Shown here one piece after another: positions 1 through 64,000 of a stretch of 64,000 bases of DNA (within the stretch, counting starts at the first letter, position 1; every line of letters begins with the position of its first letter). This DNA is from Yuukianura sp. NJ FZ-2021 (Eukaryota). The notes beneath the pieces were generated by a model. That model was not told where the DNA came from. It was given only the letters and a program-made list of their open reading frames with translations, and searched no databases. A program made the translations under genes and the position numbers. The stretch is taken from NCBI GenBank assembly GCA_046563655.1, contig CM102285.1, forward strand, positions 186,001 to 250,000, read 5' to 3'.

Positions 1-1650
1 TTTGGTAATTGAGTTGAAAGTTTTGTCACAGTATTTACATTTCCTGATGACATTTGAATGAGTAGCTCTTTTATGGCGCCTTAGCTGAGCCTGAAAGAGA
101 AAAAAAATTATAGTCAAATCAAAATCAATTTACTAAACACAGATCGTTTCAACAACGATTAGGACTACGTTCACTTTTTCACTAAAAATTGTTTGTACTA
201 AACCCTTACCTCAATGAAATATGTTTTTCCACATTCATCACAAGCTACTTCCCTTGGAACTTGAGGATGTTTTGATTGGTAATGTTCATTCAGTTGGTTG
301 TTTTTTGCAAAGGAGTCATTGCATGTTGTAATATGGCATCTATATATAAGATATGGACGTTGCAAATGAATACGGCGAAAATGATGACGGAGAGACAGTC
401 GACTGCTATAAGGTTTTCCACATATGTGACACTTTGTTTTGCTCCGTTTTTCATTTTCTGCCAGCGGATCAGATTCTGATAAAGAAATTCAAATCAAATT
501 AACGAGTGATTACATTGCCAAATTGCCATTAGATTTCAAAGAGATGGAGAGGGACAAAGGTTCTTATAGCAAACAAAATAGTTTTTCGTTAACAGGTTAG
601 GGAATAACTACATTTTTCGATTTTTCACAAAATCTCACAGCTAACACTTTTTTCCGCCAATCCCAATGTACAACATACAAATCATTGCCACGACAGAAAA
701 GAACGAACGGTGAAAAGTTTTGCTAATTTTTTTAAACAAAATTTGAGAAGTTTGAGTTATTGCGTAAGTTATTAAAGAAAAAACTATTTACTTGTTCGCG
801 AACCTTGGTGAGTGAGACGAAGCGATTAATAATGAAATTACCTTGCATGGCAGAACCCTCATCACGGTCACAAAACACTTCTTTCTGCTCCGAGTCGTAA
901 ACTGTGTGTTTAGTTTCTTCGATAACAGATGCTCTAGAATTCCATTGCTGATATTCATTTGCTCTGCTCCTAACTGGATGCTCGGGTTCATCAGATGATG
1001 TAAAATGTTGATCCAATGGATCTGCCTCCTCTTCTGCTCCAGAATCCACTTCTACTTTTATCGGTTGGTTACAAGTACTTTTGAGATTCAGTTCTTTAGC
1101 CAATGCTAGAATGATCTGTTGCGGATCTTGTTCGGGGTTCGATCTTCTCGCAAGTCCCGTCAGCTGACCGTAGTGCTTGGCAATTGAATCCAGAATTTCC
1201 TTCTTTTGGAGTTTCACAACTCGTTTTAGATCTTGTATCTTCTTCATTGTGTAGTCAATGTTCAACAGTGCTTGGAAACACTTTTTACAGTAGAAGCCTT
1301 GTTCAAACGTTGACTTGTAGCGTTTGACATTCACGGCTAAGGCGTTACATAACGACTGAGCCCGACTCTTCTGCCATTGCTTAAGTAATCGTTCATTGGC
1401 TTTAGTTGACTTGGTCGTAGTAATCCAATTGTAGCATTTCTGGCCACATAAAAGACAGCGACAGGGCCTTCGGTTTCGTCGGTGGTGTGGTGAAGAGGTG
1501 TCGGAGTCTTGCAAATCGTCAGATTCATCGACGTTGTCATCCGGCAGAAAATCGTTTGGGTTTAGTAATACTTCCGCTCTAAAATGGCTCTCACTCTCTT
1601 CCACTTTGCAACCCGAACTCGTTCAGCTGAATCAACCTCCATTTTCAAAT
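1..1650 (-). CDS. ZAD + C2H2 zinc-finger protein (partial, runs off the window's left end); exons ~842-1650, 210-475, 1-90
   Basis: ORF 732-1604 has a CLLC...CKKC zinc-finger-associated-domain pattern. Spliced downstream exons read KCHICGKPYSSRLSLRHHFRRIH, CHITTCNDSFAKNNQLNEHYQSKH, CDECGKTYFIE|AQLRRHKRATH, CKYCDKTF. GT-AG junctions keep frame. Start codon unresolved. Confidence 0.85.
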
Positions 1651-3005
1651 CTGTAATGAAACATACGAGTTAGTAAGTAGCGGTTATCTTTGGTGTTAAG
1701 ATTAAAGAACAATGACCTCACCATTTGCTTTTCAACTAGGAGCAGACCTTTAGCAGGAGCTAAACGTTTGCCCTCCGTTTCATGAACTTGTATCAGCTGA
1801 CAGATACATGGTAGTGGTACAGTATAAATGTCAATTCAACACAATGAATTACTGGCTATAAGATGACTGTTACCCGTAGTAGTTGTGACTTCCGGTTTAT
1901 TCCGGAGGAAGAAGGACGATTCCCTGAGATTCCTATTTTGCGAAACTAACTAAATTAGATCTCTTTTTTATAATGAGAATTTACCAAATTCTGCTGAATT
2001 CCAGTGGGGGAGTCCATTCCTCGGATAAAACAGATCGTCGGAAGCAGATTCCGCAGAGTCTGCGGCGCAGACTTTTACGAGGGAACATTTTCGCAATACA
2101 CGGAATCTCCTATCGGCACCCTAACTGCTGTAAAAAGCAAAAGCTCGCATGGATTTTACTCATGTTGTTGAAAACTGTGATAGTATGTTCAAAGTTTTGG
2201 TTAAAGTTGTCAACTCGTTGCAAGTATTTTTGGATTCGATTTTGATTTATTGACATTATTTGTTTTTATTTTGAGTGTAATTTAAAACATGTTGAACATT
2301 TTACTAAAGTTTAACATGATTTAGTTATAAACTATTTTCATATTATATCATTTTATATCATATTATTTATAAACTATTTAGTCGTTTTATTTCCAGCTTA
2401 TTTTCAAAATCGTAGTAAAGTCCCGCTACAAAATCGTAAAAATTGTTTACCAAAAACGCAGTTTCTTGTTTATAAGATCGTAAAATTTTGTGGGTTACGC
2501 ATATGTTTATGCTTTTGTTTTTGTTTTCTTTCTTTGTTTTTGTGTTGTATTGTTTTGTTTTTCTACATGCAATAAAATATTTTGGCCAGTAAAAAGTTTC
2601 CTTTCGGTTCAAAAGTTTTACGAAACGGTGAAAACGGGATTTTACAATTTTGGCATTATGACCTCTCCGCCTCTTAAATTTTAACAAGCAAAAATCTAAT
2701 TTTTAAAACCCCTTACTTTTTTTTTTTAAATTTTGTTTTTTTGGTTTTCAGTCTTTTTCTATTGTGCTTTTTTTCAAATTTTTCAAAATTACTTTTTGGA
2801 GAATACATGTGTATTCTAAACTTCAAAAGAATTCAGGCGAAAAAGTGAAAGTGTTGAAAAATTTTCACTTTTGGGATTGTAAAAGTTGAGAATTGAGCAT
2901 ATGGGCGTCAGTCTACTGAAGTGCATAACGTTAAAGTCGAATTGTTAACGTTACTCTACGCCTCATAATGTTAAATTAACCTAGTAAATTAACCCAGATT
3001 AACCC

Positions 3006-3264
3006 CAAGGTTTGTTGACTTTGATTTTCTTTAACAGGTTGAGTAATACCTAATGCTTTTTCGATTTTGTAAAAACAAAAAAAAGCGCGTCTTTCATGAT
3101 GGTATCGCGGTCATAACAATACAGCCGAACTTCTTAAATCTTATGTACGAATTTGTACCATTTTTTTTGGATTGGTATCAATTGTGTTTTTGATTCTTTG
3201 TCAACAAATGAGGTAGTACTCAACCTGTTAAAGAAAATTCATTTTTCGTTGTCAAGGAACCTTG
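3006..3264. mobile_element. MITE, CAAGG...CCTTG-ended family
   Basis: Termini caaggtt.../...gaaccttg with internal IR tttctttaacaggttgagta / tactcaacctgttaaagaaa; 9-bp flank duplication gattaaccc/gattagccc. Same family at 26977, 27842 and 42897. Confidence 0.75.
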
Positions 3265-3277
3265 GATTAGCCCATTT

Positions 3278-6200
3278 TTAGAGATACAGTTTGCCATTTG
3301 ACTTGCGCCGTAGTTTGTGGAAGGCGTCCATTGGTGACGTTGGTGAGTTTTGGAGCGGCGCATGACTCTCGTCTAAACTTAAAATATTTGTCAGGGACTT
3401 TGGCCTCAGTATTTTGTTTCTTGCGCCTCCCAGAAGATGCGCCGTTGGCGCGGATTGCCCATGCGCCAACAGATTTCCCGAACTAAGTCTATGATGGTAG
3501 TGGTTGTAAGGCTGTGAAGATTGGAAATATCGCACAACGTTTGAAAAACCGTGACCTTGACCTTGGCCTGAAGAAGAACCCCTTGACTCTAAACTACTTC
3601 GGTTCAAGTCGTTCATCGATTTGTACCGGAAGTCGAAGATCGGAGACCGCCGGAACAGGATTCGGTTTGAGGGGGATCCACTTATACCCCCGGGGGTCGC
3701 TTGACCTTTGACCCCTTGAGCCCCCTCCAGCAGATTATTTTGACTGCCTGACCGTCTTTTGACAAATAAGTGCTTCTTTTTGCCTCTGCGCATGTCAAGC
3801 TCCTCCCCACTTCCGGCACTCGTCGACGAAGTATTGAGCGGACTACTGCCAGTACTGCCCAGTTGATGTGCTGGCGCGTGGTAGTGATGGTTACCGGTCA
3901 TCACCATGGTCACATGTCTGCCTTTGACCTTTGACCCATCAATGACCTTGACCTTTGACCCTTCGATGACCTTGACTTGAGAAGTTTCGTTGACCTTTAG
4001 CTTGTGTGTCGGTATTGTTTCGATGGGGGGTGGTTCGGGTCTGTCGTCGGTTCGGTTCGTCAAAACGATATCCGGATCGGTATTTAGACTGATTGTGATG
4101 AGAGTAGTGTTGCCAGTGATGGGTTGTGGTTGAGGTTTGACTCCTCTGACATAATCGTATATTTCGTCAATGTCTTCGTAGTCTGTGACATCAGGGATTT
4201 CGTAGTTGTGCCCCCCGGGGTCAACCGAGGTCAACGTGGAGGGGTCAGCAGAGGTCAGCAGAGGAGTGGACGAGGAGAGGTAGATCGGCGGAGTGTAGGA
4301 TTTCCATTGTCTCCCATCAAATCGCAACTCCTTCTTCAGATTTATGTCGTAAATCTACAAAAATCATAAAAAGAATCAAAGATCGAGTCATTAACATCAT
4401 TTTCACAGTGTTCCTAATTTTACTTTAAACCATTTTGAATTTAACTCGATTAATACTGGCGCGTATTACTATTTACTTCTAGAAAAGTCAAGATTAGATG
4501 AGGAAATCACACAAGTGTATTTTCCTTTTTTATGGAAATTTAAAAAATTCCAAAACATTCATTTTTAAAAACAGCTTCTAACTTTCTACAGAAGGATTTT
4601 TGGAAAAAGTCAGGATTAAGCTAACAAATTCACTAAAGTGCATTTTCCTTTTTTATGGAAATTCAAAAAATTCCAAAATATTGATTTTTTAAAACATTAT
4701 CACACCTTCTAATTTTCTACAGAAGGATTTTTGGAAAAAGTCAGGATTAGGCTAACATATTAACTAAAGCGTATTTTCCTCATTTATGGAAACTTAAAAA
4801 ATTCCAAAATATTGTTTTTTTTTCCACAGTGGTGCGAAAACAGATTCTGATTTAAATTCTTCATTAAAAAATTGATTAATTTATGGTATTAATCACACCA
4901 TACAGGCTTCTAGCTCTGATTTTTATACAACGCTAGTTATTAACAGCTTTCACGGAATGTTGTTTAAACCATCTGGTAATTACCGGTAAAATCGACTGAT
5001 TCATGGTATTAATCACACCAGGCGTGTTTCTAACCCTGACTTTTATGCAACCTTAGCTTTTAAGAGCTTTCACTCTCGTTATTTAACTGGGTTGAAACGT
5101 GATGATTAGGTCAACTCATTTTTGAGAGACGAAGATCATAACTTTTTCATAACTGCCTCTCACGTCCACGTCGTTATAGCATAACTTGTGCTCCAATTTC
5201 CAAAAGTGTTAAAGTGGTGATGGCAAAATGAGTTAACATTTCTCAAAGTGCACAAAAACGACAGTGATGAAAAGTTTTGGCAAATTTCCACCATCTCAAA
5301 AACTTCACAAAAGAAAATCCAATTGAAAACGATGAGGAAAAAACTTTGGTCATTAAAATTTGAGCGATTCAATTATACAAAGAAACTTCAAACCATAATC
5401 GTCCACGAAAAAAAGTGAAAATGCATCTCATTTTTATAGTTTAAGTGCGTGTCTTGCGTCATCAAAAGAATTTGAAATTTTGAAAGTTTAGTTTTTGAAA
5501 AAAGTTGAATTGAATTTGAATTTTTTTGAAAAGAGAGAAAAGGCTTAGGAGGGATTTTGAATATCAATGGATTCAAAATCTTGAACAGACTTCTTTTAAA
5601 AATGGATTCTCAAAAGATGAAACGTGAAAAAGTAAAAGATGAAATCCGAGATGAGCTTAAGATTTTAGTTAAAGATGTCGAGGGCGGAAAAAATTTTTTT
5701 CAAAGAGTTCAAGTTTGAATTTGAATAAATTTTTAGTACGGTTTTCAAAAAGTTTTGCTTCTTTTGTTGTTTGGTTCCAAATTGTCTACCGTTTCCTTTG
5801 AAATGATGCGGGCAGAAACGTTTCTCAATTGAAATTTGATATTTTTTGATTCTAATCATCGTTTTTTATCATGGTTCAATTCAACTTTTAAGAAGAAGTG
5901 CTTACTTGAATGAGATTTTTGGCTTGATCTGTCATGGACTTGATTTTGTCGTAGAGGCGACAGAATTCTTTGGTTTGCTGCACTTCGTCCATGTTGCGAC
6001 ACAATTGAAACTTCAGGGGAACACTCAACGGCAGTGGAATCAGCCAACAGTCCTTGTTCTGTTCAAAAAAACAAAGCTTTCAAAATTTTGACAAAAAACA
6101 GGGTTCGAAGGCTGTAACTTACGTCCTGTAACTTACGTACGTAAGTTACGTAATTTTCAGAGGGGTTGTAATTTTCGAAATTTTCATTCTTTTGAATTTT

Positions 6201-9200
6201 ACGCGGGAGGGAGACAGCGTAGGAGTCAGGGGAGCGGGAGAAGTCCAAAATAACAAAAGAGCAGTGATTTAGGTGGTTATTTTTTCGGTTTTTTCTCGAG
6301 CAGACTGCTCGAGAAATACCAGGATATTCTTCGAGCAGTCTGCTCGAGAAATACCAGGATATTCTTCGAGCAGTCTGCTCGAGAAATACCAGGATATTCT
6401 TCGAGCAGTCTGCTCGAGAAATACCAGGATAATTCTCGAGCAGTCTGCTCGAGAAATACCAGGATAATTCTCGAGCAGTCTGCTCGAGAAATACCAGGAT
6501 ATTCTTCGAGCAGTCTGCTCGAGAAATACCAGGATATTCTTCGAGCAGTCTGCTCGAGAAATACCAGGATATTCTTCGAGCAGTCTGCTCGAGAAATACC
6601 AGGATATTCTTCGAGCAGTCTGCTCGAGAAATACCAGGATATTCTTCGAGCAGTCTGCTCGAAAAATACAAGGATAATTCTCGAGCAGTCTGCTCGAGAA
6701 ATACCAGGATATTCTTCGAGCAGTCTGCTCGAGAAATACCAGGATAATTCTCGAGCAGTCTGCTCGAGAAATACCAGGATATTCTTCGAGCAGTCTGCTC
6801 GAAAAATACCAGGATAATTCTCGAGCAGTCTGCTCGAGAAATACCAGCATATTTTTCGAGCAGTGTGCTCGAAAAATACCAGGATATTCTTCGTAGCTTT
6901 TCTTTCTGTTGTTTTAACTGGCTGTTATTGAAATGCCACGAGTCAGAGATCCGATTTGGAACGATTTTGACCTTAAACCAAACCCGGGCAGTAAGATCCC
7001 CTGGGCAAATTGTAAGTTGTGTGATTGGAAACATGCAGGAATCCCGGACAGGATGAAATCACACTTACAGAAACATCAAAACGTTGGCAAAGACTCCGAA
7101 TCAATTGGGCCAAGTACGTCATGTTCACTTTAATATTTTCAGAGTCTAATTGTTGAGAGCGAGCTGCGAGCCTGAGGAAGAGTTAGATGTGATGGCAGTG
7201 GAATAATTAGTGTTATGTTTCTCGAACTATTTGTGTTAATTGCGTTAAGTGTGTTAGTTTAGTCTTAAAAATAAAATAGTAGTAAATATTGTCTACCGCA
7301 GTATATTTCTATCAGGCCTTGGTTTGATTTTTAACGCAATTAGATAGTAGATATTAATAGTTTATGGTTTGGGGATGGGAGTGGGGTGCAGGCGGCTTGT
7401 TTTGAAAATTACAATCTTACGTAGATTACGTAAGTTACGATAATAATAATACGGATTACGTAAGTTACGTAGTTTTCGGCAAAAATACCGTAATTTTCGA
7501 ACCCTGACAAAAATGGTTCAAAACAAAAGTTTTTCAAGGATTTTGAATTTCCACGATCAGTGACTGAGCAGTCGAAAGTAACAATGCAATTTTTGTATGG
7601 AAAAAATTTAAAATTTAATTTTTTTTATTTTATCAGAAATGTTTTTAGATTTTTAGTACCGGCGGTAAAATTATGAAACTTCAAAATTTTGAAAACAAAA
7701 CCCTGGGAAAGGTTTTTTTTAGAAATGCAGTAGCGTCTTTTTGAATTTCAAATTGACATAAGTTTAAACTTTAGTGTCGATGCAGTTAGGTTAATAAAGG
7801 GAATGTGGGCCATGCGCAGTAGCAAAAAAAATCCTGGGCGCATGTACTGTTGTATAAATCCGTTTGAAATTTAAATTAAATTTTGGCGGGTGATCCGTTA
7901 CAAGGCAGAAATCGATACGATAGTCAATTGAACTCTTTTGCAATTGAAATGTCACGATATGGACTTAAGAACTCTGATACTTTAATCCATTCTTCTACAA
8001 ACCATTTCTCATATTCAATTTTCAAATTTTATGCTTCCGCATTTCAAACATAATGCTAACTGTAAAAACAAATTTAGTGCCTATTTTTAAAAGTCATAGA
8101 ACTTCAATTTTTTAAATGCGGCAACATGACTATGAATTGAAAAACTACCGCATTTTTTTTTAATTTTTTTTTTTTGAAAAGTAACAGTTTTTTGTGACAG
8201 ATGCAGTTTAAAAATTTCTATTTTAGTATGTAGAGTTGCGGTTGACTTGCAATTATTTTGGCAACTGCATAAACAAATTTTTTGAAAACGTGAATCAAAT
8301 TTTTTACTAACTTTGTGGGAATTTTATTACATTTTCTTGCAAAAACCGCAAAAGTCCAGTTAGAGGCAACCTAATCTGTTTTAATTTCTTTTATGAAAGT
8401 ATGAAACTATTCCTGCAAATCCAAGAATTATGAGAAAAAAATCCCGATAGAATTTTTCAGATTTGCTCCACTTTTCAAATTATGAAACTTGGAATATTAA
8501 AAAATTTGGATTTTGTCTTACTTGACTGAGAGGCATGGCAAAAATGAGCTCTTCGTCCATTGTGCAGAGCAGACGCAGTTCTGGAACAAATTTAAAAGTG
8601 GCAGATTTTGTGGGTGGGGCCAAAGGTGGCTTTCCGTCCACCATCCGCACCATCATTGGCATCCGCTTTTTCAAAATATTTCTGTTCAAAATTTCAAAAG
8701 TTACCAAAATCAATAAACAGCCACAATTATGAAATAATGCCAAAAGTTTAAAAAATTCGAAACCGTTTTCGCTACTTGAGTACAGCCAATCTTATTTTAT
8801 TCTTAATCCTCTCGCTTTGAATTTTTTTTTGTCTAGGCTGTAAATTCTCTGTATATTTTTGACTATCGAACATTATCTCATGTGGGGATTTTTGCTGTTG
8901 ATCAATTTGTCATGTGGGACTAATTGCTGTTGACCAATTTGACTTACTTTGTAGTATGGACACCACTAATACTGTCATGGCGTGCAAGCGGACTGAACTT
9001 TCCTTTTTGGCTGAGGCTGAGATAAACCGTTTGTCCGTTCGAATCGAAACAGCGCAAGTACCGATTCATTTTGTTTCGACATGGCACTGTCACTTCACCC
9101 ACTAAAACCAACACTTCACCACTCGGAACCACTCGGGTTTTGTCCGAAATCCCTCCGGTACCGACTCCATCCGAACCGGTTTCACTCGTCGGTCGGTACG

Positions 9201-9615
9201 CCTTGATCGGTTCTCGAACTAAACAGGAGTCTGGGAACTTTTGCAGAAGAGTTTCGACTGAACTGAACGGGGCCACGCACTTGCCGTCTTCACTTAAAAT
9301 TTCAAAGTGACCAGCATATGACCTTGGGATGGCCAGGGTGGGGCCGAAGGGCGTGACCTTGCCGTGACCTTGACCTTTGACCTTGACACATTGAGCGGCT
9401 ATAGTTTGTTGTCTTCCCACAGAGTACAGAAGGAGGTGGCTCACGACGTTCTGGGTGGGAAAGGAGGCTGGACCCACATTTTGGTATTGACCGCGAGCCA
9501 CTTTGACCAAAACGGGAAATTTCCCGGTTTTTACGATTTCGCCCAAGTACGATCCCTCGTCGGCCCACCGCGCATGACCCACCACCTCTGTGACGTCACT
9601 ACGTGGGGCCGTCAT
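3278..9615 (-). CDS. CABIT-domain protein (Serrano/GAREM/Themis-like) with low-complexity Tyr/Pro-rich C-terminus; exons 8948-9615, 8522-8681, 5906-6058, 3278-4354
   Basis: Motifs FPVLVKVARGQY, IPRSYAGHFEILSEDGK, FPDSCLVREPI, YLRCFDSNGQTVYLSLSQKGKFSPLA, LRLLCTMDEELIFAMPL. Four exons join in frame at canonical GT-AG sites. The tail has YEIP/YEDIDEIYDYVRG and PPPIETIP motifs. The ATG at 9615 may not be the true start. Confidence 0.75.
4483..4820. repeat. ~120-bp degenerate tandem repeat (~3 copies), intronic
   Basis: Recurring aaaagtca(a/g)gatta...tttcct..ttatggaaa..aaaaaattccaaaa blocks at ~4483, ~4606, ~4736. Confidence 0.7.
6099..7506 (+). mobile_element. Non-autonomous hAT-type element with BED-finger transposase remnant and internal tandem array
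   Basis: TIR cagggttcgaa...ttcgaaccctg; 8-bp TSD acaaaaaa/acaaaaat; subterminal ttacgtaa motifs at both ends. ORF 6933-7133 (DPIWNDF...ANCKLC...DRMKSHLQKH) matches a BED zinc finger. Confidence 0.85.
6295..6892. repeat. 35-bp tandem minisatellite (~17 copies) with palindromic core
   Basis: Unit cgagcagtctgctcgagaaataccaggatattctt, core tcgagcag-t-ctgctcga; units abut with no unique spacers. Confidence 0.95.
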
Positions 9616-11564
9616 GGCAACAGTCAAGCTATGACGACTCTTGATCCAAACGTCAACGATAAGTTCAGTAGTGACGAAATTTTGAAATTTTGTTGTGAAA
9701 TTTTGAAGTTTGGAATTTCAAATTTCGTAAAATTTCAAATTCAAAAATTCCCGCCTGAAGGGTTTGTCCATATCAATTTGACTTCCGCTGTGGACGGTTT
9801 TTCTCATCGGCTTGACAGTTTTTGAAGGTTTTCTGAATAAAGACATGTGGAATCTGCAAGTCATCCAAAAATTACAAAATTATTTTCTTACTTTTCAAAA
9901 ATTCTGTCAGAAGCAAAAGTTTCCATTTTCACTTAATTACTAAACCTTCACTTTTGGTTTTAAAAGTACGACTGTTTCAAGGTATTTTGTGTCATGCGCC
10001 GTTCATTTCAAAGATAATCAACTGACGCGCAGGCGTGAAGGAAACTCCTCTTTCTTTCTGCTTTAATTTCAAATTCAAATTTTTCCTCTACTGATAGTAA
10101 GCACAAACTCGAGTATTTTCAAAAATGGCAACCACAATTTCGTCAACTTTTTGACAAAAATGCTTTTCTGACCTTTCTATTATAACAGAAATGCTAAACC
10201 CGAAGCCATAAATGATACAAAAAATATAGAATTGAGGCCAATTTGGTTTCTGAGGTCATTGGCTTCTGTGCAAAGAGTCTCAAGGTCAATGACCTTTAGA
10301 CGCAGTTTATTCAATGACCTCTGGCCTCATCTAAACAAGAAAAAGTGATGTAATGATTTATGTAAGTGATGTAAGTCACTTACATAAGTCATGTAATCTT
10401 ATGTAAGTTATGTAACCTATGTAAGTACAAGTTAGAAACAATGTTGGGAAAGTTGGGAATTGACTCGGAGGGATATTTATGTAAAAACCGTTTGAATTTT
10501 TGGCGGTTCGTTTTTCCCGCGCCGCGGGGCAATGTGAGACAATGAAAAGAAAATGCTCATCATCTCCATTTTTTTACTTTCAACTGTCTGTCTGTCTGTT
10601 TTCTTCTTCAGGTTAAGTAAAAAGGAAGAAGCACAGTGAAATAAATTTGAAAAAAAAGGTGCGAGAATTCAAAAAATTTAATTTACTTTGTTAACTCTCT
10701 TTTTTAGTATTTGACCTTGGCAATGGAATTAACAAAAACACTTTTGGTCACTCATGACCCTCACTCAAAATCACGAATGATGCACGATTATTTTTACTTT
10801 TAAGAAGTAAACGCCCATGCGTCAGGGTCAGTTTAAACTTTAAGTGGGAAATTCAAATTTCACTTTTTAAATTTTTTTGGCGCCATTGTCATTTTAAATG
10901 TTGCCGAATGTTGTCCAACCTACTCCCTTCAACTTGTCATCACATATCTCACAACGTCATGCAAAATTTAAAATGCTTCCGTACTCCCGCCTTTTTAATT
11001 ACAAACTTTTAATTCAATTTTCATTTTCGCGCCAGGGGTGTCATGATCCTGATTTGAAAAAAAATCAAGCTTGCAAGCAACTTGGAAAAAAAAACTTTGT
11101 TTTTAAATTTTGACACCTCTTGTGCGATAAAATTAATTCTCCAGCGTTTTCCATTGTACTGGAGACCTATCAATCAAATTTGAAATTTGGGCGGGAAGAT
11201 TTAAAAAGTTAAAAAAAACTCTCAATTTTTTACTCACTTTTTATCACAAGTCACAAATTCAATCAACAACAAACACGATTACAAATTACAAAAACAAGAT
11301 TTTTTATGCATACTCCAAACTATTTTTGTTTGTAGCTCTCAAAAGCGCCAATTTTAAAAATGTTCAAAAAAAAAAACCTCTCAAACAGTCACTCAATTGT
11401 CATAATTGTATTCTTTTTGTGACATAAGGACATGACACACTAAAAATTTTAATAGTACGTTTTCAATTTTCAAAATCATTTAAATTTTCACACCTTGCAA
11501 AAAAAGTAAAACACTAAATGCTATACCTTCCATCAATCATTGTCAATTACGTCGAAATGTTTTA

Positions 11565-11973
11565 CAAGTGTTTTTTAATTTGTGTCCAAGCCATGTATAA
11601 GAGCGTAACGGAGTTGGCCGGAGTTTGGATGGCGGGAACCGAAAATTTGAACGGTTGACTATTCAGCTGAGGTGACAAAGGTGTTCACACCAGGTCTTGT
11701 TTATTCTCATCCTTTTACTCATTCTTTTATTTAACTTATTCTTATTGTTAATTGTTTTAAAGTATTTATTAATGACGTTAATTGTTAAAACAATTGACTA
11801 AAGTTAAGTAAAAGAATGAGTAAAAGGATGAGAATAAACAACACCTGGTGTGAACACCTTTGTCACCTCAGCTGAATAGTCAACCGTTCAAATTTTCGGT
11901 TCCCGCCATCCAAACTCCGCCCAACTCCGTTACGCTCTTATACATGGCTTGGACACAAATTAAAAAACACTTG
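11565..11973. mobile_element. Foldback MITE (~170-bp near-perfect inverted arms)
   Basis: caagtgttttttaatttgtgtccaagccatg...ttattctcatccttttactcattctttta is mirrored at ~11805-11973 around an AT-rich spacer. Confidence 0.85.
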
Positions 11974-14900
11974 GTACATTTGCAAAAGCACAACTTTTAC
12001 ATTTTTTTTTTGCAAGTTTGAACAATAAACAATACTTCATTTCTGATCTCATTGTCAAGGTCATGACAATCCAAAAAGCACAATTTGCAAAAAATAGTCA
12101 TTATTTTGCCGAAGGCATTTTTTGCAAAGATGCAATTTCGTAAAAATACATTTTCAAAAAAGTCCCGCGCTTTTCTTTTTCAAAATTTAAACTGGATTTG
12201 GGCGGGAACGTCTTGTAAATTTGAAATTGAAAAGGAATGAATGAGTTGCAATCTTTTGGAAAGTAAAATTTGAAATTAAAGATGCGATCAAATTTCCTTC
12301 CGCTATGCATTGTACATTGGATATTGTTTCCGGAACTCCTCTTTTTTCATGTTTTGTGTTCAAAAGTTGTTCAATTTGAACAAAAAATCTCGTTTGGCAA
12401 ATTGAAATTGCAGACTCCCGCCAAAACAAAAGTTAGGCACGACGTTGCGCATTGTTAATTTAGAGGTAAGGTGATCGATCCCAGGGGCCGTGATTATTGT
12501 AATTATTGGAAAGAGGTGTGATGCGCAGGAGTTGGCTCAAAGTACAGTTATCTTTACGAGTTTTTATGCAGCGGCAGAATTTGAATGAACTTTTTGAATT
12601 TCGGAATTGAAATGTTAAGCCATTGATCAAAATTGGGATTCGATAAATCAGAAAATGAGAATGAGTTAATTGGCTTCCGATTGGTCCATTCCTCCTCTTG
12701 TCATGTGATGTGTCTTCATTTCCCAAAACACATAGATCATACCCTAACATAAAGTTTAAAACATGTTATGTAAGGTCAAAAACATGTTATGTAAGTTATG
12801 TAATGTCAATATGTTATGTAATGTAAGCTGCACACAGCATAAACATTGCACAAAAAGACAAAAATACTTTGACTTTTCAGAAAAAAATCAAGTAGAAAAT
12901 CCTGATTTAAGAGAAAATCGCTTTTTCTAAAAGTTTGAAATTTTCCCGGGATGCTTTCATTCATTTTTTGTGTGAGTTTTTTTTTAAAACGAGTATAAAA
13001 AGTTGTTTCGTGCGACTAATTGGTATGGTTGGTCTCATGGTTTTGAAGTCGTGTTCACAGTGTAGTTTCTCATTTGTTCCTTGTGAGTTGGAGTCGTAAA
13101 GTGACTGTTTTTGATGGATTTTGGTGGACATGCAGAGGGTATAGTTTACTTTTCAATTTAATTGGGATGTGGGTTCAAATCCCAGCGCCAATTTCAAATT
13201 TATGGGCGGAGCTTCTTTGTCACTTGTCAGGCAACTTCACAGGTCAAACGTAAGTCGATGACACTACAAGCTCATGTGTCGTAATTTGAAAAAAAAACGA
13301 GAAAACGAAAATTGTACTTAATTGAAAATTTCCTTGCAGTATTTACAAATATTTAAAGATAGAGCTCCAGATTTTTCGAAAATAATTTTCTTTTCATTCT
13401 CTTAAAATCTTGTAATGCATCAGTACACTTCTTAATTATAAAAATAGAAATTATAACCTCTACTGCTCTTGACCTTCTCCTCAACACTTTGTTGTGCGTA
13501 AAGTCATTTTTATAGTTTTATACTTTACTGTAAATATAAATATTTTTGTAAGTAGTTGCAAAGGTTAGGTTTTTACTTAAGCTTAGAAAACAGAGGGAAA
13601 AGTTGATAAAAATAGGTCATTGCCGCCTCGTTCGTTCCCGTGAGTAAACAATGAAAATAGGATTTGTCTGAGGATTAGGGCAGTCTCTCAAATGTGGAAT
13701 AATGTTACGGTAATTGGTAATTGCTGAGAAGTGGACGCTACTCTTTCTGTCTTTCAAAAAAAACTATGAGGGGGCAATTGGTCCAAAAAGTGAAATGTCT
13801 GTTGCATTTTAATACAACTATAAATCAATAGGAATATACAAATACAAATACAATCAACATCAAAGTACAAATACAACCATCAGTCAAATAATATAGTATA
13901 AGCACAACTGTAAATCAACTACATAATTTAAGCGTAATTATAATAAATGCAACTATAATAGAAATAGTATAAATCAGCTTACAAAAATATTTTCAGTTAA
14001 ACAACCAAAATAGAATTCAAAACTTTTAGGTATTACCTGATAATATCAATAAAAAAAAGTTTAGAGTTTTAGCCTAATTAGCCTAATTAATGGAATTAGT
14101 ACTAAAAACATGTTAAATTAATGTATATATTGTATGTTAAAATATATCATTAAATCTTTGATATTATTAAAAATTATCTGTTTGAATTGTTGTGCTACAG
14201 TCCTCCCCCCATAGATGAGTGACTTAATTCTGTTTAACTCATCTGCAAATTCTCCACTCTACTTCCTACCTAACTAATCGTTGACTTTGTTGCCCCTTCA
14301 TCCTGTCCCATAATACACTTAAAAAGTGGTGGGAAAATTTAAACTTATTTTAAACTTCAAGTGTAGTACTTGAGAATTGCAATAAAAGTTTGAAGTGGAA
14401 TCCACTTCTGCCCTTAACCTCACCAAATTGTTAATTGAACGCACAAACACCTCCCATCCTTCCGTTCCTCTTTCACTCAATCATTTAACACCAATCTGTT
14501 ACAACCATTAACCATTCCCTAATCCACTTTTTAAAAAATAAGCACTATTTTGGCGCCAAAAACCCACCAATCAAAACTTCATCAAATTAATTGCCCATGT
14601 TAAAACCAATTTCAAAATAAACTTTCAAAGAAAATCCAAATTAACAAGAGCAATCTTTTGCACCTACTAAATAAGATCAAGTGCAGCTCAACTTTTTTTA
14701 AAATTTGCGGGAAATTTTTAAAGTTTTTTGAACTTTTCATAAAATTTTGAAAAGTTAAAATGAAATGGATTACGAGGCTACCCACACAGTAATTACACAA
14801 AAGAGGGAGTGTAGCGTTAGGTGTCAAAAGCACTTAAGAAATCAAGTGGTTCCATTTCATTTGAGAAGCGCCAAAATTTCAAATTTTTTTGTTTCGTTTT

Positions 14901-17244
14901 AAGGCAGGTCACTGCCCGCACTCTTTTCAATTGTAAACAAAAATCATTGAATTCACTTCAATCAAGTTTAAAAAATGGAAGTGAAAGGAAAAACTTTTAA
15001 GTTGGTGGGGGTTCGATTCCTACCTCAACCATTTCAAAAAAAAAACAGCTTGGTCATGGTTCCTTTTTAAATTGTAATGTCAATGGCATTTAAAATCAAA
15101 CTAAAAAGAAAAAAAAACTAATGCAATAATTACACTTTTTAAGATAAGGTTAGTGACCCCTTGTGGTTGAAATCACAGAATACTTTTAGCGAGAAACTCA
15201 AAATTTCAAATACTTTAAAAATGTGCCTTTTCAAATTTTTTAAAAATGTTAGCTTAAAATGTTTAAAAATTTGAAAATGACTTTGTCCGCTCTTTCTTTG
15301 TTGGAAATTGTATCGAGTAACGGTTGATTAATTTGTCTCGCCCATCGAAATCCATTTGAGGCGTGAAGAATAGGCGGGTGTGCGCATGCCCACTGCACGC
15401 ATCAAAATTTAACACAAGTTTACTCAAAATTAGGACAAGAATGACCTTTGACTTTTTTCTACTGAGTCACATACTAACTTAACCTAAAAACATTTTCACT
15501 TTAACTTAAAATTAGCCTAACTAACCTAAAAAGGATTTTCAGTTTCCGTTGCTCCCATTTTAAAATTCAAGTCCACTCGTTTCGTAACCTACTTAAGTTG
15601 GCCTAACTTTGTAACCACGATTAAGTAAACCAATCACGTAAATTTTACGTAAAAAATCACGTAAAAACGTAAATTTACAATTAACTTAATCACTCTACCG
15701 TAACACTTTAAATGCCCATTTAAAGACAATTTGCCTCCTGCATCACAACAAACATTAAAGACAAATGAGGTAGGGAAAAACGCCAACAAAATTTAAAAAA
15801 AAAGAAGTTCTGCCGCGTATTTTATAAGGTTCACTTTTGCAATTTACAAAGTTAAAAAGATGAATGAATTTTAAATTTTACGCGTCGAATTAGTCAACTT
15901 CCAAAAAAAACTTGAAATCCTTCCTCCAAAAGTCCAAATTTGTCAAAAAACTCAAAAGTGGATTACGCTTGCGTAGTTTTCACGCAAGCGTGAATTTGAA
16001 GTTGCTAATCATACGAAAAAAAAACACGCAAAAGAATGTTTCTGAAAAAAAATCGGATTTTGACATCTTTCGACTTTGCATATTTCGAGTGCAGATTTTG
16101 ATTTGATTTAAGTATTTTGTATTCTAAGTTTTCGAAATTTTGGTCTTTATTATCAGTAAAGTTTTAATCTCTTGCAATTTTGTCTCTGTAAGTGTTGTCA
16201 TGTACTTAGGCTTAGATTTATGATAATTAGGAGTACATCATGTAATTCACAGTTGCAAAAGTTAAGAAGATGAATTAAATTACTGTTGCAACTGACAATA
16301 ATTTTCAAAATGAAAAAAGAGTCAAATTTCCAAATTTGGAAATGCGCGAGGCGGGAAACGCAATCATCATCACACCATCTTATTCGTAATCCACAAAATT
16401 ATGAACTTCATACTTGCACCACTTTGTTTTTCAATGGAAACTGCTTATAGCATCAGCATCAAAAATCCTTTTGATTTGAAACAATTCCATAGGGACAAAT
16501 CTCGGTTGAAGTAAGGCAAAGGTGTTATGTTTGTACCCACGAAACATAGCTTTGTAAAAAGCGATGTAACCAGTGAATACACCTTATGGTTACAAACTGT
16601 AGAAAAAGTACATTCTTGCTTAAACCAAAATTTTGAAAATCAGTGTTAAAATGGATGTGATTTTGGATCACCCGGTACAAATTGGGTACTTCTGCATTTC
16701 TAGTTTACTTCAACCAACTACAGGAAGGGCATGAGAGCACAATTTGAGAAAATTCCATTAGCCATATTTGGCCCCAGTTGGAACGAATTGAAATTGCAAC
16801 GCGTCATAATTTCAAGTCCAATTTAATGTCTATTCGCCTTTTCTAAAAAAAACAACAATTTTAAAAATCCTAAATTCCTAAAAACGTCTAAGTTATTTAC
16901 CAAAATCGTCGTTTACTCTACCAAAAAGTAAAAGTTCAAAATTTGGATGTTTTTTTCTTCTCTTTCTCTGAGAGAGAAAAATTGAAAATCAAAATCCACG
17001 CGATAAAAAATGGACAGCTCAAATGATCCAATTTCACTTCGATACCGTTCCAATTTCCAATTTGAAATAATTTCCAATTGTTACAATATTTTTGAAATTG
17101 TGGGAGTGTCAAATTGTACCAACTGAGACAACAGTTAACTCAACAATGAAAAGTTCACCTATTGTTCTCTTATGCAATTCAAACACTCTGCAAAAAAAAA
17201 GTAAAACAATGGAAAGGGGAAATCGCATAAAGGTCGATTAGCAA

Positions 17245-17412
17245 AAAAAAACAGAGTTGGACATGCAAAAAGAAAAACAGAGCTGGGCATTACAAAAAAA
17301 CAGAGTTGGGCATGCAAAAGAAAAACAGAGCTGGGCATTACAAAAAAAAACAGAGTTGGGCATCAAAGAAACAGAATTGGGCATGACAAAAAATTGTAAC
17401 AGCGTTGGGCAC
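17245..17412. repeat. Short degenerate tandem repeat (aaacagagttgggcat)
   Basis: About 6-7 imperfect copies. Confidence 0.7.
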
Positions 17413-20400
17413 GACCAAGAAGACAATGAGAAATTGTGAAAACAATGTCGCAGTCTAATCAGATTAAACTGATACTCAAGTTCCAAAGTTCCTTAAAGTT
17501 ACTGGGGCAAGTTGAGATAATTTTTTAAATTTGCGCAACAATAAGACATTGGACGGAGATTTAAAAAGTAATGAATTGATTAGTGATTAACTAGCACTTT
17601 TTTCTTTGTCAATTCCAAATCTCATTAAGACAGTTGCAATTCTTTGTGATGGTGACAAAGTGTGACACTTTTTACGTAACACATTCAAAAAAAAAAAATG
17701 AGCGCCTTAAGAAAAATGGAAAGTTTAAAAACGGCACGCATGCTCAAATGGCAAATTTCTATTTTGATCATGCCGTGCTGCGCGGCCTTGCAAAAATGCT
17801 TCTGCGCCGTTAAAAAAATAGAAGTGTTGTAATATTCAGAAGGTAACAAATGGAATCGATTCGTCACAATTTCAAACTGAAAAAGGCGGGAGCACCAAAA
17901 AGTGAAATTTTGAATTCAAAAAATTTGTTCTCAGAAACTTTTTCAAAAAAAAATTGAAATCGAGGCGGGTGTTTTATGCTTCATCAAAAATTAGAAATCC
18001 GTTGTTAAAAAATTCATTACATTTTACCAAAAACTGTCAAACGAAGAGGGAGTGTTTCCGGTTTAAATTTTTTCTTTCCCGCCAAGTTCAAATTTTTGAA
18101 CTTTTTTTTGAAGAGTTGTGATTCAGCGGAGAATGAACTTTTGGAAGGTGATGAACTGCGTGGGAAAAAATGTGGACCAAAGGCTTTTTAAAAACCTTGA
18201 ATTTTTCTAGGAATCAAAATCTTCCGTTCCTTTCCGGAAACAAACAACATTCCTGAGAAGTTCCCAATTGTGCAAAAATTTTATTGTTGCAAATTTTTTG
18301 CAAGTTCAAAATTTGTGCAAAAAGCTGCTCCAAACCTATATCCGCCTACGTTCCAGCCAAAACCTGAATCCCCGTTAGGTTTGCCAAATGAAAAACAATT
18401 TCAAAATTTTCTCATCACAAAAAAAGTTGTTCAATTTTTTACTTTTTTGTTTCATAATTACGATGATAAGTAATTAAATCTATGACAAGCAATTAGTCCA
18501 GCAATTTTTAAATTCTTGAAGAAACAATTTCACAATTTTTTGAATTTTTACCCACAACTGCTAACCACTAAAATATTTTGGTGGAATTCTCTTAAAAAAA
18601 GGCAGTAAGTTAAATTTGAAACTGAGTTTTCAAAATTTTGAAAAGTTTTAAGAAAAACGAAAACTGTTAGAGTAACAGTTAAAGTTAAGTGCAATTAATG
18701 TTAGTACATTTAATTATTGTTTTGCTTTGAGTCATCATTAAAAAAAGGAGTAAAAAAATCCCGTTGTGTTTGTTTCTTCCGTAAGGAAGCTCATGTGAAT
18801 TAATTAAATTTTCATAAGGAAAGAGAGTGGCAGTGAGGTATGTTAAGTACTCGTCGTGTCAAGAATTTTTTTCGTTTTTTCAAATTTCCCTGGGAAAGAA
18901 GAGAAAACTGCTTTTTTGAAAAGAAGTAAAAAAAAAATCAGGTTTTTTAGAAAATTCAGTAAGTTGAAAGGAGCAGGTTTTCTTTTGTTTCTTTTTTGAA
19001 GAATTCACAAGAAAAAAAAAAGTTGTCAAATTTTCTGAAACTGAAACCGCTCCAAATGGACTTTTTCCTGAAATTTCAAATTTTCCCGCCACGAAAATAT
19101 GCGTTACACGATTTCCCACTTTATGGTGGCATTTTTGAACACCATGGTTCAAAAATTTAACATCCGACAATCACCTAACAAACAAAAAAAAAGCATTTTT
19201 TCAAACACGCAAATTTCAAAAGCAAAAAGTTAATATTTTTAAAAAGTGAAAAAACAATTTTTTTTTCTAACTCACTGCACAGCTTTCCCGCTCTCACGGA
19301 ATTTGTTGACGTAAAATTTGAACGGCAAATTTTTCTGAGGAAGAAATTTGTTGATTGGAATTTGATTCTGTGGTGGACACAATAACTTTTTGTGCACATC
19401 ATTAAACTCTGCCTCTTACTGTACTTTATACAGTTGTACAATGTACAATGTACACCATGTACCACAATGAAGTTGAAGACTTATGAAGCAGTTGTTTGAT
19501 TTAAGACAGACTTGACGGATGACCTTTGACCTCTCACCGGTTCTCTCATGAATAATTATTACCCAGACATTCATTCTTACTATACAAAAAATATACCTCT
19601 AACCTTCAACTTCACAACGGACAAACAACTTCTACTTTGCAATCTGCTCAATTTCAAAATCACTTTTTCATTTTTTTATACAATTTTCATAATTTCAAAT
19701 TTTTGGTTTTTACATTCCACATTTTCTATTTTCCTCCACATTTTCATTGTTTTCCGAAAGTTCAAATTTCCAGGGAGCCCCAGATTTTTAAATTTTGAAA
19801 AGACAGACTGCAGACAAAACTAGAACTTGAAATTTTCGATTTTGAAATTATGATTGTGGACATTTTGGAAATTTGAAACTCACTTTTGCCAAATATGTTT
19901 AACTTTCATCACATTTCCAGCTGTCTAATTGGAAACAAAAAACGTGTGTAGTGATGATGCTTAAAAGCACAAAATTTTCATCGCTTTGAATTTGTATTCT
20001 ACGCATCTGCGTTTTAGTAGATACTGAGCATCCTCTGGGATTTTCAAATGTTAATTTCTTCTCATGTTCATGTTATTAATTCCAAATAAGCTATGCTGTT
20101 CAGTCGATCTACACAGTTTAACCAAGCATCTGCATCTTTTCAAAAAGTGTTTTTTGAAATTTTGTTTTTGAACTTTCCCGCTTTACAATCCAGGTGAAGA
20201 ACTTTTCAGCTGCCGAAAATCCTCTTTGAAGGAGGAAAATGGAAAGCATTAATTAGAAAACGGAATTAAGCAGAGATCTTGTTTCACACCCGAAAAAATG
20301 ACCCCAGAAATCATGTTTTACCGAAACACGCAAGCGCAAACACGCTAACTTCAAAAAAACGCCAACTTCAAAAAAATTAACATGGAATTCCACGGTTTCT

Positions 20401-21883
20401 AACTAATTCTTCACTACTTGCATACAACATGTGTCGTTCACGCATTTTCTTTAAAAAGTTCAACAACCTTTGAACAAAAGTTCAAAAAATTAAAAAAGAG
20501 TTAGGCACGAACTGAGAGTCACTTTTTTAAAACCAATTTCACAAAAAATTTATGTCTTCTTTTACCAAATCACGCGCGTGACAATTAGGGCCAAAAGGTG
20601 CACACCTTAAATAACGTCTGTCTTTTTATTTCTTGTCACCCGCAGAGTACGGCACAACGACCAGGGGTAAAGCACAGCTCAAAAACTCTAAAATTGAAAA
20701 ACTCTAAATTTTATAAACAACAGAAACAAAATTTTATTATTTAAAAAATGAGGAGGAGTTTTATTCTCCATCTCGAAAAAAAAAACACAACTCAAAGAGT
20801 GATTTTTCAACTAGTATTTCTCTTATTGTTTCAAGATTTGATGCTATTGTCTTACAATTTTTGGATGGAAGTTAGAGGGTGGATGTCGCCAGCGTCGAAA
20901 AACTAGAATTCTTAACAAAAAGTTTATTTTCTCAAAATTAATTTTGTATTAATTCCTAGTTTTCATGAATGTGTTTTTTGGGTGGAAGGGTGATTGGTGG
21001 GTAGCGTACTTTGTGAAGTGTAAAAAACCCAAAACCTGTGACAAAAAAAAACACTTTCTTTTAATAAAATTTTTTTATGGATTGTTAATTTCTTATGGAC
21101 TATAATTTTTGGGTGGATGGGTGGATGTTGGATGACGTACTTTGTGGAGTGTCAAAAGGGCTCAAAATCCTAATAAAAAGTTTTACGACTTGACTGTCCT
21201 TTTGACAGGGAATGACAAACAGAAAAAAAAGAGGCGCGAGGGGTATGAATTCCTAAAACGTTTTTGTATTTTTTTGAATGTGCGCGCCACTCTTGACACT
21301 GAACAGTTTATTACCGTTTCAAAAAAAAACCCTCTCCTTTTCTCTTTCAAAAAATCATTGTTGAGAAACTCGTGAAAGAGATTTCTTGGTTTGTGATTTT
21401 TGGAGTGGTGCTTACATTTAGTCCAACTCTTTCTGAATCTCCTTTTCATCTGTCCATCATCACTTTAACTTCTGAGACACTCTGTATTTCATTTTACTTT
21501 TGAGACACTTTGTACATTCGTACAATACGTTTCTCCTTCTCTCATTTTGGTTAAAGTACTTTTGAGCAGAACGAAAGGAAAAACCATAATGAAGCGGTGG
21601 AAATGAATTCACTTATTGTGGAAAACATGCGCAGAAGATAAGATGGTTGTGCGCAGACGTGAAAAATGTTTCCAGGTTATGGACCTCCGATGACAAGGAG
21701 GCTGCGCAGAGTCAACTTCCGACATATCTTCACTTCCTAGCATACAAAACCACAACAATTATGACCAGTCACCAGAACACTACAAACAAAAAGTAGGCAC
21801 TGCGCAAGTCCACTTTTGGTTCACAGCGTACTTCAGTTCTTAGAGAAACCCAATGCCCTTGGGCATTTGACCACCCGGAGAAC

Positions 21884-22157
21884 GCCATTTCATCGAATGA
21901 ATTACAACGAAACGAATTTCCCAGAATGAATTTCTGCGAAACAATTTACAGCTAAAGTTGAATTGCAACTAAAGTTGAATTCCATGAAAGTCGAATCACA
22001 ACGAAAGCTGCATTTCTTTCGTTGTAATTCGATTTTTCTTGAAATACTAAGTTGGTTGTGATTCAACTTTCTTTGTAATTAGAATTTCGTTGTAATTGGT
22101 TTCGGAGAAATTCATTCTAGGAAATTCGCTTCGTTGTAATTCATTCGATGAAATGGC
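21884..22157. mobile_element. Inverted-repeat MITE (gccatttcatcgaatgaattacaacgaa family)
   Basis: Arms gccatttcatcgaatgaattacaacgaaacgaatttc / gaaattcgcttcgttgtaattcattcgatgaaatggc; second copy at ~24016-24201. Confidence 0.75.
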
Positions 22158-23784
22158 ATGGAACCGGTACTGATTAACCCATGCGGAAAAATGGGTATTT
22201 CTCGTTAGTGATTAACCCATATGGGTTAAAAATGACGGGTGTTGGTTAACCCTGGGGGTGGAGGGGGTGGGTGGGGGTGGCTTTTATGCAAGGGAGTGGT
22301 GGAAGTCTAAGTTTAGCCTAAGTAAATGAAGTGCCTAACTGTTTGTGGTGGATATGGCCTCAAGTGCCTAGCTTTGGAGAACAATTAGAGTCCTAACAAG
22401 ATCCTCATCTCACGCCTCTTCACACGACACTTATTCTCCCGATCAAATTCAAAATTTTAAATCCCGCCGCTCTTCCTCTTACGGCACTTCCATTGTCCAA
22501 CAACATCAAACAGTCTCAGCTTAACTCACATTTAGGCACACCCCACAGACACATTTACATAACGACAGCAACTCCTAAGTCCCAAATTACTATGAATTAC
22601 GATTCAAATTACTTTTACAACTAATTCAACTAATTACAATTACCTAATTACTCTGCCACGACATAGGACGCCTTACGGCTTCCAAATCCCTCCAAAAACT
22701 TCACACTTTTGCTCAATTTCTAAGCTCAATTTAATTCACGTTTTCATTTTTCAGATACGACGCCAATTTGAATTTTCACGTTTCGCGCCACGCGATTTTT
22801 AGCATTTTTTTTAGGGTTTTTGACATTCTCCGTTAGCATTTTGCATTTTGACAACGCAAATTTTTCACGTTTCGCGTCTCGTGCTTTCTCGGTTTACATG
22901 AAAACTAAAAAAATGAAATTCGACGTGAATTTTTTTCGCGCGTGGAAAGTGACATGTAAAATGTGACTTTTGATATGTAGACTGAAGATTTATGATGATG
23001 CATGTAGTTGAGCCCAGAACACACGGAGGAATTAAAACTGTGAGTTGTGTGGCGCCATTAATTTGAAATTTACCGCTGCTTAAAACAAGTTTCAAAATTT
23101 TACCTTCTGGATTATGGAATGAACAACATGATTTGCAGACACGCAGACGCAGAACATAAACAGCAAAAAACAATAGGATTCTTTGTCGACCTTTTCAAGG
23201 CCCTTCGTCCACACGAGGCACAAAAAATAAGAGTTTCAAGGCTCCCGGCCCTTAAGGGCCTCTCCAACACCACACAGTTCCGGGTGACCTTGACCTTTAC
23301 CCAGTCACTTAGAGGTCAAATGGTGACCCCTTGAGGTCAACCCAACGTAACACGAATTTTGAAAAAGTAAAAGCGGGAACTTTCCGTTTTTTATGAAAAT
23401 TCCCTGGAATTGCAATTTTACAGTTGCACTCAACCGCACAATTTAAACGCTTCGCCAAACACAGTTTACTTCCTCAACACTTTTTAAAAAAAAGTTGGTC
23501 ATTTTTTTCTGATTTCAAAAAAAGTTTGTTTTTTCAAAAAACTTGTTTAAAAAAGTGTGGTTTTGTTTTAAACCAATAAGGTGGAGATGGATGTAGTTTG
23601 CACAGAAAGCAAACGACAACTGAATCTCTTTTGTGCCTTGATTTTGAATCTGGGAAGAGTAGGGTAAAAGGAGGGGGATGAAAAAAGAGAGGGATGAAAA
23701 AGAGAGAGAATTTCACAACATTCAACATCCAAAAGGCAAAGCATCTATTTCCATTTACACTCAAACATTAAAACTAACATTATG

Positions 23785-24003
23785 CTACATTGATTACATA
23801 AGTTACATGCAAATAGTGTCACGTGGTTACTGATTACATAAATTACATAAAAACTAAAACTACATGGAAAAAGTGTCCGTGGTTTCACTGGTTACATAAA
23901 TTACATAAAAACTGAATTGCACGGAAATAGTGTCATGTGGTTACTGATTACATAAATTACATAAAAACTGAATTACATGAAAATAGTGTAACGTGGTTAC
24001 ATA
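23785..24003. repeat. ~59-bp tandem repeat (~3.5 copies)
   Basis: Unit like ttacataaattacataaaaactgaattacatgaaaatagtgtcacgtggttactga. Confidence 0.8.
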
Positions 24004-24015
24004 CTACGATTTCAT

Positions 24016-24201
24016 GCCATTTTATCGAATGAATTACAACGAAGCGAATTTGCTCTAAGGATTTTCTAGGAATTACGACGAAAGTTGTAATTCAACTTTC
24101 GTTGTAATTCGCTTCGGCGGAATTTAGCTTTCGTTGTAATTGGTTTCGTGGAAATTCATTCGGAGAAATTCGCTTCGTTGTAATTCATTCGCTGAAATGG
24201 C
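24016..24201. mobile_element. Second, shorter copy of the 21884 MITE family
   Basis: gccattttatcgaatgaattacaacgaagcgaattt ... aaattcgcttcgttgtaattcattcgctgaaatggc. Confidence 0.7.
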
Positions 24202-24981
24202 TCATACCACTATATATTTCTAAATAAACTCCAATTGGAGGGAAGATTCAAATTTTATATTTCAATGTACATGATCAGATAAACGTCAACTGTATAATCA
24301 GACATTGAAGATTCAAATTTTTTTTGTGACGCGTCTTCGCGCCGTGGGTGCGTGGAGGACGCGTTGGTGAAGAACTCAGCGGGAGATTTGAAAATCCAAA
24401 GTTCAACAGACTCTTTTGCATTAGTATTTCAAATTCCCTCCACGTGCTTATGCTTTTTGTGCCCTTCTGGACATGCTCCTGAATCCAAAATTAAACTGAG
24501 GAGTGCGTGAGGTCATTGACCTTTGACCTTTAGCAAGGTATCCACACAGTTCCAAAAAAAAGTTGCAAGGTTGCACTCGACCGGTTGTGCAACTTGCAAC
24601 TTTTTCCGTAGTTTTCAAGTTTTGTATTTGATTTTGATTTTTTGTACATCGATCGATTGAAATGTTGGTTTTGGGTAACAGGGCTTCTGTTTTTGCTAAT
24701 TTTTTTTGGTTGTTTGCGCATACTTTTTTTGACTGTTTGCGCATCTGAAGCTGAGCATGTTTGCTTATGGTTTATGTTTGGCTAAACACACGAGAGTTGG
24801 ACATCAGTTGTTTGAGCGAGTACCGTTAAGAAGGTTGTGGTCAACTTACGGTCCGTTTTTCGTCGTGTGGAGTTGACCATCCAGAAAATTGGTTTGCTCA
24901 ATTTCAAAAATGTGAAACAAAAGTGAAGATGACGACGGAGAGAGCAGGGGCGGGGCAAGGTCAACAAAGCAAAATTGAATT

Positions 24982-25278
24982 TACCGTATTTCCTCGAATA
25001 ACACGCCCCACCTAAAATTCAAGTTTCCATTTCATAGCGCGAAATAAAAATATACAAAAACTTGTCAGAATTTCAAAAGTTCTGAGAAAATTGATATATT
25101 TTGCTCCAGTTGTTTACATCAGGTTTAGCTATAATTTACAGACGGTTTACGGTAACACAAAATCAAAAATTTAACATAGCAAACTTACTTAAAACTTGCA
25201 TTTATATAAAATAAATTTTAATTCTTCAGCTAAAAAACTAATTTCTAACGCTCGCATTATACGCGAGGATTTACGGTA
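24982..25278. mobile_element. Tc1/mariner(pogo)-like MITE with TA-CCGTA...TACGG-TA ends
   Basis: taccgtatttcctcgaataacacgc ... gcattatacgcgaggatttacggta; additional right-end copies end at ~25343 and ~25411. Confidence 0.6.
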
Positions 25279-26976
25279 ATCCAATTTTCTAGAACCCTGT
25301 TCATAAATACGTTCTCCTCGCCTACTATTGCAGGATTTACGGTAATCCAAATTTGCAGAAACTGTTTTGAATCAAGTCGCTCTCATTGCCTGCTATTCGA
25401 GGATTTACGGTAGTCGGAAGATGTGGATTGAGAGTTTGTGACTCCAAATCATAAGTTGACGTTGTAATTGTGCTTGGCAAAAGTACTTTTCCTGTCAATG
25501 TCACTCTGTTGTCGTGTCCATTTTGCAGGAAGAGGAACACTGTAAGGTGCTCAGCACCAAAAACATTCCTGTCACACGCTTTTTTGCGTTTTTGGTTTTT
25601 TTGAATGTGGGTAGTCTCGAGACTCAGAATGCAAAACCTACAATTTGCGTCAACATCATCACAAATCCTCTCATCCTTACACACATCACTCAAACTACTA
25701 CAAAAAACACACAGTAGTTAATTGAGTAGACAGAAAAATTTCAAAAGACTCACAATTTCAAAAATTCTAAAGTTTTTCTTCCAATTTTAAACTTAGAAAG
25801 CAATTTCGAGGGCAGATTTTGATTTAAACTTGAATTTTTTCCATAAATGTCTTTAATTAAAATGCGAATTTTGTCTTCCATTTTTTTAAAAAGTGGGGTG
25901 ACAAATTTTCATTTCCGAATAAATTTAAAACAAGGTTTTCGTTTTTTTTCGACTTTTGCAAACTCTTCTTTTCCTGAAAATTTTTGCAACTTCTTTGCAA
26001 ACTGCGGTTTAGCTCAAGGTCATTTTTTTGCAAATTAGAGTCGTATTATGTGAATTGGGCTTTGTGCGAATTGTCCAATTTGCAAATTCCTTGGACAGAA
26101 TACGTTACAGTTTCAAATGTCATTTGCAAAAAATGATTTTCGCAACAATGCAAAAAAAAATTGGCAAAGGCCAGGAGACAAAGGAAGAATAAGGAAACCT
26201 TTGCTACTTTGGTAGCGGCGGGAGATTGATGAAATTTTGAAATTTGAAATTGAAGTGCGAGTTCCCGCCCTTTTCTTGCATTGCAATGACTTTGGCTTAT
26301 TAATCACGAGATTCAATTAATTATTGAATTAAGGTGACACTCTAATCAATTCAAAAGATTAAGGAAATAGTCAATTCAAATCACTTTCAAAAACTTTTTT
26401 TGAAGTTATGAAATTTTTTCAATTTTTTCCGCCTGTGGGTTGATAGTTGCAACCTCTAAAAAGTTCCAGCCCAGTGCTCATGTGCACCAAAAACAATGAA
26501 ATTTGCACTGTCACTTTGCAATAATTAGTAGACACCTTAATTCCCAAAGTATGAAACCAAAAAATGAATTTTGAAACCTCAAATTACATTTTGTTAAAAT
26601 GGCAAACTTCGGATTTTGAAATTCGACAATAAAAATATTTCCAAAAGCTGAATTTTGAAAAGTGGGGCGTAGAGGTGTAGGAGTGAAACAAATGAAAATG
26701 AATGTTGATAAATTTTTTCGTTGTCAAACGACATGAATTTTTTTGTGAGTCTGCGTAGTCTCCTTAACCTAGTTTCTGCACACATTTAATTTGGAGTCAA
26801 ATTCTGCCCAAATTTTCCCTAATGAAAGAAAATCAGTTGACAAGTGATTGATCTTCAGCACTTTGTCCACAACTGAATTTTTTTCACACTTTTTTTCTTT
26901 CAAAACGCAAAAAGTGTGCAGTGTGTCACGTGTTTAATACACTCATTCACATAATTATAAAGACACCCCCTAAAAT

Positions 26977-27290
26977 CAAGGTTCGTAAACAAGCAAAAAG
27001 TTTTTTCTTTAACAGGTTAAACAATAAGTCGCTTTTCTATTCCCCCTAATTCCAATTCACGAGACAGTCACGGCAACTGTCGTTTCCTTGACAATTTTTG
27101 TAAATCTATTTTTTTTATTCATTTTTAACGTTCAATTTGGTGCAAACTTTTACATTTTTGGACAAAACGGGCGATAAACAACTTTGGGTGAAACTTGGGT
27201 CAAAAAAAAAGTGCGGAGAGAGTTTTTTTTGAAAGTGGGACTTATTGCCTAACCTGTTAAAGAAAATCTATTGTTGCTATAGGAACCTTG
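26977..27290. mobile_element. CAAGG-family MITE
   Basis: caaggttcg...tttctttaacaggtta / taacctgttaaagaaaa...ggaaccttg; exact 9-bp flank duplication ccctaaaat. Confidence 0.8.
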
Positions 27291-27349
27291 CCCTAAAATG
27301 ATGGGATATGGATGTTAAGGCTGTTGCATCCAAAAGTTACATCAGAAAC

Positions 27350-27477
27350 TTCAAATGTTTATGTGCTTCAAACATGTTGAATATGTTTAAAACACGTTTA
27401 ATATGTTTCAAATATGTTGAATATGTTTAAAACACGTTTAATATGCTTCAAGTATGTTGAATATGTTTCAAATATGT
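27350..27477. repeat. AT-rich tandem repeat (10-bp subunits, ~40-bp period)
   Basis: aatatgttga/atatgtttaa/aacacgttta repeated up to the stop of the Cys-rich ORF. Confidence 0.7.
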
Positions 27478-27777
27478 TTAGCCATTAATTTGTGAGCTTA
27501 AGGTTAGCTCAGTTTCCGCACAAACCTCCAGAGAGCCTCCTTGGCATCTGAATCCACATGGTGGACCGATCGTTTGACAAGTAACGCCAGAGCCCAGGAA
27601 TCCCACTCTGGCGTTGTTGCAGGCGGAACTGCCCTCGTCCGGATTGCATGCTGGTGCATTGCACAGGCAAAGTGCCACAGTGTCTTCAACAGCACACCCT
27701 GCCTCAACTCCACCAATAGCCACCTGTATTGCGCCCACGGTAGCCACCAGAATAGCCACAACTGTTGCCATCTTCAT
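27478..27777 (-). CDS. Small secreted cysteine-rich protein (99 aa, single coding exon)
   Basis: MKMATVVAILVATVGAIQVAIGGVEAG resembles a signal peptide, followed by ~70 aa with 9 Cys. The region is a GC-richer island in AT-rich surroundings. Confidence 0.65.
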   Translation of the reverse strand: MKMATVVAILVATVGAIQVAIGGVEAGCAVEDTVALCLCNAPACNPDEGSSACNNARVGFLGSGVTCQTIGPPCGFRCQGGSLEVCAETELTLSSQING

Positions 27778-27841
27778 CCTTACAAGGCTTAGCTTAATTT
27801 GGAGTAGCCTACAAAACGTAAGCGAATAAAAGAGACTAAAC

Positions 27842-28076
27842 CAAGGTACGTAAACCAGAAAATGTTTTTTCTTCAACAGGTTAGGCAGTAACTAGAACTT
27901 ATTAAATTATTTTAAAAAATTAGCAACACTTGCTTCAGCGGGCCTTCCTATGGCAATGATTTATATGCAATCAAATGGGATTGGCGGAGAAAATTGTTCG
28001 GGGCGGGATTTCTCGTAAACAGGACTTATTGCCTAACCTGTTAAAGGAAAAATATTTCGTTGCAATTGGAACCTTG
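27842..28076. mobile_element. CAAGG-family MITE
   Basis: caaggtacg...aacaggttaggcagtaa / ttattgcctaacctgttaaagg...ggaaccttg; flanks gactaaac/gcctaaac. Confidence 0.75.
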
Positions 28077-29501
28077 GCCTAAACGGAGTTTTCTCAATTT
28101 TTTGTGAAGATTTTGAGGAAATAGAAAGTCGATTCTATAAATTCTTGGAACAGTTTTTTGAGAATTTAATAGACTCAAATTGAATTTACCTTTTGAAATT
28201 TACCAAAGGATGAACTTTTTTTTTTGAAAAATTGAGATTTTTGAAATTTAAACCTAAGCCCAAATTTTGGTTTGAATGTTTGAACCTGGCGTGATTCGTA
28301 TTTATATCAAAAAACTGTTGTGAAATTTATTCCAGATCGCTCCAATTAAATACCTTCATAACAAATTCTAAAAAGTGATTGCTATTTAATCACAAATTTT
28401 TGTGCGTCCGCGTGTTCCTGTGGCTTCAAAGTTTTTAAAAACTGGCTCACACTAGTCACTCCTTGTTTTGAAACTTGGGTTCATCTGACGTAAGAAAAAA
28501 ACAAATTTGAATGTGAAGAGTCACCTTCAAAAATTTAAAATCAAAATTTTAAAGTCGAAAGGAAAAATTTGTATTCATGGAAAAATTTAAGAAATTTTTT
28601 TTTGACAAATATATTTATTCACTCTAGGTAAGTTCTTTTTTAACATTTTTTTGAAAAAAGAATTCTTGCATTGTAAAAAAAAATTGAGTTTTGAAATTTT
28701 TGAAATTCTAAGAAGCTTGTGGTAGTTACTTGGAGAATTTGCTATTTTTTAAGTCTGACATTTGTCTCAAATTTCCATAAAAAAATGTCAACAATTTGGA
28801 AATTTGAGGGAAATTTTGAAAATTGGCGACTGTGGTTAAGGAGCTCCTTGACTTGCAATCTCGTGTGGTTTAGAAATTGGGAAAAAATGTAAATGAGATT
28901 CTCGTAAAACTTCAACCACATTTTATGTAAAAACCACACATTTTACACACATATTGCAATATCTCTAATTTAAAAGAAAGAAGCAGTTTTTAGAAAATTA
29001 GAAATTGACAAATTTTAAATACATTTGGCATGCGCAATGGCTTAGTAATGTGTTTTTCGTCACCACAAAACGACAAAAACTTATCGCAAAAAGATGCAAT
29101 GTTTCATGCTTTAAAAATTTGGAGCATTTTTTTCCTCTTCATTTTAATTTTCAAAAGAAATGGAAATTAGTACACAAATTTCTTATTAATTAAAAACGTC
29201 TTTAAAAGGTGTTAGTGATGATAAAATCTGATGCAAAAAAATTGACGCGTGCGAATTGAGTGAAAGTGAGCAATTTTTTTCACACTTTGTCAAATCTTTA
29301 TTTTCACTTTTGTCTCATTTTGACACACGCTCGACTTACTCTGAATTGTCAAAAATGCGTGAATTGTGAAATTGTGTCATTACTTAAAAAAAGTGACTAA
29401 TTGTTGTTCCAAAAAAGAAAAACTTTTATGAAAAGACATGAATTCGCACACTCAACACCTCAACAACTTTTTTTTAATTCAAAACTGAATTGCTAAAAAA
29501 T

Positions 29502-32480
29502 TCATCGCGATGGCGCCACTTGACTCGGTTTTGCACCACTTTTGTTGGGCATTTCACTTGATTTTCGCATTTGATTCTTCGATAAAGTCGTCCTCCTCTG
29601 CCCAGTTGGTGTCGGTGAGGGACTCTCCACTTCAAAAAAAAAAATGAATTCATCAAATTTCAAAAAAAGTTCAAAATTTTGAAAACTTACATTCTTTAAT
29701 TTTCCGCCACTCTTCAATGTTCGCAGCCAAATTGAACACCCATGGTCTGTCGTGAGCGTCATCTTTAGAAACACGACCAGTTTTGCTAAAAAGTGGAAGA
29801 TTCGAAAAAACGCTGAGTCTTTGCCCTCTCGCACCGTCGTTGTGGGCTGAAGGTCGTCGTTCAGCATCCTGTGAGTCAAATGAGTCATGAGTCAAATGAG
29901 TCAAATGAGTCAATGAGTCAGTTACCTCTGTAGTGAGTCTGCGCTGAACCTGAACTGGTGGTGGTGGTGGAGCGGACTTGTCTTTTGGGCGGGAAGCTAG
30001 TATCATCTCCAAAAGGTCACCCAGAGCTTCAAACGTTGGTTGCACAATGACCTCGATGAAAGTGATTTGAGTTACCGCCGTTTGATCTGCAAAGGTCAAA
30101 GGTCAAACTCAAGGTCAAAGGTCAAAATCAACGTCAAAATTTGTACCTTTGGGGTCACAGAGTGGTGAAACTGGGATTTTCAAACTTCGTTCCTTGACGC
30201 CCTGGGCCAGAAATTCTGCAAGAACTGCTTCTGCGCACTGTTTGTGTATTGACCAAGGTTTTGCAGGATTTCCGATGTCCGCACAATGCAGAATCAGCGA
30301 CAGAGAATTTGAAATCACCTTGTGACTTGTTCCATCCCTGTCAAATTTTCAAAAAAAATCAAATAGTGAAAAACTTTTCAAAAAATGAAAAAAAAAACTC
30401 CTTACCATTCTCCAGCTTTCAAAAAACTTCGCACGGTTTTCAAATTTTGGAAATGTGAAACCATGTCTGTTGCCAGCACAAGTTCAATCACGAGTTCACG
30501 GAATTCTTTGAATTCGTCCGTTTTCAAATTTTCTAAAATGTTGCACGCCTGATTCTTCACAATTCTGAAAATTTAAAAAAAAACTGATCTCATCTCTGTC
30601 GAAAAACTTATTTAAAAAGTCGCTGCCTGTTCAACTTACAGAAACGCTGAGGAGAGGTGATGATTTTCTGAAAAAAAAGGAAACACTTTTTAAAGTTTTG
30701 AAAGCGATGTTCTAAAAACGTTGTTTTAAAAAGTGACTTTTTAAAAGTGACTCTTTAAAAGTGACTTTTTCAAAAGTTCCTCACCGAGTACATTTCTGTC
30801 GTTGTAGATCAACGCAAGCTGCGTCTGTGCATTGATGTGGAAGTTGTTTGTAGTTCCAGGGTGCGCCAAATCGTGAATAATTGCGGCAAAAATGAGTGCG
30901 AAAAGTTCCAACTCCGTGAAAGCTTTCTGAAACAAAAAAAATTGAGTTGTGCACAGTAATGAAAAAAAGCAAAAAGGAAAAAGAGAGAAAATTTAAGAAT
31001 TACGTAAACTCCAGGATGGGACTCTAAAATGGCATGGACGGTCTGTGTCACATCAGCGGCATGCCGATTGTTATGATACGGATTCCCTGAAAAAATGTTC
31101 AAACCCAAAAAATTTCAAAATATTTACAGCTTTCAAAATTTCGAAAGTTTTTTGTCTTACCATGCATAGTGTATCCAGCCTCTAAAGCTTTTACGAAATT
31201 CTTGAGAGCCGGAATCTTAATTCGAAACTTGCGAATAAAGTCATGACGTTTGAAAATTTCTCGAACTATGAACGCCAGAGAATGCTTGTCCGTTTTTTCT
31301 TCGAGCTCAAAACTATCAAAGTTCCAGTCGCTAATGTCCTACAACAAAGAAAGGTCAATGACCTTGACCTTTGAAAAGGTTAATGACCTTGACTTTGACC
31401 GAAAGGTCAATGACCTTGACCTTACCATAAGGATTTTGTCGATGATGTGCATCTTGGATTCGTTGAATCCTTGGAGTGAAATTATGGATCCACGATCTTT
31501 AGCTGCCTGCAAAGCTAGGTGAGAGACGGACTGATTCCAGGCCCGCCTTGCCCGCATTTTCTCTTTTCGAATTTTGGCGGGCGGTTTTCTGTCTTGTCTG
31601 TACGTTTGGTGCAGCCAATCCTTGAAGCCCGACGGCACGTGACTCACTCGACCCAAGTCCTCCTTCCACTCAACCTCCTCTGAAACATCAAAAACTTCAA
31701 AATCAGGCAAAGTCAAAGTCAAAAAAGTCAAAATCATGTAAAGCCAACGTAAACAAAGTCAAAATAAGGTAAAATCAACGTCAGCAAGGTCAAAGTCAGG
31801 CAAAGTCAAAGTCAAAAAAGTCAAAATCATGCAAAGCCAACGTCAACAAAGTCAAAATAAGGTAAAATCAACGTCAGCAAGGTCAAAATCAGGCAAAGTC
31901 AAAGTCAAAAAACTCAAAATCCTGCAAAGCCAACTTCAACATAGTCAAGATCAGGCAAAGTCAAATTGGAAAAAGTCTCGGTCGGGTAGGCACAAAGTCA
32001 AAGTCAAAATCATAGAATGTCAAAAGTAGAAGTGAAATTATGTTTAACGTGAGTTTAAAATTGGAGGGCAAAGGTCATACCGGGCATGACCCGACTTTTG
32101 TTCCTATTCGACCGACGAAACCACGAGAAACAGCACCAATAAGATGAGGGTCGGCTGGATTCGTCTTCCGACGGTGGTTCCTCGTCATCGCTTGTGAGAT
32201 CGCTGTCACGACGAGCGTATGCGCCGGACAGTTTTTTTGATTTCTTTGCGCATGAGCAACAACCGCAACACCTCTTCTTCTTTTCAGAATTGGACCAACA
32301 ACATTTGCAACATTTGGATTTTTTCGGTTCTTCCTCTTCAGGTAACTTCGGCGGCGGGAAATTTTCGTTCCCACTTTCCAAAAAGTGTGAAAAAATTGAG
32401 GCGGCTGATAAATTCCGAAGTCGGTTTTCCATTAGAAGGCAACTGACGATTGACTGAATTAAAAAACTAGTCATTCCGTA
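29502..32480 (-). CDS. Class I cyclic-nucleotide phosphodiesterase, divergent PDE1-like (multi-exon; 5' end uncertain)
   Basis: Catalytic motifs across exons: NPYHNNRHAADVTQT, AAIIHDLAHPGTTNNF, LALIYNDRNVL|ENHH (28-nt microexon 30640-30667), LVLATDM, LHCADIGNPAKPW, SPLCD, QITFIEVIVQPTF. The N-terminal VPSGFKDWLHQTY resembles PDE1 VPSEVRDWLASTF. Last exon ends ...VAPSR* at 29502. Confidence 0.85.
31690..32025. repeat. ~90-bp tandem repeat built from aaagtca/aaggtca units, in a PDE intron
   Basis: aaatcaggcaaagtcaaagtcaaaaaagtcaaaatcatg..aagccaacgt..acaaagtcaaaataaggtaaaatcaacgtcagcaaggtc repeated ~3x. Confidence 0.8.
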
Positions 32481-33177
32481 CATGCGCAACGGATTTGGAA
32501 AAATGGATGACACAAAAGTAGCTCATCGTAAGTTTCCCCTGATTTTTAAACAGGAGGAGATGAAACAGTTTAGCATTTTTTTTTTCAAAAACGTCTTTGT
32601 TTTTGTTTGGGGAGAATGTTTGCCTAAATTGCAGTCGTCGTCATGGTGATTTTCTGCACAAAATGTATTAATATGTACTAATACTAATGAGAAGATGTAA
32701 CTACGGAGTTGCTATTTAGGCATCATGCATTTATTTTTGAGTTTCCAATGAACCCTTTTTTATTATTATTTTAATTATTATATATTCATTATTATATCTA
32801 TGCAGGTTAGGCTGGGTTCTTTATCGAATGGAATGCAAAAATGTATGTAAGGAATTACACAAAAATTGTCTAACAAGGTGATAATCACGCGAAAACGTTA
32901 ACTAAAATTAGTAGTTAATTTTTAGCTTTTGAAGTTGATGAAACCTGGTAGTACACGCTCGGTTAGTAAATAGTACACGCATGAAAGCGTCTTCGTGCAT
33001 TTTGAATTCTGCGCACACGACATCTCATGTACTTTCACTTCGATCTTAAAAATCGATTTTTGAAAAAGGGAGTTCGGAAATTAAGGATTCGGGCAGAATC
33101 ATTCGCCTGCCCTACTACTTTTTCTAGTTTTGCACCGTTTTTAACGTAATTTTTTAACAGAACGTAACTATATTGAC

Positions 33178-34753
33178 ATGGCTTTTACATCTACAACAAC
33201 TTATTACAGTACGCTGGAGCGGAACAAAACTTTTGCAAAAGAGTGCCAATCTTTGAAGTTCCTACTTGACAGTCTCTGCAGCGATTCCTCTCATTCCAGC
33301 ACTTCCATTCATTCCAGTGCTTCCAAGTCCTCCGAGTCACAAATTATTATTGCAATAATATGTAAGAAGAAAGCTACTTTATATGCAGATAATGTCTGTC
33401 TGTCTGTCCGACGGTCAGCCTCAAAGGCAATTACCACGGGAAAATTTCGCCTAAACAAACTCCGTTCTCACTATTAAACAACAGCGGACCATTCATTGAA
33501 CCCAGTGTTGGTGGATATCCACTTTTCCCCCTATTTCATCCAGTGGATATCCGGTGGATATAAGGTTTCATCCAGTTCAGGCCGGATGAAATAGGATAAA
33601 ACCTTGTATCCAGTGGATATAAGGTTTTATCTGGATTCATCCAGACGAAAAAGGGAAAAATGGCTGGACAAATTGGATATATCCAATTAAATCCGAATAC
33701 TTCCACCAATTTCCACTGAGATGGAAGAAACGTTTTATCCATCCACCAATACTGATTGAATCATTGAACTATTAGGCGTTCTAAAACTGCATAAAATCAT
33801 TGTTGGCGGCCCACCAACACTACTTTTATGGAGTTTATCACTGACGTTTATGCATCCACCAATGGTGGATGATTAAGCAACAGTGGCATAATTACCTGTT
33901 CCACTGGGTATCCAGTGGAAGAAACGGGGTCATACTGAACGGTGGATGGAAGAAATCAGCTGTGTTTAAAAACAGCGCGAATTACAAATAAATTTTAATT
34001 AAATATTATGAAATACTTTAATTAACTATTTCAACTGCTTTTGCTTGATTGGTTTTTTTTTATTACAACTCAGTTTAGCACGTTTTGCAGTTGTTTCTGT
34101 AGTGTTTTTCATTTTTTCTCGCTCTTTCCTGTCAAATGATTCATATCTCGCGGTCAAAGCTTCGCCCCTTTGGATTAATCCATTTCGTCCGGATTTCTTC
34201 CACTGGCTATCCATCGTGTGGATGAAATATCGAAAAAGCGGGATATATCTATCAACAGTGCATCAAATGAAAAGGTGAAGGGATTGTGGTTTAAAGTGTT
34301 TAAAAGCCTCTTTTGGTTTATTTGAATAGGTATCCTGCTTGTAATTATCATCATATGTATCATCTGCATATACCGTATAAACCACTACGAATCGACAAAT
34401 TCTGGTAAACTACCCTGACATTTCTTGTATTCACAGCTGATCTAGTTCTACCTAATCAACTCTTTTTAGTCCCGAATGGACATCGGGGATCCGAGTGTGG
34501 TCCACGCCGGATGCCAAGGGAAGAGACGGAGCCACTGCCGTCAGTGAAACTGGGCGGAATATCGTTCTCCGCAAAAGAAATTCACGTTCAATTTGGAAAC
34601 GGAAATACTATGGTGGTGTGCGATGAGGAAGGAATGCCAGGACCTTTATACCCTCTGGGCATTCAGGAACGTCGCAAGGTTAGGTTTTCAATTGGCCGTG
34701 AGAACCCCATTACAAAACCCAACCAGTTCTTGCATTATATTCCCGAGTACTAA
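33178..34753 (+). CDS. Unknown single-pass membrane protein family, paralogue 1 (180 aa); exons 33178-33361, 34330-34404, 34470-34753
   Basis: Phase-1/phase-1 GT-AG introns give an open frame: ...ERNKTFAKECQSLKFLLDSLC...SQIIIAII|CILLVIIIICIICIYRINHYESTNS|VPNGHRGSE...EETEPLP...LYPLGIQERRK...LHYIPEY*. Confidence 0.8.
33503..33754. mobile_element. hAT-type MITE in intron 1 of paralogue 1
   Basis: TIR cagtgttggtggat/atccaccaatactg; TSD attgaacc/attgaatc. Same insertion at 37257-37508; empty site (single attgaacc) in paralogue 4. Confidence 0.8.
33798..34260. mobile_element. Second hAT-type MITE (tggat/atcca-rich) in intron 1 of paralogue 1
   Basis: Ends cattgttg...caacagtg; flanks cataaaat/catcaaat. 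Empty site gttctaaaactgcattaaatgaaa in paralogue 6; homologous copy at ~37580-37989. Confidence 0.65.
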
Positions 34754-35482
34754 ATGGGTTGTAAACCACACATAACAAAAATAACTCGGCGATAACGTAG
34801 TTTGCTGAAAATAACTGGACGAAACTAGAACGTCTCGGCCCTAGGCAGAGCTGTAAAGGATTTAATTTAATCTTAAACGCTTTTTATACAAAGGTAAATA
34901 GAATACTAATTCTTTTATACATTTTGTTTACTTCTTGTACTTTTATACTTTAAATGTTTTATATTTCAATTTTGTAATTTAAAGGAATTAAATTCTTAAA
35001 TCTGTCATCAAATGTCAGATTATTATAACCCAAAAATTGATATAAAACGATATTTTAAGCGTAAAAAATCGAGTGGCCGTTTTGCCGAATTTGTTCCGGC
35101 AGTTGAAAAATAAATTTGATTTTTTAAACTGTGAATTTCACTGTTCAATTTTTCTGTTTCTGCTTGCAGCAGTAAAGTGTAATTAACCATATCTGCGGAA
35201 TCACCTCGTCTTAAATTTGATGTACTCTGGAAAGTATTTGCACGTATGAAGGCGTTGTCGTGGATTTTAATTTCTGCGCATGCGGCATCTATGAGACTTT
35301 TACTGCGATATTCAAAATCTATTTTTAAAAAAGGGACCTCGGAAACCAAAGATTCGGGCAGAATCATTCGCCTGTCCTAAACACAACTATTTTCTGTATT
35401 TTTGTACCGTTTTTAACGTAATTTTTAAACCTAACCATATTTATTTGGTAGTCATAAACGACATTCATCTGAGTCCAAACCT

Positions 35483-36275
35483 ATGGACGAAAGACTTATT
35501 GTAGCATTGTGTAAGCTTACTTTATACTTATATGTTGTCTGTCTGTCTGTCTTGTGTGCCGGTCAGGCGCAACGGTACACTCGGAACGAATACGGAACCA
35601 ATTTAGTTTATCAGTTTAGATATTAGATTATTTAATATTATTTAGATATTTTAGTTTAGTTTAGAACACGTTTATAACCCAGGGTAATCACGTTCCGGGT
35701 CAAAGGTCAGCCTTTTCTAAACCGTGTTACGACATTGTGCTGAGTACCTATGTGCGCCTAAATTGTGCTGTTCCAAACTTAATTCATCGTTCGCTACTTG
35801 TTCAAACTTCGATTTTCACCGGTTCATTAATAAATGAACATAAATAATCGCATCCCGTGAAAAATGAAGGGAATGTGGTTTAAAGTGATTAAAAACGTTT
35901 TGTGGTTTGTTTGAATGGGTTTGTTTGTTTGAATAGGTTCGATGGGTGCCGGCTTGGGATTTTCGTTGCTATTGATCCTCTACATATGCTACAGTGTACG
36001 ACGCTTCGCGTCCAAGCAGTCTGGTAAGCACCCTCATTAACATTTGTTGTGCTGACACTGACAGCTAACTTAACCATTTGTTTTTAGTGCGACATGGACA
36101 TGGAGCATCCGAGTTTGGTTCTTCTCCGAAACTAACGAAAGAGACGGAGCCACTCCATGCACGTCCAGTGGTCCAAATACTGTCCTTCGGGGGTCCAATT
36201 CACATCTACAGAGACGGAAAGACTGAAACCATTTGGGGGAAGGAGGAACTGGGCGATTACATTCACGAGCATTAA
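35483..36275 (+). CDS. Membrane protein family paralogue 2 (~100 aa, minimal ectodomain); exons 35483-35510, 35937-36023, 36088-36275
   Basis: MDERLIVAL|CSMGAGLGFSLLLILYICYSVRRFASKQS|VRHGHGASEFG...ETEPL...VVQILSFGGPIHIYRDGKTETIWGKEELGDYIHEH*; same splice phases as the other copies. Confidence 0.7.
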
Positions 36276-36931
36276 ATAAGATATGACAAACATAACTGAG
36301 ACGATAAAGCAGTTTTCTAAAGCTAAACTGGACAAAACTGGAACTTCCGGGCCATTAGCAGAAAGGATTTATTTTCATTTTATACTTCAATTTTGTAATC
36401 TAAATAAATTAAAATCTTAAATCTGTTATTAATGTCATGTTTGGTTTTTGTTTTTCAAAAACTCATGCACAAAATAGGATCTCACATTCACACTGAAAAT
36501 TTTTAGCGACGTTTTAGAGCATCAATTCCATGAAAACGGTTTCGCAGTTCGTCCATAGTTTTGCGGTAGGCCGGTCTCAATGTCGTATCAATCAAGGAAT
36601 TACACAAAAATCGTCTATCCAAGGTGATAATCACGCGAAAACGTTAACTAAAATTAGTAGTTAATTTTTAACTGCTTAGGTTTTGAAGTTGATGAAACCT
36701 GGTAGTACACGCACGGTTAGTAAGTAGTACACGCATGAAAGCGTCTTCGTGAATTTTGAATTCTGCGCACGTAGCAACTCATGTACTTTCACTTCGATCT
36801 TAAAAATCGATTTTTGAAAAAGGCAGCTCGGAAACTAAAGGAGTCGAGCAGAATCATTCGCCTGCACTACTATATACTTTCTCTAGTTTTGCACCGTTTT
36901 TAACGTAATTTTTTAACAGAACTATATTGAC

Positions 36932-38238
36932 ATGGCTGTTGCATCTACATCAATTTACACGAATCTGGAGCGGAACAAACCTTTTGCAAAAGAATGCCAA
37001 TCTTTGAAATTCCTACTTGACAGTCTCTGCAGCAATTCCGCTCATTCCAGCACTTCCTCTCATTCCAGTGATTCCAAGTCCTCCGAAACAGAAACTATTG
37101 TTGTAATAATAATAGGTAAGAAGAAAGCTACTGTATGCGCAGATAATGTCTGTCTGTCTGTCCGACGGTCAACCTCAAAGGCAATTACGTCAGGAAAATT
37201 TCGCCTAAACAAACTCCGTTCTCACTATTAAACAACAGAGGACCATTCATTGAACCCAATGTTGCTGCATGTCCACTTTTTTCCCTATTTCATCCAGTGG
37301 CTATCCGGTGGATATAAGGTTTCTTCCAGTTTCAGCAGGATGAAATAGGATAAAACCTTGCATCCAGTGGATATAAGGTTTTATCCGGATTCGTCCAGAT
37401 GAAATAGGAAAAAATGGCTGGATAAATTGGATATATCCAATTAAATCCGGATACTTCCACCAATTTCCACTGAGATGGAAGAAACGTTTTATCCATCCAC
37501 CAACACTGATTGAACCATTGAACTATTAGGCGTTCTAAAACCGTTAATACTAAAAAAACTAATACTAAAAAAGTTAATACTGACGTGTAAGCATCCACCA
37601 ATGGTGGATGAGTAAACGTCAGTGGCATAATTGGCTGTTCCACTGGATATCCAGTGGAAGAAACCGGCCCATCCTGGACGGTGGATGGAACAAATCAGCT
37701 GAGTTTAAAAAACAGCGCGGATTTCAAATAACTTTCAATTAAATATTGTGAAATACTTTAACTATTTAAACCGCTTTTGCTTGATTGGTTTTGTTATTAC
37801 CACTTACCTTTAGCGCGTTTTGCAGTTGTTTCTGTAGTGTTTTTGATTTTTTCTCGCTCTTTCCTGTCAAATTATTCATATCTCGCAGGCAAAGCTCCGC
37901 CCTTTGGATTCATCCATTTCGTCCATTCCTTCCACTGTATATCCATCCGGTGGATGAAATGTCGAAAAAGTGGATATCCATCAACAGTGCATCCAATGAA
38001 AAAAATGAAGGGATTGGGGTTTAAAGCGTTTTTTGGTTTGTTTGAATAGGTGTCCTGTTTATCTTCATTATATTTATCATGATCGTATACTTTCTATGCC
38101 GCAACAAATCGACGAACTCTGGTAAATCACATTGACAATTCTTGCTAATCTAATCTAATCTGAACTATTTCTAATCTTTAATCTATTATAGCTAATTTAA
38201 TCAATTTCTTTCTAGTCCCAAATGGATATCAGGGATGA
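36932..38238 (+). CDS. Membrane protein family paralogue 3, lacking the cytoplasmic domain (~92 aa; could be a pseudogene); exons 36932-37115, 38050-38121, 38216-38238
   Basis: Exon 1 is close to paralogue 1. TM exon GVLFIFIIFIMIVYFLCRNKSTNS; exon 3 reads VPNGYQG* and then jumps to 3'-UTR-like sequence. Confidence 0.65.
37257..37508. mobile_element. hAT-type MITE (duplicate of 33503-33754)
   Basis: caatgttg...caacactg with perfect attgaacc TSD. Confidence 0.8.
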
Positions 38239-39073
38239 GAACGAAACTATAGAACATCTTACCCATTATCACAGCTGTAGGATTTATTTTACTTCTAAAC
38301 TTTTTTATACCAAGGTAAATAGAACATTAATTCTTGTATACTTTTTTACTTCTGATACTTTTATACTTTATACTTTTTATACTTCAAGTTTGTAATTTAA
38401 AAGAGTTAAAATCTTAAATCTATCATCAAATGTCATGTTTGTGTTTTCTTTTGTTACAAAATATGATTAATAAAATATTTCCTCTTATTAGTTTTTTCTT
38501 TTTTTGCAAAAACGTGTTTGTTGTCTCCATTTTGTTGTTTAGGGGAATATTTGCTTATAAATTCCAAACAGTTGTCTTGTCGTGGCGTTAGTTTTCTTTG
38601 CGAAAAAAAAATCTGGCGATTATAATACTAATGAGAGGATGTAATTCCGAAATTGCAACGTTACCAAAACTTATCCAATTGCTTAGATTTTTGAATTTCA
38701 CACGAACGCCTTTTTTTTGTAAGAAATTACACAACAATTGTCTATCCAAGCTTAATAATGATACCAAAATGTTACCCAACAGTAGCAGCGAATTAAACTT
38801 AAGTTCTCTGGATTTGAATTTGATGTAGTCAAAGTAAGCAGTATCGAAGCGTCTTCATCGATTTTGAATTCGGCGTGCGGCATCTCTTGAACTTTCACTG
38901 CAATAGTAAAAATCGATTTTTAGAAAAGGGACCTCGTAAACCAAAAGATTCGGGCCGAATCATTCGTCTGTCTTCTCCTACCCCAACTATTTTCTCTACT
39001 TTTTTGTTATTTTTAACATAACTTTGTAACCTAACCTAATCAAATTTAACTTGGTTTCTACATAAACTCCATA

Positions 39074-39844
39074 ATGCTAGAGGTGAATAAGACTTTGACG
39101 AAGGAGTGCGAATACTTGACATTCGTACTTGACAGTATCTGCAATTCCTCGGATTCCAGCACTTCCAACACGGGACTTCTTATATTCGTAGGTAAGGCGA
39201 AAGCTACTTTATACGCAGGTATTGTTTGTCTGTCGGCCCGCCACAAAGACAATTATCTCTGAAACATTTCACCTAAACATTTGCTGATCCGTTTTCACTA
39301 TTTAACAACGGAGGAGCCCAACTACTCAACCATTGAACCATTCAATTATTAATTCGTTCTAAAACTGCACCAAAAGAAAGAATGGAGGGATTGCCAAGTG
39401 TTTAAAAACGTTTCTTGGTTTGTTTGGATAGGTATCGTGCTGGTAGTGTCTTCGATAGTTACCTACGCCGCGTTCCGTGTCGTGCAGCATGAGAAAGAGA
39501 TGCAGCACGAGTCTGGTAAGAACCAACCTTAACCTTGGTAGCTGACAGCTAACCTACTCAATTTGCTTTCAGTCCGGAACAAACTTCGAAGATCCGAGTT
39601 GGGCCCGAGTCGGACAGAGACGGAACCCCTGCCATCACCTCAACTGGTCCAAATAGTGTCCTTCGGTGGATCAATCCTCGTCACATACTCAAACGGAAAG
39701 ACTGAAGTGATTTCGGGCAAGGAAGGCCAACCAACACTTTTGTACCCTCTGGGCATTCAAGAATGTCACAAAATTGGACAAGCGATTTGCTCTGAAAAGC
39801 CAACTGAGAAATCCCAACAGTTGTTTCATTACATTCAAGAATAA
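39074..39844 (+). CDS. Membrane protein family paralogue 4 (157 aa); exons 39074-39191, 39432-39515, 39573-39844
   Basis: MLEVNKTLTKECEYLTFVLDSICNSSDSSTSNTGLLIFV|GIVLVVSSIVTYAAFRVVQHEKEMQHES|VRNKLRRSELG...LVQIVSFGGSILVTYSNGKTEVISGKEG...LYPLGIQECHKIG...FHYIQE*; spliced length 474 nt. Confidence 0.85.
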
Positions 39845-40534
39845 CAATTCATTCAGTTAAAACTTACTCACTATATGTGTAACATTTTGGTATCATTTTT
39901 AACACACTACTTTCTCATGTTCACATAATTGACTTGTGTCCTTAAGTTTTTTTAGTTAAACATGTAAAAAGTGGACTTTTTGTGCCAACTTTCGCTCAAA
40001 CCTGTACAAAATTCAACAAGAGTTTTAACAAATTCGATATTTTTCAGAATTTGGATTGCTTAGTGGAACTTTCAGATAACTTTTGATTGACTGAATTGTA
40101 AATTAAAAATACCCAATTTCCAAGGTAGTTGAAAAATAAATTCGATTTTAAAATTTTGAATTTCACTTCCAACTATTCACAACTTTTCAGTTTCTCCTTC
40201 CAGTATAGTAAGTGTAATTAAACTTGTCTGTGAAATCATCTCATCTAAAATTTGATGTAATCTAGAAAGTATTTGTACGCATGAAAGTGTTTCGTGGATT
40301 TTGGATTCTGCGCATATGCGGCATCTATGGGACGTTCAATGCAATATTCCAAATCGATTTTTAAAAAAGGGACCTCGGAAACCAAAGATTGGGGCCAAAT
40401 CATTCGGCTTTCCTATCCCAACTACAGACTACCCCAACTAACCTCTGTATTTTCTCTATTTTTCACCCCTTTGTAACACATTTTTTAAATTAACATAACA
40501 AATCATATATTAACGTGGTAGTTACATAAACTAC

Positions 40535-41870
40535 ATGATGCTGGACGAGAATAAGACTTTGACGACAGAAACGTTGACCAGAATCTGCGACGCATACCAT
40601 CCTTATGCCGGCCCTAACGATATAGAAGAGACGGCAGCTAAGTGGGGCATACGTAAGGCGGAAGCTACTTTATACGCAGATTTATCTGTCTGTCTGTCCG
40701 CCAGCCGCAACGGCAATTATCTCGGAAACATTTTACCTAAACATTTGAGGTCTCTACTCCCGTTTTCACTTATTTAGAAGCCCCAACTAACTACTCAACT
40801 CATCCATCGAATCATTGAACTTACGTAATAAACGGTTGTCCACCGGTGTATGCAAGTAACGAAAGATGGCGGTGCAATCGCAAACAGCTGTTCAGACGGA
40901 CATATTACAGTGAAGTATAATACACTGGTTACCAACGGTAAAATGAAAAAAGGTTTTTAGCTCGGGGTTTTGTGATGCATGCAAAAGTTGTTGATCTCGA
41001 TGAGACAAACAGGTTTTGTAGAAGTCATTTTCCATTTTACCGAGAATAAAACCTTGACCTTGACCTTTCACCTGGAATGAGCTGATCCACCGGGTTGATA
41101 TTCAATAGCGACTATCAAAAGGCTACTCCCGTAAATAGATCCCGCAAATATTGAGCCGTTTCCGAGATAATTGCCGCTACCTGCCGGCCAGACAGACAGA
41201 CAGACAAAGCCACACCATAAAGTAGCTTTCGCTACTTAATAATCAACTTTTGCTACCTAAAAATCGTTCTCAAACTGCACGAAATGGAAAATATATAAAT
41301 GGGTTTTGGTTCCAAGTGTTTAAAAACGTTTTTTAATTGGTTTGAAAAGGTATCTTCATTGGATTTACTATTCTATTGTGCATCTTCTCATGCTGTTCAT
41401 GCATTCGATTTGATTTGATTTTCTTCGATTTGAAGCAGTGTGGTAAGCAATAAAGTTGACATTACTGGTACTGCTACTTTTTTTAGTACCGACCGTCGAC
41501 CTAGTCAATTGCTTTTTTTTTAGTCTCGAATGGACGTGAAGGATCCGGGTCATTTCGGAAGCTAATAGGAGAGAAGGATCCCATACCGAAGCCAATAGAA
41601 GAGACGGATCGCATTAATCCCATTCCGAAGCTAAAAGAAGAGATAGATCCGATACCGAAGCCCACGTCAAATGAGGTGGTTGACATAATGTGCTTCGGAG
41701 GAGCACCAATTCGCGTCACATACACAGACGGAAAGACAGAACTGTTTTGGGCGGAGAAAGGGGTGACAACATTTTTATACCCACACACCATTCGCAAACG
41801 TCGCAAAATCGGACAAGAGATTCTGCCTCAAAAGGACTTCAAGCGGGGCTTTAAGGAAGCACCATTTTAA
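40535..41870 (+). CDS. Membrane protein family paralogue 5 (~185 aa); exons 40535-40652, 41350-41442, 41524-41870
   Basis: MMLDENKTLTTETLTRIC...KWGI|RIFIGFTILLCIFSCCSCIRFDLIFFDLKQC|VSNGREGSG...3x(D/N)PIPK...VVDIMCFGGAPIRVTYTDGKTELFW...LYPHTIRKRRKIG...*. Confidence 0.8.
41035..41240 (-). mobile_element. DINE-1/HINE (Helentron-associated)-like element fragment in intron 1 of paralogue 5
   Basis: The minus strand reads agtagc-gaaa-gctact hairpin, (tgtc)n microsatellite, then ggcaattatctcggaaacggctc. Family assignment is from recalled architecture; boundaries approximate. Confidence 0.5.
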
Positions 41871-42679
41871 TTAGTTGTAATTATTTTATTCTTTATTTTT
41901 ATACTCTCTTTAGAATGCGGTTTTCAAATTTGAAAAAATTCAGTCGTCTTATTAGGCGTGTTGACACAGAAATTTTCACTTTAAAAAAATTACCTATAAC
42001 CTTGAAAAAGTAAGCTTAGCCATATAAGCGACACATCACAATTCGCAGTAGAAGCGAAAAAAAAAGTAACAAAAATTTGTAAATAGCCAATTTAACATAT
42101 TTCATATAATATAATATTTCATAACATATAATTAGAAATAAATATATTTACAATTTTAATAAATACCTACGGATTTTACTATTACTATATTATTATTATT
42201 ATTATTATTATAATATTATTATTAGTATTAGTATTATTATTATATTATAGGTAACGGTAACATATCTAAACAACGCTGTTAACAAAACTCTCTTTGTACG
42301 AAAACATTTTTGAAAAGTGGCTGCTGATCAACGTCGAGGATAAGTGGTTATTTTCCTAAAAGAAAACTTTTTTTAATTGTTTTTTTTTTTTACATGATGT
42401 TCTAAAAAAATGTTGGTTTGCCAGTCACTTTTTAAAAAAAAAAGTAGTTTTTTTTCTATGGAATCGTCTTCTTAGATTTGAATTCTGCTCCAGCGCGGCA
42501 TCTCTTGGTCTTTCACTGTGATATTCAAAATCTATTTTTGACAAAGGGAGCTCGGGGGCCGAATCATTCGGCTGTCCTAGTCCTACCCCAACTATTTTCT
42601 CAATTTTTCACTCCTTTTTAACTTAAACTTTTTAACTGAATTTACTAATATTGACTTGGCCGTGTGTTACATAAACTAA

Positions 42680-43987
42680 ATGATGCTAGAGGGGAATACA
42701 ACTTTGGCGACAGAGTACAAATACTTGGCATCCGTACTTGACAATATCTGTCCTCCCCCTCATTCCAGTACTTCTGGATCTTATGCTTGGGCTATTGCAT
42801 TCATATGTAAGTCGAAAGTTTAGTTGATACGTAGATATTGTCTGTCTGTCTCTCTGCCAGCCGCAACGGCAATTATCTCGAAGGATACATTTCACCCAAG
42901 GTTTCTTGACAACGAAAAGGTGTTGTTTCGTTGTCAAGGAACCTTGAATTTCACCTAAACATTGCGGACTCCGTTTTCACTATTAAACAGTGTTCCGTAA
43001 AAAGCGGTTTTTTAAAGTCGATGCTTTGCTTTTGGCTGTAAGTAGTTTTTTGTTAGGCCTTTTTTGCTTTTTTTTGTTGTAAAAGCAGAATTTTCGCTGC
43101 AAAGTGAATGCCAGCCAATTAATTAATTTGTATTTAATTATATATCGTAGTCGACGTATAGTCGTTACATACGGCAATCATAGTAAATTTTATGATTCTT
43201 TTACGTTAAAAAAAATTCAAAAATCGACTGAAATGGTCAATTAAGGTGTTTTGAAAAAAGCAAAACCCTAAAACCAAACGTGAAAACGTTTTTGCTTAAA
43301 AAGAAAAAAAAACAGTGTCTGCTTTAAAGCACATCGGATTCGGAACACTGCTAAGGAGAGGCCCCAACTACTAATCCATTGAACCAGAGAACTACCGTAA
43401 ATTTCCAAATACAACCCCCGAGGCATTTGTTTGGAGACCTATGGGGAGAGGGGTCATATTCGGAAAGTTATAGTAATAATATCGTTCTAAAACTGCATTA
43501 AATGAAAAAAAAATTGAGGGATTGTGGGCTGAATTGTTTAAAAACTTTTGTTTTCAAATGTAGGTGTCCCGGTTGGAATTTGTGTTCTATTTTCCATCAT
43601 CATAGGCTGTGCATATTACGATAACTACACCCGTTCGAAGAAGTCTGGTAAGCAACGTTGACATTTCTAGCGCCGATAGCTAAACCTAATCAATTTGGTT
43701 TAATAGGGAATGGATATCCAAGACCCGAGTTCAGTTCAAGCCGGCCGCAAAGGACGCAGAAATCACCCCGGCCACCACCTGAAATGGTCGAAATAGTGGC
43801 TTTCGGAGGAGAAATTTTCGTCGAATACAGAGACGGAACGTTTGAATTCATTTCAGGAAAGGAAGGGATGCCAGCACTATTTTACCCTCTGGGAATTCAA
43901 GAACGTCGCAAACTTGGACAACCGATTTGCACTGAAAAGCAGACTGAGGAAGCGAAACAGTTATTGCATTACATTCACGAGCACTAA
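42680..43987 (+). CDS. Membrane protein family paralogue 6 (163 aa); exons 42680-42806, 43564-43647, 43707-43987
   Basis: MMLEGNTTLATEYKYLASVLDNICPPPHSSTSGSYAWAIAFI|CVPVGICVLFSIIIGCAYYDNYTRSKKS|GNGYPRPEF...MVEIVAFGGEIFVEYRDGTFEFISGKEGMPALFYPLGIQERRKLG...LHYIHEH*. Confidence 0.85.
42897..42946. mobile_element. 50-bp minimal CAAGG-family MITE
   Basis: caaggtttcttgacaacgaaa-aggtgttg-tttcgttgtcaaggaaccttg; atttcacc duplicated on both sides; empty site in paralogue 4 (39262 aaacatttcacctaaac). Confidence 0.75.
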
Positions 43988-44740
43988 ACAAGACATGACA
44001 AACATAATTCAGGCGATAAAGCAGTTTTCTAAAAAGCTAAACTGGACGAAACTGGAACTTCCGGGCCATTAGCAGAGCTGTAAAGGATTTATTTTCATTT
44101 TTATACTTCAATTTTGTAATCTAAATAAATTTAAATCTTAAATCTTATTAATGTCATGTTTGGTTTTTGTTTTTTGCATAAAATATGGTGAATAAAATAT
44201 TTCTTCCTTCTACATCAAATTAAGGTGTAAGTAGTATGTCATCCATCAATTTGTTCCGGATGAAACATAATCCGCTGAAAAAAGTGTCTAATCCTCAGAA
44301 TTGTACTGAATCCAAAACCTAAGCAACGATTCTTAGGAATAGTCACTCCGAATGCTGTTGATTCAGAGGATTAGTCACCTGCCTCATTCTTTAATTTGAA
44401 GAAAGTATTAACTTCCACCCTTTTGTATCACAGTGTAGGGACACCGCCATGTTAATGGCTACAAGGGATGCCTACACTTGAGTGGCAACTTCAGTGGCCA
44501 CTTTTACCAAATCTAGCCTAAAGCGGCAATGTAAGTTGCCACACATTGTATCCACTAAACATCGTAGATTGGCTACACTGTCCGGCCACAGTGAAGATCG
44601 ATGGACCTTACTCCAACCAAAATTTTAGTAAAAACTTTATTTAAAAACTGTAATTTTCTTTTTGAAGACAAGGAGAGAGAATTACTATTGTCGATTGTTG
44701 AAACTAGTACTCAGCATTGCTGAGGTCTAATTCAGCTCCG

Positions 44741-46311
44741 ATGGCCGAAAGTACGGAACACAATCCAACCGTGATTGATTGTGCAATTTGCCTAGAGAAA
44801 GCAGGTATAACCAACTAACCAGTGTGAAGAAGCGTTTGACACAATTTTATTACACAATATCCTTGCTTTTCAGTTTATCCTGTGAAACTGCCGTGCAGCC
44901 ATTGCTTTTGCTACTTGTGCTTGAAAGGAACTGCTCTCACGGCTACCCAACATGGACAGAATCCACGATGTTCAATGTGTCGAACTGGCATTCCACTTCA
45001 TATCCTCACCAATCCTCCTCTAATGGAACCCGTTACGAGCAATCCATCTGCTGCCAGTGGCAACGAGTATCAGTGGTTCTACGAGAGCCGTGGCGGTGGT
45101 AAGTTCCAAAATGATAAGCAAAAGGAGTTCTTTTTATTGAAAATACTATTCAACCCTTTCTGTTTCCATTTTTCAGGATGGTGGCAGTTTGAGCAACGAC
45201 ACAATGTCGACTTGGAACGAGCCTTCGAAGCCAAAGAACCAAAGTGCAAGTTACTCGTTGTTGGGCAGTTGTTTGAGATTGACTTCCAGCAGATGATTCA
45301 GTACCGTCCAAATAGTCGTCACATTATACGCAGAATCAAACGAGATTTGGTCACTGCACAGAAAAAGGGAATCGCCGGTATCAGGATCAACTCTACTCCA
45401 GATTCCTCCACTCCTGTCACTCAAGGTAACTCAACAGGCTGATACAACAATTTGTAGCTCTGTTTAGATCAAGATCTAACACTTTTTCAGTATTTTGGTT
45501 TATGAATTACTAATTAAGTTAACCACGAACATAGCCTAACTTAACTTGGATTTGCAATTGATGAAATTGTGAATAAATCGTTTTTGTTTCGTTCTGTCAT
45601 ACGCTTCGTTTTTTCACAGGAATCGACACAAATGCGACTCAGGATCCCCCGGTAGCCTCAGCCTCTGCCACGGCCCTGCTTGGTCCAAGTGAAATCAGGG
45701 CCGTCACTGCTCGCAGTCTAAGTTCATCGGAAGTGGAAGAATACTTTGAAGAAGATGATGATGATGGGAGCTACTTTGGAAGTGACATATCAGGTGACGA
45801 AGACCAGGAAGAGGATGACGATGATGATGACGGAGGAGATGTCGTGATCGTCGACTTTTTTCCACCAGTTCCTCAAACGCGCGATAGTTCAAGTCAAGTT
45901 GAAGCTGAAATTGAGATAGTCGATCTCGATGATACTCATGTTGACGTTGGAACCACTCTTCAGCAAATGATCAACCGAGTGGAGTCGGAAGCTGTCTCGG
46001 AAGTGACTTTTGGCGATGTTGTCCCAATTCCGCATTTCACTGCTGGTCGCTTTTTGTCTCAAATGAACAACCGCGAGGCCACTTTAAATTCAAATTCAGA
46101 ATCGAATCAACTTTTGGTACTCCGTCGGCTGAATGCCCGTTCCGTCTCTGAACCGGCTGGATTCCGGTATGTCCATGACTTTACGACTCCGTCGTCGTCC
46201 AATTCCGTTGAGTCAGCCGTGGCAGTTAGTGAAATTGGTGAAGATGGTGCTCAGGATACTACTGGTCATAACAATATGCTGCCCGAAGAGGGAATGGACA
46301 TCGCTGATTAA
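44741..46311 (+). CDS. RNF146: E3 ubiquitin ligase RNF146/Iduna (RING + WWE); exons 44741-44804, 44874-45098, 45177-45425, 45620-46311
   Basis: RING: CAICLEKA|VYPVKLPCSHCFCYLCLKG...CSMCR. WWE: YQWFYESRGG|GWWQFEQR...IDFQQMIQYR...RRIKRD...KKGIAGIR. Acidic tail. Confidence 0.92.
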
Positions 46312-46563
46312 TTCATCAAACCCTCGAACAACACTTCAGAATTTTCTATTTTCTTAATGTCAACTTTCCTTAATTATCCTTTCCAATTTAATTCGTAATT
46401 ACTAAATAGGTCAATGTGAAGACAGAATTCGACGAGGGGAATTCCATTGTAATTAATTTTTGTCCCACAACATAAGATATTTTGAATAAAAATAGTAAAA
46501 TAGTAAGCCAATTCTGAAAACCAGGAGATGTTATTAATAATGTTATTAATTTTTGCGTAACGT

Positions 46564-50208
<3,645 letters not shown>

Positions 50209-51551
50209 TTTACAAAAAAAAATTGTGACAATGAATACAAAAACGCTGTCGCTCAAAATAGATTTCACCTTTTAGTTCACATGGTTCGTATCACAGCACA
50301 ACACAAATTGAAACTTCAAACTTTTTCGTTTTCGAAACTCCTCAAAATTTCAAATTTCGAAAACGCTTGAAAAACGTCACGACGAACTGAAGTTATCCAG
50401 AAGAAACACACGCATTAGCAACACTCCCTACCCGGATACACTACACGTCCAACATATCCTTGTTCAAGAGCCACAAAACCACAGCATTCTGCAAAACCAA
50501 ATTTCGAAACCCTTAAAAACTCAACTTCAAATTTTGAAAAACTCGTAATTTGCCACCTTTCGACTAAAATCTTCAATTTCAGCGTCGATTTTACCCAAAT
50601 TTGAACTTTACTCAGGCCAAGGTTGCCTCAAAAACTAAAAATGGCAAAGTAGAAAGGGATTTTGGGAGAATACTATGCACTGCCAGTACATAGCACAGTA
50701 TCTGCAAACTAAAAAAAATCGAGGTTAGGTTTTGATGATGCGATTAATCTTAAACTCTGAGAATACAAAAATTCCACCATACCTTAGACATTTTGAACCC
50801 CACCCAGCAGTTTCTACTGTTTCATCTTCTTCGTCTGGGGATAGACAGCAGTATGCAAGTATACTGCTAAGCATACTGCCAGTATATACTTGAGTAAGAT
50901 CATTAAGGAGTTGTTAGCCTGGGGCGATGCAATTCCACAACCTTCCAAGTAGTACTTGTACAATGGAATTCCTATCCCACTCAACCACAACAATCTTCAA
51001 AAGGGAAAGGGTGAAGATGACAACGACGTTTGTTGTTACCGTAAATGTTCAAATAGTGGCCCTGAAAGTAGTGTACAATTGATGCGTTTGATTTTTGACG
51101 CCTCACTTCTAGAAACGTCTTAGGTTGAAGTAAACCAAACTCAGAGTTAACGTCTACCTATTCTGATTGTTCTACATAACACATTTCCCAACTAGGTTAG
51201 GTACTCTAAATTTCATATTAAATTTCTAGCTATTTGAAATTTGGAATTTTCCTTACACTATACTCGAATTTTCCATCTAAATTTCTAGCTTTTTGAAATT
51301 TGGAATTTTCCTTATATTATACTCTAAATTTGTTATTAAACTTTTAGCTTTTTGAAATTTGGAATTTTCATTATTATACTCCAATCTTCCATCTAAATTA
51401 CTAGTGTTTGGAAATTTGAAGGCTGGTATACTTCAGTATCGAGCCAAATTAAAAAATATAACCTGTAAAATAAATATATATATATATATATAAATATGTA
51501 AATATTAAATAATAATAATAAAAATAATAATATAAATACTCATATGTAAAC

Positions 51552-51941
51552 TAGAGCTTCAATATTCGAACACTATGCTCGATATTCGAATAACGAATAG
51601 GTATTCGAATAGGAAAACCGGAATATTCGAATAACGAATACGAATTTACGCATAAATTTTCAAGGATGGACGTGTAATTCCTATTTGATTTTAACACATT
51701 TTTATTCTAGCTTAATGCTTTTTGTTTTTATTATCATTTATAATTTATATTTTTTCAATTTTGTTTAGTTCAAAACGGTGAATTATTTGTTCCTGATTCT
51801 AAAAGGAACACTCACCCATATCCAATCAATTCCCACCCAACTATTCGAATATATCCCGTTGGTATTCGAATTACGAAGCTTGAAAACAAGAGGCTTCGTA
51901 TTCGAATAATCGAATATTCGTATTCGAATATTGAAGCTCTA
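51552..51941. mobile_element. hAT-type MITE
   Basis: TIR tagagcttcaatattcgaa / ttcgaatattgaagctcta; perfect 8-bp TSD atgtaaac; subterminal tattcgaata motifs. Confidence 0.9.
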
Positions 51942-52406
51942 ATGTAAACTAAATATTAGAGAAAAAAGTTTTCATTTGCAGGTACATAGAGCAGCGACGG
52001 ATTCACTTCAACCTGAGTCGTTTCTAGGGTTGGTGCGCTAAAAATATCAATAACTGCACAGGTTAAAAAATGAAGTAAAATAGGAACCCGGGGATTAAAG
52101 GAGATTTACGGTAAGATTTTAAGTATGTGTTCTGCAGCATCCCACTGTCCTAATACGAGTGACTGAACTTCCTTGGAATGAAATTTTCATGAAGACGAGA
52201 ACATAAAAGTGAACTCTGACGTCAGGGAATGACCCATTGCACAAATAATTACCAAAACAACTCAATTAACAAAGAAACCCAATGTGTACCCAAATGCTCC
52301 TTTGCAGTAAGTAAACAAGTTGTTCAAAAACGTGGAGCTTTACTGTAGATTTGACTTGAGCAGATAAAGGTTTGACAGAGTTGAAGAAACTGCGAGAGTG
52401 AAGAGG

Positions 52407-54109
52407 TCAACTGTCACCGACATTTGTACTTCTGGTGGTAGTGGACTGGAGCTCCTTATCAAAGTCCATACAGAGTTTTTGAGCAGCAGTGACATGGTGA
52501 GGTTGGACGGTAAAAAGTGGACCGTGGCCAGGAACTATAACGTCTCCATTCTGTAGGGCTAGGAGTCTATTTTCTGCTTGTTGCTTCGGATAGAAACTGT
52601 TGCCCATCCATTTGTGTGGCGTTTCAATGTCGTCTTCGGATTCAAACAAATCTCCAGCGATGATGAATCGACGCCCGTCCTTCCCTTGGACATGAAGCGA
52701 AACGTCTTCATTTGTGTGTCCTGGACACGGCACAATCTTGATCCAGTCGTCTATCACATACTCCTTTCCTATGAATGTCGAAATTCGAAAACCAAAGTTA
52801 ATCAACAACTAACCTTAAGTTAATCGATTAAGTTTAATCTTAATTAATGTTAATCATCTTACCTTGCTCGAACGGGTGGATAAAGAACTCGTTCTTGAAT
52901 GACATGCAGAATCCAACAACATGCTTGGCATCTAGGAACAGGTTGTTGTTGCCGGTGTGGTCCGTGTGACCATGTGACGACACCACATAGTCTATCCTAC
53001 TCACTCCAAGTTCTTCCAATTCTGCAATTAAACAACCCTGATTAATCGATTAACCATTTGAACTTAAAATCTATCAACTAAAGATATCAGAAGAGCAAAC
53101 ACGCAATTTTAAAGTGATTGTAAAACATGGTTCTAGGCCGTGGCCAGTGACCGTGACCATACTCAAACCAAACTACTACGTTTAATAAACGTGTGATTAA
53201 CGTCGTTGATCACGTGATTGACATGACGGAAAAATTGTGCTATCGCGGCGCAGCACCGAACTGGACGCCATTTTTTTTCTAGACTAATTTGAGTATTCTG
53301 AATCCGAATCTGAAAGAATTTTTCTCCGGAAATGACGGGAAGTATTTTTTTTTGAATTTTGAAAATCGAGATTTCCCCATAAGGACACATGCTAACTTTT
53401 TGAAGAAAAAAAATCCCTTTTTGGCAACCTAACCTAACCTAACCTAAACGTTATAAACACATTGTATAAAGCTTTAACAAACGTTACCTAACCTAAATTA
53501 GCAAAATAGAAGCGAAAACCTATTTTCCGAAAAAGTCAACATGTGTCCTTATGGGAAAATCTCGATTTTCAAAATTCAAAAAAAAATACTTCCCGTCATT
53601 TCCGGAGAAAAATTCTTTCAGATTCGGATTCAGAATACTCAAATTAGTCTAGAAAAAAAATGGCGTCCAAATCGGTGCTGCGCCGCGATAGCACAATTTT
53701 ACCGACATGACTTTGAATGTGAACACGGTCAGCTGACCGCGAGGCGAGACAGTCAACTCAACATCATTGACACGACAGAAGTAGTTACAAAAATGGCGTG
53801 ACATCGACATGAACTTCAAGCAAAATCGAATCAAAAACGTTAGTTAAAGATCAAATAACATCAATTGACAATTATTGACACCGCCGAGTTATAAGTAATC
53901 GATCACTTAATCGATTACTTGTAACTTATAAAATGGATTACTTATTTTACTTGATTACTTGTTTTGATAAAGTGTCCATCCCATGGTGTGAGTGTGTCAA
54001 AGATGACGTTGGTCTTTGGACTTTGAATGACCGTACAAGTGGCATTGGCAAACATTGACCCATTCTGAATGTAGGAGTAGCCATCTTTAATTACTGTCAC
54101 TTCGCACAT
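52407..54109 (-). CDS. MBLAC1: Metallo-beta-lactamase domain-containing protein 1; exons ~53959-54109, ~52863-53021, 52407-~52768
   Basis: VTVIKDGYS..ANATCTVI..VIFDTLTPWD, SHGHTDHTGNNNLF (HxHxDH), PCPGHT, IAGDLFE, IVPGHG. Confidence 0.88.
53228..53703. mobile_element. Merlin-like MITE with ~170-bp TIRs in an MBLAC1 intron
   Basis: Ends GG(A/T)AAAATTGTGCTATCGCGGCGCAGCACC; perfect 8-bp TSD gacatgac; the centre holds (aacct)n runs. Confidence 0.85.
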
Positions 54110-54951
54110 CGTCCAACTTCCAACAGCCAATCACAATTCACAAGTACTTCGCCAGCACTTGTATTTCCAGTAGTATTCGAGATGATAATCACCTGTTGGA
54201 GAAACAAACATCAAATTAATCACGTAAATCACAAAATTTAAGTAAATCAAGGACACACAAAACAATGAGACTAACCTTGTGCAGTTCCGGAGATATCCAG
54301 AATCTAGGTTTATCCAGCAGACGAATCTAAACTCAACTAAAAGTCTGATCAATTTCAAAGTTTAGCAAATTTAGCAACAAAATCTCACTATAAAATTTTT
54401 TGTAAAAAAAAAAAAAAATTCTAGTTGACGCCAGCCATCGGAGATAAAAAAAAATCACAAAACAGGAGAAAAAAGAAATGAAAGTGACAGTACTATTCTG
54501 GAGTGAGAAACAGAAAAATTGAAAGAAGAATCTGAAAACTAAATGTTGAAAAATTGAATACTGAAATTGGAAATGTAAAAATTGAATTTATTCTTCAACA
54601 GTCTTTCAAGTTGAGCATTTTTAATTGTAAATTTAATCAAAAATTGGACCTTCTAGTAGGAAATAAAAATGCTGTAAATTATTGATTGCTTTGAAATCCT
54701 TATGAATGAATTTCCAAAAAATATCTTAGGGAAAGTTTAAATTCATAAAGTCCACTTTTTACATTTAGGAACTAAACCTTAAGGACGCATTGTGAAGGAG
54801 CTGAGCATTACGAAAAAGTACAAGAGTAATTACGTTAAGGTTACATTAATCCAAATATTGTCGAGTTTACTTAAGGTAATTACATGGAGATTTTGTTGCC
54901 TTTTAGCACGGAATGCTGCATGCTGAATCAGTCAGTAAGCTGGATGCGGGA

Positions 54952-57900
54952 TCAGTCTGTTCTTTTGGCACGCTTGGAGTCGGTTCCAGCCAGGACCGTG
55001 GCGCTGGAATTCTTCTTTGGCAGCAACAAGCGCCGTGATTTTGGTTTCGCCGCAGTCACAGCGTCGTCCACGGTTTCCGGTGGACTTGACTCCTCTTCTT
55101 CGTTGGCGCTGCTCAGGGAATCATCGAAAGTACGGCGTCCATTGAGCCAGTGACTGCGCATGTGTTCATGCCACTGTCTCCGGAGCTGCGGAGTTTCAGG
55201 AGTCGGGATATCCAGCATCGGTGGCGGCGGTATCATGGCTCGTGCTGCCACAGCATCCTCCAGCATCTGGTCCATCGAGGGATAAATGTACTCGTACACT
55301 GGAGATTCTACTGGTCGCTCTTGTGTCCCAGTGGGACTGTCCAGTCCAAATGACAGCTTCTTGGCACTGGCTCCGCCTCCAACTGCAGCGCTGGCTCCGC
55401 CCCCGATTGCAGCGATTCTCGGATGAGCACAGAATGGTGTCCGAGGAGCACTGATTCCTCCTCCGTTGCAATTAATATTGTCACTGGCAGCGTCAGCACC
55501 ATCAGAGGCACGGTGGGCATGCTGATTGGAAGGCCGCTTTTGAAGATCAGCGTCAATGCTGGCTTGAGCAGAAGTGTTGGACGGATGTGCTGGCGGTTCT
55601 GGAAGATGCTGGGCTGGAACGTCCTCTTCATTCTCCTTCTCCTCTTCATCATTCTTGGGATTGTCCAGTGGTACGAAAGCGGCAGTGTCCAGACGTTTCT
55701 TTGTGGCATAGCACTTGAGAATCCAATCACAAGTGACGACAGGGAGGTTCCAGCGTACTGCAGCGTCAGCCTTATCGCTGCGCATAGTTTTAGAAACGAG
55801 GTGAGTTGCAGCTAAAATGGTTTCTCCACGTTTAGTAGTTTGCTTCTTTGAGAATACTTCTTGCGGGCTACGGAAAAAAGGAAAAGTTCCAAATTATTTT
55901 CAAATTCCATTTCAAAATACAAAATTTTGATTAAGATAGTGATTTTTTTCTTACATTGCCCCCATGTAGGCAGCGAGTGCATTGAGATAGGCTCTTTCAG
56001 CCCAAGTGTAACTACTAACTGCTATAACACAGCCAGTCAACAGTCCTTTGCATTCCACCGTTTCCAATAAAGGGTAGTGCTGGAAAGCAGGTTCACATTG
56101 AGTCGAATTGACGTAGGCACAATCCTCCTGCACAAGTAACACAAATTATTCACTTATCTTCTAGTATCTTCTAGTAAGTACTAAAAAGAGAGAAAAGAGA
56201 GGAAGGGAAGTTCCTGTTTTTACGTCTTTAGAACGATTTTAGTTTTTAAAAAACGATTTGAAAGTGCTTAAAAACTTTTCGTCTTACCAGCCAATATTCC
56301 GTGTAATGCTGATATTTTAGAAACTCTGCCTTGGAGTGGATTGGTGTCGTGATGATGAAATCAAAGAGTTGTTGTCTCCACTTGTACGTCACAATCCCAC
56401 CCACCTCCAGCACACTTTCCACCGTCCTCTTCTTGGCCTCCGGATCCTCATTTAGTGCCAAAAAGAAGCGCTTATCTTTGAAAACACTCAGCGGTGCTTC
56501 CGGAGTCGTCGGAGTTTCGTTTTCATCGTCATCATCTTCAACTTGAACATCTTCCTGATGACATTGACCTTCTGACGTCACACTCCGATCTTGATTTCCG
56601 GAAGATGCCGGGGCCGACCGATCAGCTGATCCAGAATTGGCTCTTCCTGCCTCCTCATGTCCACTTTTCCTTCCGTCCTTTTCTAAATCTGGCATGACGA
56701 GGACGGAATTGGACGACTCTGGACGAGTGGACGGAGTCTTGGAGGAGTCTGGACGGATGGACGGAGACGGAATGTTGGCAGGAATTCGGGTAACTTGTTC
56801 GTCCTTTTCCTCTTCATTGTCGTTTTGTTCCAAGTCAGTACTACTGTCAGAGTTGACTCCTTCGAAGAAGTTTTGCATGTCCTTAGCTACTTGCTGGAGC
56901 TCCGGGGGGACAGCGCCTGCTTTGACCACGACGGAGTCATTTGAAACACAGGAACTGTTGACGGCATGTGACATTTCAGTGGAATTCATTGGAATGGCAC
57001 TGATACAGGAGACGTTCATTGGCGGAGGGTCTGGAACAAACAAATTCGATGAAATTTGCTGAAAAATGGAATTTGTTTTTGAAAAGTAGTTACCATTGAC
57101 ATTAGTAGGTGTGCCACCATGTATGAGAGTAGAAGACAGTGGATAGCCAAGTGAGTCCACCGTGTACTGGGTCATTTCCAGAGCATATCCAGCTTCACAT
57201 GAGTCAGTGATAAATTCTGGACGGATGCAAGGAATGTTCCAGCCTTTGGCATGACGAAACTTGTCTCCTTCGCCTCTCGGTATGATCAGCACTTTGGTCG
57301 TTTTTCGAATCAAATCATGAGAGTAGGTCCCACCTTACGACAAAAATAGATTAACTGATTAATCTAATTAGTTAGTTGATTACATTTAGATTATGATTAC
57401 CATTATTCTCGATCAGCTGTTGCAACTTTTGTTTCTCTCTGGAACTGAGTTGTGAGGAAGTGAAACTGAGACCATCAAATATTTTCATTGTGTAGGAAGC
57501 AAAGACAGGGTCAGTTGAGTGGACGATTTCGCGTTGACTCTTTTGCCAAACTGCGAAGACCCATTCGGGCGTCATGACTGGAATCTTCCGAGCACCAGCA
57601 GCACGCACTTTAGCGGTGTCAATTGAAGCAGCAACGACATGCGTGATGGCGTTTGTGTAACTTGCGTCGTAGTTCCCACCCATCCTGTAGATCATGGATA
57701 TCATCTCCTTCTTCCTGTCATTCTGTCGACAAATTAACAACAAAGTTAACTTCAAAATGTTGTTTCGATGAGTTACATTTTCAGAAAAATTTGAAAACTG
57801 TTTTGTTTTGAATTTTGAAACACTCTCACCTCCCGCATCCCTGTAGTGGTCACAACGACACTCATCATGGCAAGGGTGTAGATCGGAAATCCCGTACACT

Positions 57901-58875
57901 TGAAAAACTCTGGAACGTTTCGCTCAAACATGTATCTCAGCACATTCGGTCCAATGATCCTAAAAACACCAAATAATGAATCTTCATATCATATTTAGCA
58001 GGATAAATGGATAATCGGATACGGGATAAGCGGAAACTCGATAAGTGAATAAGAGAAAAGCAGTTCGTCGGTGGTAAGTGAATCAGAGATAAGGGGTTGC
58101 TGAATACTAAGTGGATAAGTGATACAAACATGGACCAAGAGACTGACATGAAATTTTGATCTTTGAGTAGTTTGGCCTCGAGATGAGCGAATCCTGGACC
58201 GGTAAAGTGATCAAAGACAAAGATAACTCCCTTCTCACAGTCGAGTTGAACAACTTCACGTTCAGTGATCCATACCACGTTGATTTCTCGATCGACGCAT
58301 GCCTAGGATAAATCATTTACTCCATTAGTTAAGATTCTCAATTACTAATTACTGAAATTACTTAACTTAAACTTTACCTCAAAGACCAATTTCATGAGAG
58401 TGGACACTTTTTCGCTTCTTCTGTCCGGAGTCACAAAATAAAACTTGTTTTCGGCCACTTCTGCACAGTCACAGGGTTCAGTATGACTGCACCGTCGTTG
58501 TTTCTGAGAATAAAGAACGGTGATGTCTCTGTTGGTTACTGATGGGGTTCCATCCAATGATTGTTGAGATGAGCCGGATACTCCCGACTTAGTAGAGGAA
58601 GTAACTGATGATGATGAGCCGGATGAGCCTAATGACGGAAATGGAGCAGTATCTCTGTTCTTGGATCCAGATCGAGCACGAGTGGATAATGCAGGCCCGT
58701 CACTGCAATTTCCTGAAGCGGATGTCGATCTATGTCCAGTTCCTGACAAACTGAATCCTGATCCGGAACCTGATTGAGCACTACGAAGTTGACCTGTTGA
58801 AGTAGAAGCGCCAGAAGTCATGCACCCTTGATGTCGATCTCGTTTCGAATAACGACGTTCTGCCTCTTCTGACAT
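54952..58875 (-). CDS. TOPBP1: TopBP1/Mus101-like multi-BRCT protein, C-terminally short
   Basis: BRCT0 (VFDHFTGPGFAHL), BRCT1 (MGGNYDASYTNAITHVVA..VMTPEWVFAVW), BRCT2 (IFDGLSFTSSQL..GDKFRHAKGWNIPCIRPEFI), BRCT4/5-like (TEYWL..LLTGCVIAVSSY..ATHLV..AAVRWNLPVVTCDWILKC). Confidence 0.82.
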
Positions 58876-60211
58876 GGTTTCAGCCAATCAGCCCGGCACA
58901 ACCTTTTTTGAAACAAAAGTTAAAATTTAGAAAAATTATAAATAAAATTACAAATTGGATAAATTCGATAACACCAGTACCAGTGCCAGTCTGCCAGTGA
59001 CTGATTAGAACAAATTCGATTCTCCTAATTTGATATTCGAATTGTAACTAAATTACTTTGTTCTAGAACACTCCAGAAGATTCCGATAAACGATGACCAA
59101 GATAAGATAAGTGCCGTTAGTTTTGAATTAGTTCAATTACAATTAATTAAGTTTACAGACAATTAAAATGAAATTTCATCAACTTGTGCCCTGTGCCGTG
59201 CCTTTTCTTCCATTTCTGTTTTCCCCCCTCAAAATCACATCTGCTGTTGGTTTTCTGTCGATGTTGACGTAAGGATTAACTTGCGTCATTGTATCGACAC
59301 AGTGCACTATTCTGATGAAAAACGTTTAAAAATCTGTTTATGTTTAAAAACCACTTTCATCTACATGTGCTTTTTCTCCATAAGAAAAAAATTGACGCTT
59401 TTTTCCCTGTAGCACATTGGGAAAAACGAACCAAAAATGCGACAAGGTTTTACATGTGTTTAAATAGGATTTCTTGTCGCATTTTTTTCTCCTATTTCCC
59501 AACGTGATGTAGGAAGAACCCACTAAAAATAGTTTTACCGGTATACATTTGCATTCCGGGCATTTTCAAATTCTCCGCTTTTTTACTGCTAAAAAAAGTT
59601 CCCTTTTTTTCTCACAAAAAGAAGGAGGGAATGGGTTGTTTTTTTCTGATGGAAAAATAGCACATGCCGATGAAATGCGTTTTCGAACGTCTGAGTTTAA
59701 TTAGAATAGTAGCGACTCCTCTGCCATTTTTTCCAGCTGTAACGGATGCTTACACGTTGGTGGCAACTTTTATAGCCACTTTAATCTGACCTAACCTAAG
59801 CTAAAGTGGCAACATAAGAGTATAGATTAGCAATCCATTGTAGCCGCAAAGATGTTACACAGCTGTGGGTACAACAATTGTAGTTAAACGTCACCCCACC
59901 CGTATTTTTTTTAAGACAACAAAAGGCTTTCGCGGTTTTCAATTCAAAAAATGCGCGCTCAAATCAAAAGTCTCGCAATTGACGAGTCAATGTAAAAATT
60001 CTTTTGAAAATTTAAAGTTCAATAGTCAAAAACTTACCGTCCACTCATCTAGCTGCTAACTATAAAAAGTTAATTTTTTAATTTTACAAAATTGCATTTA
60101 TTTTTCAACTGCCTTTCAAGTTGAGTATTTTTAATTTTACAATTCAGTCAATCGAAAGTTATATAACACTTTCGCGCTATTAAGGTATTTTCGAGAATTT
60201 CGGGGTGCGTG

Positions 60212-60985
60212 TTATACGCGAGAGCGTCTTATCTGCGAGAAAATAGGGTAGTACTGATCAAGGTAATGCGCCAACTGTTTGGCTTCAGTCTGCTTTTGAG
60301 AGAGGAACTCTTGAATGCTCAGTCCTTCCTTCGCCCCAATCACTTCAGTCTTTCCGTCTCTGTATGTGATGTAAATTGGAGCCTTGAAGGACACTGAGAC
60401 TATGTCGCACGGTTGCGGTTGACGTGACGGCAGTGGCTTCGTGTCTTTTGTTAGCTTCCGGGATGACCCTAACTCGGATACTCCATGTCTGTCCCGCGCT
60501 AAAAACAAATTGGTTAGGTTATGTGTGAGGACATGGCGTCAATATGTTAAGCTTCCTTACCACACTTCTGCCTCAGCTCCTCTAGTATGACCCAGCATGA
60601 CGCACCGAATAGTCCCGTGAAAAATGCAAACAGGAGACCTTCAAGTAAACCAAAAACATTTTTAACCGCGTCAACATTTTTAACCGCGTCAAACCCCAAT
60701 CCCGTCATTATTTTTTTTTTAGTTTTATGCAATTATTCTAGAAAGATTATTTGTTCAACGGTTCGATGGATAATGAACTAAACTAAATAGTTCGGGGTCT
60801 CTGGTGTTTAATAGACGGAGACGGACAATATCTGCGTGTAAAGTAAGCTTACATATCGGTAGAAGAAGTCCTGTTATGTCGGACGTTTTTGGCGGAAGGC
60901 TGGAGTCCGAAGAATTGCACATACTGCCAAGTAGGAATGTCAAGTATTCGCACTCTTTCGTCAAAGTCTTATTCACCTCCAGCAT
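60212..60985 (-). CDS. Membrane protein family paralogue 7 (dispersed, inverted; ~165 aa); exons 60853-60985, 60561-60638, 60212-60498
   Basis: MLEVNKTLTKECEYLTFLLGSMCNSSDSS...TGLLLPI|CLLFAFFTGLFGASCWVILEELRQKC|ARDRHGVSELG...IVSVSFKAPIYITYRDGKTEVIGAKEGLSIQE...LAHYLDQY...*. Confidence 0.82.
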
Positions 60986-61029
60986 GGTGTCCTTTATGTC
61001 GAAACCAAGTAAATTTGGTTAGGTTATGT

Positions 61030-61215
61030 TAACAAATTACGTTAAAAACGGTACAAAAATAAAGAAAGTAGTTGTGTTTCTGTTTAGGACAGCCCGTATG
61101 ATTCGGCCCGAATCTTTGCTTCCCGATGTCCCTTTTTTAAAAATCGATTTTGAATATCGCAGTGAAAGCCCAAGAGATGCCGCATACACGCAGAATTCAA
61201 ATTCCATGCATACTT
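61030..61215 (-). promoter_or_regulatory. Conserved upstream block of the paralogue family (also ~32975-33165, 35230-35435, 36730-36920, 38845-39035, 40270-40490, 42465-42635)
   Basis: ttttgaattctgcgc...gcatct...ttcactgcgatattcaaaatcgatttttaaaaaagggacctcggaaaccaaagattcgggccgaatcattcg.ctgtccta lies immediately 5' of every paralogue's ATG. Regulatory role is inferred. Confidence 0.55.
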
Positions 61216-61762
61216 TTAGACTATTGTTCAAGAGTACGCCAAATCCAAAACCACATAAGTTACGTTTACCTAACTACTAATTAATCTTAACTACCATTAA
61301 ATTTAGCATGACTACGCATCGCTAGACGATTCTTGTGTAAGTTAAACAAAAGTTAAAATACTGTTGAAAATTTCAAGTTCAGCAGTGAAAAACTAACTAA
61401 AGATCCAAAACCGGTCGATAATTGCATACAAGCTTTAGTTTATTGAATTTGATTAACATATTTTTCTTGGCTTAAATGACACAAAGTATACGCAACTTAT
61501 AGCCTAAACATAAATGATCATAATTCAGAATCACTAGAAATAAGGAGTCACAAGTACAGTTCATTTTGTAAGGACTGTACACTTTAGCACCACCAGTCGC
61601 CCCACCAATTAATTAGTTAATTAATTAAGGTCTCACTTAATTATTTAATTTCAAGAATTCAAATCTAAAGTTGACTATGCTGGTCCCACGGGTCGTTTGG
61701 CCATTATTGGATTTTGTAGATTCGTTTGTAGATTCGGATTTTGTAGGTTTTTGATTCGTTTT

Positions 61763-63109
61763 CTATTCGGCGACGACTTGAGTCGTTTTTCCGTCTTTCG
61801 TGATTAGTTGAATCAAGCTTCCATTTGGATGCAACTCTGCCTTGTTCAACCAGCCATCCACAATTCTAAAACATTAAAGTTACTACTTTCAAACAACTAA
61901 TTAGTAGATTAGTAAATTTAATTGTTAATTAAGTAAGCCAATTGAACTTACTCAGCGACATGTTCCAACGGAGTCCAAGTCCCATCCTGTTTCATCCACT
62001 TTCGGTTCATCGGAGTATCCAAAGTGACCGGCAGAATTCCATAAGCAGTGGCTCCAGTTGGCAACCCTCCTGCTGGACATCCCAGCGACTTGACCAATTG
62101 ATGAACTGCTGCCTGTAGAATTCAATTAATCAATCAATTACTTAATTGACTTAACCAATTGCTTAAGCTTAAATGATAATGTGTAAGTAATGTTGATGAG
62201 TTATTTTGCTGGATTACCTTGGCCACTCCATAACCGATCATTCCTGGAGTTGGTTTGAGAGCCGGTTGAGCTCCAGTGAGAACCAATAGTCCTTGTTCCT
62301 TGAGAAAAGTCGGAGCCAAGCTGGAAGCAATGCACGAAGTCCACACGCTTTGTTGAAGCATCAAGTCACAATTTTTCACGAAATCAGCTGATCCAACGTT
62401 GCCGCCTATAAGGACAACAGAAAACGTTAGGTTGGTTAATTAATTGATTGATAGACTGATTAATTGATAGAATAGTCTAATTAACTGAGGTAAAGTAACA
62501 TCACCTGCCCATCCTCCAGCGACACAAACAATCCCATCCAACGACGTTCCTTCTGGAATGTGGCTGCTCACCAACTTCGCCTGAAATCAATCAAAATCTA
62601 TTACTGAAACTTTTTGGGGCAACTAGATATTAAATAACATAAAGGTGCTCCCTAATCTTAGATAACACTGAAATTTCATTGTTATCGAAGATTATCTCGA
62701 GTAGCCCCAAGAATTGTCAGCGATACAAGAGCAATCTCTCGCTGACTCGACAATTTTCAGTTTTTCAATATTTCAGCGTTTTGGTCCCAGCGTACCCAAT
62801 TCCCACAGTTTTCCTGTGTCAAGATGCCCCAAAACGTTTTAGCAAAATATACATGGCCCGACAATCACAAAATATCAACGTGACAGTTTAAAAAAGACTA
62901 ATTTCCTTATATTTAATTGAGTGTTGCTTTTTGCTAACCTGATCCTCGAGCGTTAGATTCGGTTGAAGAACGACATTGTGATCAGCCTCATCGTTCTTGA
63001 CAAAGTCAACGCTGATGGTACGAAAGTCCTTGGCCTTGAAGTAGTTGACGAGGGCTGATCCCAAGGCTCCCTTACCCCCATAGATCAAAATTTGCTTCGA
63101 GGAACTCAT
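61763..63109 (-). CDS. QDPR: Dihydropteridine reductase (multi-exon)
   Basis: [97 protein letters not shown]. Confidence 0.95.
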
Positions 63110-63666
63110 TGTCTCACTAGAAATGGTTAATCAAATTAAAAATACACACAATATAATATAAAGAATATAAAAATTAAAAACTTGAAGTACTACTTTGATG
63201 TCTTTCTGTTTCGACAGTTAAGTTGTGTGGGGAGCAGGCTTGCAACAGATGAAGAGTGCCGCTTCTAAGTGCTGCCTGAGATGAAACAGCAACGAAGCGA
63301 ACAAGCGACCATGACCTTTGACATTCACTCAGAAGCAGAAAGAGTTTTTAGATAAAAACAGACTAACCGTAGTAGTTTGCTAAAGAAGAAAAACTAGACT
63401 CAGACTATTCCCCTGACTCTTGTTTTTTCCATTGAGTTAAACGAGAAAAAAAAGGTCAGGAGAATAGTCAGACCCTGGTTTTTCCTGTTAGCAAACTAGT
63501 ACTATTTTGACAAAATTTGCTTTAAATGTCCAAAATTGTAAAAAATTTTCCTGAAATACTCCTTTTTGGCAAATTCTAAGAATAAATTTGTTATATTTTT
63601 TTCAAGAAATATTTTTTTAAAATATAAAAATATGTAATATTGAGCTGCCAAAAATCGTAGCAGGTC

Positions 63667-63860
63667 ATAAGGGCTAAACCAAAAAGGGCTACTCCAATAA
63701 GGGCTACTCAATAAGGGCTAAAAAAAATAAGGGCTACTCCAATAAAGGCTACTCCAATAAGGGCTACTGTCAATAAGGGCTACTGTCAATAAGGGCTACT
63801 TTTAATAAGGGCTACTTAATTAAAGCGTATTTACTTATTTTCCCGCGCCGAAGGCGCGGC
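63667..63860. repeat. ~15-bp tandem repeat (aataagggctactcc) followed by a cgcgcc-gaa-ggcgcg hairpin; probable transposon end
   Basis: About 10 copies of taagggcta; GC-rich hairpin at ~63843-63859. Confidence 0.7.
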
Positions 63861-64000
63861 GTTAGGTTATTTAATTTACAGTAGTGATTAGTTTTTAAAA
63901 TGAAAGCCTAACCTAACCCCGGGCATCAACGAGGCCTGATGCAAATTACGAAGAAGTCTTGATTTTTAATTTGATATATTTTCTACAGCGATTAGGTATA

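What the first reader, a model, noticed from the sequence alone, without database searches (positions are those of the whole stretch)
33178..43987. Hidden seven-member family of small single-pass membrane proteins with an unassigned conserved C-terminal domain
Seen: the ORF track shows only disjoint fragments, but splicing at homologous GT-AG sites (both introns phase 1 in every copy) yields open frames for six tandem genes here plus one at 60212-60985. Shared architecture: no signal peptide; short N-terminus with an N-x-T sequon (NKT/NTT in 5 of 7) and 1-2 Cys in 6 of 7 (C-x10-C in copies 1, 3, 4, 7); a hydrophobic helix split across exons 1/2; a polar linker, often with ETEPLP; then a domain with approximate consensus V.IvsFGG.I.V.Y.DGKTE.I.GKEG...LYPLGIQE.RK.G..I..EK......L.HYI.E. 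Exon lengths differ between copies but always preserve frame, which argues for purifying selection on protein. Inference: type III (N-out) membrane receptors or adaptors in a rapidly diversifying, lineage-specific cluster (immune, sensory or reproductive). I do not recognise the domain.
Basis: partly seen in the sequence, partly recalled or inferred. Interest (0 to 1): 0.85.

Follow-up and report, generated by a model that had tools for sequence, protein, structure and literature searches.

The report
Tandem orphan single-pass membrane gene family
Seven small three-exon genes in an arthropod genome encode one-helix membrane proteins whose tail domain matches no known family; four look intact and three are decaying, an ordinary kind of lineage-specific gene cluster.

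Summary
Seven paralogous units exist: six in tandem on + (33.0-44.2 kb) and one inverted (60.1-61.3 kb).

Protein coding is supported without RNA:
- every exon-length difference is a multiple of 3, intron lengths are not;
- the exon-3 frame has no stop;
- 14 of 14 donors read GTAA;
- the seven putative leaders hold no ATG (0 in 750 nt; 7.6 expected).

Only four copies (c1, c4, c5, c6) carry a full C-terminal domain. c3 has lost it; c2 and c7 have deletions in it. Constraint on the protein is weak (dN/dS 0.3-0.9; linker about 1). Flanking non-coding DNA is as conserved as the exons, and similarity between copies is mosaic, which points to recombination.

No relative turned up in Pfam, a profile search of 1.84 billion proteins, PDB, the ESM Atlas, or metagenome and viral contigs. 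AlphaFold models are poor (pLDDT 53-54).

N-out/C-in topology fits the charge distribution. Function is untested and no RNA runs were available. Verdict: a real, probably taxon-restricted, fast-evolving orphan family. Modest interest.

The parts
32976..34753 (+). c1 gene, 180 aa, complete architecture. Conserved upstream/leader 32976-33177 (Inr-like motif, A at 33100); exons 33178-33361, 34330-34404, 34470-34753.
35241..36275 (+). c2, 100 aa, degraded. Exon 1 is reduced to 28 nt (35483-35510); exon 2 is 35937-36023; exon 3 is 36088-36275 with an in-frame loss of about 30 domain residues. Upstream 35241-35482 is closest to c7; the 3' flank is closest to c6.
36730..38238 (+). c3, 92 aa, truncated. 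Exons 36932-37115, 38050-38121, 38216-38238. The C-terminal domain is deleted. Young duplicate of c1 (85.7% over 1599 nt).
38814..39844 (+). c4, 157 aa, complete and most compact. Exons 39074-39191, 39432-39515, 39573-39844; introns 240 and 57 nt.
40277..41870 (+). c5, 185 aa, divergent. Exons 40535-40652, 41350-41442, 41524-41870. In-frame 30-nt tandem repeat in the linker (41558-41614, PIPKP-type). Domain present, but the HYI-x-E end is lost.
42457..43987 (+). c6, 163 aa, complete. Exons 42680-42806, 43564-43647, 43707-43987.
60212..61268 (-). c7, 165 aa, an inverted copy of a c4-like unit. Exons 60985-60853, 60638-60561, 60498-60212. Two in-frame deletions in the domain; the shared stop is lost, giving a 12-residue extension. 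Upstream 61268-60986.
39192..39291 (+). Example (c4) of the roughly 100-nt block at the 5' end of intron 1. It is conserved between copies at 62-93% and has an inverted extra copy inside c5 intron 1 (40658-40729 against 41232-41158).

Best explanation
This is a taxon-restricted, tandemly duplicated family of small three-exon protein-coding genes in an arthropod (probably hexapod) genome. An intact member (157-185 aa) has these parts, in order: no signal peptide; a 30-55-residue N-terminal segment with a positionally conserved N-x-T sequon, a C-x10-C pair and a Ser/Thr-rich stretch; one transmembrane helix encoded across the exon 1/2 junction; a basic stop-transfer flank; a low-constraint acidic and proline-rich linker; and a 65-70-residue beta-rich C-terminal module that ends in a helix and an HYI-x-E tail. 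The predicted orientation is N-out/C-in (type III). That would make a small glycosylated, disulfide-looped stub outside the cell and an interaction module in the cytosol. The array evolves by birth and death with unequal crossing-over or gene conversion: four copies are intact (c1, c4, c5, c6) and three are decaying (c2, c3, c7). Shown here: the paralogy, the conserved gene structure, the signatures of coding and of an mRNA leader, the single helix, and the absence of detectable relatives. Inferred: transcription, topology and glycosylation. My own odds are about 0.85 for a real coding family, 0.65 for N-out topology, and 0.3 for the proposed role as a membrane-anchored adaptor or accessory subunit whose cytosolic module recruits a partner.
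For: Seven units are related at E 7e-30 to 9e-10 at the protein level (5 further copies found with the c4 exon-3 frame) and share DNA blocks. Splice sites placed by homology alone give phase 1/1 in 7 of 7. Exon 1 and exon 2 come in 5 and 6 distinct lengths, all frame-preserving. Intron lengths are mixed mod 3: intron 2 is 65/64/94/57/81/59/62. The distance from acceptor to the shared stop in c1, c2, c4, c6 is 284/188/272/281, which differ by multiples of 3. The coding frame of exon 3 has 0 stops in 7 of 7; the other two frames have 1-7 stops each in the 6 long copies. A neutral simulation gives P(no stop) of 0.03-0.21 per lineage at 0.10-0.25 substitutions per site. All 14 of 14 donors are GTAA and 14 of 14 acceptors are AG. 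An Inr-like ATCATTCG (ATCATACG in c7) lies 77-134 nt before the ATG in 7 of 7. Between that motif and the ATG there are 0 ATGs in 750 nt. Shuffles give a mean of 7.6 (0.0002 of 5000 shuffles reach 0), the introns' density predicts 8.9, and the 840 nt just upstream hold 15 ATGs. In exon 2 the second codon position is conserved (0.42 differences per codon pair, against 0.69 and 0.72 at positions 1 and 3), as expected if hydrophobicity is kept. KD19 of the helix is 2.2-4.0, and positive charges lie on the C side. N-terminal dN/dS is 0.26-0.78 in the 15 pairs that could be computed. No relatives and no TE or viral domains were found. Neighbouring genes are ordinary arthropod genes: Cad96Ca-like kinase, RNF146-like, BRCT, CABIT.
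Against: There is no transcript evidence: no RNA run was listed. Constraint on the protein is weak. dN/dS for the C-domain among the four full copies is 0.61-0.84 (6 pairs), and the linker ranges 0.46-1.80. Third positions are not more variable than first positions, and the linker shows no periodicity at all (0.46/0.46/0.45). Upstream DNA and intron ends are as conserved as the exons or more so. Conservation of the sequence therefore does not by itself argue for protein function, and part of the similarity may be kept by gene conversion. Three of seven copies are degraded. Both structure models are of low confidence (pLDDT 52.8 and 54.3) and disagree on the middle of the domain, so a 'folded domain' is not established. 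The window's own species and its close relatives appear to be absent from the protein library: the best identity for a conserved kinase exon is 59-76%. 'No relatives' therefore cannot separate a species-level orphan from a family present in unsampled relatives.
Confidence: 0.65

Rival explanations
1. This is a decaying array. The ancestor was a gene, but the present copies are mostly or wholly non-functional relics. Their frames are still open because of recent duplication and gene conversion between copies.
For: 3 of 7 copies carry large deletions. dN/dS is 0.6-0.9 in the C-domain and about 1 in the linker. There is no third-position excess. Non-coding flanks are as conserved as the exons. 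Similarity is mosaic, indicating conversion: c2 upstream is 89% identical to c7, c2 3' flank 95% to c6, and c4 exon 1 91% to c7.
Against: Copies differ by 25-50% in their exons, yet keep frames, splice sites, start codons and ATG-free leaders. c1 and c3 replaced a lost ancestral ATG by a new upstream one. All indels in exons 1 and 2 are multiples of 3, while intron indels are not.
Confidence: 0.15
2. The genes are real but the topology is the opposite one (type II, N-in/C-out). The helix would act as a signal anchor, and the conserved C-terminal module would be displayed outside the cell or shed.
For: No signal peptide and an internal hydrophobic segment fit both type II and type III. In c1 the charge counts on the two sides of the helix are equal. 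A beta-rich small module with a lectin-like or Ig-like hairpin motif produced weak matches to extracellular bacterial repeat proteins and lectins.
Against: K/R counts favour C-in in 6 of 7 copies. The conserved sequon and the Cys pair lie in the N-terminal segment. The C-module has no conserved cysteine. The matches to bacterial repeat proteins are sums of many 15-35-residue stretches and are not homology.
Confidence: 0.12
3. The unit is cargo of a mobile element or of an endogenous virus, for example a small viroporin-like membrane protein, rather than a host gene family.
For: Each unit carries the same conserved upstream block and intron block. One copy is dispersed and inverted 16 kb away. 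Intron 1 of c1 and c3 contains foldback-type inverted repeats. The best ESM Atlas neighbour was a viral cluster, at a score of 0.76, which is below the level treated as more than a lead.
Against: No transposase, reverse transcriptase, integrase or capsid domain was found in any of the 10 ORFs tested in and around the cluster. No relative was found in viral contigs: 56 pattern matches, none confirmed. There are no terminal repeats bounding the units. Conserved spliceosomal introns sit at identical phases. Within the window the upstream block occurs only at the seven genes.
Confidence: 0.04

Closest known systems
KCNE/MinK-type channel accessory subunits (recalled from general knowledge, not fetched)
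   Same: Small single-pass proteins without a cleaved signal peptide, N-out, with an N-glycosylation sequon within the first few residues and a cytosolic tail. They are a model for how such a protein can work, as an accessory subunit of a larger membrane protein.
   Different: No sequence relation: Pfam returned no family for any exon-3 frame or for the c1 exon-1 frame. The present proteins have a longer, beta-rich cytosolic module. KCNE genes are not known to me as fast-evolving tandem arrays.
SMAGP-like small type III membrane glycoproteins (recalled)
   Same: About 100-aa type III proteins with a short glycosylated, Ser/Thr-rich ectodomain and no signal peptide.
   Different: No detectable similarity. 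SMAGP is a single-copy vertebrate gene without a comparable C-terminal module.
Insect Osiris gene cluster (recalled)
   Same: An arthropod-restricted tandem cluster of small membrane-associated proteins of poorly known function.
   Different: Osiris proteins have a signal peptide and a named Pfam domain, and are conserved across insects. Here there is no signal peptide, no Pfam hit, and no relative in arthropod proteomes.
Taxonomically restricted ('orphan') tandem gene families of arthropods
   Same: No detectable homologues, tandem birth and death, weak constraint, short genes missed by ORF-based views. Orphans are reported as frequent in understudied arthropods (PMC3616916; I saw only the search listing and the start of the abstract).
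   Different: This is a category, not a family, so membership says nothing about mechanism.
Sm/Hfq-like small beta-barrels
   Same: The best Foldseek matches of the c4 model were Hfq chains, which are five short strands.
   Different: Not significant (best E 0.21, TM 0.32/0.40), and from a model with pLDDT 52.8. The second model does not reproduce the fifth strand. No sequence match either.

Membership tests
Any Pfam-A family | Profile match at or near the gathering score | tested here: not met
   0 families at E <= 1 for five exon-3 frames. 0 families at E <= 0.1 for the c1 exon-1 frame. Three weak matches (E 0.026-0.099), all below curated cut-offs, fell on 2 of the other 9 ORFs in or near the cluster.
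Type III (N-out, no signal peptide) single-pass membrane proteins (topological class) | One hydrophobic helix of about 20 residues and no N-terminal signal peptide | tested here: met
   KD19 is 2.17-3.95 in 7 of 7. In the first 30 residues the best 8-residue KD is 0.4-1.8 in the 6 copies with an N-terminal segment; in c2 the helix itself starts at residue 5. This is a simple hydropathy test, not a trained predictor.
Type III (N-out, no signal peptide) single-pass membrane proteins (topological class) | Positive charges enriched on the C-terminal (cytosolic) flank; N-terminal segment glycosylated | tested here: inconclusive
   K/R on the C flank exceed the N flank in 6 of 7 and are equal in c1. 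A sequon is present at one aligned position in 5 of 7. Glycosylation itself cannot be tested here.
KCNE / ISK channel subunits | Sequence match to the family profile | tested here: not met
   No Pfam family was reported. Exon 2 and the exon-joined protein were never scanned, because joined sequences were not handed to the tools.
Bacterial Rib/Big/Calx-beta repeat proteins (the only hits of the profile search) | One continuous alignment over the domain with a significant score | tested here: not met
   5 proteins at E 4.6e-09 to 5.8e-04, 598-3277 aa. Each match is a sum of 5-9 short stretches, and the best stretches cover only 15-66 profile positions. All five are bacterial or phage repeat proteins by Pfam.
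Sm/Hfq fold | Confident model with a significant structural match | tested here: not met
   pLDDT 52.8. 0 Foldseek matches at E <= 0.001; best E 0.21.
Transposable-element or viral gene | Association with TE or viral protein domains, terminal repeats, or relatives in viral sequence | tested here: not met
   Copy number in the whole genome could not be tested, because no genome is held.
Expressed, spliced gene | Reads spanning the predicted junctions | not testable with these tools
   No RNA run was listed.

The most novel reading that the evidence does not exclude
The 65-70-residue C-terminal module is a protein domain with no described relatives. It would define a hexapod-lineage-restricted class of type III membrane adaptors. 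Their ectodomain stub and helix diversify by duplication and recombination, as in a recognition system (immune-type or gamete-type), while a common promoter keeps the members co-regulated.
Probability: 0.2. Interest if true: 0.5.

Novelty: new variant of a known kind. Interest (0 to 1): 0.3.

Why it matters
If the genes are expressed, this adds an unassigned protein module and a small membrane-protein family that ORF-based or homology-based annotation would miss. Its exons are only 28-347 nt and it has no relatives. It is also a compact example of birth and death with recombination in a gene array, where promoters, leaders and intron ends are kept as well as the coding sequence or better. It opens no long-standing question. 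Orphan tandem families are common in arthropod genomes, and nothing here points to a new mechanism.

Tried and rejected
- RNA evidence: no RNA holder was listed for 34001-44000.
- Whole genome: none is held for this window, so copy number outside the window is unknown.
- Enumerating all open GT-AG three-exon models from the c4 ATG gave 521. I dropped 'an open frame exists' as evidence and used homologous site positions instead.
- Positive selection on exon 2: in the young c1/c3 pair exon 2 is far more diverged (0.278) than upstream plus intron 1 (0.092; Fisher p = 1e-05). But intron 2 is elevated as well (0.231; p = 0.001). I read this as the edge of a duplication or conversion tract, not as adaptive change. 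No other copy is a closer donor for either exon 2.
- Profile search of 1.84 billion representatives: only 5 hits, all spurious bacterial or phage repeat proteins.
- PDB by sequence: 3 lectin chains at E 0.68-0.79, not significant.
- ESM Atlas: best score 0.76 for exon 3, no usable hit for exon 1.
- AlphaFold, twice: pLDDT 52.8 and 54.3. Foldseek against PDB: nothing at E <= 0.001.
- Homodimer of the C-module: the job gave no verdict.
- Related loci: metagenome contigs, 358 pattern matches, none confirmed (a first try with the six-sequence alignment was not conserved enough). Viral contigs, 56 matches, none confirmed.
- Rfam gave 0 matches and tRNA search 0 genes in the window, so the conserved intron block is not a known RNA family.
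- Earlier findings of this scan: nothing by place, by sequence or by words.
- Literature: one search ('orphan gene', 'single-pass', 'tandem', 'springtail'; at least 3 of 4 terms) listed 11 papers. None is about such a family, judged from titles and abstract starts. This is not a claim that the family is unpublished.
- A search with a BRCT-gene exon to place the organism found nothing.


Full report
**What the window is.** The 64-kb window is AT-rich eukaryotic DNA, 31-44% G+C in 2-kb windows. It carries ordinary animal genes. Pfam finds CABIT, RING+WWE, tyrosine-kinase, metallo-beta-lactamase-fold and BRCT exons. The kinase exon is most like arthropod Cad96Ca receptors. Named hits include Diaphorina citri (59% identity) and the springtail Allacma fusca (73% over 73% of the query); unnamed hits reach 76% over 56%. 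In that search 376 of 984 candidates scored E <= 0.001. The RING-WWE exon reaches only 38-40% identity to RNF146-like proteins of a sea star, a mite and psyllids (4 hits). The host is therefore an arthropod, probably a hexapod. Its own proteome and those of close relatives are not in the protein library. No whole genome is held for the window.

**The observation.** tblastn with the c4 exon-3 frame finds the same module at five further places: c6 at 7e-30, c1 at 2e-19, c7 at 2e-15 (minus strand), c5 at 3e-11 and c2 at 9e-10. Three more hits at E > 3 are noise. blastn of 32-45 kb against the window shows seven units sharing an upstream block, exon 1, both ends of intron 1, exon 3 and the 3' flank. 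Six are in tandem on the + strand and one is inverted at 60.1-61.3 kb. c3 is a young duplicate of c1, 85.7% identical over 1599 nt. About 390 nt of c1, including nearly all of exon 3, are represented by about 96 nt in c3.

**Gene models.** I aligned the seven upstream/exon-1 regions and the seven exon-2/intron-2 regions. I took the donor and acceptor sites that occupy the same aligned columns, without using the reading frame as a criterion. The models are:
- c1: 33178-33361 / 34330-34404 / 34470-34753
- c2: 35483-35510 / 35937-36023 / 36088-36275
- c3: 36932-37115 / 38050-38121 / 38216-38238
- c4: 39074-39191 / 39432-39515 / 39573-39844
- c5: 40535-40652 / 41350-41442 / 41524-41870
- c6: 42680-42806 / 43564-43647 / 43707-43987
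- c7 (minus strand): 60985-60853 / 60638-60561 / 60498-60212

Both introns are phase 1 in 7 of 7 copies. All 14 donors read GTAA and all 14 acceptors are AG, mostly after a T-rich run.

**Is it coding?** An open frame after GT-AG splicing is cheap: from the c4 ATG alone there are 521 such three-exon models. Four other lines carry the argument.
- Lengths. Exon 1 has five distinct lengths and exon 2 has six, all frame-preserving. The acceptor-to-stop distances of the four copies sharing the HYI-x-E end are 284, 188, 272 and 281, which differ by multiples of three. Intron lengths are mixed mod 3. The 30-nt tandem repeat in the c5 linker is also in frame.
- Stops. The coding frame of exon 3 is stop-free in all copies, while the other two frames carry 1-7 stops. 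Random substitution at 0.10-0.25 per site leaves the frame open in only 3-21% of trials per lineage.
- Start codons. c4-c7 share an aligned ATG. c1 and c3 have lost it and use a new ATG eleven codons upstream.
- Leaders. An Inr-like motif (the name is recalled, not tested) is conserved 77-134 nt before the ATG in 7 of 7. The 750 nt between it and the start codons contain no ATG. Shuffles give a mean of 7.6 and reach zero in 0.0002 of 5000 trials. The intron ATG density predicts 8.9, and the 840 nt just upstream of the motif hold 15. This is what selection on a scanned mRNA leader would produce.

**The protein.** Each copy has one strongly hydrophobic segment (KD19 2.2-4.0) that spans the exon 1/2 junction. 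The first 30 residues hold no signal-peptide-like core in the six copies that keep an N-terminal segment. K/R within 15 residues number 0-1 before the helix and 1-4 after it; the C side is larger in 6 of 7 and equal in c1. An N-x-T sequon sits at one aligned position in 5 of 7. C-x10-C occurs in c1, c3, c4 and c7, followed by a Ser/Thr-rich run. The C-terminal part has no conserved cysteine. This rests on rules of thumb, not on an experiment or a trained predictor.

**State of the copies.** Only c1, c4, c5 and c6 carry a full-length C-terminal module, and c5 has lost the terminal motif.
- c2 keeps 9 residues before the helix and lacks about 30 residues of the module.
- c3 ends 7 codons into exon 3.
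- c7 has two in-frame deletions and reads 12 residues past the shared stop position.

**Selection.** Nei-Gojobori estimates give whole-CDS dN/dS of 0.32-0.87 in 19 of 21 pairs; two pairs are saturated. By region:
- N-terminal segment: 0.26-0.78, computable in 15 pairs.
- Linker: 0.46-1.80.
- C-module among the four full copies: 0.61-0.84, 6 pairs.

Differences per codon position are 0.46/0.36/0.46 overall, 0.46/0.46/0.45 in the linker, 0.69/0.42/0.72 in the helix and 0.40/0.30/0.35 in the C-module. Constraint is therefore mild. It is clearest as retention of hydrophobicity in the helix and of the first roughly 30 residues; c4 and c7 are 91% identical in exon 1.

Non-coding blocks are conserved at 62-93% between copies, no less than the exons. 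These blocks are the 200 nt upstream of the ATG, the first 100 nt of intron 1, the last 80 nt of intron 1, and intron 2.

Similarity is mosaic. c2 is closest to c7 upstream (89%) but closest to c6 downstream (95%; 90.9% over 209 nt). c4 is closest to c7 in exon 1 and marginally closer to c6 than to c7 in exon 3 (76% against 74%). In the c1/c3 pair, divergence jumps from 0.09 (upstream and intron 1) to 0.28 in exon 2 and 0.23 in intron 2. I read this as a tract boundary rather than adaptive evolution. The picture is birth and death with recombination between members.

**What the module is.** The searches gave no relative:
- Pfam: nothing.
- Six-sequence profile against 1.84 billion representative proteins: 5 hits (E 4.6e-09 to 5.8e-04). 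All are long bacterial or phage repeat proteins (Rib, Big_6/BapA, Calx-beta/SdrD, tail-fibre repeats) matched in 5-9 short stretches, a recurrent beta-hairpin motif and not homology.
- PDB by sequence: nothing significant.
- ESM Atlas: no lead.
- Metagenome and viral contigs: no relatives.

Two AlphaFold runs on the shallow paralogue alignment gave pLDDT 52.8 and 54.3. They agree on three to four N-terminal strands and a C-terminal helix but not on the middle. Foldseek found nothing at E <= 0.001; the best matches were Hfq chains at E 0.21. The fold is undetermined. No TE or viral domains occur in 10 ORFs in and around the array, and no Rfam family matches the window.

**Verdict.** The best reading is a real, probably taxon-restricted, fast-evolving family of small type III single-pass membrane proteins. 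Four members look usable and three are decaying. A role as membrane-anchored adaptors or accessory subunits is a reasoned guess from the architecture, by analogy with KCNE-type and SMAGP-type proteins recalled from general knowledge. No family relationship with them was found. Expression, topology and function remain untested. Orphan tandem families are common in arthropods, so interest is modest.

Noticed in passing
32976-33177, 35241-35482, 36730-36931, 38814-39073, 40277-40534, 42457-42679, 60986-61268(-): The 200-300 nt upstream of every copy is conserved at 75-93% between copies, as well as the coding exons or better. It contains an ATCGAT/ATCTAT palindrome-like core and an Inr-like ATCATTCG, and it is ATG-free downstream of that motif. 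It is probably a shared core promoter plus leader.
   Followed up: partly
33362-33461, 37116-37215, 39192-39291, 40653-40752, 42807-42906; inverted copy 41158-41232: The first 100 nt or so of intron 1 is a conserved block with a (GTCT)n-like run. c5 carries an extra inverted copy about 430 nt downstream in the same intron. There is no Rfam match. It could be a splicing or regulatory element or an old repeat.
   Followed up: partly
33515-33542 / 34219-34246 and 33584-33642: Intron 1 of c1, and the homologous c3 intron, holds nested inverted repeats of foldback or MITE-like appearance. These account for most of its extra length relative to c4.
   Followed up: no
47601-50138 (-): Exons of a Cad96Ca-like receptor tyrosine kinase: a kinase exon (best named hits are arthropod Cad96Ca), and ORFs at 48524-49165 and 49752-50138 that by eye look like a helix-bearing and a cadherin-like extracellular exon (not scanned).
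   Followed up: partly
44840-46311 (+); 54952-58887 (-); 8944-9717 (-); 52407-52808 (-): Neighbouring genes: RNF146-like RING+WWE, a multi-BRCT TopBP1-like gene, a CABIT-domain exon, and a weak (below cut-off) metallo-beta-lactamase-fold match. The RNF146-like exon is only 38-40% identical to its best database matches.
   Followed up: partly
6296-6893: A 35-bp tandem repeat, 17 copies at 94% matches. It produces long spurious ORFs on both strands (6063-7058).
   Followed up: no
32055-32522 (-) and 27478-27891 (-): Two ORFs without a Pfam match lie just upstream of the array. One has CC-rich clusters (CCxCC type) in a basic context. The other has a hydrophobic N-terminus followed by a Cys-rich segment, so it is possibly a small secreted protein.
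   Followed up: no
31697-31964; 42176-42248; 63667-63816: Further tandem repeats: 31/93-bp units just before the array, a (TTA)n microsatellite between c5 and c6, and 15/60-bp units near the window end.
   Followed up: no
39935-40202 vs 54789-54520; 40076-40168 vs 60162-60067: The 3' flank of c4 shares an 83% block with the 3' flank of c7, consistent with c7 being a copy of a c4-like unit. It also shares a 68% inverted block with DNA near the BRCT gene.
   Followed up: no
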